This document shows positions 1-64,000 of a stretch of 64,000 nucleotides of DNA, piece by piece. This DNA comes from Peptococcia bacterium (GTDB lineage: Bacteria > Bacillota > Peptococcia > DRI-13 > DTU073). The notes beneath the pieces are model-generated. The model searched no databases. It saw only the letters and a program-made list of their open reading frames with translations, and had not been told where the DNA came from. Positions within the stretch are counted from its first letter, which is position 1. Each line of letters starts with the position of its first letter. The DNA is taken from assembly GCA_050951605.1 (NCBI GenBank), contig JBMNJJ010000009.1, positions 409,730-473,729 of the forward strand, given 5' to 3'. The position numbers and the translations under genes were made by a program.

Positions 1-711
1 CTTTTAAGCAATTATATGGCAGGTCGTGATGCTAACTTGGGTGAGTGTGCTCAACCGTGTCGCTGGAATTATGCTTTAGTTGAGGAAAAACGTCCCGGTC
101 AAGTATATCCTATTTTTGAGGATGAGCGAGGTTCCTATATATTTAATTCGCAAGATCTATGTTTAATTAGACATTTACCGGAATTAATTAATTCCGGTGT
201 AGATAGTTTAAAAATTGAAGGACGGATGAAAAGTGTTCATTATGTGGCGACAGTGGTTCAAGCTTATCGGAAGGCTCTTGATGCTTATTATGCTGATCCT
301 GCCGGATATGTATTTGCGGAGCAGTGGTACGATGAAATTTTAAAAGTGAGCCATCGTGATTATACAACAGGTTTTCTTTTTGGTAAGCCTCAGGCAGAGG
401 CACAGAATTATGAGACTTCTTCGTATTTACGCTATTATGACTTTGTAGGGCTTGTACTTGATTATGATGAGGATACGGGGATGGCTACGGTGGAACAGCG
501 CAATAATTTTAGGGTGGGGGATGAATTAGAAATTACTGGTCCACAAACAGAGCTTTTTAATCAGAAAGTGGGGGTAATGAGAGATGAGGATGGACGGCAA
601 ATTAGGGTGGCTCCACATCCTCAGCAGGTTGTTCGGTTAAAAGTTGATAAACCAGTCAGACCATGGGATTTAATAAGAAGGGCAAAAAACATTGGGGGGA
701 AAAACTTATGA
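1..711 (+). CDS. U32-family peptidase, C-terminal part (5' end lies outside the window)
   Basis: The frame is open from nt 1. The translation ...GECAQPCRWNYALVEE...SQDLCLIRHLPELINSGVDSLKIEGRMKS... matches the conserved core of U32 collagenase-like peptidases. Confidence 0.7.
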   Translation, partial: LLSNYMAGRDANLGECAQPCRWNYALVEEKRPGQVYPIFEDERGSYIFNSQDLCLIRHLPELINSGVDSLKIEGRMKSVHYVATVVQAYRKALDAYYADPAGYVFAEQWYDEILKVSHRDYTTGFLFGKPQAEAQNYETSSYLRYYDFVGLVLDYDEDTGMATVEQRNNFRVGDELEITGPQTELFNQKVGVMRDEDGRQIRVAPHPQQVVRLKVDKPVRPWDLIRRAKNIGGKNL

Positions 712-1265
712 AGTTTTCAATGCGAATGGAGATAAATTATTATCAGCAAAATGAGGCTTCTTTAATCTTGGATAGCGATAATTCTGCTCAAGCAGAATCG
801 TTTGGTGAAATCTTATTATTTTGCTGTTTTACATTAAGATTATTAGTGAAATTTGGACAATCTAACGCCGGATATGCTCTCGCGATGTCCTTATTTGAGA
901 TAAGCGAAAATTTAAAGAAAGTAAATGATGCCAATAGTTTTAATGTTCCTAAATTGGTAGAATACAATGGAAAAGCGGGACAAAAATGGTTTTCAGCTAA
1001 CTTAAAGTATGATTCAAATAATAAATTTAATTTTAAAATGCTTACAGGAGGATTTGGTTTTTTGGGAAAAGAATTAGATTTTTATGGAATAAATGCGGTA
1101 ATGCTTTTTTTAAGCTATTTAGTGGAAAATAGAAGAGATGATCAAATTTATATGATGAGATTAACTGAAATAGTAAAGAAATGTGAACAGGTTTTTATTT
1201 CTAGACAATTAACAAAGAAAAATGAAAAGAAAATGGCTTTAGTAATTGCGGGAACAACAATCTGA
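708..1265 (+). CDS. Hypothetical protein
   Basis: ORF 663..1265. The likely start is the ATG in an ATGA overlap with the upstream stop, preceded by GGGGGGAAAA. No recognisable motif. Confidence 0.45.
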   Translation: MKFSMRMEINYYQQNEASLILDSDNSAQAESFGEILLFCCFTLRLLVKFGQSNAGYALAMSLFEISENLKKVNDANSFNVPKLVEYNGKAGQKWFSANLKYDSNNKFNFKMLTGGFGFLGKELDFYGINAVMLFLSYLVENRRDDQIYMMRLTEIVKKCEQVFISRQLTKKNEKKMALVIAGTTI

Positions 1266-1332
1266 TTATAATATTAAGGATTAATTAATTATCATAATTA
1301 AATGTAGAATTTTTTGAAAGGAGATAATATCG

Positions 1333-1737
1333 ATGCCCTTTAAATATGACCATAATTGCTTTGCTTGTGGGGAACAGAACCCAGGTGGATTAAAGTTGAA
1401 GTTTACTCAGGAAGGTAATGTTATTAGTACTATTTTTACACCTTCAGAAATCTATCAAGGATATCCCGGAATTTTACATGGAGGAATTACTAGTACTGTT
1501 TTTGATGAGGTGATGTCCCAATGCTTATGGGTTCTAGGGCAAGCAGCATTTACAGCTCGTCTTGAAGTGCGTTTTAGGCAGAACATTTCGATAGATAAGC
1601 CAGTCAAATTTGAGGCTTGGATCGTGAAACGGAAAGGAGCGCTTGTTGATCTAGAGTCCAAAGCTGTATTGAAAAATGGTGAAGTAGCTGCTGAAGCGAA
1701 AGGTAGATTTATGTTGATCAAGGAGATTCATGAGTAG
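1333..1737 (+). CDS. Hotdog-fold (PaaI-type) acyl-CoA thioesterase
   Basis: RBS GAAAGGAG upstream. The motif GILHGGITSTVFDEVM and the 134-aa size are typical of PaaI/4HBT thioesterases. Confidence 0.65.
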   Translation: MPFKYDHNCFACGEQNPGGLKLKFTQEGNVISTIFTPSEIYQGYPGILHGGITSTVFDEVMSQCLWVLGQAAFTARLEVRFRQNISIDKPVKFEAWIVKRKGALVDLESKAVLKNGEVAAEAKGRFMLIKEIHE

Positions 1738-1766
1738 TGAGATTTATTGCATAGGGGCTGAGGTTT

Positions 1767-2528
1767 ATGAAAGTTATTCATCGTAATGCACGACCTTTTT
1801 TTTATGAAGGAAATAAGGAGATAAGTTGTCTTTTAATCCATGGTTTTACAGGTTCACCGGCTGATATGAGACCTTTAGGTGCTTATTTACAGAAAAAAGG
1901 TTATGGAGTTTCGGGTATACTTCTACCCGGGCATGGAACAATACCACGGGACTTAGCTCAAACAGATTGGGCACAGTGGTATAAAGCTGTAGAAGATGAA
2001 TATCTTAGATTGCGGAAAAGGTATAAATTAATTATTCCCATGGGTTTGTCCCTGGGAGGAATTCTAGCACTTTATTTATCTGTTAAACATGAAGTCAAAG
2101 GTTTAGTTTCTCTTAGCGCACCTGTTTTTTTTAGGGATGAAAGAGCCTATGATGTAGTTGAAACTGACTTGGAGTATTTTAGCAAGAATCGCACCGCTGA
2201 AGAAAAGAAACGCAACTTAGCTAAAGGGCGTTTCTCTTATGGGGAAATACCGATTGCGGCGTTCGCTTCCCTGATAGAATTTATTGATATGGTGAAGGAA
2301 GAATTAGGTGAAATTAAGGCACCTGCTTTGTTGTTTCAGTCTCAAGATGATCCTCTTGTTAATCCGCAAAGTGCTCAGTATCTTTACGACCGTTTAGGTA
2401 GTATGCAAAAGAAGCTGGTTTGGCTGGAAAAATCGAAACATGTTATTACTTTAGGGGCAGAACGTCAGCAAGTATTTGAAGCCATAGAGTTTTTTCTAGA
2501 AGGAGTTTGTCTCAATACAAAACTATAA
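1767..2528 (+). CDS. Alpha/beta-hydrolase carboxylesterase (Est/YvaK-like)
   Basis: LLIHGFTGSPADMRPLG...PGHG and the nucleophile elbow GLSLGG; 253 aa. Confidence 0.75.
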   Translation: MKVIHRNARPFFYEGNKEISCLLIHGFTGSPADMRPLGAYLQKKGYGVSGILLPGHGTIPRDLAQTDWAQWYKAVEDEYLRLRKRYKLIIPMGLSLGGILALYLSVKHEVKGLVSLSAPVFFRDERAYDVVETDLEYFSKNRTAEEKKRNLAKGRFSYGEIPIAAFASLIEFIDMVKEELGEIKAPALLFQSQDDPLVNPQSAQYLYDRLGSMQKKLVWLEKSKHVITLGAERQQVFEAIEFFLEGVCLNTKL

Positions 2529-2540
2529 TAATTGATTACG

Positions 2541-2632
2541 CACGTTATAACTATGCCTTTCCGACAGGATACGAAGAAGTGGAAAATATTTTAGAAGGCA
2601 ATCCTCTTCAGATAGCACATAACATTATTTAG
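2541..2632 (+). pseudogene. Orphan 3' fragment of a lipoprotein gene (copy of the 3' end of 33016..33915)
   Basis: Near-identical to 33824..33915. It encodes only ...YNYAFPTGYEEVENILEGNPLQIAHNII* and has no upstream coding part. It marks the left edge of repeat copy A. Confidence 0.8.
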
Positions 2633-2993
2633 CCATACCCAGAATTACACCTGATATAAAAGGAATTAACCAAATAAACCAGACGAAAATACTAAATTTG
2701 TGAAAATTAAATTTTGCTTTTTCATCATGCTTAATTAAAACAATCGTTGCCCAAAGTGCATGAAAAAGCATTAAAAGTATTGCGAGTAAACCTGTTATAC
2801 CATGGAAATTTAATTTAAATCCTCCCTGAGCTATTTTGCTCATAATTGTTGTGCCGGTAGTATCAAATAATAATCCTATCCAAAAAACATATAGATGCCA
2901 ATTTTTTAGTTTTCCTTGGAATTTTTCACTCCACACTCCTGCCGTGTAAAATACTAAAGCCAAGGTAATAAAGATTACTGCATAAAAAAACAT
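2625..2993 (-). CDS. Small 4-TM integral membrane protein (resembles the TIGR03987/HsmA-like family)
   Basis: ORF 2625..3041; the likely start is MFFYAVIF. Hydrophobic helices with conserved His residues (NFHGITGLLAILLMLFHALW). This is the intact copy; the copy B counterpart is truncated. Confidence 0.55.
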   Translation of the reverse strand: MFFYAVIFITLALVFYTAGVWSEKFQGKLKNWHLYVFWIGLLFDTTGTTIMSKIAQGGFKLNFHGITGLLAILLMLFHALWATIVLIKHDEKAKFNFHKFSIFVWFIWLIPFISGVILGMAK

Positions 2994-3167
2994 ATGCTTA
3001 CAGCTCCTAAAGGGGGTTTTTCGTATTATTATTGTTCTCAAAACGGAGATTATAATAAATAATTTTAAGGAGTATTTGCGAAAAAAAGTAGCCTTTTTGC
3101 TACTTGAGAAAAAATTTCATCTTTAGAACCAATTTGTTTGATTTTAAACCGAGGAGAGGAGTTTATT

Positions 3168-3861
3168 ATGAAAAGTGAAGTAATAGAAAGTTGGAAGATA
3201 AAAGGGGCTATCTTTGATTTGGATGGGGTACTTATAGATTCTATGGGAGTGTGGAAAAACCTTGATAAAGACTTTTTGCAAAAGAGAGGGTTTGCGGTTC
3301 CACAGGATATAGATAAGGTGGTTAAAAGCTTGAGTTTTCAGGATGCTGCCGTGTATTTCAAAGAAAAATTCCACCTTTCCCAAACTATTGCAGAAATAAT
3401 GGAAGAGTGGAATAAGATGGTTTTTGACGAATATGCATTTCGCATTGAATTGAAACCGGAGAGTCAGGGAATACCTGCTATATCTTGAAACACAGGGTAT
3501 AAAGATAGGGCTGGCAACGAGTAACACAAGAAAACTGACAGAAGTTGTTCTAAGAAATAACGGTGTATATGACTATTTTGAGGTGATCAAAACGGGGGAT
3601 GAGGTTGAAAGAGATAAAAATTTCCCCGATATCTATTTGCTCTGTGCGGAAGAACTACAGTTGGAACCTGAGCAATGTGTTGTGTTTGAGGATATCTTGC
3701 CGGGGATATTAAGTGCTAAGGCTGCCGGAATGAGGACGGTAGGGGTTTATGACCAGTACTCAAAACATGAATGGGCAGGAATTAAAGCGCATGCCGCTTT
3801 ATGTATCTTAAGTTTTGAAGAATTGACAGGGAGAGGGATAACCGAAGTTTGTCAAAAATAG
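3168..3861 (+). pseudogene. HAD-superfamily hydrolase (beta-phosphoglucomutase-like), frameshifted copy A
   Basis: Two ORFs (3138..3488 and 3583..3861) together align with the intact paralogue 34224..34916. Copy A reads ccggagagtcaggg where copy B reads ccgggagtcaggg (+1 nt near 3457-3465). DLDG motif present. Confidence 0.8.
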
Positions 3862-4064
3862 TTTTATGGTTTTTTGCACTTCACACTATTGTGGAGTGTT
3901 TTTTTGTATGCGGAAAGTGGTAATGATTAAAGGAATTAGTATTTTCTTATAGAATGTTCTATATAATTTCATTTTTTTAATTATTAACACAATAATTACT
4001 AGTAGGGGTTGTTTATTGGCAAGATGGGATAGGAATTTAAAAAAGGGGGAGTGGGAGGTCAGAA

Positions 4065-5468
4065 ATGAAAAACATGAAAAAGATTGGCATTATTGCCATA
4101 TGTTTTGTTTTATTGGGAACAGGTATTATGCTTTATAAGCATTCATCAAATGAGGCGCCGGTGGTAAGTATAGAAGGGAACAATCTTCAGGAACCGGTAG
4201 AGGGAGATAATCTTGCGGAAATAGAGCCGGAGGGTGATTTGCTTGATGCGGATGAGGAATTGCCTGATATGGAAGATAAATCCTTGGATGAGGAGGCAAG
4301 TTTATCTGGTACAAATGAGAATGACGAGAGTAGGGAAGATGAGAAAAACCATAGTTCCCATGCTGTACAAGAGCTAGTTACCGATTATCACCTTCCTGGG
4401 ATAAAGGATTTGCTTAAAGTAATTGCTAAAAGTGATATTGCGCAAGATGGTACTGTTACGCTCACGGCTGATATTAAGTGTTTGTTTAATCAAATGGGAA
4501 GAGATTATCAATTCACCTATTTACCTGAGGTAGATTGGTATAACTTTGAGTCAGTAGGGGCCGGTTTGTATTATATACTTCGCACTGCAGGGGAGGACTC
4601 TTTAAAGGGAATGCCCCAGAATGAAGTCGAAGCAAGATTACGTAAAGTTTTTGCTGCACCTAATAATGAATATCCACCCATTAAGCATCAGACTTATAGT
4701 GATTTTGTGATGTTAGATGGTGAAATATATAGTTTTTGGCCCGTAGGTCTTATGGGTTATACCAGTATTTATGAATTAACAAATTTAAGTATGCGAAAAG
4801 AGGGGGATTATACATATTACACAGCTTTTGTTAATGAATATTTGTTTGATCTCGATGGTAATTATCCATCCGGAAAAAATGAGACTTTTTTATTTGATAA
4901 GGCAGAAGTTTTAGGGTATTCTCCCCGTGCTACTTTAGAATATTTATTAATAACCGAAGAAATCAGAGAGGCAGATAAAAAAGAAATTTATAAGATAGAA
5001 TTCCGTGTTGAGGGGGATAGTATTATCCCTGTGATTATTTCTGTTAGGTGTGGCGAGTATGGGAACCCTAATTCAATTGTGTATGACAATACTGAATATG
5101 GTTTTACATTTTTTTTACCGGAAAGTTGGCCAGGTTATACAGTTATAACTGGTCAATGGGAAAAATCTGTTCCGAAAGGTTCAGCAGATGAGAAAATGAT
5201 GAAAAAAGGTCCGCAAATATTTATTAGACATCCTCGTTGGACTTCTGAAGACCCACGCCAGGATATTCCGATTATGATTTTTTCTCATAGTCAATGGGAT
5301 TTACTACAGCAGACATTGCCTACTTGGTCAAGGGTACTCGCTCATAATGCCCAATACGTTTTTGTAACCTCCTATAGTCGTTATCAAGATTCATATCTGC
5401 CGGGATGTGATGAAGTAGAAAGTATTTTAAACGGGAAACCTCTTCAGGTTAAGGAAAAACAAACATAA
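4065..5468 (+). CDS. Secreted or membrane-anchored protein with an acidic linker; C-terminal domain shared with lipoprotein 33016..33915
   Basis: N-terminal signal/anchor MKKIGIIAICFVLLGTG followed by a D/E-rich linker. The C-terminus YDNTEYGFTFFLPESW...IRHPRWTSEDPRQDIPIMIF is paralogous to 33016..33915. Confidence 0.7.
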   Translation: MKNMKKIGIIAICFVLLGTGIMLYKHSSNEAPVVSIEGNNLQEPVEGDNLAEIEPEGDLLDADEELPDMEDKSLDEEASLSGTNENDESREDEKNHSSHAVQELVTDYHLPGIKDLLKVIAKSDIAQDGTVTLTADIKCLFNQMGRDYQFTYLPEVDWYNFESVGAGLYYILRTAGEDSLKGMPQNEVEARLRKVFAAPNNEYPPIKHQTYSDFVMLDGEIYSFWPVGLMGYTSIYELTNLSMRKEGDYTYYTAFVNEYLFDLDGNYPSGKNETFLFDKAEVLGYSPRATLEYLLITEEIREADKKEIYKIEFRVEGDSIIPVIISVRCGEYGNPNSIVYDNTEYGFTFFLPESWPGYTVITGQWEKSVPKGSADEKMMKKGPQIFIRHPRWTSEDPRQDIPIMIFSHSQWDLLQQTLPTWSRVLAHNAQYVFVTSYSRYQDSYLPGCDEVESILNGKPLQVKEKQT

Positions 5469-5516
5469 TGCTGAGGATTAACGTTAACAAAATAAAAACC
5501 AAAATGGGGGTTAGAA

Positions 5517-6722
5517 ATGAAAAAGATTGGTATTATTGCTTTATGTTTTGTTTTATTAGGAACTGGTGTTTTTCTTTATAAGCATTCATCAAATGAGGAG
5601 CCGGTGGTAAGTATAGAAGGGAACAATCTTCAGGAACCGGTAGAGGGAGATAACCTTGCGGAAATAGAGCCGGAGGGTGATTTGCTTGATACGGATGAGG
5701 AAGAAGATCTGTCCGATACAAATGAGAATGACGAGAAAAAAGAAGAGGAAAGCGTTGTAGATACAGGTAATAGTACTGTCATTCAAGCTGCGGAAAGATA
5801 TTTAGCTCCGGAGTTGGATTGGAGTGCAGAATATAGCAGTACACCTATTTATGGTCTTTATTCTATAATTCTTAGCAGAACACGTGACTTTAATGACAGT
5901 ATAGAAGAGATTTTATCCGAAATAGAATATGAACGTGAAGAGGCGCGATCTTTAAAGCCGGATGAGGCATTAATGTCTTTAATTGAAACTGAACCGCTTT
6001 TTGCACAAATCAAAAGTAAAACTAACACAATGTATTCACTATATTCTTTAGACGGTAAAATTGGTGAATATTACGGAAAGTATACACAACAGCTTCTCGA
6101 ACATTTTGTAGATTATATTATTTTTGACGAGGATGCTCCTGATGGCTTTTTTATCAGTGGTACACAAAATCATATGCCACAACCGGTTAAGGTGTTTGTT
6201 AATTGTAAGCTTAGTGCAAAGGAAAGAGACTTGGAAATTCGAAAATTGCGGGAGTTTGATGAGGAAAAACTGCTCGAAGTGGGGAGACAATTAATTGGTG
6301 AGGAGAGGGAAGTTATTATTGCTCAATATCTGGAATGTGATTTAAACAATGACCAAAAAGTGGAAAAAATTGTTAACTATAATAATTTTATTTCAGATCC
6401 GGATGTTGACGAATATTTAATAGGCGACCAACCGAAAAACAGTTGGCAAGAAAAATATTATTCCATCCTGGTAATTTTAGATGACCACTATCAACCTCTA
6501 GGTTTTATCCAAAACATGCCGGATTTTTCGGGGATTGATAATCTCCAGGCATATGAGATCGGACGGACAGCAGTTCAATATCTTGTGGATATCGATAATG
6601 ATAATCAAATGGAGATTATTAGTTTTAGACGCGGTTGGGAATATGACGACTATCTTTTTAGCAAATTTACTGCAGATAAGGTAGAGAGTTATTATCAAAG
6701 ATATTTTTGGATTTTCTATTAA
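5517..6722 (+). CDS. Secreted or membrane-anchored protein; N-terminal module near-identical to 4065..5468 but with a different C-terminal domain
   Basis: Roughly the first 60 aa (MKKIGIIALCFVLLGTG...SIEGNNLQEPVEGDNLAEIEPEGDLLD) are almost identical to the upstream gene. The rest is unrelated. Confidence 0.7.
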   Translation: MKKIGIIALCFVLLGTGVFLYKHSSNEEPVVSIEGNNLQEPVEGDNLAEIEPEGDLLDTDEEEDLSDTNENDEKKEEESVVDTGNSTVIQAAERYLAPELDWSAEYSSTPIYGLYSIILSRTRDFNDSIEEILSEIEYEREEARSLKPDEALMSLIETEPLFAQIKSKTNTMYSLYSLDGKIGEYYGKYTQQLLEHFVDYIIFDEDAPDGFFISGTQNHMPQPVKVFVNCKLSAKERDLEIRKLREFDEEKLLEVGRQLIGEEREVIIAQYLECDLNNDQKVEKIVNYNNFISDPDVDEYLIGDQPKNSWQEKYYSILVILDDHYQPLGFIQNMPDFSGIDNLQAYEIGRTAVQYLVDIDNDNQMEIISFRRGWEYDDYLFSKFTADKVESYYQRYFWIFY

Positions 6723-6920
6723 GAAACATCTATACTCCTGACGGTTTTGCTTTTAATGTTCACTAAATTTAAGTAAAATTTTTAATAGGGGTTGTTTGGG
6801 TTTTTTATGGTTTTATTAATTTTGTTAGTTCTGAATTTGTCGTGACTAATAAAGGAGTATTAGTTAAAACAGGATTAATTAAAAGAGATACTTTAGAAAC
6901 ACTTTTTTCGAAAAAGCTGT

Positions 6921-7968
6921 TTAGACAAAGTATTCAATTTCTGCCTCGGGGAGATATTTATCTGTTAATTGCAGAAAGAAGGCTTTTAATTCCTTCATTT
7001 CCTCCGGTGGGTAGATATATTTGCCATATCCGAATTGACCGTATTTATATTTACGCTTGCTTTCTTCCAATGGTAATTTAGTTTGGGGAAAGACTTTCAG
7101 GATGTGGGATTTGGCTCTAGGGGTAAAACGATGTGTAATAAATTCAAGAGAAAGCTTTTCCGGAAATCGGTTTTCTGAAATGGTTGGGGTTAGTAGCTTC
7201 TCTAATGAAATAAATAACTTAGTATATTCCTCTTGCCAGTTCTCGAACTTAAAGAGAGGGGCAATGATAAACCCCAACGGGATACCCGGCTTGTAAAACT
7301 TTTCTGGCCGCTAAGATTCTTTCTTTTGCAGAAGGTGTCCCATGCTCGAACTTTTTTATTATTTCTTCACAATTTAGGCTAAATCGGAATCTTGTATGAC
7401 CATGATGATTAGCGTCTAAAAGACTTTCTACTTCAGTAAACTTAGTCACAAAGCGAAAGCGCCCTTGAGGTTGCTTTCCAAAGAAATTAATTGTTTTCTT
7501 TAGACTACCGGTATATCTTTCAACCGGTAGGGGATCTGAGGTGGCCGCTCCTTCGAAAACGGTTATTTCCGGTAAGCGCTTTTTGATGATGTCTTGAGTT
7601 AACCCCAGAATTTCTTCAATATTAACATAGATACGCACGTAGGGTTTTGGTCCTAATGTTGTTGCTAAATAACAATATTCGCACATGCCGGGACAACTTG
7701 TTGCCAATGGTAACTGGTAGTGAGCTGATGGTTTACAGGTTTGAAAGGTTTTACTGCGTCTAACTCCTATGACCAGTGTTTTTTTAGCTTTTTGATATAA
7801 TTCCACGGGTGTATTCCCGGTTATTCCGGTTACTCTATTATGTGAAGTTGTTGCTTGTACCGGAATATTTATCTGTCGAAAATAGTCTACCAAATTCTCG
7901 CCTAAGGGGTAATCTAGGGCTTGAGGTTCATAAAATACTTGGTGTGGTGTAAAGGTCAATTTCATCAC
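6921..7968 (-). pseudogene. splB: Spore photoproduct lyase, frameshifted copy A
   Basis: ORFs 7249..7968 and 6921..7277 together align with the intact 34929..35966. Radical-SAM motif CPGMCEYCY present. There is an extra G (caacgggatacc versus caacggatacc) near 7279-7281. The upstream promoter region is replaced by the island, with vapC ending 35 nt away. Confidence 0.85.
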
Positions 7969-7987
7969 CTCTAACTGTAGGGTGCCC
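6921..7987 (+). repeat. Direct repeat segment 2 (splB), copy A (matches 34929..35994)
   Basis: Collinear and near-identical. In copy B it follows segment 1 within about 5 nt; in copy A it is separated from segment 1 by 3.05 kb. Confidence 0.85.
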
Positions 7988-8002
7988 TAAATGTTTAAGA
8001 AG

Positions 8003-8404
8003 TTATTCAGTCCAATTTTGCAGACTCAATTTGGGAATTCTATTAAATTCTTTAGTATTGTTAGTGACTAAAACAAGATTTTCAGAGAGGGCATGGGCTG
8101 CAATTAATAAGTCATAAGCTCCAATGATTTGCCCTCTTTTCTCAAGGTTAGCACGTATTTCTCCATATAAAGACATAGCTTTATCTGTAAAAGGGAGGAT
8201 TTCAATTGGAGTCAAAAAATTTAACAAGGCGACCTTATTTCTCTTTTGTTGTTGACTTTTATATACACCATATTGCAGTTCGGCAAAAGTGATTGCTGAA
8301 ATACAGACATCGCCTACATTAAGTGCTTGAAAAGTTTGCAAAACTTTTCCCGGTTTCTTTTTAATAATATAAATACAGATATTCGTATCCAACATATATT
8401 TCAT
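8003..8404 (-). CDS. vapC: PIN-domain toxin VapC
   Basis: MKYMLDTNICIY... has the acidic PIN residues. The ATG sits 1 nt after the vapB stop (TAAAATG). Confidence 0.85.
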   Translation of the reverse strand: MKYMLDTNICIYIIKKKPGKVLQTFQALNVGDVCISAITFAELQYGVYKSQQQKRNKVALLNFLTPIEILPFTDKAMSLYGEIRANLEKRGQIIGAYDLLIAAHALSENLVLVTNNTKEFNRIPKLSLQNWTE

Positions 8405-8405
8405 T

Positions 8406-8633
8406 TTATAATTCATCCCGTTCTTCAATTTCCGGTTGATTTCTATCTGCTAAAAAGTCATCAGTAAAATAATTTGCCCCGGACTCAAGGACTTTCCAAG
8501 CACTATCTTTGGGAATCAAAAGAACGACATCATTAATTTTTTTGATATATACCTCGGAACCTTCCAGACGATATTCTTTAGGCAAGCGAACAGCTTGACT
8601 TCTACCATTCATAAAGATTTTAGCTGTATCCAA
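8406..8633 (-). CDS. vapB: AbrB/SpoVT-fold antitoxin VapB
   Basis: (M)DTAKIFMNGRSQAVRLPKEYRLEG... The probable start is TTG, 7 nt after GGAGG; the long upstream part of ORF 8406..8786 is not coding. Confidence 0.8.
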   Translation of the reverse strand: MDTAKIFMNGRSQAVRLPKEYRLEGSEVYIKKINDVVLLIPKDSAWKVLESGANYFTDDFLADRNQPEIEERDEL

Positions 8634-8846
8634 AATGTGCACCTCCGATAAAATGATATATATCATAGTATATATCATTGTTGCATAAAAGCAATCGTAG
8701 ATTATTTTTATTTTATAAAACAACAGGGAAAAGCAAAAGCAGGGGGTAAGATTTAAATACTTGCATAAGTGAGTTGTATAAGGCATTATAGGTTATTAGT
8801 ATATCAATACTTTTGACACTACGAGTAAAAAGCGGAGGGATGTTTC

Positions 8847-9281
8847 ATGAAAATTAATTTTACAAAAAAGGAATATTGTATTCTTGTTGAAATGATTAGT
8901 GTGGCTAATTGGATCATACTAAATGAGGCAAAAAAAGAAGATGATAACCAATATGAGAGATTAGAACAAAAGTTACTATCTTTTGCTAAGAATTTTGGGT
9001 TTGAGGAAAATGTCATTTATGACCGGGAACTGGGTAAATATTTTACTACAGCGGATTTTGAAGAAAATAAAACGTTAAAACATATAGAGAAATATGAGGA
9101 TGGCTTTTTTTGGGATGAATTAAGTTATAGACTGGCTGTTCGCGATTTATGGGAAGAATTCGGTGAAGAAAAGATTCGACAGATGGATATTGATGAGAGA
9201 TTTGGCAGGATTTGCAGGGCTGAGGAAAAATATAATGAGGAATTTGAAAATAATGGACTTGAAAATCTTAAAATAGATTAA
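8847..9281 (+). CDS. Hypothetical acidic cytoplasmic protein
   Basis: RBS GGAGGGA upstream. 144 aa, D/E-rich, no recognisable motif. Confidence 0.5.
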   Translation: MKINFTKKEYCILVEMISVANWIILNEAKKEDDNQYERLEQKLLSFAKNFGFEENVIYDRELGKYFTTADFEENKTLKHIEKYEDGFFWDELSYRLAVRDLWEEFGEEKIRQMDIDERFGRICRAEEKYNEEFENNGLENLKID

Positions 9282-9398
9282 GTTTTTTGCAATTTAATTT
9301 TTACTTAAAGGTCTATAATGAAAATTAAATTATGGCATAATCATTTTAAACGTTAAAATGAAAAATATAAGTGGTTATCAAAGGGAGATACCGGAAAG

Positions 9399-9911
9399 AT
9401 GAATACAGGAAAGAAAAAGAAGCAACCAGTTTTGAAAATGCCACTTACAAGTTGGGAAAAGAGCCTTGAGGTGACCTCAATATTAGGGGTGTTATTACTT
9501 TTTTCGTTGGTATTTACCTCATGGGAAAGCTTACCGGAAAAAATACCAAGACATTTTGGTTTTGCCGGTACTCCGGATGCGTGGGGCAGCAAAAACTTTT
9601 TAATGTTTCTCCCTATAATGGCGTTGTTGTTGTATTTGTTATTAACAATTGCCACTAAGTACCCTCATACTTTTAATTATCCTTATAAAATTAATGAGCA
9701 AAACGCACAAGTGCAATATAAATATGCTCGATATCTGTTGGCTATTTTAAAGGCTGAAATAATTTGGTCGTTTTTTTATATTGAATGGGTAACGATACAA
9801 GTTGCCCTCGGGAAAGCAAAAGGCTTGGGTAGTATGTTTTTACCAATCTTCCTGGTAATCCTCTTTGGAACTATTGGGATTTATTTATATAAGGCTAGGA
9901 AAGGAAGATAG
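9399..9911 (+). CDS. DUF1648-type membrane protein (SdpI N-terminal-like)
   Basis: The motif LPEKIPRHFGFAGTPDAWGSKN follows the first TM helix; 4 predicted TM helices. Confidence 0.6.
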   Translation: MNTGKKKKQPVLKMPLTSWEKSLEVTSILGVLLLFSLVFTSWESLPEKIPRHFGFAGTPDAWGSKNFLMFLPIMALLLYLLLTIATKYPHTFNYPYKINEQNAQVQYKYARYLLAILKAEIIWSFFYIEWVTIQVALGKAKGLGSMFLPIFLVILFGTIGIYLYKARKGR

Positions 9912-9979
9912 GTTTTTATATGGAACGATAATTATTCGGATTATTTTTTTATGATACGTATAGAGTGAAAATGAGGAAA

Positions 9980-10008
9980 AGGGCACTTCGCATGGAAGTG
10001 CCTTTTGG
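9980..10008 (+). terminator. Rho-independent terminator
   Basis: GGCACTTC-gcat-GAAGTGCC followed by TTTT. Confidence 0.6.
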
Positions 10009-10128
10009 ATACTTGAAAACAAAAAAATGGCAGTATTTAAAGGAATTAGCAATAAATTGTAGAATATTTTCATAGTGTATTATTTTTTCAGTTCATCCAA
10101 AAACACTTGTATTAAGCGGAGGTGTTTT

Positions 10129-10809
10129 ATGTCAAATAATAATCTGGGATGCCTTGGCTTTATTTTACAAACTATTGGTATTTTGCCAAAACAAATAGAT
10201 AAATTAGGATCGGAAGATTCATTACCATATGCATTAAGGGATGATTTTTTGTCATCAGCGGAGTTATCATTTTATAAAGTTTTGGAGCAAACGATAGGAG
10301 AAAGGGCTATTATTTGTCCTAAGGTTTCTCTAAAGGATATTTTCTTTGTTAGGGCAAGGGATAGAAGTAAGTTTTATACATATAACAATAAGATTAATTT
10401 AAAGCATGTAGATTTTTTAATTTGCTCTAAAGAAACATTAAAACCAATATGTGGGATAGAACTTGATGATTTATCTCATGCTCGGCAAGATAGAATTGAA
10501 CGAGATGAATTTGTAGATAGGGTATTTAAAGCGGCAGATTTAAAACTTATAAGAATTCCCAATAAAACAAGTTACTCAATAGTAGAGATTGAAGAAAAAA
10601 TAAAACCGTTATTTATGAAAGATATGCCAGAGAAAATAGATGATAATGAGAAAATAGATGAAAAAGGCGATGCAATGGAAATTCTCATCTGTAAAAAATG
10701 TGGTATTCCTATGGTTTTACGTGTAGCTAAGAGGGGTGAGAATACAGGACAAGAATTTTATGGATGTGTCAATTACCCTAAATGTAAAGAAATAATAGAA
10801 ATAGATTGA
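10129..10809 (+). CDS. DUF2726 (restriction-endonuclease-like) protein with a C-terminal topoisomerase-type C4 zinc ribbon
   Basis: Start after GGAGG. SSAELSFYKVL...HVDFLICSK...CGIELDD..H matches DUF2726. The C-terminus CKKCGIPMVLRVAKRGENTGQEFYGCVNYPKC matches the zf-C4_Topoisom pattern. Confidence 0.65.
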   Translation: MSNNNLGCLGFILQTIGILPKQIDKLGSEDSLPYALRDDFLSSAELSFYKVLEQTIGERAIICPKVSLKDIFFVRARDRSKFYTYNNKINLKHVDFLICSKETLKPICGIELDDLSHARQDRIERDEFVDRVFKAADLKLIRIPNKTSYSIVEIEEKIKPLFMKDMPEKIDDNEKIDEKGDAMEILICKKCGIPMVLRVAKRGENTGQEFYGCVNYPKCKEIIEID

Positions 10810-10848
10810 TTGTTTTACCTATGTTATTCAATAGATCGGAGGAGTATT

Positions 10849-11450
10849 ATGGAAAAGGTTTGTCCCCTTCCGTTAATCTGGAACGAAATATATAAAAGAT
10901 TATATCAGAAATGGATAGAATATGGCTCTATTGGAGAAGCACCACCTGTTCCATTAATTTTAGGGGGTTGGGTCTATGTAATGATGTGGAGAAGCAGAAG
11001 CGTTGGGAAGAAACGGAAAAATGGGCACAGGAAAGGGGGGTTTCTTCGATATTATTAGATTTAACTGAGGAGAACTTTTATAAAGTTGATGAATTAAGCG
11101 ATTATGATATCGATCCAATGGGAGGGCCGATGTATTTACGATGCTCTTATGAGCCTAAGGCAATTCCTACAAAAGAAAGTTTGTTAAAAGCTTAAAACGC
11201 AATTGGAATTCTATTATGGGATCTGATTTAGCTAGATTGACAGTACCAATTGGCTTTACTGGAAAAAAAGGTCGGAAATTAGTAGTTAAAGTAGTAGAAA
11301 AGGCTAATCCTCCTTGGGGGTACTTGGAAAGACCTTTCAAGAGTAGAAGAAAAACGTCGTACTTTTACGATAATTAGAAAAAAAATAAATGAATTGATAG
11401 AGCCAAATATGGTAGAACACATTGATTTTGAAGTTGATAAAACAATTTAA
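10849..11450 (+). pseudogene. Decayed gene of unknown function (at least 3 frameshifts)
   Basis: Starts after GGAGGAG. A continuous ~200-aa reading (MEKVCPLPLIWNEIY...GGWVY / NDVEKQKRWEETEKW...SLLKA / LKRNWNSIMGSD...PPWG / TWKDLSRVEEKRRTF...EVDKTI*) appears only when the frame is switched three times. Confidence 0.5.
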
Positions 11451-11583
11451 TTTTTAAGTTAAAGTAGATTATTGGATTGTTGAATTATATTAATATTACG
11501 AAAAGATTGTTAATGGTGTCAATCAAAATTTATTTAAATGATATTTAGATAATTAATATGGTTAATAAAGGGGATGGTGTACT

Positions 11584-12345
11584 TTGTCTAATATCTTAAG
11601 TAATTTAAGTAGTGAAATTGGAGAAACTCTTTTTACAGTATCTAGACGTTCTCCGTTTTCGATAGAGGCTGTATTCGATAATGTAGTGCAAATAAGAGTA
11701 GGAAAGAGCAGGGTTTTAGTTGAGTTACCAGTTAATAAAATACTAGAGGCAGAAAAAATTTTACTTGAGCGAGGTTCTTTAAAACTAAAAGATTTTAATG
11801 TAGAAAAAAGTCAACTCAAGTCATATATTTTAGCAATCTTGGCATATGTTTATCATGCCCAAATAAGTAAAGTTGAAAAGTGCGTATGTATTAGTGTAGA
11901 AAAAACAATGAGTCCTGATGAATTAGAAAAAATATTAAAGCGACAAAAAGAAGTTGGTTACATAGCAGAGATGTTAGTTATTGAGTACGAAACAGAAAAA
12001 TTAAGAAAATGTGGGAAAGGTTATCTAGTTAATTCTATTGATTGGGTAAGTCAAAGAGACTGTACGGCAGGATATGATATAAGATCATTTAATGAAAATG
12101 GAGATGTAATCTATATTGAAGTTAAGGGAACCAGTGGGGATTGTAACCAATTTGAAATAACAAAAAATGAATTGGAAAAAGCTAAACAGCTAAAGGAAAC
12201 GTACTTTATTTATCGTGTCATGTATGTAGATTCACAGAAGAAACCTGAAATAGTAAAATTGTGTGATCCATTTAATATGATTGAACAAGGAGAGGTAAAG
12301 ATTACACCCGCAGTATTTTTAATGCAGTACAAAAATATGATTTAA
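11584..12345 (+). CDS. DUF3883-domain (PD-(D/E)xK nuclease-like) protein
   Basis: TTG start after AAAGGGGATGG. The C-terminal half GYDIRSFNENGDVIYIEVKGTSGD...FEITKNELEKA...YFIYRV fits the DUF3883 D...E-x-K core. The N-terminal ~120 aa are unassigned. Confidence 0.6.
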   Translation: MSNILSNLSSEIGETLFTVSRRSPFSIEAVFDNVVQIRVGKSRVLVELPVNKILEAEKILLERGSLKLKDFNVEKSQLKSYILAILAYVYHAQISKVEKCVCISVEKTMSPDELEKILKRQKEVGYIAEMLVIEYETEKLRKCGKGYLVNSIDWVSQRDCTAGYDIRSFNENGDVIYIEVKGTSGDCNQFEITKNELEKAKQLKETYFIYRVMYVDSQKKPEIVKLCDPFNMIEQGEVKITPAVFLMQYKNMI

Positions 12346-12396
12346 AAAGTCCTCAACTCTAACATAATAAAGAAATGTAAGAAAGAGGTATGTTTC

Positions 12397-15300
12397 ATGA
12401 CCCGTATGAATGATATTTTTAATTTTTTAAAAGAATATAATGAACTCACTAATCCTGTTATTACGGAATTGGGTAATCAAAAGTGGAGTATGAAACTTAG
12501 TAATTTGCCTCAAATAAAGGAAATTTGGTCTATTTATCATATGCAAAGTTATAATAGTGATTTAATACTTGAAGTAGAAAGACCTATCATTGAGCCTTGT
12601 CCTATTCCAGATAAATCTATTTTAGATTGGCTTGATGGAAAATGGAGTTCTATTGAATCCGAAATTATTTTATATAAAGAAAAGAGGATTGTCGAAGAGT
12701 GTTTAGAAGACGGTTCAGTTATTCAAAAAGAAGAGTTTTTTGTAGATGTTCCTGAGCGTATACAATTATACGAAGATTGGATAGAAAGGCGTAATATATG
12801 GAGAAGCATTCAATTACCTAAAAAGCAGGGGTTAAATTTATATAATAATCTGTTTAAGCTTTATTCAGAAATTAAAAGAGAAACTGAAGTAGAATTAATT
12901 TTTGGTGATGGGCATATCAAATGGGATACAGGAGAAAGGACGATTGATCATCCGGTTCTTTTACAAAGGGTAATTTTAGAGTTTAACACAAACAAGCCTT
13001 CCTTTTTAATTAAATGTGATGAAACGAAGCCGGAAATATATACGTCTATGCTTAGAGTTATTAGCTCCGTTAATCAGAGTATGTTATCGGAAATAATTCA
13101 TGAAGTTGATGAACAACAATATCATATAGCGGATATTGAAAATACAAAAGGTTTTTTTAAAAGACTTATTAGTGTTATATCTAGTCAGGGGAAATTACTG
13201 GAGGAGTTTGACAGTAATTTTATAGATCCAGTTATTATGATTGATCCAGTTTTATTCTTAAGAAAAAGAACTTTGGGTTTTTCAGGTTTCATAGATGAAA
13301 TTATTAAAGACATTAATGAAACTGGTGGACATATTCCTAGTTTTTTTAGTCCTATGTTTGGTGAATATAATGTAACTAATAATACTGAAATTATTGAGGA
13401 AGATTGGAATCAAAGTGGAATGGATCAAGATGTATTATTAACACTTCCTGCAAATAATGAGCAGCTTAAAATAATTAAATACTTAAATAACTATGGAGCG
13501 GTACTTGTTCAGGGGCCTCCCGGTACAGGAAAGACTCATACTATAGCTAACTTAATCGGTCACTTATTAAGGAAAATTTTGAAATAAAAGTAAAAGAACT
13601 TAAGAAAATTATTTCACCTTCTTTTAAATGGTATGAAAATAATTGGTCTCATTTAGTTAATGAGTTATTAATTTTAACCCAAGATAGTGATAATTTTAAG
13701 CAGATATGTACCATAAATTTTGAAAATCCAATCGAATCAATGATGAATATTTTACAGTCATTTATTATTCCGGAATTAGAGGGGAAAATATATCGACTAA
13801 AACTAGAAGATAATTCAAAATTATGGAGTAATTACCTTGAAGTATTTTGTGAACGTGCAGTATTTAGAGAATCTTTTAGCGGGATTATTAATGCCATTAA
13901 AAGTAAAAACTTTGATCTTTATAAGCAAAAGCATAAGGAGATTGTGAATTTATATAATAAAGAATCAATTTTTGAAAGAAGAGCTGAACTTTTAAAACTT
14001 ATTAAAAATTACACTCCGAATTGGGCTGAGGCTATTCGTCATCGTAGAGGAATACATGGTAAAGAAAAAGTACCGGATAATATTGAATTAGCATGGAAAT
14101 GGCTACAGTTAGATAGTCAAATAAAACGGATTGATAGTTACGATCCTAATCTTATTCAAAGCGAAATTCATAAATTAACTGATGTACTTATAAAAAATGC
14201 ACAATATTTAGCTTATGAAAAAGCCTGGTATACCAAAGTGAAAAATCAAACTGCTGAGCAAATACAAGCTGTTGAAGGTTGGAGGCAAACAATGAGGCAG
14301 GTAGGAAGAGGAACAGGTAGGATGGCCCCTCAGCTATTAAGACAAGCTAGAGAGCTTATGCCTAGTTGTCAAAATGCTATCCCTGTTTGGATTATGCCTT
14401 TAAATAGAGTTGTTGAAAGTTTTAAACCACAAAATAATAAATTTGATGTTGTAATTATTGATGAAGCCAGCCAAGCTGATATTTTAGCTTTAAGTGTTCT
14501 TTACCTTGGTAAAAAGGTTATTATTGTTGGTGATGATGAGCAAGTTAGTCCTAATGCAGTTGGATTAAAAGTTGAGGAGGTTAATGCATTAATAGAGCAG
14601 TATTTACAAGGAATTCCCCACAAGCATCTTTATAATGGAAAGACATCAATTTATGACCTGGCCAAAAGATCAGGTTTTAAACCACTAATGTTAACAGAGC
14701 ATTTTAGATGTTTACCTGAAATAATTAGTTTTAGTAATCAACTATCGTATAATGGTAAAATTCGTCCGTTAAGAGATACATCAGATGTACATATTAAACC
14801 AGCAGTTGTCGAATATCGTGTTCCGAATGCTGTGCAACAAAATAAAATAAATATAAAAGAAGCTGAACATATTGCTTCACTTATTATGGCATGTATTGAG
14901 AGGGATGAATATAAGGGAAAAACATTTGGTGTTATTTCATTATTAGGACAAGAACAAGCCTATGCGGTAGATCGAATATTACAAGCTTGTTTAGAGCCTG
15001 CCGAATATGAAAAACGTAAAATACAATGCGGTAATCCAGCCCAATTTCAAGGGGATGAAAGAGATGTTGTTTTTTTGAGCTTGGTATATGCTCCAAAGGA
15101 AGAAGGAGGACCCCTAAGATTATTATCAGAGGATGGTAATAATGATTTAACGAGAAAAAGATATAATGTTGCAGCTAGTAGGGCTAAAGATCAGATGTGG
15201 GTTGTATATTCATTAAATCCTGAAATTGATTTAAAACCGGATGACATTAGGCTAAGATTAATAAAACATGTTGCTAATTCTAAAAACTTTGAAATTGAGA

Positions 15301-15770
15301 CCAAATTATCATCAACAGAATCCGAGTTTGAGAAGGCAGTAATGCAGACGTTAATGAACAGAGGTTATCAGGTTAAAAGTCAGTGGCTAGTAGGAGCTTA
15401 TCGAATTGATCTTGTTGTTGAAGATGCAGATAAACGCATAGCAATAGAATGTGATGGTGAAAAATGGCATACGAAAGATGATTTAGCTAATGACCTTAAA
15501 AGACAAGCAATTCTTGAAAGATTAGGGTGGAGGTTTATTAGAATTCGCGGTAGTGCCTTTTATAGAAATTCTGAAAATACTATGCAATGGGTTTATGAAG
15601 AATTAACGAAGCACGATATCCACCCAAACTATGATATGAATTCTAATTTAAATTCAGAAGAAGAAATAAAAAATGAAAATGATCTGCTTGAATTAATTAA
15701 GTGTCGTGCTGAAAGTATAAGAAGTGAATGGGAAAAAGAAAACCTTGATAAACTCGAAAGTGAACAATAG
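12397..15770 (+). pseudogene. DUF4011 / Upf1-like SF1 helicase (AAA_11/AAA_12) with a C-terminal Vsr/DUF559 (MTES_1575-like) endonuclease domain; split
   Basis: ORF 12397..13587 ends 10 codons after Walker A (GPPGTGKTHTIANLIGHLL). A second frame, open from about 13548 to 15770, carries VVIIDEASQ, LTEHFRC, QFQGDERDVVFLS and RYNVAASRAK. The tail reads YRIDLVVEDADKRIAIECDGEKWH...RQAILERLGWRFIRI. I see no motif Ia between Walker A and DEAS. Confidence 0.75.
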
Positions 15771-15853
15771 AGTGAAAAAACAAGATGATACAGTTTTAGT
15801 TACAGAGCAAAGTTTTACAAGTTACATGCGTCTTGCGAGAGAGGGAGATAAAC

Positions 15854-16097
15854 ATGAATTACGAGCGATCAACGCGGTATCTTAATGCATTTAGTGATAT
15901 TGAGAAGATTCTTAGACGTTTAGCCGGGAAGATAAACATGTGCCATTTGGGCAACTAGTAAAAAAATCAGAGAAAATAGAAAAGTCTGTAAGAACGTATG
16001 CAGATGATTTGATTGAGTTTGCTGATTTAAGAAATGCTATCGTTCACAAACGAAGTGATGGTGTACATCCAATTGCTGAACCTCATCTTAATACGGT
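15854..16097 (+). pseudogene. HEPN-CBS protein, 5' part (HEPN RX4H motif); interrupted by IS21 and carrying an apparent frameshift near 15916-15940
   Basis: RBS GAGGGAG then ATG. ...DDLIEFADLRNAIVHKRSDG contains the R-N-x-x-x-H HEPN signature. The coding frame continues exactly into 18629..19108 once the IS and one TSD copy are removed. Confidence 0.7.
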
Positions 16098-16148
16098 TGT
16101 TTATATTAAACTAAAAGTACCCCAAATAATAATTGAAAAGTACCCCAC
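16098..16148 (+). repeat. IS21 left terminal inverted repeat with two AAAAGTACCCCA subrepeats
   Basis: Two copies of (A/G)AAAGTACCCCA. Multiple terminal transposase-binding repeats are typical of IS21. Confidence 0.75.
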
Positions 16149-16220
16149 ATTAAAATATACTTCCACATGTTATTAATAAATTTTTAACATGTGGAGGGTG
16201 AGGGGAGATTGATAAAGCTA

Positions 16221-17807
16221 ATGGAAAAACAGGACATTTTACTTATGTTTTTACGGGATGGCAAATCCCAACGAGCCATTGAGCGTGAAACGGGTATTTC
16301 AAGAAAAACAATCAGCAAATACATCAAGAAATATGAAAAACAAAGGGCCCAATTACAAGAAGGAAATTCGAAAACCTTTGGTGATATTAAGGAGCTCACG
16401 GATAACATCGTTACACCGCCTAAATATGATTCTAGCGGTAGAAAAAAGCGTAAAGTAACTAAGGAATTAGTAGATGCTATTAAAGCCCATTTGGAAGAAA
16501 ATGAATTAAAAAGACATAATGGACAATCCAAAATACAGAAAAAGAAAATTGATATTCATGAAGCACTTGTAGATGCAGGATTTGATATTAGCTATTCCAC
16601 CGTCTGTAATACGGTTAGGGAGTTGACTAATCAAGCCCAAGAGGCCTATATTAAAGCCCTTTATGCCCTTGGTGAGGTATGCGAATTTGATTGGGGTGAA
16701 GTAAAATTAACCATCGCTGGTCGATTGATAAAATTACAGATTGCGGTTTTTACCAGTGCCGCCGGAAACTATCGTTATGCAACTCTATTCCTAAAGCAAG
16801 ACACAGCCTGTTTTTTAGAATCCCATGCTAAGTTTTTTGAACATTTGGGCAATGTGTACAAACTGATGGTGTACGATAATACTAGAGTGGCTGTTAAAAA
16901 ACTTGCCGGTGCCGAAGGAGAACCAACGGAAGCATTGCGCCAATTATCGCTATATTACGGTTTTAAGTTCCGTTTCTGCAATATAAATGCTGGAAACGAA
17001 AAGGGTCATGTGGAAAGAAGTGTAGAGTATGTGCGGCGCAAGGCTTTCGCCCATAAAAGTACATTTAATTCGTTTGCAGAAGCGAATGAATATCTGGCTA
17101 AAACTTGTTCTCGGTTAAATGCAAAGCCACAAAAGGGTCTTAATGATAAAACGGCAATAGATATTCTAGAACTGGAAAGACCGCATTTATTACCTAATTT
17201 ACCCCCATATGACGCGGCACGAATTACGGAATTACGGGTTAATAAATATTCAGTCATAACAGTGGATAACTGCTATTACTCGGTTCCGGATAAATATGTT
17301 GGCAAGCTGGTTTTAACCAAAATCTACTCTAATGAGATCCGTTGCTTTTACGAGGGAGATTTAATTGCTACCCACACTAGGAAGATGGGCTCAAATGCAT
17401 GGAGTATTCAATTAGAACATTATTTAAACACATTAAAAAAGAAGCCCGGGGCATTAGCTACCAGTGTTGCACTCCACCAAGCTAATCCAAGGCTCAAAAA
17501 AATCTATCATCAATACTATACCACAAAAGGGAGGGATTTTATCGATTTAATATTTTTTGTTTCAGAACATGGGTTAGAAAAAGTTGAAGATGCTATTAAT
17601 TTACTTACAAAAGTTTCACCGCTAGAGGTTACAACGGAAACCATTAAGGCTATTTGCAATCGCAATACAGTGGATAAATCTAAATTTACTGTGCACGATA
17701 GTGCAACCTTGCAGATTAAAAACAGCTCATTAGCTATGCTTAAGCAATTTGGGCAACTAATTCCTTATGGTAACGAGGCATTTGCGAAAGAGGTGGTTGT
17801 AATATGA
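16221..17807 (+). CDS. istA: IS21-family transposase IstA
   Basis: N-terminal HTH (GKSQRAIERETGISRKTISKYIKKY) and a DDE-type core; 3' end overlaps istB. Start choice (ATG 16221 versus GTG 16191) is uncertain. Confidence 0.9.
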   Translation: MEKQDILLMFLRDGKSQRAIERETGISRKTISKYIKKYEKQRAQLQEGNSKTFGDIKELTDNIVTPPKYDSSGRKKRKVTKELVDAIKAHLEENELKRHNGQSKIQKKKIDIHEALVDAGFDISYSTVCNTVRELTNQAQEAYIKALYALGEVCEFDWGEVKLTIAGRLIKLQIAVFTSAAGNYRYATLFLKQDTACFLESHAKFFEHLGNVYKLMVYDNTRVAVKKLAGAEGEPTEALRQLSLYYGFKFRFCNINAGNEKGHVERSVEYVRRKAFAHKSTFNSFAEANEYLAKTCSRLNAKPQKGLNDKTAIDILELERPHLLPNLPPYDAARITELRVNKYSVITVDNCYYSVPDKYVGKLVLTKIYSNEIRCFYEGDLIATHTRKMGSNAWSIQLEHYLNTLKKKPGALATSVALHQANPRLKKIYHQYYTTKGRDFIDLIFFVSEHGLEKVEDAINLLTKVSPLEVTTETIKAICNRNTVDKSKFTVHDSATLQIKNSSLAMLKQFGQLIPYGNEAFAKEVVVI

Positions 17808-18562
17808 GCAAAAACATTTACCAAGACATTGAAGATTTCGCACTTTATTTAAAAATGCCTGTTTTAAAAAGTAGCTATCGCGAAGCAATTCAAGAAGCCA
17901 ATTTAAAAGAAGTAAGCTATGATCAGTTTTTGTGGGAGTTATTACAAAAGGAGTGTGATAGACGACAGGAAAATGCTAAACAAGACAGGGTGCGTAGGGC
18001 TGCATTTCCTTACAAGAAATATCTCGAAGACATCATCGTGGATGACCTACCAGAGGATGCCCAAAGAAAATTTAAAACTCTTTCTTCATTAGATTTCATC
18101 CAAACCGGGCAGAACATTATTATGGCTGGAAACCCTGGTACCGGTAAAACTCATTTTGCCATAGGGTTGGGGATAAAAGCGTGTTTAGCCGGTTACAAAG
18201 TGTTTTTTTCCACGATACCATCTTTAATCAACCAGCTTAAGGAAAGTCGCTCAGAAAAGACGCTAAGGGCATTTGGGAACAAATTCGAAAAGTATGATTT
18301 AGTCATTGCCGATGAATTAGGTTACATCTCATTTGACAAGGAGGGTTCGGAACTTTTATTTACCCATTTGTCTTTAAGGGCAGGGAGAAAATCTACAATA
18401 ATTACCACAAATTTATCTTTTGAAAGGTGGGATGAGATTTTCCTAGATCCCGTTCTTACAGCAGCCATGGTAGACCGCTTAACTCATAAAGCCTATATTG
18501 TGAACATGAATGGTAATTCATTTCGTCTTAAAGAAACAACTGAATGGGCAAAAAATAATTAA
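17804..18562 (+). CDS. istB: IS21-family helper ATPase IstB
   Basis: ATGA overlap with istA. Walker A GNPGTGKTH and Walker B VIADELGY. Confidence 0.9.
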   Translation: MSKNIYQDIEDFALYLKMPVLKSSYREAIQEANLKEVSYDQFLWELLQKECDRRQENAKQDRVRRAAFPYKKYLEDIIVDDLPEDAQRKFKTLSSLDFIQTGQNIIMAGNPGTGKTHFAIGLGIKACLAGYKVFFSTIPSLINQLKESRSEKTLRAFGNKFEKYDLVIADELGYISFDKEGSELLFTHLSLRAGRKSTIITTNLSFERWDEIFLDPVLTAAMVDRLTHKAYIVNMNGNSFRLKETTEWAKNN

Positions 18563-18576
18563 TTTTTTTGTCCCAA

Positions 18577-18628
18577 AGTGGGGTACTTTTCAATTAAAAT
18601 GTGGGGTACTTTTCACTTGACAAATACA
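18577..18628 (+). repeat. IS21 right terminal inverted repeat with two TGGGGTACTTTT subrepeats
   Basis: Mirror image of the left-end subrepeats. Confidence 0.75.
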
Positions 18629-19108
18629 ACGGTTTTGCGCTTGGAAGCAATTAGGGAACGTATTGCGAACCCCCCAACTGTTCAACCACTTTTTTTTAGG
18701 GATGTATTTATATGTCAAGCAATGGATCCTATAGGTGAAGCTGCAAAAATGATGCTAAAAAGCTCTTTTTCACAAGTCCCAGTTTATAAAGATGAAATAT
18801 TTGAGGGATTGCTAACTACTCAAACTATAGCCAGATGGTTGGCAGCTAAATTGGAGACAGGTATTGGTTTATTAGAAGAAGAAAGTGTGAAAAATGTACT
18901 AACCTTTAGTGAATATGATGATAACTACAGATTTATAAAAAGAAATACTACTTTGTATGATGTTTCACAATATTTTGATGACTTCGTCCAAAAAGGTAGA
19001 AATCTGGATGCTTTAATCATAACTCATTCAGGAAAAAGCAATGAAAAGCCACTGGGGATAGTTACGATCTTTGATTTGCCAGAAGTTTTTAGGAATATAG
19101 TAATCTGA
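18629..19108 (+). pseudogene. HEPN-CBS protein, 3' part (tandem CBS / Bateman module)
   Basis: ...LRLEAIRERIANPP...VFICQAMDPIGEAAKMMLKSSFSQVPVY... and ...VKNVLTF...PLGIVTIFDL form two CBS repeats. The frame is continuous with 15940..16097 across the IS. Confidence 0.7.
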
Positions 19109-19173
19109 AATTTAACGTTATTATTTTGTACAAGCCCATTTTTATTTATAACATAAGGAAAGGAGGAGAAATT

Positions 19174-20574
19174 ATGAGGTTATTTATAAAGCAAAATGAG
19201 CGTCAATTGTTATTATATAGTCAAATAGTAAATGATTATCCATGGTTACGTGATTTACTAGAACAAAATGAAAAAATATCAAATGAATTAGTTAAGTCTT
19301 TTTCTAAAGAGAAACAAGAATTTATAAAAACTATGTTTCAAAGAATTTTAAAATTAGCTTCAGAAGAATGGGAACGTGATAACAGCAAAGCTGTTAAAGA
19401 TTTAGGCAAAGATAAACAAAATTGGATTAAATGCTCTTTAGATAATAGACCTAATAGATTTGTTTTTTATATTAAGAATTATAGAAATGGAATAAGTTTA
19501 AATGTTGGAAGTGAATGTATTGAAAAATTCGATTTAATAAGTAAAAAAGATAGAATTCAGCTACAAAAAGAAGCAATACGAACGAGACGGTTAGCAAAAT
19601 TAAATAAAATCATACCAAATGTTGAAGAAATTATTAAAAACTGGGATAGAGACTTAAAAAAACAGCTAATAATCATTCCTTCAAATTTAAGTGTTCCTTA
19701 TATTCAAGTTGGCGATAAGGCTAAAGAATTATTCAATAAAATTTTAGATGAAGAAAGTGCAAATGTTAATGAATTAAATAGTTTATTAAAGCAACAAAAA
19801 GAATTACTTTTAAAAATTGACAATTATGTTAATGAACATAAAGACAAGCCTTTTATTCCGAATAAAAAAGTAGAATTTTGGTTAAAAAATAAGAATACAA
19901 TGGAGGCCAGAGAAGCATTAGAAAATCTTCAAAAGCTTGGGAAAACAACTATTTTTAGTATACATAGGATAAGAGAGAAAGAATTTATGGAATTATTAAT
20001 TCCAGAACTTAATTTAGTATTAAAAGGAGTTAAAGTTGAAAGTGCTGATTATTTACGGGAGGGATATGTTTATTATCTTCTGAAGCAGAAGGATATTAAA
20101 TTGTTTTGTAAACATAAAATTTTGCTTGAGGAATATGGTGGAAAAATTTTAGGTGAAGAACCGGATTATGTCCCGAATTTCCCTAGAATTATTGTTAATA
20201 GCAAAGTATATGATGATTTATCATATAGCAATATTATTGATTATGTTCAGGATAGTTTAAAGAATGTTCGAATTAAATATAATTATGATCATAAAGAAAT
20301 TTTATTAGAAGTAACCAATGATGAAAGAACTTATTATATTATTCCTCTTCAATCTTTTGGAATGCATTTTAAAACAATTGGTTTATTAACAAATAAACAA
20401 GCGAATGAGCAGTTGTCTAAACTTATAAAAACTGCAAAAGGATATTCGAAACTTGAATTAGCAAAATGGCAAAAGCCTGTTTGGATTCCATGGAATAAAA
20501 TTTTACCATCGGATGAAGATAAATTAAATAATTTAAAAGAAAATTACTTTGATATATTTTATGATGCAATATAA
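19174..20574 (+). CDS. Hypothetical 466-aa Lys/Asn-rich protein with no recognisable domain
   Basis: Strong RBS AAGGAAAGGAGGAG then ATG (MRLFIKQNERQ...). Very AT-rich. Lies 66 nt downstream of the HEPN-CBS gene and 146 nt upstream of hsdM. Confidence 0.6.
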   Translation: MRLFIKQNERQLLLYSQIVNDYPWLRDLLEQNEKISNELVKSFSKEKQEFIKTMFQRILKLASEEWERDNSKAVKDLGKDKQNWIKCSLDNRPNRFVFYIKNYRNGISLNVGSECIEKFDLISKKDRIQLQKEAIRTRRLAKLNKIIPNVEEIIKNWDRDLKKQLIIIPSNLSVPYIQVGDKAKELFNKILDEESANVNELNSLLKQQKELLLKIDNYVNEHKDKPFIPNKKVEFWLKNKNTMEAREALENLQKLGKTTIFSIHRIREKEFMELLIPELNLVLKGVKVESADYLREGYVYYLLKQKDIKLFCKHKILLEEYGGKILGEEPDYVPNFPRIIVNSKVYDDLSYSNIIDYVQDSLKNVRIKYNYDHKEILLEVTNDERTYYIIPLQSFGMHFKTIGLLTNKQANEQLSKLIKTAKGYSKLELAKWQKPVWIPWNKILPSDEDKLNNLKENYFDIFYDAI

Positions 20575-20719
20575 TATTTAAGAGTAGCACTGTAGATTAA
20601 TAATTATAGAAACATTAATTCAGCTGTGTTTTTTACCATAAGAGTTAAAATATTAGGCAAAGAGTAAGGGATGAGATAGAATAGAGATGAAACTAATGAC
20701 TTGAATTGGAGGAAGATAG

Positions 20720-22849
20720 ATGGCACTAAAAAAATCGGAATTATATAGTTCACTTTGGTCAAGTTGTGATGAATTAAGAGGGGGCATGGATGCTAGTCAG
20801 TATAAAGATTATGTTTTGGTAATGCTCTTTATTAAATATATCAGCGACAGGTACGCTAATGTACCTTATGCTCCTATTACGATACCTAAAGGAGCTAGCT
20901 TTAAAGATATGGTTGCCCTAAAGGGTAAGACGACTATTGGTGATGATATAAATAAAAAAATTATTGGTCCGCTTGCTGATGCTAATAAATTATCTAATAT
21001 GCCTGATTTTAATGATGCGACTAAACTGGGTAGCGGGAAGGAAATGGTTGACCGCTTGACAAACTTGATCGCTATTTTTGAGCGTGAAGAACTTGACTTT
21101 AGTAAGAATCGTGCTGATGATGATGATATTTTAGGTGATGCTTACGAATATTTGATGCGACATTTTGCTACGGAAAGCGGAAAGAGTAAAGGACAATTTT
21201 ATACTCCGGCCGAAGTTAGTCGGGTCATGGCCAAGATTATCGGTATAAGTAGTGCCAATACGAGTGCCTCTACTACTACCTATGACCCAACTTGTGGTTC
21301 AGGTTCGCTTCTTTTAAAAGTAGCTGATGAAGCCGGAAAAAGTATTTCCCTTTATGGACAAGAAAAGGATGCAACTACAGCAGGTTTAGCCCGGATGAAT
21401 ATGATCCTACATAATAATCCTTTAGCTGAAATTAAACAGGGGAACACGCTTTCTAATCCTCTATTTTTTGATGAATATGGAGATTTAAAACAATTTGATT
21501 ATGTAGTTGCCAATCCACCTTTTAGTGATAAACGTTGGGGTAATGGGGTAGATACTGAGGGCGACCCATATGGTAGATTCAAAGATTATGGAGTCCCACC
21601 GGCAAAAAACGGGGATTATGCTTATTTGCTTCATATTATTCGTTCGTTAAAAAATAGTGGTAAAGGTGCTTGTATTTTACCTCATGGTGTTTTATTTAGA
21701 GGCAATGTTGAAGCTGAGATAAGGAAGAAAATTATTAAAAAGGGATACATTAAAGGGATAATTGGTTTACCTGCTAACCTCTTTTATGGTACAGGTATTC
21801 CTGCTTGTATTATTGTACTTGATAAGGAGTATGCCGCAAGTCGTAAGGGCATTTTTATGATTGATGCGAGTAAAGGTTTTATGAAAGACGGTAACAAAAA
21901 CCGCTTACGGAGTAAAGATATACGTAAGATTGTGGATGTGTTTAATCAACAGGTAGAAATTGAAAAATATTCTCGGATGGTCTCTTTTTCTGAGATTGAA
22001 GAAAATGAATATAACTTGAACATACCTCGTTATATTGATAATCAAGAACCTGAAGATATTCAGGATATTGAGGCTCATCTTCTAGGGGGTATTCCTAATG
22101 CTGACTTGGATGCATTAAATAATTATTGGGAGGTTTACCCGACTCTCAGAAAAGCACTTTTCTGTAAAACATCACGAGAAGATTATTCTAGTTTGAAAGT
22201 AAAAAAGGATGAGATTAGGCAGACTATTTTTGAGCATCCGGAATTTATCTCTTTTGCTTCGGAAATGGACAATCTGTTTTCTAAGTGGAAAACAGAAAGT
22301 ACTAAAATGCTTAAAAGGATGCAGGTAGGAGTAAAGCCTAAAGAAGTAATTTCTAAGTTGTCGGAGAATCTACTTGCTTATTATTCAAATAAAAAACTTA
22401 TTTCTAAATATGACGTTTATCAACATCTCATGGATTATTGGGATGAGGTGATGCAGGATGATTGTTATCTAATCTCTGTTGATGGTTGGCAAGCAGAAAC
22501 TTATCGAATTCGTGTTGAAAATAGACAAAAAAAAATAGTGGATAAAGGTTGGGAATGTGACCTAGTACCTAAAAAATTAGTTATCAATCATTTTTTTATT
22601 AAGGAAAAACAAGCTATAGAAGCGATGGAAACAGAAGGGGAAACACTTGCCGGACGGCTTACGGAATTGGAAAAGGAACATAGTGACGATGAAGGCTGTT
22701 TTGCTGAGTTGGATAAAGTGAATAAGGGGAATGTTCAAGCTCGTTTGAAGGAATTGCAAGGGGATAAAGAAGCAAAGGATGAAGTTAAGGTTTTAAAAAC
22801 ATATCTTAATTTATTAGCTAAACGAGCTAAAAACAATAAAAAAAATTAA
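20720..22849 (+). CDS. hsdM: Type I R-M methyltransferase subunit HsdM (long form); reading frame terminated inside an A8 tract
   Basis: AdoMet motif YDPTCGSGSLLL and catalytic NPPFS. Stops at ...AKNNKKN*, immediately after the A8 run at 22838-22845. Confidence 0.9.
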   Translation: MALKKSELYSSLWSSCDELRGGMDASQYKDYVLVMLFIKYISDRYANVPYAPITIPKGASFKDMVALKGKTTIGDDINKKIIGPLADANKLSNMPDFNDATKLGSGKEMVDRLTNLIAIFEREELDFSKNRADDDDILGDAYEYLMRHFATESGKSKGQFYTPAEVSRVMAKIIGISSANTSASTTTYDPTCGSGSLLLKVADEAGKSISLYGQEKDATTAGLARMNMILHNNPLAEIKQGNTLSNPLFFDEYGDLKQFDYVVANPPFSDKRWGNGVDTEGDPYGRFKDYGVPPAKNGDYAYLLHIIRSLKNSGKGACILPHGVLFRGNVEAEIRKKIIKKGYIKGIIGLPANLFYGTGIPACIIVLDKEYAASRKGIFMIDASKGFMKDGNKNRLRSKDIRKIVDVFNQQVEIEKYSRMVSFSEIEENEYNLNIPRYIDNQEPEDIQDIEAHLLGGIPNADLDALNNYWEVYPTLRKALFCKTSREDYSSLKVKKDEIRQTIFEHPEFISFASEMDNLFSKWKTESTKMLKRMQVGVKPKEVISKLSENLLAYYSNKKLISKYDVYQHLMDYWDEVMQDDCYLISVDGWQAETYRIRVENRQKKIVDKGWECDLVPKKLVINHFFIKEKQAIEAMETEGETLAGRLTELEKEHSDDEGCFAELDKVNKGNVQARLKELQGDKEAKDEVKVLKTYLNLLAKRAKNNKKN

Positions 22850-23126
22850 AGAAGCAAAGGATGAACTTGATCAAAAGCTCTATGCCAAATATCCAACATT
22901 AACAATAGATGAAATAAAAACCCTTGTCGTAGAAGAAAAATGGATGGCTACTATTGAACGGAATATTCGTACAGAAATGGAGAAAATCAGTCAACGTTTA
23001 GCGCAGCGGATTAAGGAATTAGTTGAAAGATATGAAAACTCCTTACCTGAGCAGATTGCAGAAGTAGAAGAATTAGAACAGAAAGTAAATGCTCATCTTG
23101 AAAGGATGGGGTTTGTATGGCAGTAA
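22845..23126 (+). pseudogene. hsdM: Detached 3' segment of hsdM in the +1 frame
   Basis: The frame is open from 22818. IKEAKDELDQKLYAKYPTLTIDEIKTLVVEEKWMATIERN...HLERMGFVWQ* becomes contiguous with HsdM if the A run is 7 rather than 8. It ends in an ATGGCAGTAA overlap with hsdS. Confidence 0.75.
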
Positions 23127-24337
23127 AAAAAGGATATAAGCAAACTGAGGTAGGTGTAATCCCTGAGGATTGGGAAGTTAAGAAGCTGGGTGAGATTGCT
23201 GAGATAGCAACAGGAAGTACACCGCCAACACATGATCGAACAAATTATGGTGATGAATATTTCTTTGTTAGTCCTATTGATTTAGGAAAGGGAAAATGGA
23301 TTAAAGATACAAAAAAAAAACTTTCTAAAAAGGGTTTTAGTATGGCAAGACAATTCCCAAGGAAGAGTATTTTATTTACCTGTATTGGTTCTACTATTGG
23401 CAAGTCTGGAATTGCCGAGAGAGTGTTAACTTCTAATCAACAGATTAATGCAATTTTCCCTAATGACACTTATTCAAGTGATTATTTGTTTTATATTCTT
23501 AATAGGTTTTCGAAAAAAATCAAATCTTTAGCTGGAGAACAAGCTGTACCATTGATAAATAAATCAGAATTTGGAGAGTCGTTAATTCCTATTCCCGTTC
23601 TTGAAGAACAAACGGTCATTGCTAATGTCCTTTCGGATGCTGATGCATTAATAGAGTCACTGGAAAAGCTCATTGCTAAAAAACATGCTATTAAACAGGG
23701 AGCAATGCGGGAACTACTCAAGCCTAGAGAAGGTTGGGTGGTGAAGAAGCTGGGTGAGATGGGGTTTACTTATAGTGGTCTTTCTGGTAAATCAAAAAGT
23801 GACTTTTATGATGGGGTGTATCCTTATATTCCGTTTATGAATATTATGAGTAATGTTGTAATAGATACAAGTTATTTTGATTTTGTGAATCTTAAGCCAA
23901 GAGAAAAACAAAATAGAGTACAGATGGGAGATTTGTTTTTTAATGGTTCCTCGGAAACTCCGGAAGAAGTAGGGATGTGTTCAGTACTTATTGAAGATAT
24001 TTCTGACCTTTATATTAATAGTTTTTGCTTTGGTTTTAGACTTTATAATGAATTTCAAGATTATGGGTTGTTTCTTTCATATTATTTTAGAAGTAATTTT
24101 GGTAGGCAATTATTTTTTTCTTTGGCACAGGGAGCTACTCGTTATAATTTATCAAAAAATAATTTTCTTGAACTGGAAATCCCATTACCACCTCTCGAAG
24201 AACAAACCCATATTGCGTCCATCCTCTCGGACATGGATGCCGAAATTACTACTTTGGAAGCTAAGCTTGACAAATATAAGCAGATTAAACTGGGCATGAT
24301 GCAAAATCTTTTAACAGGGAGGATTAGGCTGATATGA
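23117..24337 (+). CDS. hsdS: Type I R-M specificity subunit HsdS (two target recognition domains)
   Basis: Two TRDs are separated by conserved helices LEEQTVIANVLSDADALIESLEKLIAKK and LEEQTHIASILSDMDAEITTLEAKLDKYK. Confidence 0.9.
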   Translation: MAVKKGYKQTEVGVIPEDWEVKKLGEIAEIATGSTPPTHDRTNYGDEYFFVSPIDLGKGKWIKDTKKKLSKKGFSMARQFPRKSILFTCIGSTIGKSGIAERVLTSNQQINAIFPNDTYSSDYLFYILNRFSKKIKSLAGEQAVPLINKSEFGESLIPIPVLEEQTVIANVLSDADALIESLEKLIAKKHAIKQGAMRELLKPREGWVVKKLGEMGFTYSGLSGKSKSDFYDGVYPYIPFMNIMSNVVIDTSYFDFVNLKPREKQNRVQMGDLFFNGSSETPEEVGMCSVLIEDISDLYINSFCFGFRLYNEFQDYGLFLSYYFRSNFGRQLFFSLAQGATRYNLSKNNFLELEIPLPPLEEQTHIASILSDMDAEITTLEAKLDKYKQIKLGMMQNLLTGRIRLI

Positions 24338-27300
24338 GTACAGTAGGACAAATTGAACGGGCTACTCAAAATCGCATCATTAGATTGTTTCGAGATGAAC
24401 TAGGATATAATTATCTTGGCAATTGGGAGAAACGCCCTAATAATAGCAATATTGAGGAAGAGCTTTTAAAAAGTTATCTTACAAAAAGAGGTTATAGTAA
24501 TACACTGATCAATAAAGCCATATATGAGTTACAGACAACAGCAAATAACTATAATGAGAGTCTATATACTAATAATAAAAACGTCTATAAGCTTCTTCGT
24601 TATGGAGTACAGATTAAGGCAGAGGTTGGGGAGAATTTTGAGACGGCACATTTTATTGACTGGCATTATCCAGAAAGAAATGATTTTGCGATTACCGAAG
24701 AGGTCACGGTATATGGTTATCGGGAGAAACGTCCTGACCTTGTACTTTACGTGAACGGTATTGCCATTGGTGTGGTGGAACTCAAACGTAGTATTGTCTC
24801 TATTGGTGAAGCAATTCGCCAGAATATTGTAAATCAGAAGAAAGAATTTATTGGGCAGTTTTTTTCTACGATTCAGTTCATTTTTGCTGGAAATGATACG
24901 GAGGGTTTACGTTATGGAACGATTGGCACACAGGAAAAGTTCTTTCTGCAATGGAAAGAGGATGTAGAGGATACCAGTTGTTTACAGCTTGATAGATATT
25001 TACTGAATTTGTGTAATAAGGAGCGGTTGCTGGAGCTAATTTATGATTTTGTTCTTTTTGATGGGGGAATTAAGAAGTTACCACGGGCTCATCAATATTT
25101 CGCAGTTAAAGCGGCACAGGAGCATGTACGGAGGCATGAAGGTGGTATTGTTTGGCATACACAGGGAAGTGGGAAGAGTATCGTCATGGTGTTTCTCGCT
25201 AAATGGATTTTAGAGAATAATCCTCATGCCCGCGTAGCGATTATTACAGATCGAGATGAGTTGGATAAACAGATTGAACGTGTTTTTCATGATGCCGGTG
25301 AAACTATTTACCGTACTTCTAGCGGTCGGGATTTGATGGCTCAACTTGCTCAAGCTAAGCCACGACTTCTTTGTTCGCTCATCCATAAGTTTGGGAAAAA
25401 AGATGTAGAGAATTTTGAAGAATTTATTAAGGAACTGGAAAGTCAGCCTTCTCAGGCGGTAGGTGAACTTTTTCTCTTTGTAGATGAGTGTCATCGTACC
25501 CAGAGCGGGAAATTACACCGGGTCATGAAGGCAATGTTGCCTAATGCTGTTTTTATTGGTTTTACAGGGACGCCACTTTTAAAGAAAGACAAAAAGACTA
25601 GTTTAGAGGTATTTGGTAAGTATATTCACACTTATAAATTTAATGAAGCGGTTGAGGATGAAGTAGTTCTGGATTTGCTGTATGAAGCTCGCGATATTGA
25701 CCAAAGAATATCTTCACCGGAACGTATTGATGCTTGGTTTAATCGTAAAACTAAAGGATTAAATGACTTTCAAAAAGCAGAACTGCGGAAAAAATGGGGT
25801 ACAATGCAGAGGGTACTTAGTTCACGTTCGCGGATGGAGAAAGTTGTTAATGATATTATTTATGATTTTAGTGTTAAACCGAGGCTAAGTTCAGAAAGAG
25901 GTAACGCTATTCTTGTGGCCTCCAGGATCTATGAAGCATGTCGCTATTTTGAGTTTTTTCAAAGAACTGAATTGAAAGGCAAATGTGCGGTGGTTACTTC
26001 CTATAATCCCAGTATAAGGGATATTGTTACTGAGGATACCGGTGCCAATACTGAAACTGAAAAAGAGTATATTTATGAGATTTATAAAGATTTGTTGGAA
26101 AATGTAACGACAGCACCAGGTAAAACAAAAACGGAGACCTATGAAGATGAGGTAAAAGATAAATTCGTTAAAGAGCCTGCCAATATGAGACTTTTAATTG
26201 TGGTGGATAAATTATTAACTGGTTTTGATGCCCCAAGCTGTACATATTTGTATATTGATAAATCTATGCAGGATCATGGTTTGTTTCAGGCTATTTGTAG
26301 AGTGAATAGGTTGGATACGGAAGATAAGCAATTTGGGTATATTGTTGATTATAAAGACCTTTTTAAGCAGGTCGAAAATGTTGTTGCTGTATATACTTCC
26401 GAACTTGATTATGATGATTTCGAAAAAGCTGATTGTGATATTCTTCTACGGGATAGGCTAAGTAAAGGACGGGAACGTCTTGATCATGCCCTAGAACATT
26501 TACTATTACTTTGTGAACCGGTGGAGCTTCCTAAAAGTACGTTAGAATATATACGTTATTTTTGTGGGAATATTGAAATCCCCGCAGAGTTAAAAGCAAG
26601 AGAAGTGCAGAGAACAGCTTTATATAAAGGTATTGTAGCTTTTGTACGGGCTTATGCTAATCTTGCTGAGGAAATGGAAGCCGCTGGTTATACAGAAGAG
26701 GAAATTAGAGAAATCAAAAAGAAACTTAATTTTTATCTAAAATTACGTGAAGAGATTAGAAGAGCTAGTGGTGAAACATTAGATTTAAAAGTTTATGAAG
26801 CTGATATGCGTCATTTGATTGATAATTATATTCAGGCTGATGAAGCACAAAATATCTCGCCATTTGGGGATTTATCATTGATTGAGATCATTGTAGAAAC
26901 AGGGATTGCTGATGCAATTAATAGCTTGCCGGAGGGTATTAAAGGAAGTAAAGAAGCGATTGCTGAAACTATTGCTAATAATGTACGTAGTAAAATTATA
27001 AAAGAACATTTAATTGACCCGGCTTTTTTTGAAGAGATGTCTGTATTGTTGGAGGCAATTATTAAAGAACGTAAAGAACAGGCCATTAGTTATGAAGAAT
27101 ATTTGAGAAGGATTGCTGATTTGGCGAAAAGGGTACAGGAAGGTAAAAGTGAAAACACACCGGAGAGTTTGAATACACCGGGGAAAAGAGCTCTTTATAA
27201 TAATCTTGAGAAGGATGTAGATAAAGCCTTACAGGTACATAATAGAATTATTGAGAATCGACCTGATGGTTGGCGTGGTAATTTTATTAAAGAAAATACT

Positions 27301-27387
27301 ATTAAATATCAAATATACGAAGTTTTAAAAGATGAGGAAGAAGTCGAAGAAATATTTTCTATAATAAAGGAGCAGATTGAATATTAA
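24334..27387 (+). CDS. hsdR: Type I restriction enzyme R subunit HsdR
   Basis: ATGA overlap with hsdS. Motif I HTQGSGKS and motif II DECHRTQ; 1017 aa. Confidence 0.9.
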   Translation: MSTVGQIERATQNRIIRLFRDELGYNYLGNWEKRPNNSNIEEELLKSYLTKRGYSNTLINKAIYELQTTANNYNESLYTNNKNVYKLLRYGVQIKAEVGENFETAHFIDWHYPERNDFAITEEVTVYGYREKRPDLVLYVNGIAIGVVELKRSIVSIGEAIRQNIVNQKKEFIGQFFSTIQFIFAGNDTEGLRYGTIGTQEKFFLQWKEDVEDTSCLQLDRYLLNLCNKERLLELIYDFVLFDGGIKKLPRAHQYFAVKAAQEHVRRHEGGIVWHTQGSGKSIVMVFLAKWILENNPHARVAIITDRDELDKQIERVFHDAGETIYRTSSGRDLMAQLAQAKPRLLCSLIHKFGKKDVENFEEFIKELESQPSQAVGELFLFVDECHRTQSGKLHRVMKAMLPNAVFIGFTGTPLLKKDKKTSLEVFGKYIHTYKFNEAVEDEVVLDLLYEARDIDQRISSPERIDAWFNRKTKGLNDFQKAELRKKWGTMQRVLSSRSRMEKVVNDIIYDFSVKPRLSSERGNAILVASRIYEACRYFEFFQRTELKGKCAVVTSYNPSIRDIVTEDTGANTETEKEYIYEIYKDLLENVTTAPGKTKTETYEDEVKDKFVKEPANMRLLIVVDKLLTGFDAPSCTYLYIDKSMQDHGLFQAICRVNRLDTEDKQFGYIVDYKDLFKQVENVVAVYTSELDYDDFEKADCDILLRDRLSKGRERLDHALEHLLLLCEPVELPKSTLEYIRYFCGNIEIPAELKAREVQRTALYKGIVAFVRAYANLAEEMEAAGYTEEEIREIKKKLNFYLKLREEIRRASGETLDLKVYEADMRHLIDNYIQADEAQNISPFGDLSLIEIIVETGIADAINSLPEGIKGSKEAIAETIANNVRSKIIKEHLIDPAFFEEMSVLLEAIIKERKEQAISYEEYLRRIADLAKRVQEGKSENTPESLNTPGKRALYNNLEKDVDKALQVHNRIIENRPDGWRGNFIKENTIKYQIYEVLKDEEEVEEIFSIIKEQIEY

Positions 27388-28093
27388 AATGAGACAATTG
27401 CAGATTGGAGATATAACTATTGATGTTGAACAAAAGGAGATTAAAAATATTCACTTGAGTGTGTACCCACCAACAGGAAGAGTACGCATTTCGGCACCTT
27501 TACGTTTGGATTTAGATACTATACGTGTTTATGCGCTTTCAAAACTTAAGTGGATAAAAAAACAACAAGCAAAATTCAAGGGTCAAGAAAGAGAAACACT
27601 GAGAGAATTTTTGAATAGGGAGAGTCATTATTATAAAGGAAAGCGTTATTTACTAAAAATTGTAGAATTAGAAGCACCGCCCAAGGTGGAATTAAAACAT
27701 AGCACAATTATTCTTTATGTTCGTCCCGGTGCATCTAAAGAAAAGAAGCAGGCGGTTTTAGAGGAATGGTATCGTTCACAATTAAAAATGGTTTTGCCGG
27801 CATTAATTGAGAAATGGGAAAAGAAGCTGAAGGTAGAAGTGAAAGAGTTTGGGATTAGGAAGATGAAGACAAAATGGGGATCCTGTAACTGCCAAGCAAA
27901 ACGGATTTGGTTGAATTTAGAATTAGCAAAAAAACCACCTGAGCATTTGGAATATGTTGTTGTTCATGAAATGGTTCATCTTTTAGAACGAAAACATAAT
28001 GATACTTTTATTACGTATATGAATAAGTATTTACCTAAGTGGCGTTTTTATAAAGATGAACTAAATAGATTACCGGTGGTATATGAAAAATAA
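27377..28093 (+). CDS. DUF45/YgjP-like (M48-type) zinc metallopeptidase-fold protein
   Basis: WGSCNCQAKRIWLNLELAK...VVVHEMVHLLERKHN (HExxH). The start is either TTG 27377 or ATG 27389 and overlaps or abuts the hsdR stop. Confidence 0.75.
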   Translation: MNIKMRQLQIGDITIDVEQKEIKNIHLSVYPPTGRVRISAPLRLDLDTIRVYALSKLKWIKKQQAKFKGQERETLREFLNRESHYYKGKRYLLKIVELEAPPKVELKHSTIILYVRPGASKEKKQAVLEEWYRSQLKMVLPALIEKWEKKLKVEVKEFGIRKMKTKWGSCNCQAKRIWLNLELAKKPPEHLEYVVVHEMVHLLERKHNDTFITYMNKYLPKWRFYKDELNRLPVVYEK

Positions 28094-28116
28094 CGAAAGC
28101 GTAAGATTAAAAAGGA

Positions 28117-28389
28117 GTGATAGTTATTAGGCTGAAAAGAGTTGCCGGTTTGGTGGTAGCATTGTTGATGTTATTTGCTGATACAGTGTTGGCGGCTCCG
28201 GCAAAGGTACTGATTAATACACCCCTTAGTAGTTATGTTGTAAATAGTAATGGTTTAGTTGTTTTTGATGAGCAAGGCAAGGAAATATTTAAGACTTCTG
28301 AGCGTATTATTTCTGCTTCATTAGCCGGAGATTTACTTGTCTATAAAACGGTGAAAAGCCAAAAAAATTATGTTGTAAGGTTACCATAG
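28117..28389 (+). CDS. Small protein with a hydrophobic N-terminus; C-terminal half paralogous to 36188..36451
   Basis: ...GLVVFDEQGKEIFKTSERIISASLAGDLLVYKTVKSQKNYVVRLP is near-identical to copy B. Start codon uncertain. Confidence 0.4.
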   Translation: MIVIRLKRVAGLVVALLMLFADTVLAAPAKVLINTPLSSYVVNSNGLVVFDEQGKEIFKTSERIISASLAGDLLVYKTVKSQKNYVVRLP

Positions 28390-28390
28390 T
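28251..28390 (+). repeat. Direct repeat segment 3 (small ORF 3' half), copy A (matches 36313..36452)
   Basis: tggtttagttgtttttgatgagca...ggttaccatagt is shared by both copies. Confidence 0.8.
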
Positions 28391-28392
28391 TG

Positions 28393-30205
28393 TTATGATA
28401 TCTCTAGTATTTCTAAGGCTAGTTGAATTTTAAGGATGTGATTGTAATTGTTTAAGTCTAATTTTAATATTTCTTCGATTCTTTTTAATCTGTAGCTGAG
28501 AGTGTTTCCGTGGATGTGTAGTTTGTCTTTAGTGTAAGACCAGTTACGGTTACTTTTTATATAGAGAATCAGTGTATTAAGAAACTCTTTACGTGAGTTC
28601 TTTGTATAATTGAGCAATTCTCCTAATGTTTTTTCTACAAAATCCGCTAATATTTCCGGTGGATTATTTAGGAGAATTTTTTTGATTTCTAGCTCATCGT
28701 AAAATTCAATAAAATTGCGCTCGTGAATATTTTTACCAATTTTCAAAGCTTGTAATGCTTTTAAATAGGCATCTTTAAATAAGGAAATATCTTGGAAGGG
28801 GTTACTAATGCCTACGGAACACCTCTCAATTTTATTTAAAATAATGAGTTTTGTTTGATCAGAGTTAAGAAGACGTTCGATTGTTTTTTTGGAAAGATGA
28901 CTTTTGGTAGTTTTGTTTAGTTCGAGGACAAAGATAAGATTATATCCTTTGACCATGATGATAGTATTAGGAAAATAGGTTATAAAACTTCGCGAAAGAT
29001 GCTCATATAGCTTTTTCTGGCAGTTAATAAATTCCATATCGTAATTATTAAACTGGGTGGAAGAAGAGGGTTTTAATTCAAGAATAATAATTTGATGTTC
29101 TTTATTAATGTTATAGCCATAGTGATGGCAATATTTAGTTAAGTACTCTTTATCTTGATTCTCAATTAAATTTTCTAGGAAATCACCTTTTAATTTTTGT
29201 TCTATTTCTTGTATTTCCCTGTCTTTTAACAATTGTAGGGCGAGGGTAGTTATTCCTCGTTCAATTGTAATGTTTTCAATTTTTGAATCTAAGGGTTGGC
29301 TACTTATAATTCCCAGCCAACCCAAGGGGATTTTACTTACAATAATCGGATAGAGAAACAAACTGTATTCTGAATTGGGTATTATAAATGTTGTGGGGTT
29401 TTCGGGATCGAGTTTTTGAGAAATTTGGGTACAAAAAGAAGCGATTGATTTATAGGATAGACTTTTTTTCAAAACAAAATTTTTAATATTATAAAAGGTA
29501 TCAATCCCGATAATATCTTTATCCAAAAGCTGAGAGAGTGTGGTAATCACATCTTGAAGTGTACAGCTTTTCAAGACCATCGAAGTAAATTTGTTATGAA
29601 GATTTGTGGAATATTGTAAAGCAATATTATTCTCAAGTTCTTTTTCATAATTAAGAGAATTGTTTACGGCGATGGTGGCCTGGATTGAAATTGCTTTTAA
29701 AAAATCAAGGTCTTCTTGGGTAAGAGGCATGTTTTTTGTAAAATTATCTACTACGATAACACCAAAGCATGTGTTATTAAACAGTAAAGGGCAAGCGATC
29801 GAACTATAAACTTTGGGAAAAAGTTTTTCAAAAGTATTTTTAATTAATTTTCTGTTGGCTTTACCCATTGTAGCAGTTGCTGTCTTTAATTGTTGAGCAG
29901 TGCTATAAAGAATAGGTTCTTTTTTGGCAAAAGATATTCCGGTTATTGATTCATTGGGTTTCAAGGTAACCGCTTCTACTTCTTGATCAAAACCCACATA
30001 AGAACGGACTTCTAGGAGTCCGTTTTTTTTTGTTATATAAAAAAATTATCCCAGCATCGCCACCTTTAATATATTTTAAAGCTTGGCTTAACAGTGCTTG
30101 CAGAATATAGCTTGTATCTTGTGTTGAATTAAGGAGTTCTGCGGTTTTTAAAATGGCCTCTTGTCTTTGAATTTTATTAAGAGCTGTTTCCAAGATAATC
30201 ATCAT
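28393..30205 (-). pseudogene. PucR/CdaR-family transcriptional regulator with an N-terminal GAF domain; frameshifted at an A9 tract
   Basis: ORFs 29987..30205 and 28393..29997 join as ...IFLYNKK(K)NGLLEVRSYVGFDQEVEAV... if the run at 30023-30031 is 8 rather than 9. The C-terminal HTH LHIHGNTLSYRLKRIEEIL is typical of the PucR C-terminal domain. Confidence 0.75.
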
Positions 30206-30453
30206 CCTTTACGATCCGTTTTTAGTCTATACAACAAAAAAATAAAAACATCTTTGTTGTCAGCAATATAGTTTAATTGTATTCTACTTGATATACTATA
30301 AAACATCAATCTTTAAATTGTACTATAATAGGATAATTTTTATAGTAAGGAAGAAACATAGGGACGGGGGTGGAGTAATGCTTACATTATATAGTTTAGC
30401 AGAGGTTGCAAGTAAATAACAACAAAATTTTTATGACAAAAGAGGTGTAAGAA

Positions 30454-31635
30454 ATGCAACTAAATGTTATTACCGCGTTTGCAATTGTTTTATTTATTTT
30501 AACAGCAGGGGAGCTTGTTTCAATTAAAACGAAAGCTTTTGTACCTTCTGTATTTGTATCGGCAGTTTTATTTTTAATAGGTTTTTGGACTGTTTTACCC
30601 GCTGATGTGATTACCCAGGCATCTTTTGCCGCTCCAGTAGTTTATATATCAATGTATTTACTTTTGGTGCATATGGGTACTTTAATGAGTGTACGGGAAC
30701 TTTTAGGTCAGTGGAAGACTGTTTTAATAGCTATCGCAGGTATTGTTGGTATTTGTGCCTTGGCTTTAACTATAGGTAGAGTATTATTTGGTTGGGAAAT
30801 GGTTATCGCCGCTACTCCCCCGTTGGCCGGAGGTGTTGTGGCTTCAATTCTCATGAGTACTGCAGCTACTGAAAAAGGACTTACTATTGTAGCGATTCTA
30901 GCGACCTCAGTTTATATCATGCAAGGTTTTTTTGGCTATCCTGTTACCGCTTTAATGTTGAAAAAAGAAGGAAGAAGATTACTTAAGAAATATCGTAATG
31001 GGGAAATAGAATATGACTTTGAAAATTCTGAGGAAGAAAAAGAAAAACAAGATAAGCGTAGACTTTTTCCACCTTTGCCGGAAAGATACCAAACAACTTA
31101 TGTTATTCTTTTAAAAGTTGGTTTTGTGGCTTGGCTGGCTTATCTTGCTTCTCCTTATCTGCATATAAATCAGTTTGTTTTATGTTTGGTTTTTGGTGTT
31201 ATTGGTAGAGAGATTGGCTTTTTGGAAGACCATGCCCTTAATAGAGCCGGTGCATTCGGCTTTTTGATGACTATTTTGATGGCGTTTATCTTTGCTAATT
31301 TAGCTCAAGCAACTCCCGAAATGTTAGCTCAGATTGCTTTGCCCTTGTTTGGTTTGATTGTTCTTGGTCTAATCGGAATGGGTATTTTGTCGATGCTTGT
31401 TGGTAAATTGCTCGGTTATTCTAAAGAAATGGCTTTTTCCATTGCGATGACTGCTTTGTACGGTTTCCCGGCTGACTATATTTTGACAATCGAGACAGCT
31501 AAATCTGTTGCCGAAAATGATGATGAATTTAAATATATTACTAGTCAAACGGTGCCTAAGATGTTGGTGGGTGGTTTCACTACGGTTACGATTACTTCTG
31601 TTATTTTAGCAGGAATCTTTGTAAAAATGATATAA
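30454..31635 (+). CDS. Polytopic membrane transporter (family unassigned)
   Basis: 393 aa. Two hydrophobic halves are separated by a charged loop (KKEGRRLLKKYRNGEIEY...). RBS AAGAGGTG upstream. Confidence 0.55.
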   Translation: MQLNVITAFAIVLFILTAGELVSIKTKAFVPSVFVSAVLFLIGFWTVLPADVITQASFAAPVVYISMYLLLVHMGTLMSVRELLGQWKTVLIAIAGIVGICALALTIGRVLFGWEMVIAATPPLAGGVVASILMSTAATEKGLTIVAILATSVYIMQGFFGYPVTALMLKKEGRRLLKKYRNGEIEYDFENSEEEKEKQDKRRLFPPLPERYQTTYVILLKVGFVAWLAYLASPYLHINQFVLCLVFGVIGREIGFLEDHALNRAGAFGFLMTILMAFIFANLAQATPEMLAQIALPLFGLIVLGLIGMGILSMLVGKLLGYSKEMAFSIAMTALYGFPADYILTIETAKSVAENDDEFKYITSQTVPKMLVGGFTTVTITSVILAGIFVKMI

Positions 31636-31688
31636 GAACATAAAACTAATTTTTCGACGACTAAAATTTATAAAAGGAAGTGTTAGAA

Positions 31689-32849
31689 ATGGAAGTAAAA
31701 GACGTCGCCAAGAAGTACAAACAATATGTTATTGATTTACGGAGAGAGTTTCATATGTATCCTGAGGCAAGCTTTCAGGAGCATAGAACTTCAAAAAGGG
31801 TTAGGGAAGAATTAGGGAAAATGGGGATTCCCTGTTATTTAGTTGGAGAAACAGGAGTAGTAGGGATAATTGAAGGAGCAAAACCCGGTAAGACTGTTGC
31901 CTTACGAGGTGATATGGATGCTTTGGATTTACATGAAGAAAATGAAGTAGAATATAAATCGAAAAATGAAAATTATATGCATGGTTGTGGTCATGATGGA
32001 CATACTGCGATGTTGTTAGGTGCGGCGAAAGTACTTCAGGAAATGAAGGACCAGTTAAAAGGGAAGGTTAAACTTTTTTTTCAACCTGCTGAGGAATTGG
32101 CGCTGGGAGCTAAATCTATGCTTAGCGAAATAGATGATGTTGATAATATTTTAGGGATGCATGTGTGGTCACCAATTCCCTCCGGAAAAATTTCTGTAGA
32201 TCCTGGTCCAAAAATGGCGGCAACCGATATTTTCAAGATACGGGTTAAGGGAAAAGGAGGACATGGGTCTGCACCACATCAAGGCGTTGATGCGGTTGTT
32301 ATTGCCTCAGCTATTGTGATGAACTTGCAGACACTTGTAAGTAGGGAGATTAGCCCTTTGGAATCTGTTGTGGTAAGTGTCGGACTGTTAAAAGCAGGGT
32401 CAAGATTTAATGTTCTTGCCGGAGATGGCATCTTGGAAGGTAATGTTAGAAGTTTTAATCCTGAATTGAGAAAAGAGTTACCTAAAATGATTGAAAGAGT
32501 TGCCAAAAATACGGCCGCAAGTTATCGTGGAGAAATAGAGATGGAATATTTTTGGGGTACTCCACCTACTATTAATGATGAAAAGAGTGCTGCTAGAGCA
32601 GCTAAAGCTGTAGAAAAAATATTGGGAAGTCAGGGTGTGATTAAACATGAGAAAGTTACCGGAGGCGAAGATTTTGCCTATTTCTTAGAAAAAGTCCCTG
32701 GTGTCTTAGCATTAATAGGTACCGGTAATCCTGCTAAGCAAACAGATTATCCGCATCATCATCCCAAGTTTAATCTTGATGAGGATGTTCTCGAATATGG
32801 TATGGCATTATGTGCTCAGTATGCACTTGATTATCTAAGTGAAGAATAG
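31689..32849 (+). CDS. M20-family amidohydrolase (N-acyl-amino acid / hippurate hydrolase-like)
   Basis: MHGCGHDGH and FQPAEE metal-binding motifs. ATG after AAAGGAAG. Confidence 0.8.
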   Translation: MEVKDVAKKYKQYVIDLRREFHMYPEASFQEHRTSKRVREELGKMGIPCYLVGETGVVGIIEGAKPGKTVALRGDMDALDLHEENEVEYKSKNENYMHGCGHDGHTAMLLGAAKVLQEMKDQLKGKVKLFFQPAEELALGAKSMLSEIDDVDNILGMHVWSPIPSGKISVDPGPKMAATDIFKIRVKGKGGHGSAPHQGVDAVVIASAIVMNLQTLVSREISPLESVVVSVGLLKAGSRFNVLAGDGILEGNVRSFNPELRKELPKMIERVAKNTAASYRGEIEMEYFWGTPPTINDEKSAARAAKAVEKILGSQGVIKHEKVTGGEDFAYFLEKVPGVLALIGTGNPAKQTDYPHHHPKFNLDEDVLEYGMALCAQYALDYLSEE

Positions 32850-32866
32850 ATAATCAGCGTAGCATA

Positions 32867-32905
32867 AAAAGGCTATTGGCGGTTAGGCGCTAATAGCCTT
32901 TTTTA
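32867..32905 (+). terminator. Rho-independent terminator
   Basis: AAAAGGCTATTGGCG...GCGCTAATAGCCTTTTTT. Confidence 0.65.
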
Positions 32906-33015
32906 GTGCGCCTGGAGATGTTCGACTTTGTCATAAAAATATAATATAATATGAAACCTAAAGAGAGTTTTTTACGTCAAAGTAAATTGAGTAGAAGTTA
33001 GCAGGAGGTAATGAC

Positions 33016-33915
33016 ATGAAAAAAGCATCTTTGTTTGTACTTATCCTATTTTTGAACATCTCTCTGTTTGGTTGTGTAAATGTGGAAAAACCGCAACAAG
33101 CGAAGGACGGTGATGTGGCGGAAGTCACGAGTTTGGTTGAGGATTTCGGCAGCAAACTGCAAACAGTTTCACTTCTAGCTCCGGAGGATATAGTGAAAAA
33201 GAGTATCCAAGAGAATTATGGTGATTTTATATCCCCGGAACTTCTTGCAGAATGGTTACGCAATCCTCAAAATGCGCCAGGGAGGTTGACTTCAAGTCCA
33301 TGGCCGGAGCGTATAGAGATTTTAGCTATTAAGAAATTAGCAGAGCAGAAGTATGAAGTTAAAGGTGAAATTATTGAAATAACGAGTATGGAGGAAGAGA
33401 GCGGTGGGGTTGCAGCGAAAAGGTCAATCACTTTAGTAGTGGAGAAAATCGAAAATCGCTGGTATATTAATGCTGTTACACTCGGCGGGTACGAGGATAG
33501 TGATGCAATTGTGTACAGAAATACAGAATATGGTTTTAGTTTTTCCTTACCGGAAAGTTGGCAAGACTATACGATTATAACTGAGCAATGGAAGGGGCTC
33601 GCTTTAGAAGGTTCACAAGGTGATGAAACTGTGGAAACCGGTCCCCTGATTCTGATTAGACATCCTCAATGGACTTCGGAAGACTCGCGACAGGATATTC
33701 CTATTATGGTTTTTACGCTTAATCAGTGGAACTTGCTGCAGCAGGAAAAATTCCATATCGGGGCAGCACCTATGGGACCTAAAGAACTAGGTCGTAATGA
33801 ACAATATGTCTTTGCCCTCCCGGCACGTTATAATTATGCCTTCCCGACAGGATACGAAGAAGTGGAAAATATTTTAGAAGGCAATCCTCTTCAGATAGCA
33901 CATAACATTATTTAG
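33016..33915 (+). CDS. Lipoprotein; C-terminal domain shared with 4065..5468
   Basis: Lipobox LFGC after MKKASLFVLILFLNIS. C-terminus YRNTEYGFSFSLPESW...IRHPQWTSEDSRQDIPIMVF. Confidence 0.75.
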   Translation: MKKASLFVLILFLNISLFGCVNVEKPQQAKDGDVAEVTSLVEDFGSKLQTVSLLAPEDIVKKSIQENYGDFISPELLAEWLRNPQNAPGRLTSSPWPERIEILAIKKLAEQKYEVKGEIIEITSMEEESGGVAAKRSITLVVEKIENRWYINAVTLGGYEDSDAIVYRNTEYGFSFSLPESWQDYTIITEQWKGLALEGSQGDETVETGPLILIRHPQWTSEDSRQDIPIMVFTLNQWNLLQQEKFHIGAAPMGPKELGRNEQYVFALPARYNYAFPTGYEEVENILEGNPLQIAHNII

Positions 33916-34097
33916 CCATACCCAGAATTACACCTGATATAAAAGGAATTAACCAAATAAACCAGACAAAAATACTAAATTTGTGAAAATTAAATTTTGC
34001 TTTTTCATCATGCTTATTAAAACAAGCGTTGCCCAAAGTGCATGAAAAAGCATTAAAAGTATTGCGAGTAAACCCGTTATGCCATGGAAATTTAATT
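33908..34097 (-). pseudogene. Truncated remnant of the 4-TM membrane gene (copy B)
   Basis: Only the 3' portion matches 2625..about 2815, and there is a 1-nt indel (gcttattaaaac versus gcttaattaaaac). Homology stops at ggaaatttaattt. The N-terminal half and promoter are replaced by unrelated sequence. Confidence 0.75.
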
Positions 34098-34223
34098 TGA
34101 AATGCGATGAAGATGAAACACTTCATATGACAGACATGGCATAAAATTAATTTCGGAAATAGATGTACTCGTCGGGAAAGCGAAATCGTTTTGCTATTAT
34201 CCCCGGGGGAGAGGAGTTTATTT

Positions 34224-34916
34224 ATGAAAGGTGAAATAGTAAAAAGTTGGAAGGTAAAAGGGGCTATTTTTGATTTAGATGGTACACTTATCGATTCTCT
34301 GGGGGTGTGGAAAAATCTGGACAAGGACTTTCTTAAAAAAAGAGGGTTTACGGTTCCCCAGGATATAGATCAGGTTGTGAAAAACTTGAGTTTTCAGGAT
34401 GCGGCAGTGTATTTCAAAGAAAAATTCCACCTTTCCCAAACTATTGCAGAAATAATGGAAGAGTGGAATAGGATGGTTTTTGACGAATATGCGTTTTGTA
34501 TTGGGTTGAAGCCGGGAGTCAGGGAATACCTGATATATCTTGAAACACAGGGCATAAAGATAGGGCTGGCAACAAGCAACACCAGAAAGCTGACAGAAGT
34601 TGTTCTTAGAAATAACGGTGTATATGACTATTTTGAGGTGATCAAAACGGGGGATGAGGTGGAAAGAGATAAAAACTTCCCCGATATTTATTTGCTCTGT
34701 GCGCAAGGATTACAGTTAGAACCTGGGCAATGTGTTGTGTTTGAGGATATCCTGCCGGGGATATTAAGTGCTAAGACTGCCGGAATGAAGACGGTAAGGG
34801 TTTATGATCAGTACTCAAAACATGAATGGGAAGAAATTAAAATGAATGCCGATTTATATATTTCAAGTTTTGAAGAATTAACAGAAAGAGGGATAACCGG
34901 AGTTTGTCAAAAATAA
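34224..34916 (+). CDS. HAD-superfamily hydrolase (beta-phosphoglucomutase-like), intact copy B
   Basis: RBS GGGGAGAGGAG. Motifs AIFDLDGTLIDS, ATSN and FEDILPG. Confidence 0.8.
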   Translation: MKGEIVKSWKVKGAIFDLDGTLIDSLGVWKNLDKDFLKKRGFTVPQDIDQVVKNLSFQDAAVYFKEKFHLSQTIAEIMEEWNRMVFDEYAFCIGLKPGVREYLIYLETQGIKIGLATSNTRKLTEVVLRNNGVYDYFEVIKTGDEVERDKNFPDIYLLCAQGLQLEPGQCVVFEDILPGILSAKTAGMKTVRVYDQYSKHEWEEIKMNADLYISSFEELTERGITGVCQK

Positions 34917-34928
34917 TTTTACTAGGAA

Positions 34929-35966
34929 TTAGACAAAGTATTCAATTTCTGCCTCGGGGAGATATTCATCTGTTAATTGCAGAAAGAAGGCTTTTAATTC
35001 CTTCATTTCTTCCGGTGGGTAGATGTATTTGCCATATCCGAACTGACCGTATTTATATTTACGTTTGCTTTCTTCCAGTGGTAATTTAGTTTGGGGAAAG
35101 ACTTTCAGGATGTGGGATTTGGCTCTAGGGGTAAAGCGATGTGTAATAAATTCAAGGGAAAGTTTTTTCGGAGACCGGTTCTCTGAAATAGTTGGGGTTA
35201 GTAATTCCTTTAATAAAATAAACAGTTTAGTATATTCGTCTTGCCAGTTCTCGAACTTAAAGAGAGGGGCAATGATAAACCCCAACGGATACCCGGCTTG
35301 TAAAACTTTTCTGGCCGCTAAGATTCTTTCTCGAGCAGAAGGTGTCCCATGCTCGAACCTTTTTATTATTTCTTCACAATTCAGGCTAAATCGGAATTTT
35401 GTATGACCATGATGATTAGCGTCCAAAAGGCTCTCTACTTCGGTAAATTTAGTCACAAAGCGAAAGCGCCCTTGAGGTTGCTTTCCAAAGAAATTAATTG
35501 TTTTCTTTAAGCTACCGGTGTATTTTTCAACCGGTAAAGGATCTGAGGTGGCAGCTCCTTCAAAAACTGTTATTTCCGGTAAGCGTTTTTTGATGATATC
35601 TTGAGTTAATTCTAGTATTTCAGCAATATTTACATAAATCCGTACGTATGGCTTGGGTCCTAATGTTGTTGCTAAATAACAATATTCGCACATGCCAGGA
35701 CAACTTGTTGCCAGTGGTAACTGATAGTGTGCAGATGGTTTACAGGTTTGAAAGGTTTTACTGCGTCTGACTCCTATGACCAGTGTTTTTTTAGCTTTTT
35801 GATATAATTCAACGGGCGTATTTCCGGTTATTCCGGTTACTCTATTATGTGAAGTTGTTGCTTGTACCGGAATATTTATCTGTCGAAAATAGTCTACCAA
35901 ATTCTTGCCTAAAGGGTAATCTAGGGCCTGAGGTTCATAAAATACTTGGTGTGGCACAAAGGTCAT
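34929..35966 (-). CDS. splB: Spore photoproduct lyase, intact copy B
   Basis: RBS AGAGGTGA then ATG (MTFVPHQVFYEPQALDYPLG). Radical-SAM motif CPGMCEYCY. About 345 aa. Confidence 0.85.
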   Translation of the reverse strand: MTFVPHQVFYEPQALDYPLGKNLVDYFRQINIPVQATTSHNRVTGITGNTPVELYQKAKKTLVIGVRRSKTFQTCKPSAHYQLPLATSCPGMCEYCYLATTLGPKPYVRIYVNIAEILELTQDIIKKRLPEITVFEGAATSDPLPVEKYTGSLKKTINFFGKQPQGRFRFVTKFTEVESLLDANHHGHTKFRFSLNCEEIIKRFEHGTPSARERILAARKVLQAGYPLGFIIAPLFKFENWQDEYTKLFILLKELLTPTISENRSPKKLSLEFITHRFTPRAKSHILKVFPQTKLPLEESKRKYKYGQFGYGKYIYPPEEMKELKAFFLQLTDEYLPEAEIEYFV

Positions 35967-35994
35967 TTTTCTCACCTCTCACTCTAGGTTGCCC
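34929..35994 (+). repeat. Direct repeat segment 2 (splB), copy B
   Basis: See copy A. Confidence 0.85.
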
Positions 35995-36187
35995 AGAAGA
36001 ACCTTCAATATAAGTGATTTAATATTAAAAAGGAGAGGACATTTATGGAATCCTTCATATTTTGTAGCAACAGTTAGCGAAAAATACTGAAGAACAAATA
36101 AGACAATAATCATGTGAGGTTCACATTTATAACAGCAGATTTTGAGGAAAATAAAATGTTAAAACATTTACATGGATATTTTTAGTA

Positions 36188-36451
36188 ATGATTAATTATG
36201 AGTTGTTGATAAAAGTGATACGTTATAAAGGTAGTTATTCCGGTAGTAGAGAGATGGAAATAAAAGACGACTGGGTTTATATAACAGGTTTTGAGCGGGA
36301 AAATGAAGTGTATGGTTTAGTTGTTTTTGATGAGCATGGCAAGGAAATATTTAAGACTTCTGAGCGTATGATCTCTGCTTCATTAGCCGGAGATTTGCTT
36401 GTCTATAAAACGGCAGAAAGCCAGAAGAATTATGCAGTAAGGTTACCATAG
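36188..36451 (+). CDS. Small hypothetical protein (copy B paralogue of 28117..28389)
   Basis: The C-terminal 45 aa are near-identical to copy A; the N-terminus differs. Confidence 0.4.
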   Translation: MINYELLIKVIRYKGSYSGSREMEIKDDWVYITGFERENEVYGLVVFDEHGKEIFKTSERMISASLAGDLLVYKTAESQKNYAVRLP

Positions 36452-36452
36452 T
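36313..36452 (+). repeat. Direct repeat segment 3, copy B
   Basis: See copy A. Confidence 0.8.
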
Positions 36453-36480
36453 AATAGAAACTTGATTTAAGAAAAGAAAA

Positions 36481-36520
36481 AAGGAGTGTCGCGAAGTTTA
36501 AACTTCAGCAACACTCCTTT
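36481..36520. terminator. Bidirectional hairpin terminator between convergent genes
   Basis: AAAAAGGAGTGT...ACACTCCTTTT with A/T runs on both sides. Confidence 0.65.
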
Positions 36521-36535
36521 TAATAGTTTCTTAAT

Positions 36536-36739
36536 TTAGTTATTACAGCGAATAACATTTTCAGCTTGTGGTCCGCGATTGCCTTCGACTACGTCAAAGG
36601 TTACTTCTTCACCTTCGTCAAGAGTTTTGAATCCGTCGCCTTGAATTGCGGAGAAATGAACAAAAACATCTCCACCTTCATCTGATTCAATGAAACCAAA
36701 ACCTTTTTCTGCATTAAACCATTTAACTTTACCCTGCAT
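36536..36739 (-). CDS. csp: Cold-shock protein (CspA family)
   Basis: [18 protein letters not shown]...VFVHFSAI, covering the RNP1/RNP2 motifs. Confidence 0.95.
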
Positions 36740-36966
36740 TTTAAAACCTCCTTTACCATTAGACTGATCAAAAAGTCACATTCGAATACCCTTTGACCAT
36801 TAATTTAAAAAAGAGGTCAAAACAGGTGTATCTTTGAAACTCTTTAACACGTGCTGTTTATAATAACATAGTTTGATAATAATGTAAAGAAGTTACCTTT
36901 TTTTAAACAGATTTCAGTGATTAGAAAGAAATTCTCCTGGCAAGGATAAGGTCGGGGGGATTTTTT

Positions 36967-38703
36967 ATGCGTAAAAGAATTATTATAACTATGTTTTTTT
37001 TCGTTAGTTTACTGTTTTTAGTTGCCGGACGAGTTTTTTATTTGCAAGTTGTTAATGGTTCTCATTCCGGTCGGGAATTAGCACAAAAAGCTTTAAAGTT
37101 TCGCAGTCAATACTTGTCGGCAGAGGAATATTATCGGGGTGAAATTTTAGATAGGAATATGTTTTCTCTTACTGATAGTGGTATTAGACCGACCTTAGTC
37201 GCTTTTCCGGGAAGTATTAAAAACATAGATGAGACTTGTGAAAAACTAGAGGCTATTTTAGAAATTCCGGCGCAAGAAAGTGAAGCCAATATACGCAGAA
37301 GTCGGGAAAATTATGGTCGCCGCACTCCTTTAATTTTAAAAGTTAATTTAACTTCAGAAGAAGTAAAAAAGTATCAAGCCAATAAGATTCCGGGTCTCAC
37401 CGTTATTCCGATAAAGACCAGGTATGGACCTAATTCTGTAGCCAAACATGTCGTAGGTTATGTAAATAGTATTAATGCGCAAAAGTGGCAAGAGTTTACT
37501 CAGACTAAAAAAACTGTGGAAACGAATAGTTTTTTAGCGACAGCTTATCGCTTAACGGATAAAATTGGTGTGGCTGGTTTGGAAGGTAAGTATGAGGAAA
37601 TATTAAAAGGTTCGCAACCGGAAAACAGAATTATTGGTTTTACTGATGCTAATGGTAAGCTTTTAGAGGGATTAGGGTATAAAATAAAAAAAGAACAAGC
37701 TGATGTTTGGCGTAATCATTTAATTTTGACTGTAGATAGACATTATCAAGAAATCGTAGAAAGGGTCATGGATGAAGAGATTGTTCGAGGTGCCGTAGTG
37801 GTAATTGATATTCCTACCGGTGATGTTTTAGCTTTAGCCAGTAGACCTAATTTTGATCAGAATCAGGTGGAAAAATATTTAAGCGGAGTCGATGAACTTC
37901 TTGATCGTACGAATAGAGTTGCTTTTTATCCCGGTTCTGTTTTTAAAATGGTGGCGGCGGCAGGAGTGTTGGAAGAAAATTTAGTTCAAACGGGCGAAAA
38001 ATTTATTTGTACGGGAACCTATATTTTCCCTGATGATACAGAGATTAATTGTTTACGTGAACATGGGGAGATAACTTTAAAGGAAGCAATTGAAAAGTCA
38101 TGCAATACTACTTTTATTCAACTAGGTTTGAGATTAGGAAGTAGTAAGTTTTTGCATTATGCTAAGAAATTAGGTTTTGAGATTAAGGTCAATAATCAGT
38201 CACCGCCAGCCTTGTTAGGGAATGCTTCACTAGGACAACAAGGGGTTTTGGTTAGTCCTCTACAGATAGCTAATTTGTATGCGACAATAGGCAGGGGGGG
38301 GCTTTATTGTCCTTGGCGTCTTGTGGCTCAAATTCGCAATTATCAAGGGGATATAATTCAAGAATTTCAGCCTGCAATTCCTAGACAAGTTTTAAAACCG
38401 GCCACATGTGCTTTTTTAAAAGATGCTCTAACCGAAGCAACTCGTGTGGGAACCGGTCAACAAGCTTGGTTAGAAGGAAAAGGAACAGCAGGTAAAACAG
38501 GGACGGCCCAGGCTAATGAAGCAGGTAAGGTTATTGCTTGGTTTGCCGGTTTTACTCCCCTGGAAAATCCACGTTTAGCGATTGCGGTAATGGTGGAAGA
38601 GAAAAAAAATGATTCTAGAGGGGATTTAAGAGGTGGAGAGGTAGCGGCTCCGGTATTTAAAGAAATAGCTAAGGAGATTTTTAAATTGACCGAGGACAGT
38701 TAG
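36967..38703 (+). CDS. Class B penicillin-binding protein (peptidoglycan D,D-transpeptidase, FtsI/SpoVD/PBP2 type)
   Basis: N-terminal TM anchor. Motifs SVFK (SxxK), SCN (SxN) and KTGT. Confidence 0.85.
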   Translation: MRKRIIITMFFFVSLLFLVAGRVFYLQVVNGSHSGRELAQKALKFRSQYLSAEEYYRGEILDRNMFSLTDSGIRPTLVAFPGSIKNIDETCEKLEAILEIPAQESEANIRRSRENYGRRTPLILKVNLTSEEVKKYQANKIPGLTVIPIKTRYGPNSVAKHVVGYVNSINAQKWQEFTQTKKTVETNSFLATAYRLTDKIGVAGLEGKYEEILKGSQPENRIIGFTDANGKLLEGLGYKIKKEQADVWRNHLILTVDRHYQEIVERVMDEEIVRGAVVVIDIPTGDVLALASRPNFDQNQVEKYLSGVDELLDRTNRVAFYPGSVFKMVAAAGVLEENLVQTGEKFICTGTYIFPDDTEINCLREHGEITLKEAIEKSCNTTFIQLGLRLGSSKFLHYAKKLGFEIKVNNQSPPALLGNASLGQQGVLVSPLQIANLYATIGRGGLYCPWRLVAQIRNYQGDIIQEFQPAIPRQVLKPATCAFLKDALTEATRVGTGQQAWLEGKGTAGKTGTAQANEAGKVIAWFAGFTPLENPRLAIAVMVEEKKNDSRGDLRGGEVAAPVFKEIAKEIFKLTEDS

Positions 38704-38902
38704 TTAAGCAAGATATTTTTTTCATTACGGCAATATTTTTAATTTATTGTTTAATAAAAATGAAATATGGTGTAAAATAGTATTATTAATTTAAAACAGA
38801 TGGACAAGTAGAGAAGTTAAAATTATTTCTTGGAGGCGAATAGTCGGTGTAGAGGAAATAGTTAAACAGTAATAAAATTTCTTAAATTAGGAGTGAAAGA
38901 GA

Positions 38903-40264
38903 ATGAACACGAGTACCTTTAAGGGTGGAATTCATTTGCCTGGGTATAAGGAAGGTACGCAAGGATTACCGATAGTTCCGGCAAGTATTCCTGATAAAGT
39001 TTATCTTCCAATTTCGCAGCATATCGGAGCACCTTGTACTCCTCTTGTGGAGGTAGGAGATGAGGTAAAAAAAGGGCAAAAGATTGCTGCTGGAAAAGGT
39101 TTTGTAACTGCTCCTATTCATGCCAGTGTTAGTGGTCAGGTTGTAGCTATAGAAAAAAGGCAGCATCCCGGTGGGAATTTTGTCGATTGTCTTGTCCTTA
39201 AAAATGATGGGCAGGAAGAATGGGCTGAGACGGTAAAACCGAATCTTCACCCAGGAGATTTAAGTGCAGAAGAAATAAGAAATATTATTTTTGAAGCAGG
39301 GATTGTTGGCTTAGGAGGAGCGACATTCCCAACCCATGTTAAATATGCTCCTGTGGAGGGGAAGAAGGCTGATTATATTATCTTAAATGGCGTAGAATGT
39401 GAACCTTACATTACTGCTGACCATCGCTTAATGTTGGAAAAAGCAGAACGTATTGTAGCAGGATTGCGTTATATTTTAAAGGCTACTAATTGTGAACAAG
39501 GGGTTATTGCGATTGAAGAGAATAAGCCTGATGCCATTGCTCTTTTAAAAAAAGTGGTGGCTTCTGATAAGCATATTCGGGTCCAAGCTTTACAAGAAAA
39601 ATATCCGCAAGGTTCAGAAAAACAATTGATTTATGCCTGTACGCAAAGGGAGGTTCCCGTAGGAGGATTACCCCTTGACGTAGGGGTGATTGTTAATAAT
39701 GTAGGCACGGCGGTAGCGATAGCTGATGCTGTTGAATTAGGAACTCCGCTTATTGAACGTGTGGTTACTTTAAGTGGTAATGGAATTAAAAATCCGGCTA
39801 ATTATTTAGTAAGAATTGGTACGCTTTTCAGTCATTTAATTGAAGAAAGTGGCGGCTATACCGGTGAAATTGAGAAAATAATTGCCGGTGGTTTAATGAT
39901 GGGGAAAGCTGTTTTTACTGCAGATATTCCTGTGATTAAAGGTAGTTCAGGGATAGTCGTACTTAAAAAAACTAAGCCAAAAGATGTTAGAGAATATAAT
40001 TGTGTTCGTTGTGGGAAATGTATTGAAGCTTGTCCTCTTTTTCTAGAACCGACGACGATTGTTAAATTAGCTAAACGAGGTTTGTGGGAAGAAGCGGCTC
40101 AAAATAATGTGATGAGTTGTATTGAATGTGGTTCTTGTGTTTATGTTTGTCCGGCACACATTCCTCTGGTTCAATATACACGGCGGGCAAAGCAAGCGAT
40201 TAATGTGGCTAAAGCCAAAGCCAAAGCTAAGGCTAAAGCTAAAAGTGAGGGAGGTAAAAAATGA
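38903..40264 (+). CDS. rnfC: Rnf complex subunit C
   Basis: Two 4Fe-4S motifs, CVRCGKCIEACP and CIECGSCVYVCP. (KA)n tail. Confidence 0.9.
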   Translation: MNTSTFKGGIHLPGYKEGTQGLPIVPASIPDKVYLPISQHIGAPCTPLVEVGDEVKKGQKIAAGKGFVTAPIHASVSGQVVAIEKRQHPGGNFVDCLVLKNDGQEEWAETVKPNLHPGDLSAEEIRNIIFEAGIVGLGGATFPTHVKYAPVEGKKADYIILNGVECEPYITADHRLMLEKAERIVAGLRYILKATNCEQGVIAIEENKPDAIALLKKVVASDKHIRVQALQEKYPQGSEKQLIYACTQREVPVGGLPLDVGVIVNNVGTAVAIADAVELGTPLIERVVTLSGNGIKNPANYLVRIGTLFSHLIEESGGYTGEIEKIIAGGLMMGKAVFTADIPVIKGSSGIVVLKKTKPKDVREYNCVRCGKCIEACPLFLEPTTIVKLAKRGLWEEAAQNNVMSCIECGSCVYVCPAHIPLVQYTRRAKQAINVAKAKAKAKAKAKSEGGKK

Positions 40265-41223
40265 TGAACAATCAGGATAATTTATTAATCGTTTCTTCCT
40301 CGCCACATCTTCATAGCGATAATAGTGTTTCCACGGCGATGCGGGATGTTCTTATTGCTCTTACACCTGCCTTAATTGCTTCTTTATATTTTTTCCGTTT
40401 TGCTGCAGCTAAAGTTATTTTGACTTGTGTTTTTGTGGCGGTGATAAGTGAAGTTATTGCTCAAAAAATTATGAAGAAAGAAGTAACTGTTGACGATTAC
40501 AGTGCGGTAGTTACCGGCTTGTTACTTGCTTTTTGTCTTCCGGCGACCATTCCTTGGTGGATGGCGGCTGTTGGTGCAGTAGTAGCTATTATTATTGGAA
40601 AACAGTTGTTTGGTGGTCTCGGTAATAATATTTTTAACCCCGCCTTAGTAGGAAGGGCTGTTCTTTTAGCGTCTTGGCCTGTAGCGATGACGAACTGGGT
40701 AAATCCTCTTGATGGGGTAACAACTGCTACTCCTTTAGGGATGCTTAAAGAAGGAACAGCTGCGCAACTTCCGTCTTTAGGTCAATTATTTATTGGTAAT
40801 GTAGGAGGGAGTTTAGGTGAAACGTGTGCTTTAGCCTTACTTCTCGGGGCCATATATTTGTTATATAAAGGTCATATCGATTGGCGAATTCCTTTTTCTT
40901 ATCTAGGTACTGTTTTTGTTTTGACGGCAATTATTGGTGTTTTTAAAGGGGAAGGGCTTTGGTATCCACTTTATCATCTTTTGGCCGGTGGTTTAATTTT
41001 AGGTGCCTTTTTTATGGCTACTGATTGGGTTACCAGTCCGTTGACGAAAAAAGGTAAATTTATTTTTGGACTCGGTTGTGGTCTTTTAACGGTGGTTATT
41101 CGCTTACAAGGTGGTTATCCGGAAGGTGTTTGTTATTCCATTTTATTGATGAATATGGTCACTCCTCTTATTGATCGTTATACTAAACCTCGTGTGTTTG
41201 GAGGTGTAAGTAAAAATGCGTAA
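40261..41223 (+). CDS. rnfD: Rnf complex subunit D
   Basis: Polytopic NqrB/RnfD-like sequence; overlaps the rnfC stop. Confidence 0.9.
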   Translation: MMNNQDNLLIVSSSPHLHSDNSVSTAMRDVLIALTPALIASLYFFRFAAAKVILTCVFVAVISEVIAQKIMKKEVTVDDYSAVVTGLLLAFCLPATIPWWMAAVGAVVAIIIGKQLFGGLGNNIFNPALVGRAVLLASWPVAMTNWVNPLDGVTTATPLGMLKEGTAAQLPSLGQLFIGNVGGSLGETCALALLLGAIYLLYKGHIDWRIPFSYLGTVFVLTAIIGVFKGEGLWYPLYHLLAGGLILGAFFMATDWVTSPLTKKGKFIFGLGCGLLTVVIRLQGGYPEGVCYSILLMNMVTPLIDRYTKPRVFGGVSKNA

Positions 41224-41791
41224 AGCGTTGAAATTAGGGCTGTTTTTATGTATTGTTGCTGGTATTGCAGGTTTTGCCATTTCTTATGTGAATGACCTTA
41301 CTCAGCCCTTGATTGAGCAACAGATGGAAGCTAAAAAGTTAAATAGTTTTCAGGAGGTTTATTCTGGTATAGAGGAAGTTAAAGATGAAAGTAATCAATA
41401 TTTAAACAGTAATACTGACCCTGTGCTTACGGAAGTGCATGTTGTTTATCAAGATAATATTCCTAAAGGTGTTATTTATATGGTTGAGCCTTCTGGATAT
41501 AATGGAAAAATTCAGTTGTTAGTAGGCATTGATATTGCAGATAAGAAAATTACTGCGATTAAAATTTTAAGTCAGTCGGAGACACCTGGTCTTGGTTCTC
41601 AAGCAAAGGAAAGTTTCTTTAGGGATCGTTTTCAAGGGAAAAGCACGGTAAATCCGCTGGAAGTTGTGACTAAAGAGCCCGTAGGAGAAAATCAAGTGTT
41701 AGCTATAACTTCGGCGACGATTACTTCTAAGGCTGTAACTAGTGGTGTTAATGTAGCCCGACAACATTTTTTAGATAATTTCGGAGGGTAA
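41216..41791 (+). CDS. rnfG: Rnf complex subunit G (FMN-binding)
   Basis: SGYNG...ETPGLG...ITSATITS FMN-attachment region. Confidence 0.85.
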   Translation: MRKALKLGLFLCIVAGIAGFAISYVNDLTQPLIEQQMEAKKLNSFQEVYSGIEEVKDESNQYLNSNTDPVLTEVHVVYQDNIPKGVIYMVEPSGYNGKIQLLVGIDIADKKITAIKILSQSETPGLGSQAKESFFRDRFQGKSTVNPLEVVTKEPVGENQVLAITSATITSKAVTSGVNVARQHFLDNFGG

Positions 41792-41832
41792 GTTTAATAT
41801 GTTATTTTGGAAAGAGGAGGTAAATTGCGGCG

Positions 41833-42492
41833 ATGAGTTTAGGAAAAGAATTTAGTAAAGGAATTTTGCGGGAAAACCCTCTTTTTCGTCTTACTTTAGG
41901 GATGTGTCCTTCTTTGGCAATTACGACTTCGGTTAATAATGCTTTGGGGATGGGGGTAGCTTTCACCGGGGTGCTTCTAGCTTCTAATGTGGTGATATCG
42001 GCTTTACGTAAAGTTATTCCAGAGAGTATTCGTATCCCTTGTTATATTGTTATTATTGCTTCTTTTGTTACTTTAACGGAAATGTTAATGCAGGCATACA
42101 TGCCTGAGTTGTTTGAAAGCTTAGGTATTTTCATTCCCTTAATTGTCGTAAATTGCATCATTTTAGGGCGGGCAGAAGCTTTTGCGAGTAAAAACACGGT
42201 TTTGCCTTCTTTTATGGATGGTTTAGGCATGGGTGTTGGTTATACTTTAGCCTTAGTTATTGTTTCTACGTTTAGAGAAATTTTAGGAGCAGGAACATTT
42301 ATGGGACATGTTGTTTTTGCTGATTCAACATATTCAGCCTTAATTATGATTCTGCCACCCGGAGGGTTCATTACGTTAGGATGTATCTTAGGTTTTCTTA
42401 ATTTGCTGCAAAACAGAAAGGTTATGAAAAATAGACGTACTACTCAGTTGAAGCTAAAACAGCAAGTAGCACAGCAAGTAAGTAGTAATTAA
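41833..42492 (+). CDS. rnfE: Rnf complex subunit E
   Basis: NqrD/RnfE-like sequence (NPLFRLTLGMCPSLAIT). Confidence 0.9.
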   Translation: MSLGKEFSKGILRENPLFRLTLGMCPSLAITTSVNNALGMGVAFTGVLLASNVVISALRKVIPESIRIPCYIVIIASFVTLTEMLMQAYMPELFESLGIFIPLIVVNCIILGRAEAFASKNTVLPSFMDGLGMGVGYTLALVIVSTFREILGAGTFMGHVVFADSTYSALIMILPPGGFITLGCILGFLNLLQNRKVMKNRRTTQLKLKQQVAQQVSSN

Positions 42493-42509
42493 GAAAGGAG
42501 GCCATTTAA

Positions 42510-43085
42510 ATGCGTGAAATGATCATCATTATTATCGGTGCGGTTTTAATTAATAATATAATTTTGTCACAGTTTTTAGGTGTTTGTCCCTTTTTAGGTG
42601 TTTCTAAGAAACTCTCCTCTGCTGTAGGGATGGGTGTGGCGGTAACTTTTGTTTTAACTTTGGCTTCCTTGATTACTTGGCTGGTGCAGACATTTATTTT
42701 AGAGCTTTTAGAAATAGAATATCTGCAGACAATTGCTTTTATTTTGGTGATTGCTTCCTTAGTTCAGTTTGTGGAAATGGTGATGCGGAAAAAAACACCC
42801 GATCTTTATGAGGCCTTAGGGGTATATCTTCCTTTGATTACTACCAACTGTGCTGTGTTAGGGGTAGCCATTATTAATATCCAAAAGTCTTATGGTTTTC
42901 TGGAAACATTAGCCAATAGTTTAGGAAATGCCTTAGGTTTTACTTTGGCTTTAGTTTTATTTGCGGGAATTAGGGAGAGGTTGGAAGATGCTGATGTTCC
43001 TCAAAGTTTAAAAGGGATGCCCATTGCTTTGGTTACTGCTGCTTTAATGTCGATTGCTTTTTTAGGATTTACGGGTCTTTTATAA
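42510..43085 (+). CDS. rnfA: Rnf complex subunit A
   Basis: NqrE/RnfA-like sequence (NNIILSQFLGVCPFLGVS). Confidence 0.9.
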   Translation: MREMIIIIIGAVLINNIILSQFLGVCPFLGVSKKLSSAVGMGVAVTFVLTLASLITWLVQTFILELLEIEYLQTIAFILVIASLVQFVEMVMRKKTPDLYEALGVYLPLITTNCAVLGVAIINIQKSYGFLETLANSLGNALGFTLALVLFAGIRERLEDADVPQSLKGMPIALVTAALMSIAFLGFTGLL

Positions 43086-43107
43086 ATGAGTACGGAGGTA
43101 GAACATC

Positions 43108-43991
43108 ATGATTTATGCAGTTTTAAGTTTGGCTGTTTTGGGAGGAGTTTTTGGCATAGTTCTCGGTGTAGCCAATAAAAAATTTGCTGTAGAGGTTGAT
43201 CCACGGGTAGAAGCGATTACTGAAGTTTTACCCGGAGCTAATTGTGGCAGCTGTGGTTTTCCCGGTTGTAGTGGTTATGCAGAGGCAATCGTAGCAGGTA
43301 CGGCTCCACTTGATGCTTGTGCACCGGGTAAAGATGAAGTTCGGCAAAAGATTGCTCAAATAATGGGTGTGGAGGCAGGTAAAGCTAAAGAACGTAAGGT
43401 TGCTCAGCTTTTCTGCAAAGGAGGACGGATAGAGCTGCTTTTCTCTATGAATATGAAGGTATCCGGGATTGTCATACTGCGGCGACGATGTTTCAAGGAC
43501 CTAAGGCTTGTAGTTATGGTTGTCTTGGTTTAGGTAGTTGTGTTGAGGCTTGTCCTTTCGGGGGTATTCAGATGGGAGAAGACCAATTACCGGTAGTTGA
43601 TTATGAGTTATGTTCAGGTTGTGGTGCTTGTGTAGATAATTGCCCACAACATATTTTAAAGCTTGTTAAAGCCTCTCAGCTTGTTCATGTTCGTTGTAGT
43701 AATAAAGAAAAAGGGAAAAAGGCGAAAAAAGCTTGTACAGTAGCCTGTATTAAATGTAAACTTTGTGAAAGAAATTGTCCGGAAGGGGCGATTAGTGTAG
43801 TCGCTGATGCCGAAGGGAGTATTGCGGTAATTGATTATGCGAAGTGTACTAATTGTGGAATTTGTGTCGAAAAGTGTCCTACCAAGGTCATTGAAAAAAT
43901 GTTGCCGCTAACAACTTCCCTGGAGCAGAATAAAGAAGTAACTCCTGGGCAAAAACCTACAGGCTGTCAAAATTGTGGTCTTTGTCAGTAA
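43108..43991 (+). pseudogene. rnfB: Rnf complex subunit B with an apparent 1-nt frameshift near 43421-43430
   Basis: ORF 43108..43533 gives ...CGSCGFPGCSGYAEAIV...QLFCKGG and then nonsense. ORF 43488..43991, whose frame extends upstream, gives DRAAFLYEYEGIRDCHTAATMFQGPKACSYGCLGLGSC plus ferredoxin CxxCxxCxxxCP repeats. Confidence 0.8.
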
Positions 43992-44018
43992 AGATATTTT
44001 TATGAAAGTAGGAGTATT

Positions 44019-45084
44019 TTGATGAAAAAGAACTATCCCATAGTGCTGATAGTATTTTTAGTGATTGCTTTGTTGGTGGGAACTATCTTTTTGAGGCAAA
44101 AAAAAGAGCGAGAATTGACGAGTGATGAATTTCTGATGGATACTTTAATCAGTATTAGTACTTATGGTACTGATACTGATTTTTTACAAAAAGCTATGGA
44201 AAAAGCTTTTCAGGAAATGAGACGTATTGCTGATTTAACTGATCGCTTTTCCTTTGTCAGGAACAACTGCTGCTGCCTTAAGTGATGTAGTTTCTATTAA
44301 TGAAAATGCGGGGATAAAACCTGTTGTTGTAGACAAAGATGTCTTTAAAATGTTGCAATTAGCCCAAGCATATAATCGGCTCACAGAAGGTGCTTTTGAT
44401 GTGACTATTGGCCCTTTAATGGACTTATGGGGTTTTGGTCGCGAAAAGCAAAAGGTCCCCACTGCTGGCGAATTAGAGCAGGTTTTAACTTTAGTAGATA
44501 GTGAAAAGTTAATTTTAAATCAAGAGGAACAGAGTGCTTTTTTAAGCGAAAAGGGAATGTCTTTAGATTTAGGTGCAGTCGCCAAAGGTTATGCTGTAGA
44601 AAAAGCTGCACAAGTATTGAGAAAAGAGGGTGTTGAGAAAGCTTTAATTAATGCGGGAGGGAATATTAGGGTTATAGGTGAAAAAGTAAAGAGGCAACCT
44701 TGGAAAATAGGGATTCAAGACCCACGTGATTCTTCTGCTTTAATCGGGATACTTTCTTTAGAAGATGAAGCTACGGCTACTTCCGGAGATTATAACCGGA
44801 TGATTAAAATTGCTGGAAAGAATTATCATCATCTTCTTTCTCCTCAGACAGGCTGTCCAGTAGGATATAATATGGGTGTAACTGTAGTTACGCGTGATGC
44901 AGGTCAAGCGGATTTGCTTTCGACCGCTTTGTTTCTTTTAGAGCCACAACAGGCCCTAGAGTTAGTAGCCAAGTTAAGTGAGACAGAAGTAGTTATTGTG
45001 ACTGCTGACCAGAAAATTTTAGTTAGTCCTGGCCTACAAGGGAAGATAGAACTGAGACCGAGGAAGGAATATAGTTATGACTAA
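44019..45084 (+). pseudogene. apbE: ApbE/Ftp FAD:protein FMN transferase with an apparent frameshift near 44247-44256
   Basis: ORFs 44019..44285 and 44254..45084 join as ...RIADLTDRFS / LSGTTAAALSDVVSINENAG... with a 1-nt shift in ttttccttt. ApbE-like motifs LDLGAVAKGYA and SGDY are present. Confidence 0.8.
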
Positions 45085-45451
45085 AACTGATCAAAAATTA
45101 TTATTAGTATTATTAATAATCGGTTTGCTGGCTCTGTGTTTTGAATAGGTTTTATTTTCATCCCAGACACAGTCAAATCAGGTGGTCATAAAAGTAAAGG
45201 GTGAGATAATAAAGACTTTAACTTTACGAGAAGGAGAACCTTTGCAGAGGTTGATCATTGAAGGAAAAAGAGGTCAGGCTATTGTGGAAACTAAAGGACT
45301 AAAGGTGCGGATGTTGGAAGCTCCCTGTCCTGATCAAATTTGTGTTAAACAAGGGTGGATCGATAGGCCGCGACAAACGATTATTTGTGTACCTAATGAG
45401 ATTGTTATTTATATAGATGCAGAAGCTTCTCTTGATGGGATTACTGGTTAA
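45077..45451 (+). CDS. NusG domain II-like (DUF1312) membrane-anchored protein with an in-frame TAG at 45146-45148
   Basis: ATG in an ATGA overlap with the apbE stop gives MTKTDQKLLLVLLIIGLLALCFE-TAG-VLFSSQTQSNQVVIKVKGEII..., in the same frame as ORF 45182..45451. If the TAG is real, the alternative start is GTG 45182. Confidence 0.55.
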
Positions 45452-45467
45452 ATAAGGTGAGTTATTA

Positions 45468-45992
45468 ATGTCTAAAACACGAAAATTAGTATATTTTTCT
45501 CTTTTTATAACCCTGGCTACAGCACTGGGTTTTTTAGAAATGCTTTTACCTAATCCTCTTCCTTTGCCGGGGGTTAAATTAGGGCTGGCGAATATTGTTA
45601 CTTTATTGGTACTTTATCTGTATGGTTTGAAGGCAGGATTAGTAGTATCTTTGTTTCGAGTTCTTTTTGCCTCTTTATTAGGAGGAACTTTTCTTGCAGT
45701 AGGTTTTTGGCTTAGTTTTTCCGGTGCTGTCTTCAGCACTTTAGTTATGGCTGTATTAATTAAATGTGTTCCGGCACTAAGCATTATGGGTGTAAGTATG
45801 GTTGGAGCTGTGTCACACAATGTCGGACAATTACTGACAGCTTCACTCTTAATTCAAACACCATATATTTTTTATTATCTTCCTATTTTACTTTTAGCAG
45901 GCTTACCTACCGGAGTGGTGACTGGTTATCTTGCTCGTTTATTGCTTCGTTATTTTCCGGGAAAAGATTTTTTAATTATTAAAGAAAAATAA
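45468..45992 (+). CDS. Gx transporter / heptaprenyl diphosphate synthase component I-family membrane protein
   Basis: 5-TM protein in the usual ApbE-NusG_II-Gx gene context. Confidence 0.6.
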   Translation: MSKTRKLVYFSLFITLATALGFLEMLLPNPLPLPGVKLGLANIVTLLVLYLYGLKAGLVVSLFRVLFASLLGGTFLAVGFWLSFSGAVFSTLVMAVLIKCVPALSIMGVSMVGAVSHNVGQLLTASLLIQTPYIFYYLPILLLAGLPTGVVTGYLARLLLRYFPGKDFLIIKEK

Positions 45993-46063
45993 AAAGACAG
46001 GCACATTATTAGTTTCATCACCATATTATTAAGAATGACTGTAAAAATGGAGGTGAAACTGTA

Positions 46064-46756
46064 ATGGGTTTAGGGACAATAATTATTGCCGCGGCAACCT
46101 TAATTAACAGCCTGTTACTTCTTGCTTATTATTTAAATAATAATGCATTTCCTCATCCGCTTTCTGAAAAGGATGAGCATTTTTATTTAAAAAAAGTTCA
46201 AGCCGGAGACCTTAATGCTAGAAATACGCTGATTGAACATAATTTAAGATTAGTAGCCCATATTGCTAAAAAATTTGATGGGGTAGGTGATGATAAAGAT
46301 GATATTATTTCTATAGGGACTATAGGTTTAATTAAAGCCATTAATACTTTTGATCCTGAAAAAGGTACAAAGTTAGCTACATATGCCGCACGCTGTATTG
46401 AAAATGAAATTTTAATGCACTTGCGAGCAACTAAAAAAAACAGAGGCGAGGTTTCTCTTTATGACCCGATAGGTGTTGACAAAGAAGGTAATGAGATTAC
46501 ATTAATTGATATTTTAGGTACACATCCGGATGTTGTTCCAGACCTTGTGCAAACTAATGTAGAATTCCAGCAGGCTCTGGAAAAGATTAAAAATTTAAGT
46601 ACACGGGAAAGAAACGTTTTAGAAATGCGTTTTGGTTTAGTTAACGGTTTTAGAAAAACTCAACGAGAAATTGCTATGATGTTAGGAATATCGCGTTCCT
46701 ATGTTTCGCGTATTGAAAAGAGAGCTTTAGAAAAATTAATTAAGGAGTTAAAATAA
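46064..46756 (+). CDS. sigK: Sporulation sigma factor SigK (pro-sigma-K), uninterrupted
   Basis: Pro-sequence plus YLNNNAFPHPLS, then NTLIEHNLRLVAHIAKKF, GTKLATYAARCIENEILMHLR and ISRSYVSRIEKRAL. Closely parallels B. subtilis SigK. Confidence 0.85.
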   Translation: MGLGTIIIAAATLINSLLLLAYYLNNNAFPHPLSEKDEHFYLKKVQAGDLNARNTLIEHNLRLVAHIAKKFDGVGDDKDDIISIGTIGLIKAINTFDPEKGTKLATYAARCIENEILMHLRATKKNRGEVSLYDPIGVDKEGNEITLIDILGTHPDVVPDLVQTNVEFQQALEKIKNLSTRERNVLEMRFGLVNGFRKTQREIAMMLGISRSYVSRIEKRALEKLIKELK

Positions 46757-46767
46757 AATAAAAAAAA

Positions 46768-46786
46768 GACCTCTTTTATTGAGGTC
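46768..46786. terminator. Hairpin downstream of sigK (GACCTC-ttttatt-GAGGTC)
   Basis: An A8 run precedes it and no T run follows on the + strand, so the U-tail is on the minus strand. Orientation is ambiguous. Confidence 0.35.
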
Positions 46787-46952
46787 GGCAAGGAAATTAA
46801 ACATAAAATTATATTTATAAAAAAGGAAAGATATTAGTTCACTTTAATTATATATTATAAAGTAGAGTTAAGTAAAGTCATTCTGTGATCGGGGAATGAT
46901 TTTATTCTCTATTTATGGTAAAATATTTGTAGGAAAATGGTAGGAGATAAAT

Positions 46953-47438
46953 ATGAGTATTTTGAAACCTGATTTAATGGTTAATTCTCTTGGTGATATT
47001 AATTTAAAGTTACATTGGGAGAGGGGTAAACGAGGAATAATTTTAGATCTTGATAATACAATAGTTTCGTGGAATGTTAAGGAATTAAGTGAAGAAGGAC
47101 ATCTTTTTCTTAAGCAAGCTCTTGCTTTAAAATATAAAATATATTTACTTACAAATGCTGGGCGAAAAAGGACAGAAACTATTGCTCGAAAATATAACAT
47201 TTCTTATATCGCTCCAGCTCTTAAACCGCGGAAAAGTCCTTTTTTAAAAGCTTTAAAAAAAATGAATTTACAAAAGGATAAAGTTTTAGTTATTGGGGAT
47301 CAGATTTTTACAGATATTTTAGGGGGAAATCGAGTTGGTTGTTATACAATTTTAGTGCCACCTCTTTCGCCAAGGGAGTTTATAGGCACAAAGTTTATAC
47401 GGTTATTAGAATTTTTCGTTAAACGGATGATTATTTAG
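46953..47438 (+). CDS. yqeG: YqeG-family HAD-IIIA phosphatase
   Basis: GIILDLDNTIV, LTNAG and VIGDQIFTDILGGN. Confidence 0.8.
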   Translation: MSILKPDLMVNSLGDINLKLHWERGKRGIILDLDNTIVSWNVKELSEEGHLFLKQALALKYKIYLLTNAGRKRTETIARKYNISYIAPALKPRKSPFLKALKKMNLQKDKVLVIGDQIFTDILGGNRVGCYTILVPPLSPREFIGTKFIRLLEFFVKRMII

Positions 47439-47518
47439 TAAGTTTAATAAGTACCTTATGCTGTAAAAGGATGTTTTGGTGACTTGATGATGATAAATAG
47501 AATTAGCATTTAAGGCGG

Positions 47519-48049
47519 GTGAATAATTTGCAAGCAAATATTATCTTAATAGGTTTTATGGGAACTGGGAAAACTGCAGTAGGCAAAAGATTAGCTACAA
47601 TCTTAAAAAAAGATTTTTACGATACTGATCACGAAATAGAAAATGTTACGGGTATGTCTATTTCCCAGTTATTTAGCAAGCATGGGGAAGTTAGGTTTCG
47701 TTCTGAGGAAAACTTAGCTTTACAACGTTTGTTACAAAGAGAAAACTGTATTATTGCTACAGGAGGAGGAATTGTTTTAAATCAAGATAATATTGATTTT
47801 TTAGCAGAAAAGGGTGTTATTATTTGTCTTTTGGCACGACCTGAAATTATTTATGAACGAGTGAAAAGACGAAACAACCGTCCTTTATTAAAAAAGGATA
47901 ATCTTTACGAAACTATTATTAAATTGATGAAGGAACGAGAGAAATTATATAAGTGTGCTGATTTTTATATTGATACTTCCGATTTAGAATTCAGTGAAAT
48001 CATTGATAAGATTATTGCTTTTTTGGAAGATTATTGGCAAGAACTCTAA
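47519..48049 (+). CDS. aroK: Shikimate kinase
   Basis: IILIGFMGTGKTAVGKRLA and GGGIV. Start (GTG 47519 or TTG 47528) is uncertain. Confidence 0.85.
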   Translation: MNNLQANIILIGFMGTGKTAVGKRLATILKKDFYDTDHEIENVTGMSISQLFSKHGEVRFRSEENLALQRLLQRENCIIATGGGIVLNQDNIDFLAEKGVIICLLARPEIIYERVKRRNNRPLLKKDNLYETIIKLMKEREKLYKCADFYIDTSDLEFSEIIDKIIAFLEDYWQEL

Positions 48050-48175
48050 AGGTTCAACAATCAGAAAATTGGTGTTAGAGTTGCAGGGATTTACAGAAAA
48101 AAGTCGAATATTTGTAATTACAAGTAATTTCAAGACTAATAAAAAATTAAAAGGTAAATAAGGGGGAATAACAAG

Positions 48176-49258
48176 TTGGATGTTATTGAGATATTAAAAA
48201 AGGCAATTGAGCTCGGAGCTTCTGATATTCATCTTTCCGTAGGTATTCAACCGACATTTCGCATAAATGGTAAATTAGTCCGTTGGCAACCAGAGGGTAA
48301 AGAAACGGAATTTTTAAAGCGTGATGATATTGTAAAAACTATTCACGAGATTATGGATAGGGAACAATTAGTATCTTGGCAGTCTCAAGGAGAATATGAC
48401 TTTTCTTATTCTCTTCCAGGAGTAGGTCGTTTTAGGGTAAATGCTTATCGACAACGCGGCTGTCCCAGTTTAGCTATTCGTCCTGTACCATATGAAATAC
48501 CGCCTTTAGAAAAATTAGGGATTCCTGAGGCTATTGTTAAGCTTATGAAAAAAAAGGACGGTTTAGTTCTGGTTACCGGCACTACAGGATGTGGAAAGTC
48601 AACAACACTTGCTGCTTTAATTAATAAAATAAATATGGAAGAAGAAAAACATATTATTACAATCGAAGATCCAATTGAATATCTTTATCAACATAAGAAA
48701 AGCATTGTTAACCAAAGAGAATTAGGTGGAGATACCGCTTCTTTTACAGGAGCACTACGAGCTTGTTTACGTCAGGATCCTGATGTAATATTAATTGGAG
48801 AACTTCGTGATCTAGAAACAATCGCTACGGCAATTACAGCCGCAGAAACGGGTCATCTAGTCTTAGCTACTTTACATACCAATGGTGCGGCACAGTCTAT
48901 AGACAGAATTATAGATGTTTTCCCGGCAAATCAACAAACACAGATTAAAATTCAACTTTCTACTACTTTACAAGGAGTAATCACACAGCAGTTATTACCT
49001 AGGGCTGATGGTAATGGTATGGTTTTGGCGGCAGAAGTATTAATTAGTATACCGGCTATTCGTAATTTAATTAGAGAAGGGAAAACACATCAAATTCCGA
49101 CAGTTTTACAGACGGGAGCTCGTTGGGGTATGCAGACAATGGATATGGCTTTATGTGATTTGGTCAAGAAAAATATTATAACCCTGGAAACTGCTTTGAA
49201 CCATACAAATGATAAGGAAAGTTTTAATCGTTTAGTTAATTCGAGAAATTATTATTAA
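48176..49258 (+). CDS. pilT: Type IV pilus retraction ATPase PilT
   Basis: ASDIHL, Walker A GTTGCGKSTT, and the Asp/His boxes (LRQDPDVILIGELRD, HLVLATLHT). Confidence 0.85.
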   Translation: MDVIEILKKAIELGASDIHLSVGIQPTFRINGKLVRWQPEGKETEFLKRDDIVKTIHEIMDREQLVSWQSQGEYDFSYSLPGVGRFRVNAYRQRGCPSLAIRPVPYEIPPLEKLGIPEAIVKLMKKKDGLVLVTGTTGCGKSTTLAALINKINMEEEKHIITIEDPIEYLYQHKKSIVNQRELGGDTASFTGALRACLRQDPDVILIGELRDLETIATAITAAETGHLVLATLHTNGAAQSIDRIIDVFPANQQTQIKIQLSTTLQGVITQQLLPRADGNGMVLAAEVLISIPAIRNLIREGKTHQIPTVLQTGARWGMQTMDMALCDLVKKNIITLETALNHTNDKESFNRLVNSRNYY

Positions 49259-49282
49259 TATTATTATTTAAAGTTATATGGG

Positions 49283-50047
49283 GTGTTGATTATATTGGAT
49301 GCTCTTTCGCTAATTTTCATTTTTCTTTTTGGACTTGCTTTTGGAAGTTTTCTTAATGTCTGTATTTATCGTTTGCCTAAAAAGGAAAGTATTATCTTTC
49401 CATCTTCCCATTGTCCATCTTGTCAAAAAAAACTACAAGTAAAAGATTTAATTCCTGTATTAAGCTTTTTATTACTAAAGGGAAAGTGTCGATATTGTGG
49501 GAAGAAAATACATTGGCGATATCCTGTTGTTGAATTAATTAATGGCTTAGGTTGGGTAGGAATAATTTCTTTATGTGGTTTTACTTTAGAAGGAATAACT
49601 GCATTATTAATCTTTTCCTTTTCTTTGGTTGTAACATTAATTGATGTGGAACATTATCTTATTCTTAATAATTTAGTAATTTTTCTTTTTCTTTGTGGTT
49701 TTCTTTTTCATTTTCTTTCGCATGAAATGAGTTTAAAAGAGCGAGTACTGGGGATGCTCGTGGGCTTTGCTATCCCTTTTTTTCTGGCTTTAATTAGTCG
49801 AGGAGGTATGGGAGGAGGGGATATCAAGTTATGTGCGGCAATGGGGTTTTGGTTAGGGTTCCCCGGTATCTTTCAGGCGATTTTTATTGGTGCTCTAGTA
49901 GGTAGTATCATGGGCATTATATTACTTCTAACTAAAATAAAAAAAAGAAAGGACCCGATTCCCTTTGGACCATTTTTAGTATTGGGATTTTTTACGGTGT
50001 TTCTTTTTCAAGGACAAATACATTCTTGGTATTGGTCTTTATTTTAA
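49283..50047 (+). CDS. pilD: Prepilin peptidase (A24 family)
   Basis: N-terminal CPSC...CRYC zinc site, polytopic, GGGDIKL active-site region. Confidence 0.85.
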   Translation: MLIILDALSLIFIFLFGLAFGSFLNVCIYRLPKKESIIFPSSHCPSCQKKLQVKDLIPVLSFLLLKGKCRYCGKKIHWRYPVVELINGLGWVGIISLCGFTLEGITALLIFSFSLVVTLIDVEHYLILNNLVIFLFLCGFLFHFLSHEMSLKERVLGMLVGFAIPFFLALISRGGMGGGDIKLCAAMGFWLGFPGIFQAIFIGALVGSIMGIILLLTKIKKRKDPIPFGPFLVLGFFTVFLFQGQIHSWYWSLF

Positions 50048-50065
50048 GGGAAGGAGGACTATACT

Positions 50066-50335
50066 TTGGAATTAATTAATTATACACTTAAATGGATTTG
50101 GGAGGTTATGGATGAGGTCTTACCTAAATATCCTGATATTTGTAAATGCGAACGGTGTCGTTATGATATAGCTGCATTTGCAGCCAATAGACTTACTCCC
50201 TTTTATGTGGTGAGTAGAAATGGATATATTTTTGCTAAAACAAAATTACTTTCACAACAAAGTCGGGCTGATATTTTAGCTGAAGTTATTAAGGCTATTG
50301 AAATAGTAAGTAAAAATCCCCATCATCAAGAATGA
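50066..50335 (+). CDS. comFB: ComFB-family protein
   Basis: CKCERCRYDIAAFAANRLTPFYV is characteristic of ComFB. Confidence 0.7.
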   Translation: MELINYTLKWIWEVMDEVLPKYPDICKCERCRYDIAAFAANRLTPFYVVSRNGYIFAKTKLLSQQSRADILAEVIKAIEIVSKNPHHQE

Positions 50336-50412
50336 ACAGAGAGTATATTTTTATCTAAAATAAAACAAATTAAGGTAATAATAGATATATTTTTAAAGGA
50401 TGAGGTTGAGAA

Positions 50413-51834
50413 ATGGAAAAAAGAGAAATTAATGAAATACTTAAAAATGCATTAAATAGCGGAGCAGATTTTGCTGAACTTTTTTGGGAACAAAAAGAAA
50501 CGGCACTAATTAATTGTGAAGAGAATCGTATTGAACGAATTAATTCAGGTTTGGAAGAGGGTGTGGGAATCAGGACAATTGCTGGGGAAAACACATCATA
50601 TGCTTTTACTAATGATTTATCTTTTGCTCGGCTTTTAGAGGTTGCCCAAATGGCAGGGAAGGGAGCACAAAAGCAGCAGGAGCCATTAGAAATAAAAGCT
50701 TTTCATACACCGCAGGCTCCTTTGAAATTAGAAATAAAAAAACCCCCTCGGGAAATAGGAACGGAGAAAAAAGTACAAATCGTTCTTGAAGCTAATGAGG
50801 CGGCTCGACAGATAGATCCGCGTATTCGGCAGGTTAAGGTAAATTATGGTGATGTGCAACAAAAAGTTACGATTGCTAATTCCGAAGGTGTTTTTGTGGA
50901 AGATTTACGAACAAGAACTCGGCTTTCTGTTCATGCCATAGCTGCAGAAGGAAATCTTATTCAGACAGGTTTTCAATCTCTGGGGGGAAGTCAAGGTTTT
51001 GAGTTATTAGAGGAAAATGACCCGACTCAGATTGCAAAAAGAGCGGCACAAAGAGCAATTTTAATGTTGTCGGCAAAACCGGCACCTTCAGGTAAAATGC
51101 CTGTGGTTCTGGCAGGTAAAGCTGGAGGAACGATGGTGCATGAGGCTTGTGGTCATGGTTTAGAAGCGGACCTTGTGCAAAAAGGACTTTCGGTATATGC
51201 AGGAAGAAAAGGTCAAGAAGTAGCTTCGCCTTTGATTACGGTCGTGGATGATGGATTACTTAGTGGAAAGTTTGGCACAACGCGCTATGATGATGAAGGT
51301 ACACCATGTGGGAAAAATGTTTTAATTAAGCAGGGTGTATTGGAAAATTATATGTATGATTTAAAAACAGCTAAACAAGATGATGTGCAGTCTACGGGAA
51401 ATGGACGTCGTGAATCATATCAGAGTCGTCCTATTCCTAGGATGAGAAATACATATATTGCTTCGGGTAAAACAGACTCGGAAAAGATAATTAAAGAAAC
51501 GAAGGAAGGTTTACTTGTAACGGCAATGGGTGGAGGGCAAGTTAATACTATAAATGGTGATTATGTTTTTGATGTAGCTGAAGCTTATGTAATAAAGGAC
51601 GGTGAAGCAGTTTATCCTGTGAGAGGAGCCACATTAACCGGTAATGGACCGGAAACATTAAGGTTAGTAGAGAAGGTAGGAAAAGACCTTGACTTTACGA
51701 TCGGGATTTGTGGTAAGGAAGGACAGGGTGTTCCTGTTTCTGACGCACAGCCCACTATGGCAATACGAGAGCTTATTGTCGGTGGTACAGGAGGAGATTT
51801 TGTTTCACAAGGAAAGAAAATTAGGCGCTTATAA
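50413..51834 (+). CDS. tldD: Metalloprotease TldD
   Basis: HEACGHGLE motif; 473 aa. Confidence 0.9.
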   Translation: MEKREINEILKNALNSGADFAELFWEQKETALINCEENRIERINSGLEEGVGIRTIAGENTSYAFTNDLSFARLLEVAQMAGKGAQKQQEPLEIKAFHTPQAPLKLEIKKPPREIGTEKKVQIVLEANEAARQIDPRIRQVKVNYGDVQQKVTIANSEGVFVEDLRTRTRLSVHAIAAEGNLIQTGFQSLGGSQGFELLEENDPTQIAKRAAQRAILMLSAKPAPSGKMPVVLAGKAGGTMVHEACGHGLEADLVQKGLSVYAGRKGQEVASPLITVVDDGLLSGKFGTTRYDDEGTPCGKNVLIKQGVLENYMYDLKTAKQDDVQSTGNGRRESYQSRPIPRMRNTYIASGKTDSEKIIKETKEGLLVTAMGGGQVNTINGDYVFDVAEAYVIKDGEAVYPVRGATLTGNGPETLRLVEKVGKDLDFTIGICGKEGQGVPVSDAQPTMAIRELIVGGTGGDFVSQGKKIRRL

Positions 51835-51857
51835 GGGAAAAAGGAGTGAAATATTTA

Positions 51858-53189
51858 ATGAAAGCTATAGCCCCCGAAGTGCTAGAACTAGCCAAAAAGA
51901 AAGGTGCAAAGATAGCAGAAATATTCATGTTAAATTCTAAGGAATTAACTATTGAAGTAGCAAAACAGGAAGTTGAAAACTTAAAACTTGCTGAAGAACA
52001 AGGTTTTGGTTTGCGTGTAATTTCTGATAATAGATTAGGTTATGCTTATAGTTCGGATTTATCTAAGGAGTCCATAATAAAAACAGTGGAGAAGGCTATC
52101 CATAATTCACGTTTAGTTGCAGAGGACTTTGCTTGGGAAGTGGCTGAACCGGTTAATTATTACCCAAAATTGGAGTTATATAATCAGGAGATTTTAGAAA
52201 AGCCGTTAGAGAAGAAAATATCCTTAGCAAAGGAATTAGAAAACGCAGCTTTGGCTTATGACTCCCGGGTACGACAAGTAGAAAAAGCTGTATATCAGGA
52301 TTCTATCTATCATGTATCTATTTTTAATTCACTTGGTTTAGAGGGTAATTATCAAGGTTCTTTTTGTGGCTTATATGGAGTAGCGATAGGTCAAGAAGGT
52401 AAAGATGCACAAACAGGTTTTAGTATGGACTTTACTCTCAAATATGAAGACTTAAATCCCACTAAGGTTGGTGAGGAAGCAGGAAAAAAGGCTGTGCGAA
52501 TGTTGGGGGCACAACCAATGCCTTCGGCAAAACTTCCGATTGTTCTTGACCCTTATGTAATGGTAGGGGTATTGGGTGTTTTACAGACTGCTTTTTCAGG
52601 GGAAGCGGTTTTAAAAGGAACCTCTTTTTTAGCGGGTAAAGAGGGAAAAAAGGTGGCTAGCTCCTTAGTTAAAATTATCGACCATGGGGCTTTGCAAGGA
52701 CAACTAGGCTCTTCACCTTTTGATAGTGAAGGGACTCCAACCGGAGAAACGGTTTTGGTGAGAGACGGTGAATTGCAAGGATTTCTGCATAATCTTTATA
52801 CAGCACGTAAAATCGGTGTTGTTTCCACAGGGAATGCGGTAAGAGCTAGTTATAAATCAACGCCTGAAGTGGGTACTACTAATTTTTATTTAGACAAAGG
52901 GTCTGTTTCACGTCAAGATCTTTTAGGGGAAATCAAGAAAGGATTATATGTTACAGAAGTAATGGGTTTACATACAGCGAACCCAATTTCCGGTGACTTT
53001 TCTTTGGGTGCTTCGGGATTACTGATTGAAAATGGTGAATTAACAAGACCAATAAAAGGTGTGGCGATTGCCGGCAATTTGCAGGACTTGTTAATGGGAA
53101 TTGACCTAGTAGCCGATGACTTAACTTTTTATGCCGGGCAAGGGGCTCCCACGGTAAGAATTCAAGGGCTTACGATTAGTGGGAAATAG
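51858..53189 (+). CDS. pmbA: Metalloprotease PmbA/TldE
   Basis: Paralogous to TldD but without the HExxxH motif. ATG after AAAAGGAG. Confidence 0.85.
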   Translation: MKAIAPEVLELAKKKGAKIAEIFMLNSKELTIEVAKQEVENLKLAEEQGFGLRVISDNRLGYAYSSDLSKESIIKTVEKAIHNSRLVAEDFAWEVAEPVNYYPKLELYNQEILEKPLEKKISLAKELENAALAYDSRVRQVEKAVYQDSIYHVSIFNSLGLEGNYQGSFCGLYGVAIGQEGKDAQTGFSMDFTLKYEDLNPTKVGEEAGKKAVRMLGAQPMPSAKLPIVLDPYVMVGVLGVLQTAFSGEAVLKGTSFLAGKEGKKVASSLVKIIDHGALQGQLGSSPFDSEGTPTGETVLVRDGELQGFLHNLYTARKIGVVSTGNAVRASYKSTPEVGTTNFYLDKGSVSRQDLLGEIKKGLYVTEVMGLHTANPISGDFSLGASGLLIENGELTRPIKGVAIAGNLQDLLMGIDLVADDLTFYAGQGAPTVRIQGLTISGK

Positions 53190-53255
53190 CAGAGAGGACT
53201 AGGAAACTGGTATAAATTATGATAAAATTTAATAGTGATTTCTAGATTAGAGTAG

Positions 53256-53714
53256 GTGTTGATGATGTTTAAGGTTTATGTAATTCATGGACCTAATCTT
53301 AACTTGTTGGGAAGCAGGGAACCAGCAGTATATGGAGAGCTTACCCTTAAGGAGTTAAATAACCAATTGATTAGTTATGGTGAAAAATTAGGGCTAAAGG
53401 TAGAAACTTTTCAGTCAAATCATGAAGGAGTTCTAGTGGAGAAGATTCAAGAAGTGGCAAGTTATGATTACTTGATTATTAACGCTGCAGCTTATACCCA
53501 CACTAGCATTGCTATCAGGGATGCTCTTTTAGCTACGGGGACACCGACGATAGAGGTACATATTAGTAATCTTTATCAACGCGAAGATTTTCGTCAATGT
53601 TCTTTACTGGCTGATATTGTTCAGGGGCAGATTATGGGATTAGGGGTATTAGGTTATCGTTTAGCTTTAGATGCTGCAATTCATTTTTTACAGGGAGGAA
53701 CCACTATTGCCTAA
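53256..53714 (+). CDS. aroQ: Type II 3-dehydroquinate dehydratase
   Basis: IHGPNLNLLGSREPAVYG...NAAAYTHTSIAIRDA...EVHISN. The exact start among the clustered Met/GTG codons is uncertain. Confidence 0.9.
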   Translation: MLMMFKVYVIHGPNLNLLGSREPAVYGELTLKELNNQLISYGEKLGLKVETFQSNHEGVLVEKIQEVASYDYLIINAAAYTHTSIAIRDALLATGTPTIEVHISNLYQREDFRQCSLLADIVQGQIMGLGVLGYRLALDAAIHFLQGGTTIA

Positions 53715-54774
53715 ACTTTCTAAGGTTAAAAAATGGCTTCAAGATAAAGAATTAGATGCTTTTTTGATTTCTAAACCTGAACATTGTTTTTATTTAAGTG
53801 GTTTTACGGGAACTAGTGGCTGTTTAGTTGTTACTAATTCTCCGGGGAAAAACTTTTTAATTACAGATTTTCGTTATAAGGAACAAGCAGAGGCTCAAGC
53901 AAAGGGGTATGAACTTGTTCTTTGGGAAGATTCATTTTTTCAGACTTTAGGGGAACTTTTTCAACAACATGAGTTAAAAAAAATAGGATTAGATCAGGAA
54001 AAAATAACTTTAGCTACTTATGAAAAACTAAAAAAAGATGCTCCTAAGGTAACCTTTTTTCCTTTACAAGATCCTTGTGTGGAATTAAGAAAGATAAAAA
54101 GTGTAGAGGAGCTTAAATTATTAAAAAAAGCTATAGAAATTAGTGACAAGGCCTTTCTTCATATTTTAGAGGTTATTCATCCGGGCTTGACGGAAAAAGA
54201 AGTTGCTTTAGAGTTAGAGTTTTTTATGCGACGCTTGGGTGGGACAAGAAATGCTTTTGAAACTATTGTTGCTTCCGAAAATCGATCGGCACTTCCTCAT
54301 GGAGTAGCTTCAACGCGGGTTATTCAAACCGGAGACCTTGTCTTGATGGATTTTGGTACTGTATATCAAGGATATCATTCTGATTTGACGAGGACTTTAG
54401 TTTTAGGTGAACCTGATGCTTTGCAGTGGGAAAGATATATGCTTATTTTAAAAGCTCAAGAAGCAGTTTTTCGGGAAATTCAACCTGGGATGAAAGCTTG
54501 TGAGGCTGATGCTCTCGCCCGTAATCTTATTAAAGAAGCCGGGTATGGTAAAAACTTTGGTCATAGTTTAGGACATGGAGTAGGTTTGGAAATACACGAA
54601 GGTCCTAGTTTATCACCCCGAGATGAAACTATTTTGGAGCCGGGAATGGTGGTAACAGTAGAACCCGGTATTTATATCTCAGGATGGGGTGGTATTCGAA
54701 TCGAAGATATGCTGGTAATTACACCGGGTGGTTGTGAAAGATTAACAAAATCACCACAAGTGTTTAAAGTATAA
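53707..54774 (+). CDS. M24B Xaa-Pro aminopeptidase/dipeptidase
   Basis: Probable TTG start after [22 protein letters not shown] and VTVEPGIY. Confidence 0.85.
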
Positions 54775-54805
54775 AAATTATTTACTTTTATAGAGGAGGC
54801 AAAAA

Positions 54806-55363
54806 ATGATTTCAACAACAGATTTTCGAACAGGATTAACTTTTGAATTAGAAGGAGATGTAGTTCAAGTCGTAGAATTTCAACATGTAAAACCGGGAAA
54901 AGGGGCAGCATTTGTCCGTTGTAAATTACGGAGTCTAAAAACGGGTGCTGTTGTGGAAAAGACTTTTCGTCCGGGAGAAAAATTTCCTAGGGCACATATA
55001 GAGCGAAAAGAAATGCAATATTTATATAAAGATGGGGATAGTTGGGTTTTTATGGATGTAGAAACATATGAGCAAGTGTCCGTTTTGGAAAAGGATTTAG
55101 AAGATGCTCCTAAGTATTTAAAAGAAAATATGATAACAGGAATTCTTTTTTATCAGGGAGGGGTTATAGGTGTAGACCTTCCCAAACAGGTAGAACTAAA
55201 AGTAACAGAAACAGAACCCGGGATTAAAGGTGATACTGCTTCGGGAGGAAGCAAATCTGCAACATTAGAAACTGGGGTTGATGTACAAGTACCCTTTTTT
55301 ATTAATCAAGGAGATGTTCTGGTTATTGATACACGTACAGGAGAATATGTTAGTCGTGCCTAA
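54806..55363 (+). CDS. efp: Elongation factor P
   Basis: [18 protein letters not shown]...[12 protein letters not shown]. Confidence 0.95.
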
Positions 55364-55405
55364 AGAGCATAATATTTATAATAATTAAAAAGGAGGGTAA
55401 AAAAA

Positions 55406-55903
55406 ATGGATGGTTTAAAGAAGAAGGTGGGTTATTTAAAAGGTCTTGCTGAAGGTATTACTTTTGATGAAAAAAGTAAAGAAGGGAAATTATTTAAGGC
55501 AATAATTGATGTGCTTGATGAAATGGCGATGACAATTGAGGAGGTTGCACTTAATCAAGTAGAGATTGAAAATTATTTAGATGCATTTGATGAAGACTTA
55601 GGTGACCTGGAAGATGTTATTTTTGGTGAAGAAGGAGAATTTATTTTTGACGAGGAAGAGGAGTTTGAAGAGGATGAGGAGGATGAGGAGAAAGAAGATC
55701 AGAACGAAGATGAAGGAACAGAAGAAGAGTTAGAATTAGCTTGCCCTTATTGTTTAAGTGTGCTTGATTTAGAACCTAACATTTTGGAAGATGAGGATGT
55801 ATTAGAGATAATTTGTCCAAATTGTGACAAGACGATCTATGTTAATGATAATCAGTTAGAAATGAAAAAAGAGGGAGAAGCAGAAAAAGAACAGTCTAAT
55901 TAA
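55406..55903 (+). CDS. Acidic protein with a C-terminal CxxC...CxxC zinc ribbon
   Basis: Long E/D tract followed by CPYC...CPNC. Conserved position between efp and the spoIIIA-region genes. Confidence 0.6.
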   Translation: MDGLKKKVGYLKGLAEGITFDEKSKEGKLFKAIIDVLDEMAMTIEEVALNQVEIENYLDAFDEDLGDLEDVIFGEEGEFIFDEEEEFEEDEEDEEKEDQNEDEGTEEELELACPYCLSVLDLEPNILEDEDVLEIICPNCDKTIYVNDNQLEMKKEGEAEKEQSN

Positions 55904-55964
55904 ATTCACTTGGTGATTAAATAGATGTTTTAACATTCGGAGATATATTTTAAGGAGTTTAATA

Positions 55965-57188
55965 ATGAGTAGTTTACATGATACACCTCGTGCTAATCGT
56001 CTTCATATTGCTTTGTTTGGGATTACTAATGCCGGAAAGTCTAGCTTGATTAATACTTTGACGGGTCAAGAAATTGCTTTAGTTTCTAAGGTCAAAGGCA
56101 CGACAACTGACCCTGTTTATAAGGCTATGGAGATCCCCTTTTTAGGTCCTGTTATGTTTATTGACACAGCAGGATTAGATGACCAAAGTGAGTTAGGAGA
56201 GCTAAGGAAAAAAAAGACTCTAGAGGTATTAAATAAAACAGATATAGCAATTTTAGTCTGTGATGCTGTAGTTGGGATTACTGATTTTGATTGCCAAATT
56301 TTAGATTTATTGCAAGAGAAAAAAATACCTCTTTTAGGTGTCGTAAATAAAATTGACCTTGTTGCTGATGCTAAAAAAAAGCTGATGGAATATGCACAAA
56401 AATTAAGAATAAAGTTACTGGGAATTAGTACTAGCACAGGAAAAGGGCTAAAAGAATTAAAAGAGGCTTTAATTAAGATTGTCCCTGAAGATGAAGATAA
56501 TTTTCAAATTGTGGGTGATTTAATTGCTCCGGGTGATTTTGTTGTTTTAGTTATTCCCATAGATGAGTCCGCTCCTAAAGGTAGATTAATTTTGCCACAA
56601 CAGCAAACTTTGCGTAACATTTTAGATAACAATGCTATGGGAGTAGTAACAAAGGATGAGCAATTAAAAGTCATTTTGGCTAATTTACAAAAAAAACCAC
56701 GTTTGGTAATCACTGATTCTCAAGTTTTTCATAAAGTAGCTAAAGAAACACCGGAAGATGTGTGGTTAACTTCTTTTTCCATTCTTTTTGCTCGGCACAA
56801 AGGAGATTTAAAGGAATTAGTTCAAGGTGCACAAGCTATCGAAACGCTTCAAGACGGGGATAAGATTTTGATTGCTGAAGCTTGTACCCATCATCGTCAA
56901 TCTGATGATATCGGTACGGTAAAAATTCCGCACTGGTTACGGCAGAAAACAGGGAAAGAGTTAATTTTTGAATATAGTAGTGGTTATTCTTTTCCTGATA
57001 ATTTACAGGAGTATGCTTTAATTATTCATTGTGCCGGGTGTATGCTTAATCGTAAGGCGATGCTTTATCGGATTAGCCAAGCCCAAGATGCCGGGGTGCC
57101 AATCGTTAACTATGGAGTTTTAATTGCTTATTTACATGGAATTTTGCAAAGGTCGTTATTACCTTTTGGACTAGATTTAAGCTATTAA
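55965..57188 (+). CDS. hydF: [FeFe]-hydrogenase maturation GTPase HydF
   Basis: G1 GITNAGKSSLIN, DTAG, NKID. C-terminal cluster ligands EACTHH...IIHCAGC. Confidence 0.85.
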   Translation: MSSLHDTPRANRLHIALFGITNAGKSSLINTLTGQEIALVSKVKGTTTDPVYKAMEIPFLGPVMFIDTAGLDDQSELGELRKKKTLEVLNKTDIAILVCDAVVGITDFDCQILDLLQEKKIPLLGVVNKIDLVADAKKKLMEYAQKLRIKLLGISTSTGKGLKELKEALIKIVPEDEDNFQIVGDLIAPGDFVVLVIPIDESAPKGRLILPQQQTLRNILDNNAMGVVTKDEQLKVILANLQKKPRLVITDSQVFHKVAKETPEDVWLTSFSILFARHKGDLKELVQGAQAIETLQDGDKILIAEACTHHRQSDDIGTVKIPHWLRQKTGKELIFEYSSGYSFPDNLQEYALIIHCAGCMLNRKAMLYRISQAQDAGVPIVNYGVLIAYLHGILQRSLLPFGLDLSY

Positions 57189-57226
57189 TATTAAAATTTA
57201 TAAATAAAAAATAATGAACAAAAAAA

Positions 57227-57254
57227 GAAGGGAGAAAAACCCTTCTTTTTTTTT
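57227..57254 (+). terminator. Rho-independent terminator
   Basis: GAAGGG-agaaaaa-CCCTTC followed by T9. Confidence 0.8.
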
Positions 57255-57267
57255 GCATAAAAATGGA

Positions 57268-57300
57268 ACTTGGACAATATATTATATTAGCTGTCCAAGT
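57268..57300. promoter_or_regulatory. Perfect 9-bp inverted repeat ACTTGGACA-N15-TGTCCAAGT upstream of spoIIIAA
   Basis: Seen directly. It lies about 20 nt upstream of the spoIIIAA RBS, inside the expected sporulation promoter/leader region. Confidence 0.4.
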
Positions 57301-57320
57301 TGTTTTAAAAGGAGAAAAAA

Positions 57321-58346
57321 ATGGCTAAAGTTTTTATTAATAAAGAAAAAAGTAATGAGTGTTTATCTAAAGAAGAAATATCTCCATTAACTGTATCTTC
57401 TTTAACCTGGTTTCAGGCAATGTCTCCTCAACTTCAAGAACTAATAAGTGAAGGGTTACAGCCTTTTGTGGGAGAGGTTGAGGAAATTCGCTTAAGAATA
57501 AAAAGACCCATCCTTTTTCGGATTGGGACAAAGGAGCTGACGATAACAGCACAAAAAAAGTTTATTTTACAATTGGAGCAAGGTTTTATCATTACAAGAG
57601 ATGAATTAGAAAGAACTTTACAAATATTAAGTCAGAATTCTCTTTATGCGTGGGAAGATGAATTTAGAAATGGTTACCTTACTATACCCGGAGGACATCG
57701 CATTGGTTTTGTAGGTAGAGGTGTTTTAGAGCAGGGTAAGATTAAAACATTGAAAGACCTTTCGGGAATAAATTATCGTATAGGTCGACAAGTTTTAGGA
57801 TGTGCTGATGAGGTATTACCTTATCTTGTGAATAAGGAACAAGTTGCACATACGTTAATTATTTCTCCCCCTCAATGTGGTAAAACTACTTTATTGCGTG
57901 ATTTGGTTAGGCAAATTAGTACAGGAATACCCGAGCTGTTTTTTTCAGGAACAAATGTAGGTTTGGTAGATGAACGTTCAGAAATTGCCGGGATGTATCA
58001 AGGTGAACCTCAGTTTCAAATTGGGTTAAGAACTGATGTTTTAGATGCTTGTCCTAAGGCGCAAGGAATGATGATGCTGATTAGATCTATGTCCCCAGGG
58101 GTTATTGCGACAGATGAAATCGGAAAAAATGAAGATATTGATGCTTTATATAATGCATTACAAGCAGGAGTAAAAGTAATTACAACTGTTCATGGTAGTA
58201 GTTTTGAGGAAATCAAAGAAAGACCTAATCTGCAAACCTTAATAAATTGGCGCTTTTTTGAAAGAATTATTGTTTTAAGTAGACGTAAAGGTGTAGGTAC
58301 TTTAGAAATGATTTTAGATGGAAAAACATTAGAAAGGCTGAGGTAG
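57321..58346 (+). CDS. spoIIIAA: Stage III sporulation protein AA (ATPase)
   Basis: Walker A SPPQCGKTTLLRD. First gene of an 8-gene spoIIIA operon. Confidence 0.9.
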   Translation: MAKVFINKEKSNECLSKEEISPLTVSSLTWFQAMSPQLQELISEGLQPFVGEVEEIRLRIKRPILFRIGTKELTITAQKKFILQLEQGFIITRDELERTLQILSQNSLYAWEDEFRNGYLTIPGGHRIGFVGRGVLEQGKIKTLKDLSGINYRIGRQVLGCADEVLPYLVNKEQVAHTLIISPPQCGKTTLLRDLVRQISTGIPELFFSGTNVGLVDERSEIAGMYQGEPQFQIGLRTDVLDACPKAQGMMMLIRSMSPGVIATDEIGKNEDIDALYNALQAGVKVITTVHGSSFEEIKERPNLQTLINWRFFERIIVLSRRKGVGTLEMILDGKTLERLR

Positions 58347-58348
58347 GT

Positions 58349-58867
58349 ATGTTTAAGTTATTAGGAGCCTTTTGTATTATTGGTGGCTGTAGTTATTTAG
58401 GATTAAGAGTAGCTACTCTTTATCGAAAAAGAACGGAATTATTTCGGTTTTTACAAAATGGGCTGACTTTATTGGAAACGGAAATTAATTATACTTCGAC
58501 ACCCTTACCCTTAGCTTTAGAAAGGGTAAGTAAAAAAATTAACAAGAATTGTCAGCCCTTGTTTATCAGGGCTGCTGCTATTTTACAGGAAAAAAAAGGT
58601 GCGACTGTAGCTGAAGCTTGGTTGGCAGGTGTGAAAGCACTTGATAAAGAAGTGCCCTTAACTCAGGAAGAAAAAGAAATATTATATGTTTTTGGACATG
58701 GTTTAGGTGGGTCTGCTAAAGAGGAGCAAATAAAGAATATTGCCTTAACCCGAAAACAATTGTCTTTAGTAGAAACGGTTGCTGAAGAAGAGCAAGCCAA
58801 AAATCAAAAAATATGGCAATATTTGGGGTTTTCTTTGGGAGTTATAATCGTACTAATTTTGATTTAA
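58349..58867 (+). CDS. spoIIIAB: Stage III sporulation protein AB
   Basis: Size, position and sequence pattern (N- and C-terminal TM helices). Confidence 0.85.
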   Translation: MFKLLGAFCIIGGCSYLGLRVATLYRKRTELFRFLQNGLTLLETEINYTSTPLPLALERVSKKINKNCQPLFIRAAAILQEKKGATVAEAWLAGVKALDKEVPLTQEEKEILYVFGHGLGGSAKEEQIKNIALTRKQLSLVETVAEEEQAKNQKIWQYLGFSLGVIIVLILI

Positions 58868-58885
58868 GAGAAGAGGAGAAAGTTC

Positions 58886-59080
58886 ATGAAGATTGAGTTA
58901 ATCTTTCAGATTGCCGGTATAGGTATTCTTACTTCGATTTTTCATATTATTTTGAAGCAGGCTGGGAAAGAAGAATATTCTTTTATTGCTACTTTAGCTG
59001 GGGTGGCTATAGCTTTGATTATGGTTATTCAGCTTTTGGCCGAATTATTGGACCAAGTTAAAGGCGTCTTTTTTCTGTAA
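58886..59080 (+). CDS. spoIIIAC: Stage III sporulation protein AC
   Basis: 64-aa two-TM protein in the canonical position. Confidence 0.85.
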   Translation: MKIELIFQIAGIGILTSIFHIILKQAGKEEYSFIATLAGVAIALIMVIQLLAELLDQVKGVFFL

Positions 59081-59297
59081 ATTTTGTTGATTGAAGATTC
59101 TTTCGCTCTTTTGAACAAGGGCTTTAATGGAACCCTTTAGATAAGCACTTTACTTCCGAGGTACTGCACTTCGAACTAAGCTATAGTATGTTCTGACCTC
59201 CGATAAGTCACCCTCCGGTAAGTACCTTGACCGAAACAGTACGTAGAAATTTTTAACTTCGAATTGGTAAACGTTAGAGAAAGTAGAGGAGAGAGAA

Positions 59298-59684
59298 ATG
59301 GAGATTTTTCAAATAGTAGGCATAGGACTTACTGGAACAGTTTTAGCTGTATATGTAAAAGAAAGTAACCGTGAGATAGCAATTTTAATTAGTCTAGCTA
59401 CTGGTTTAATACTGTTTATTTATGCTCTTAGTAAAGTCGGGGCAGTAATTAATATTTTGGCAGAATTAGCAACACGGGCAAATATTAATATGTATTATCT
59501 AATGATTGTCCTAAAAATTATGGGTATTGCTTATATTGCTGAATTTGGTGCTCAAATTTGTCGGGATGCGGGTGAAGGTTCTACAGCAACGAAGATTGAA
59601 TTTGCCGCTAAAATATTGGTGATGGTACTTGCCTTACCAATTATTGTGGCTTTAATGGAATCTGTTCTGCGGCTTTTACCTTGA
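59298..59684 (+). CDS. spoIIIAD: Stage III sporulation protein AD
   Basis: 128-aa four-TM protein with AEFGAQICRDAGE. Confidence 0.85.
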   Translation: MEIFQIVGIGLTGTVLAVYVKESNREIAILISLATGLILFIYALSKVGAVINILAELATRANINMYYLMIVLKIMGIAYIAEFGAQICRDAGEGSTATKIEFAAKILVMVLALPIIVALMESVLRLLP

Positions 59685-59694
59685 GGTGGTAGGA

Positions 59695-60879
59695 ATGAAA
59701 AGAAAGGTAATCTTTTTCTTGTTTTTAGGGAGTTTATTTTTTCCCTTAACTGTAAATGCGGACAACAATGAGAAAACGTCTTTGACTACACAAGAAATAG
59801 TAGAAAATCAGCAACAAAGCTTAGACCTCAGTGAATTGGAAGAATTTATTAAAGAGCTTGATCGAGATATCGGTTCTATTTTTCCCGATTTTTCCTTTTC
59901 ACAAATAATTGAAAAGTTTAAGGAAGGGGATTTAGATCTTTCTCCACAGGAAGCTTTAAAAAAAATTATTATTTATTTTTGGCGTGAAGTAATGGTTAAT
60001 TTGTCTTTATTGGGTAAGCTTTTGGTCATTGCCGTTGTTTGTACTATTTTACAAACATTACAATCAGCTTTTGAAAAGGGAACTGTCGCTAGGTTAGCTT
60101 ATTTTATTTGTTTTTTAGCAGTAATTACATTGGCCATTAGTTCTTTTAAGGTGGCCATTACAACCGGTATAACTACTATTGATAAGATGGTGGAATTTAT
60201 GAAGTTACTACTTCCGGTTCTTTTAGTTCTTTTAACGACGTTGGGGGGGCTAACTACAACAGCTTTATTACAGCCATTTCTTTTAGTTTTTCTTAATTTT
60301 ATGTCTACTTTTACACAAAAAATTATCTTTCCTTTAATTTTTTTAACGGCTGTTTTGTGTATTAGCAATAATCTTTCTACTCATTTTAAAGTATCGCGAC
60401 TTGTCAATTTTTTTAAGCAAATAACTAAGGTTGGAATTGGGCTTGTTTTAACCCTTTTTATTGGGGTGATTTCGGTAGAAAGTGTTACAGGTGCTGTTGT
60501 TGATGGTGTTACTCTACGCACAGCTAAATATATGACCGGAGCTTTTGTTCCTGTTGCCGGTAATATGTTTGCTGATGCTCTTGATGCGATAATGGGGGGC
60601 TCTCTTCTTTTAAAAAATGCACTTGGTTTGACAGGTGTGCTGACCTTAGTAGCAATTATTCTTTTTCCGGTAATCAAAATTTTAGCACTTGCGGTAATTT
60701 ATCGTCTGGCTTCTGCACTATTACAGCCTTTAGGTGATACTCTATTAGCTAATACTTTAGAAGAAATGTCGGAATGTCTTTTTTTGACTTTTGCGGCAGT
60801 AACTTCTGTGGCCATTATGTTTTTTATGACAATTACGATTATTGTCGGTACAGCTAATTTTACAGTAATGCTTAGGTAG
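59695..60879 (+). CDS. spoIIIAE: Stage III sporulation protein AE
   Basis: Signal peptide plus a polytopic membrane domain. ATG after GAGGTGGTAGGA. Confidence 0.85.
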   Translation: MKRKVIFFLFLGSLFFPLTVNADNNEKTSLTTQEIVENQQQSLDLSELEEFIKELDRDIGSIFPDFSFSQIIEKFKEGDLDLSPQEALKKIIIYFWREVMVNLSLLGKLLVIAVVCTILQTLQSAFEKGTVARLAYFICFLAVITLAISSFKVAITTGITTIDKMVEFMKLLLPVLLVLLTTLGGLTTTALLQPFLLVFLNFMSTFTQKIIFPLIFLTAVLCISNNLSTHFKVSRLVNFFKQITKVGIGLVLTLFIGVISVESVTGAVVDGVTLRTAKYMTGAFVPVAGNMFADALDAIMGGSLLLKNALGLTGVLTLVAIILFPVIKILALAVIYRLASALLQPLGDTLLANTLEEMSECLFLTFAAVTSVAIMFFMTITIIVGTANFTVMLR

Positions 60880-60889
60880 GAGTGTTTAT

Positions 60890-61504
60890 ATGACTGTTTT
60901 AACGGAGTTAGTTCGCAATATTATGCTGATTATTCTTTTAACTTCTTTTTTAGAGATGATTATGCCTTCTAGTAGTATGCAACGTTTTGTCAAAGTTGTG
61001 ATGGGTCTTTTTATTTTAGTAGCTATTTTAAATCCAATTTTAAATGTAATTAATCAACAGCAAAATTTAGAAGCATTTATTTGGCAACAAGAAGATAGGT
61101 CACAGGCACAGTTTAATAGTGTGTTAGAACAAGGTGAACGTTTACAAAAGGTAAACCAAGATTTACTTTGGGAAAGTTATCAGCAAAACTTAGAGCATCA
61201 AATGAAGTCTTTGGTTAAGTTGATTGGTGGTGTTAAAGAGGCTGATGTACAGATTAAGCTAAAGCAGATTAGAGATAGTGAAGAATTAATTAAAGAAGTT
61301 ACTGTTACTATTAACAAAAAAGAGAAAGAAGGAGAAAGGAGTGGTGAATTAATTAAGCCGGTAAAAATTGTTATGGGAGAATTTAATGAGGAAAAGGTTC
61401 ACGTGTTAAGCAAAGAAGAGCAATTGATACAGAGCGATATTTTGAAAATATTGTCTCAATATTTTGGCTTAAAAGGGGAACAAATAAATGTTAAATTTAT
61501 CTAG
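60890..61504 (+). CDS. spoIIIAF: Stage III sporulation protein AF
   Basis: Position and pattern (two N-terminal TM helices followed by a soluble domain). Confidence 0.8.
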   Translation: MTVLTELVRNIMLIILLTSFLEMIMPSSSMQRFVKVVMGLFILVAILNPILNVINQQQNLEAFIWQQEDRSQAQFNSVLEQGERLQKVNQDLLWESYQQNLEHQMKSLVKLIGGVKEADVQIKLKQIRDSEELIKEVTVTINKKEKEGERSGELIKPVKIVMGEFNEEKVHVLSKEEQLIQSDILKILSQYFGLKGEQINVKFI

Positions 61505-61519
61505 ATTGGGGGGGGATAA

Positions 61520-62107
61520 ATGAAGAATTTTTATAAATCTTTGCTTGACCCTAAAGGAAAATTAGGGATTGGAGGAATTGTTGTTTTAATTATCTTGGGA
61601 ATTTCTTTAATGGTTGTTCCGGGAATGTTTTTAGGTAAAACGGAAAAGGACTTACCGCCAGAAACACCAAAAGAAATTAATGATAAAACTAGTAACAACT
61701 CTTCAGTACTGGTAAGTCTAGAAGAATCTTTAGCTAGACAGGCTACGAATATTTTAAGTGAGGTGGAAGGAGTGGGGCGTGTTTCTGTAGCTGTTAGTTT
61801 GGCCGCAGGACCGGAACAAGATTATGCCTGTAATAGAACAAACCAAAAATCGACAATAGAAGAAAAAGCTATGGATGGTGGAATAAGAGAAACAACTGAA
61901 TTTAACGAAAAAACAGAATATGTTTTAGTACAGGGAAGAAGTGAGCCTTTATTACTTAAAGAAAAAAGTCCACAAATTAAAGGTGTTTTGGTAGTGGCAG
62001 AAGGGGCTCATGATGCAGAAATAAAAATTCAATTAAGTAGGGCGATTCAGTCCTTATTTGATTTACCGGCACATAGAATAATAATACTTCCTAAAGAAGG
62101 TAGGTGA
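61520..62107 (+). CDS. spoIIIAG: Stage III sporulation protein AG
   Basis: The C-terminal ring-building motif region, IKGVLVVAEGA. Confidence 0.85.
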   Translation: MKNFYKSLLDPKGKLGIGGIVVLIILGISLMVVPGMFLGKTEKDLPPETPKEINDKTSNNSSVLVSLEESLARQATNILSEVEGVGRVSVAVSLAAGPEQDYACNRTNQKSTIEEKAMDGGIRETTEFNEKTEYVLVQGRSEPLLLKEKSPQIKGVLVVAEGAHDAEIKIQLSRAIQSLFDLPAHRIIILPKEGR

Positions 62108-62110
62108 TAA

Positions 62111-62689
62111 ATGATGAAGACATTATTTATTCGTTTTAAAAGTTTATTAACTTTAGGTTTGGTGTTGTTAAGCATCTCTTTTGTTTGGTTTGCACTTACG
62201 TCTTATCATCAAGCAAAACAAATTATAGCTGAAGAAGAAGTTCTTTCTGAAACGGGAAAGATAGAAAATGTTACTGAACAAGAAATGATTTCTGAGCCAA
62301 AGATTACAATTGTTCCCCAGGAGAATAAAGAAATAACAGACAATTTTTTTAGTGAATATCGTTTAGAGAGGGAGAGAGCGCGAAGCGAACAGGTAGAAAT
62401 ATTAAATGAAATTATTAATAATCCTAATTCCAATGTAGAGGTAAGATTAGATGCACAAGAAAAATTATTGTGGTTGACAAACAATTTGGGTAAAGAGACA
62501 AAAATAGAGAATGCTTTATTTGCTAAGGGATTTACCGATGCAGCAGTAGCAATTGAATCTCAAGCCATTATGGTGATTGTACCTTCACAAGGATTGCGTG
62601 AAGATGAAATTGCCAGAATTGCTGACATAGTAATAAAAATAGCAGAATGTAAGTTAGAAGATGTAGTAATAGTACCTAAAGCTCCTTAA
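62111..62689 (+). CDS. spoIIIAH: Stage III sporulation protein AH
   Basis: N-terminal TM helix and a C-terminal YscJ/FliF-like region. Last gene of the operon. Confidence 0.8.
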   Translation: MMKTLFIRFKSLLTLGLVLLSISFVWFALTSYHQAKQIIAEEEVLSETGKIENVTEQEMISEPKITIVPQENKEITDNFFSEYRLERERARSEQVEILNEIINNPNSNVEVRLDAQEKLLWLTNNLGKETKIENALFAKGFTDAAVAIESQAIMVIVPSQGLREDEIARIADIVIKIAECKLEDVVIVPKAP

Positions 62690-62834
62690 AGTTTTTAATT
62701 TAATTTTCAAAACCACTTGCATTACTTTTTTAAGTAAATTATAATTAAAACTGCTATAATCAGCGTTGACTAGGTTAGGCGAATCACCAACGTTTAACTT
62801 GGTTACGGTGAATAAATAAGGAGGTGAAGGTTAA

Positions 62835-63104
62835 ATGTCGCTTAGTCAGGAAAAGAAAAGTGAAATTATTAACAAATATTGTCTTCACGAGCATGACACT
62901 GGTTCTCCGGAAGTTCAAATTGCTATTTTAACGGAGAAAATCAATTACTTAACAGAGCATTTAAAGGTTCATACAAAAGATCATCATTCTAGACGTGGAC
63001 TTTTAAAAATGGTTGGTCAGCGCAGACATTTGTTAAATTATCTTAAGAAAAAAGACCTAGATAGATATAGAACTCTCATCGAGAGTTTAGGTCTTAGAAG
63101 ATAA
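62835..63104 (+). CDS. rpsO: 30S ribosomal protein S15
   Basis: ...[45 protein letters not shown]. Confidence 0.95.
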
Positions 63105-63129
63105 GAGCGGTTAACCGCTCTTATTTTTA
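63103..63129 (+). terminator. Rho-independent terminator after rpsO
   Basis: AAGAGCGG-ttaa-CCGCTCTT followed by a T-rich tail. Confidence 0.8.
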
Positions 63130-63268
63130 TAAGATATAGCCGAAAAGACAGCTAAAAGGAATTATATTTGTATTTATTTTTCTCAGGGAAGGAAATAATA
63201 AAAGTTATGTAGAATAAAGTCTATGTTTGAGATTTAATGAAATAAATATAGGGAGGGTTAAATTTTTA

Positions 63269-64000
63269 ATGGACTATCCATATCCAATTCTAAGGAAGCA
63301 ACTTGATGTAGCTGGAAGAAAGTTAGTTTTAGAAACAGGTAGAGTGGGCAAACAGGCTGGAGGAGCGGTATTCATTTGTTATGGTGACACTTGTTTGCTG
63401 ACAACAGCTACTTCTTCAGCTGAACCGAGAGAGGGAATTGATTTTTTCCCCTTAACAGTAGATTATGAGGAACGGCTTTATTCCGTAGGGAAAATTCCGG
63501 GAGGATTTATTAAAAGAGAAGGTCGTCCTAGTGAAAAAGCTATTCTTTCTAGTAGGTTGATTGATAGACCGATTCGACCTCTTTTTCCCGAAGGTTATCA
63601 TAATGATGTACAGATTGTAGCTACAGTGATGTCTGTAGATCAGGATAATTTACCTGATATAACGGCTATTAATGGTGCTTCTGCAGCGCTACATATTTCA
63701 GATATACCTTTTAAGGGACCAATAGGTGCTGTTGTTGTAGGTTGTGTTGACGGTGAATTAATTATTAATCCGACGGTGGAAGAGGCTGAAAAAAGTGACC
63801 TGCATTTAGTAGTAGCAGGGACTAAAGACGCTGTAATGATGGTCGAAGCGGGATGTAAAGAGATATCGGAAGAACTTTGTTTAGAAGCAATTATGTTTGG
63901 TCATGAAAAAATTAAAGAAATAGTACAGTTTATTGAAGATTTTCGGGCAGAAGCTTTAAAATTAGGCTTGGCTAAAGAAAAACAAGTGCCTGAGATACAA
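63269..64000 (+). CDS. pnp: Polynucleotide phosphorylase, N-terminal part (3' end outside the window)
   Basis: Not in the ORF track because no stop is reached. RBS GGGAGGG then [37 protein letters not shown]...[35 protein letters not shown].... Confidence 0.9.

What the first reader, a model, noticed from the sequence alone, without database searches (positions are those of the whole stretch)
11584..15770. DUF3883 nuclease-like gene paired with a DUF4011/Upf1-like helicase carrying a Vsr/DUF559-type endonuclease tail; the helicase is split
Architecture:
- The two co-oriented genes are 51 nt apart.
- The upstream one is a 253-aa protein whose C-terminal half looks like the DUF3883 PD-(D/E)xK fold.
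- The downstream one is a large SF1 helicase with Walker A GPPGTGKT, DEAS, and motifs III, V and VI.
- The helicase ends in a Vsr/DUF559 (MTES_1575-like) endonuclease domain (YRIDLVVED...IECDGEKWH).

Comparison with known systems:
- COG1112-type helicases underlie the Mokosh and Nhi defence systems.
- As far as I recall, a helicase plus Vsr-like endonuclease protein is catalogued as Hhe.
- A separate DUF3883 partner is not part of those descriptions, to my knowledge.

Damage in this copy:
- ORF1 stops 10 codons after Walker A, and the rest continues in another frame.
- No motif Ia is visible, which suggests an internal deletion plus frameshift.
Basis: partly seen in the sequence, partly recalled or inferred. 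Interest (0 to 1): 0.62.

Follow-up and report, generated by a model that had tools for sequence, protein, structure and literature searches.

The report
Broken defence helicase beside DUF3883 gene
A large helicase-nuclease gene of a probable anti-phage type is knocked out here by a 1,093-base internal deletion, and the small DUF3883 nuclease-like gene in front of it is a neighbour seen only in this one lineage, so the locus is a decayed part of a defence island and not a new two-gene system.

Summary
The sequence facts hold. A 253-aa NOV_C/DUF3883 gene (11584-12345) lies 51 nt upstream of an Upf1-like SF1 helicase that ends in an MTES_1575/Vsr-like endonuclease, and the helicase is split. One label fails: no DUF4011 domain is detectable.

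A near-identical metagenome contig (L023) carries the intact 1,488-aa helicase. The window lacks exactly 1,093 bp of it (codons 392-756, including motif Ia). The junction is at 13571|13572 and has no flanking repeat. Contigs from three other metagenomes show the intact allele at the breakpoints; none shows the junction.

The proposed pairing is not conserved:
- About 100 loci of this helicase family contain NOV_C only in the window lineage.
- None of 83 NOV_C loci contains this helicase.
- In the helicase's own clade, 12 of 16 loci have a 72-aa YdbC/PC4-like ssDNA-binding gene directly upstream. The window lineage nests inside that clade, so NOV_C occupies the PC4 slot.
- The few full-length NOV_C relatives sit in other contexts or alone.

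The helicase scores far below the Hhe and ProA cut-offs and matches PDC-S37 only partly.

Verdict: two adjacent defence-island genes, one inactivated. Interest is low to moderate. The PC4-like/helicase pairing in relatives is the more interesting lead.

The parts
11584..12345 (+). Intact 253-aa gene (TTG start, GGGGA ribosome-binding site 9 nt upstream). The N-terminal ~110 aa are an unassigned domain. The C-terminal part is a NOV_C/DUF3883 PD-(D/E)xK-type domain.
   Evidence: - ORF and upstream sequence.
- Pfam NOV_C 75.7 bits.
- PADLOC PDC-S36 76.7 bits and PD-T4-1 68.1 bits, domain only.
- 100% identical on L023, where JGI calls the same 253-aa gene.
- Only 4 full-length relatives among 1.84 billion representative proteins.
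11965..12252 (+). NOV_C domain (aa 128-223) with the putative catalytic residues D165 (GYDIRSF, 12070-12090) and E179/K181 (IYIEVKG, 12109-12129).
   Evidence: D165 is invariant in the five-member family alignment, and IEVKG is present in the four sequences that cover it.
12346..12396 (.). 51-nt spacer with an AGAGG ribosome-binding site before the helicase ATG. No terminator-like hairpin.
   Evidence: Promoter-like hits at 12231-12259 and 12341-12368 are no more frequent than in shuffled sequence, so they carry no weight.
12397..13587 (+). Helicase 5' fragment. Native codons 1-391 run to 13571, followed by 5 out-of-frame codons (RKILK) and a stop. It contains the family-specific N-terminal domain (aa ~1-345) and Walker A (13513-13536).
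   Evidence: -.
- AlphaFold2 model of this fragment: mean pLDDT 76.6, 80-95 over aa 30-290.
13571..13572 (+). Deletion junction. 1,093 bp of the intact gene are missing (L023 4101-5193: last base of codon 392 through codon 756). The lost part includes motif Ia and the first half of the large helical insertion.
   Evidence: - blastn of L023 against the window and breakpoint sequences.
- blastp against P0001.
- No direct repeat with spacing 1,093 and no microhomology.
13572..15770 (+). Helicase 3' part in the native frame (codons 757-1488). The frame is open from 13551 and the first ATG is at 13740, which gives the 676-aa ORF. It carries motif II DEAS (14460-14471), GDDEQ, QFQGDERD, YNVAASRAK and the C-terminal MTES_1575/Vsr-like endonuclease (15327-15605).
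   Evidence: The stretch is 99.97% identical to L023. No Shine-Dalgarno-like sequence precedes 13740.

Best explanation
Two neighbouring but independent genes lie in a defence island (about 10.0-28.1 kb). The host is a low-GC, probably spore-forming anaerobe found in bioreactor, biogas and landfill metagenomes.

Gene 1 is an intact stand-alone DUF3883/NOV_C PD-(D/E)xK nuclease-like protein with an orphan N-terminal domain.

Gene 2 is a ~1,488-aa single-polypeptide helicase-nuclease with three parts:
- a family-specific N-terminal domain of unassigned fold;
- an Upf1-like SF1B motor with a ~650-aa helical insertion;
- a C-terminal MTES_1575/Vsr-like endonuclease.

It is a distant relative of Hhe, ProA and PDC-S37.

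How the intact protein most likely works (inferred, not shown):
- The motor translocates on single-stranded nucleic acid of an invader.
- The C-terminal nuclease cuts it.
- In most close relatives a YdbC/PC4-like ssDNA-binding protein is encoded immediately upstream. It probably marks or presents ssDNA to the helicase.

In this lineage the PC4 slot is occupied by the NOV_C gene instead.

In this genome a 1,093-bp deletion removes codons 392-756, including motif Ia, and shifts the frame. What remains is a Walker-A-only N fragment and a C fragment that lacks Walker A and has no visible ribosome-binding site. The helicase-nuclease is therefore non-functional. Any residual activity at the locus would come from the NOV_C gene alone.
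For: Domains and family:
- Domain content.
- The family is large and full-length conserved: 4,137 proteins at E<=1e-10, typically 1,500-1,700 aa.

Deletion:
- An intact allele is 100%/99.97% identical on either side of the deletion.
- The deleted segment aligns with conserved residues of other family members, so it is not an insertion in L023.
- Contigs of X1, X3 and X4 run into the intact sequence at both breakpoints.
- One X1 contig spans the NOV_C 3' half, the spacer and the helicase, and runs into the intact sequence.

Non-conservation of the pair:
- The NOV_C HMM hits only the window and L023 among about 100 helicase loci.
- tblastn of the helicase finds nothing in 83 NOV_C loci.
- Full-length NOV_C relatives lie next to an SNF2/DUF4391/methylase cluster (L025), on short contigs with no helicase of this family, or stand alone. 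A domain-only relative also stands alone.
- The nearest NOV_C domain relatives are RNase III-dsRBD fusions, not helicase fusions.

PC4-like partner in relatives:
- The PC4-like gene lies 1-39 nt upstream in 12 of 16 loci of the >=44%-identity clade.
- Pfam PC4 scores 30.8-32.4 bits against a cut-off of 25.
- It matches the YdbC and SP_0782 structures at E 1e-24 to 1e-29. Both are shown ssDNA binders (PMC3575825, PMC7145681).
- A neighbour-joining tree places the window lineage as sister to a PC4-linked locus, inside the PC4 clade.

Island context:
- DUF2726/Zn-ribbon gene, IS21, type I R-M, YgjP.
Against: - The two genes are co-oriented, only 51 nt apart, with no terminator between them. The arrangement is identical in L023 and is present in contigs of two further metagenomes, X1 and X3. 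Co-transcription and a lineage-specific functional coupling therefore cannot be excluded.
- The NOV_C gene sits exactly where the clade's partner gene normally sits. This could mean a module swap and not a chance neighbour.
- The deletion allele is seen only in the window.
- At four or five of six homopolymer sites the window disagrees with all the other datasets that cover the site; at 15925 the datasets split. Its assembly is therefore not error-free.
- No experiment links this helicase family to phage defence. The defence role rests on domain similarity and island context.
Confidence: 0.7

Rival explanations
1. Module swap. The NOV_C protein is a genuine functional partner that replaced the YdbC/PC4-like protein. 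This would give a lineage-specific two-gene system, NOV_C nuclease plus helicase-Vsr nuclease, transcribed as an operon.
For: - Same strand, 51-nt spacer and no terminator.
- NOV_C occupies the slot that holds the PC4-like partner in 12 of 16 related loci.
- The arrangement is stable across L023 and contigs of X1 and X3.
- One full-length NOV_C relative also lies just upstream of a helicase, an SNF2 type (L025).
- DUF3883 occurs fused to helicases and ATPases in known defence proteins: TmtA and HmaA hits.
Against: - It is seen in one lineage only.
- The NOV_C family profile is not homologous to the PC4-like profile (hhalign probability 9.6%).
- The helicase already has its own nuclease.
- Other short NOV_C proteins stand alone.
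- L035 and L006 show that other unrelated genes, or none, can occupy the slot.
Confidence: 0.15
2. The split is an assembly artefact. The source organism really carries the intact 1,488-aa helicase.
For: - No other dataset contains the junction.
- Three metagenomes and L023 carry the intact form.
- The window differs from L023 only by 1-nt indels, all but one in homopolymer runs, and most of these break ORFs in the window. That pattern is typical of error-prone consensus sequence.
Against: - A clean 1,093-bp loss of unique sequence is not a usual assembler or consensus error: no repeat or microhomology at the breakpoints, and 100% identical flanks.
- Homopolymer errors do not produce kilobase deletions.
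Confidence: 0.15
3. The helicase is simply a degraded member of an already named system (Hhe, ProA or Mokosh type II).
For: - Best PADLOC hits are PDC-S37, MkoC and Hhe. Best NCBIfam hits are ProA and Hhe.
- It shares the overall architecture of an SF1 helicase followed by a Vsr-like nuclease.
Against: - Intact relatives score 169-240 bits against curated cut-offs of 1500 (ProA) and 2000 (Hhe).
- No DUF4011 and no PLD domain.
- The N-terminal 345 aa align to none of these profiles.
Confidence: 0.05

Closest known systems
Hhe (single-gene anti-phage helicase with Vsr-like endonuclease; NCBIfam NF042953, PADLOC PDLC02194)
   Same: A single polypeptide with an SF1 helicase core followed by a C-terminal Vsr/DUF559-type endonuclease. 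It is located in a defence island.
   Different: - No DUF4011 domain.
- 146-176 bits against a cut-off of 2000.
- Only the helicase C-half and the nuclease align.
- The close clade has a PC4-like upstream gene, which Hhe's single-gene cataloguing does not imply (Hhe loci were not examined here).
ProA (NCBIfam NF058533, 'anti-phage protein ProA')
   Same: It is the best NCBIfam hit. The helicase and nuclease parts align (profile positions about 970-1760).
   Different: - 176-240 bits against a cut-off of 1500.
- The N-terminal third of the profile is unmatched.
- No paper describing ProA was found in the held library.
PDC-S37 (PADLOC candidate single-gene system, PDLC05009)
   Same: It is the best PADLOC hit. 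Its length (1,550 positions) is similar to that of the intact proteins. P0001 aligns over profile positions 286-1392.
   Different: - Only 232-237 bits over more than 1,000 positions, in one or two stretches.
- The N-terminal domain does not align.
- For comparison, the island's type I R-M proteins score 1,133-1,516 bits on their own models.
Mokosh type II (MkoC)
   Same: A COG1112/Upf1-like helicase region (118-133 bits).
   Different: The effector is a Vsr-like PD-(D/E)xK domain, not a PLD nuclease. No PLD domain was found.
Stand-alone DUF3883/NOV_C defence genes (PD-T4-1, PDC-S36) and DUF3883 tails of TmtA and HmaA
   Same: The C-terminal NOV_C domain with the D...ExK signature.
   Different: - Only the domain aligns (PDC-S36 profile 153-253 of 280; PD-T4-1 profile 215-376 of 383).
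- The N-terminal ~110 aa are an orphan domain shared with only four proteins.
YdbC / SP_0782 (bacterial PC4-like ssDNA-binding proteins; PDB 2LTD, 2L3A, 3PM7)
   Same: The 72-aa gene directly upstream of the helicase in related loci belongs to this family.
   Different: - It is absent from the window.
- Housekeeping ydbC was reported to have a variable genome context (PMC3575825). These copies are instead tightly linked to the helicase.

Membership tests
Hhe | N-terminal DUF4011 domain | tested here: not met
   The N-terminal 350 aa of the intact allele give 0 Pfam families at E<=10. DUF4011 is not among the 25 of 26 Pfam hits of P0133 that were listed.
Hhe | SF1 helicase core plus C-terminal Vsr/DUF559-like endonuclease in one protein | tested here: met
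   AAA_11, AAA_12, MTES_1575 (105.7-107.4 bits) and DUF559.
Hhe | Whole-protein score at or above the NCBIfam equivalog cut-off (2000 bits) | tested here: not met
   146.1 bits for the window fragment. 176.5 and 169 bits for the intact relatives P0001 and P0011.
ProA (NF058533) | Whole-protein score at or above the cut-off (1500 bits) | tested here: not met
   175.8 bits for the fragment. 239.7 and 223.8 bits for intact relatives.
PDC-S37 (PADLOC) | Full-length match to PDLC05009 | tested here: inconclusive
   232-237 bits. P0001 covers profile positions 286-1392 of 1550. P0133 matches in two stretches. The N-terminal domain is unmatched. This tool gives no PADLOC cut-off.
Mokosh type II (MkoC) | PLD-family nuclease domain fused to the helicase | tested here: not met
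   No PLD family appears among the Pfam hits. The nuclease is MTES_1575/DUF559.
Stand-alone DUF3883 defence genes (PD-T4-1 / PDC-S36) | NOV_C domain with intact D...ExK residues | tested here: met
   Pfam NOV_C 75.7 bits. D165, E179 and K181 are present.
Stand-alone DUF3883 defence genes (PD-T4-1 / PDC-S36) | Full-length similarity to the profile | tested here: not met
   Only the C-terminal domain aligns.
   NOV_C is found only in the window and L023 among about 100 helicase loci. The helicase is found in 0 of 83 NOV_C loci.
YdbC/PC4-like + helicase-nuclease module (seen in relatives) | 72-aa PC4-like gene within 40 nt upstream of the helicase | tested here: not met
   tblastn of two PC4-like proteins finds nothing significant in the 64-kb window. 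The module is present in 12 of 16 related loci.
Any of the above | Protection against phage when expressed | not testable with these tools
No RNA run holds the locus.

The most novel reading that the evidence does not exclude
The position immediately upstream of this Hhe-like helicase-nuclease is a swappable accessory slot. It usually holds a YdbC/PC4-like ssDNA-binding protein. In this lineage a NOV_C nuclease with an orphan N-terminal domain has replaced it and works together with the helicase. The window would then preserve the remains of an undescribed two-component variant of helicase-nuclease immunity.
Probability: 0.15. Interest if true: 0.55.

Novelty: new member of a known kind. Interest (0 to 1): 0.3.

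Why it matters
For this window the result is mostly a clean-up. The eye-catching pair is a lineage-specific juxtaposition, and the helicase is dead in this genome. It should not be counted as a new system or as an active defence gene.

Two things have some wider value:
- This helicase-nuclease family is large, with thousands of proteins across Bacillota, Chloroflexota, Acidobacteriota and other phyla. It has an N-terminal domain with no Pfam or PDB counterpart and falls well below the cut-offs of the named families Hhe and ProA. Automatic annotation will therefore label it only as an 'AAA domain protein'.
- One clade of the family is tightly linked to a YdbC/PC4-like ssDNA-binding gene. That suggests a testable idea of how such helicase-nucleases find their substrate.

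Tried and rejected
- Exact look-ups of the window's own 253-aa and 676-aa products found no contig. The intact allele was reached instead through cluster members.
- Exact-pattern scans of the GTDB representative genomes found nothing for the deletion junction or for the spacer/helicase start.
- A run search with the junction alone found no run. An RNA-run search found none.
- The literature on 'ProA', 'PDC-S37' and 'PD-T4-1' yielded nothing usable.
- The single-sequence AlphaFold2 model of the NOV_C protein was useless (pLDDT 33.5), so it was not fold-searched.
- The idea that the N-terminal half of the NOV_C protein is a hidden PC4-like domain was tested and rejected (hhalign probability 9.6%). 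A PDB profile search found nothing.
- The idea that the 1,093 bp are an insertion in L023 (intron or IS) was rejected. The segment encodes conserved family residues, including motif Ia.
- Repeat-mediated deletion or assembly collapse was rejected. No repeat has the right spacing.
- The Rfam scan of the window found nothing.
Full report
**1. What is in the sequence**

Three co-oriented ORFs cover the stretch:
- 11584-12345, 253 aa
- 12397-13587, 396 aa
- 13740-15770, 676 aa

The spacer between the first two is 51 nt. It has an AGAGG ribosome-binding site and no terminator-like hairpin.

Pfam assignments:
- The first protein carries NOV_C, the former DUF3883 (75.7 bits, aa 128-223).
- The second has only the start of AAA_11, around Walker A.
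- The third has the end of AAA_11, then AAA_12, MTES_1575 (107.4 bits) and DUF559.

A profile of the family finds Upf1, Sen1, IGHMBP2 and DNA2 as the nearest solved proteins. 'Upf1-like SF1 helicase with a Vsr-type tail' is therefore correct.

'DUF4011' is not correct. The N-terminal 350 aa hit no Pfam family even at E<=10. The Hhe and ProA profiles align only with the helicase and nuclease parts.

**2. The split**

The 396-aa and 676-aa products share a 90%-identity cluster with a 1,488-aa protein. The 253-aa product clusters with an identical-length protein on the same 19.9-kb JGI contig. That contig was fetched as L023.

blastn of L023 against the window:

| L023 | Window | Identity |
|---|---|---|
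| 1942-4100 | 11413-13571 | 100% |
| 4101-5193 | absent | - |
| 5194-17392 | 13572-25772 | 99.97% |

- The missing 1,093 bp equal 364 codons plus one base. They run from the last base of codon 392 through codon 756.
- One event therefore explains both the missing motif Ia (VLVTSHTEKAL) and the frameshift.
- ORF1 carries 11 native residues after Walker A, then RKILK and a stop.
- The native frame resumes at 13572. The 676-aa ORF corresponds to residues 813-1488.
- The missing segment aligns with conserved residues of other family members (alignment A2). It is a deletion in the window, not an insertion in L023.
- The breakpoints share no microhomology. No direct repeat has the matching spacing.

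**3. Is the deletion real?**

- Contigs from three independent metagenomes (two bioreactor, one landfill) end at the breakpoints and continue into the intact sequence.
- One X1 contig runs from the NOV_C gene through the spacer and the helicase N part into the intact sequence.
- No run, and no GTDB representative genome, contains the junction.
- The window's only other differences from L023 are 1-nt indels, all but one in homopolymer runs. At four or five of the six homopolymer sites the window stands alone against every other dataset that covers the site; at 15925 the datasets split.
- The assembly therefore carries small indel errors or private changes.
- A clean kilobase loss of unique sequence is not that kind of error. 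I rate it a real mutation of the sequenced strain at about 0.85. The source reads could not be examined.

**4. Is the DUF3883 gene a partner?**

The helicase family is large:
- 4,137 proteins at E<=1e-10, typically 1,500-1,700 aa.

I collected about 100 loci and searched all their ORFs with a NOV_C HMM. Only the window and L023 hit.

Reciprocal test: 83 loci holding NOV_C-domain genes contain no helicase of this family.

An exhaustive search found only four full-length relatives of the 253-aa protein, at 32-44% identity in the five-member alignment. Their contexts:
- one next to an SNF2/DUF4391/methylase/ResIII cluster;
- two on short contigs with no helicase of this family.

Other observations on NOV_C proteins:
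- More distant members of about 280 aa look stand-alone. So does a 264-aa domain-only relative.
- The nearest relatives of the domain itself are ~900-aa RNase III/dsRBD/NOV_C fusions, not helicase fusions.

**5. What normally sits in that slot**

| Upstream gene | Loci (of 16 full-length, >=44% identity) |
|---|---|
| 72-aa PC4-like gene, 1-39 nt upstream | 12 |
| Something else or nothing | 3 |
| NOV_C (window/L023 lineage) | 1 |

- The 72-aa protein passes the Pfam PC4 threshold. It matches the YdbC and SP_0782 structures at E 1e-24 to 1e-29. Both are ssDNA-binding PC4-like proteins (PMC3575825, PMC7145681).
- The flanking genes of these loci differ, so the linkage is not plain synteny.
- A neighbour-joining tree places the window lineage as sister to a PC4-linked locus, inside the PC4 clade. 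The ancestral state was PC4-like, and NOV_C displaced it here.
- Helicases below about 44% identity have no conserved upstream gene.
- The NOV_C family profile is not related to the PC4-like profile.

**6. Mechanism**

Shown:
- the domain content and its order;
- intact catalytic signatures in NOV_C (D165, E179, K181) and in the Vsr-like domain;
- loss of motif Ia and of frame continuity in this copy.

Inferred for the intact protein:
- It is an SF1B motor that moves on single-stranded nucleic acid and delivers a C-terminal endonuclease.
- In the PC4 clade a small ssDNA-binding protein probably marks the substrate.
- The N-terminal domain models confidently (pLDDT 80-95 over aa 30-290). It has no PDB counterpart. 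Its role, possibly sensing or regulation, is unknown.

In this genome the helicase-nuclease cannot work as an ATP-driven enzyme. The NOV_C gene is intact and may act on its own, as single-gene DUF3883 entries in PADLOC suggest.

**7. Comparison with known systems**

- The architecture resembles Hhe, ProA and PDC-S37.
- Intact relatives score 169-240 bits against the curated cut-offs of 2000 (Hhe) and 1500 (ProA). They score 232-237 bits on PDC-S37 with partial coverage.
- Mokosh type II shares only the helicase region and has a different nuclease.
- The gene is therefore a distant, unnamed relative within a known kind, not a member of those families.
- The locus lies in a defence island: a DUF2726/Zn-ribbon gene, IS21, a type I R-M system and YgjP.

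**8. Verdict**

- The interpretation as a new two-gene architecture is not supported.
- The pseudogene claim is supported, subject to read-level confirmation.
- Interest is 0.3.
- The most useful by-product is the PC4-like/helicase linkage in related genomes.

Noticed in passing
L001:6458-6676, L002:3116-3334, L005:851-1069, L009:5760-5978, L036:3765-3986, L206:4766-4984 and others: A 72-aa YdbC/SP_0782-type PC4-like ssDNA-binding gene lies 1-39 nt upstream of the helicase-nuclease in 12 of 16 loci of the close clade, with differing flanks. In one distant viral-contig member (L120) a PC4-like gene lies about 440 nt downstream instead. I found no description of this pairing.
   Followed up: partly
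window 10977, 11316, 15925, 20629, 22838, 23311: The only differences from L023 over about 14.8 kb are 1-nt indels, all but one in homopolymer runs. Contigs of X1 and X3 side with L023 at 11316, 22838 and 23311, and X1 also at 20629. At 15925 X1 sides with the window. In the window they split an ORF at 10810-11195, a 107-aa ORF at about 15850-16176, and truncate hsdM (709 vs 801 aa). At 23311 (A10 vs A9) the window has the intact hsdS and the others a split one. This could be consensus error or phase variation.
   Followed up: partly
window 16098-18628: An IS21-family element (istA 16191-17807, istB 17804-18562) has multi-repeat terminal inverted repeats and a 5-bp ACGGT target duplication. 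It interrupts a gene whose 3' part encodes CBS domains (18578-19108). The insertion is also present in L023. The element is at 100-300x depth against 3-7x for its flanks in two metagenomes.
   Followed up: partly
window 11413-11420 (L023:475-1941): L023 carries a 1,467-bp insertion with transposase fragments (rve_3, HTH_Tnp_1) flanked by an 8-bp duplication, TAGAACAC, 164 bp upstream of the NOV_C start. The window is the empty site. Contigs of X1 and X3 break at this point, which suggests the site is polymorphic.
   Followed up: partly
window 10075-10809: A 244-aa protein has a DUF2726 domain (111.9 bits) and a C-terminal topoisomerase-type C4 zinc ribbon. It lies just upstream in the same island and matches no PADLOC model.
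   Followed up: no
P0138-P0141, P0145, P0160, P0213: Apart from the few full-length relatives, the nearest relatives of this NOV_C domain are ~740-980-aa proteins that combine RNase III-like and dsRNA-binding (dsrm) domains with a C-terminal NOV_C domain. The architecture suggests dsRNA-sensing nucleases.
   Followed up: no
L025:1437-10225: A full-length relative of the 253-aa protein (P0137, about 33% identity) sits 282 nt upstream of an SNF2 helicase. This is followed by DUF4391, an unknown gene, an N6/N4 methylase and a ResIII/RE_endonuc gene.
   Followed up: no
window 6921-7968 (- strand): The spore photoproduct lyase gene appears split into 239-aa and 118-aa overlapping ORFs (the Pfam SPL match stops at profile position 231 of 338). 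This may be another frameshift in this assembly.
   Followed up: no
P0011, P0039 (L206, L208): Some family members carry a rubredoxin-like zinc module inserted in the N-terminal domain (about aa 104-152 in P0011). The window's protein lacks it.
   Followed up: no
[not shown]
   Followed up: partly
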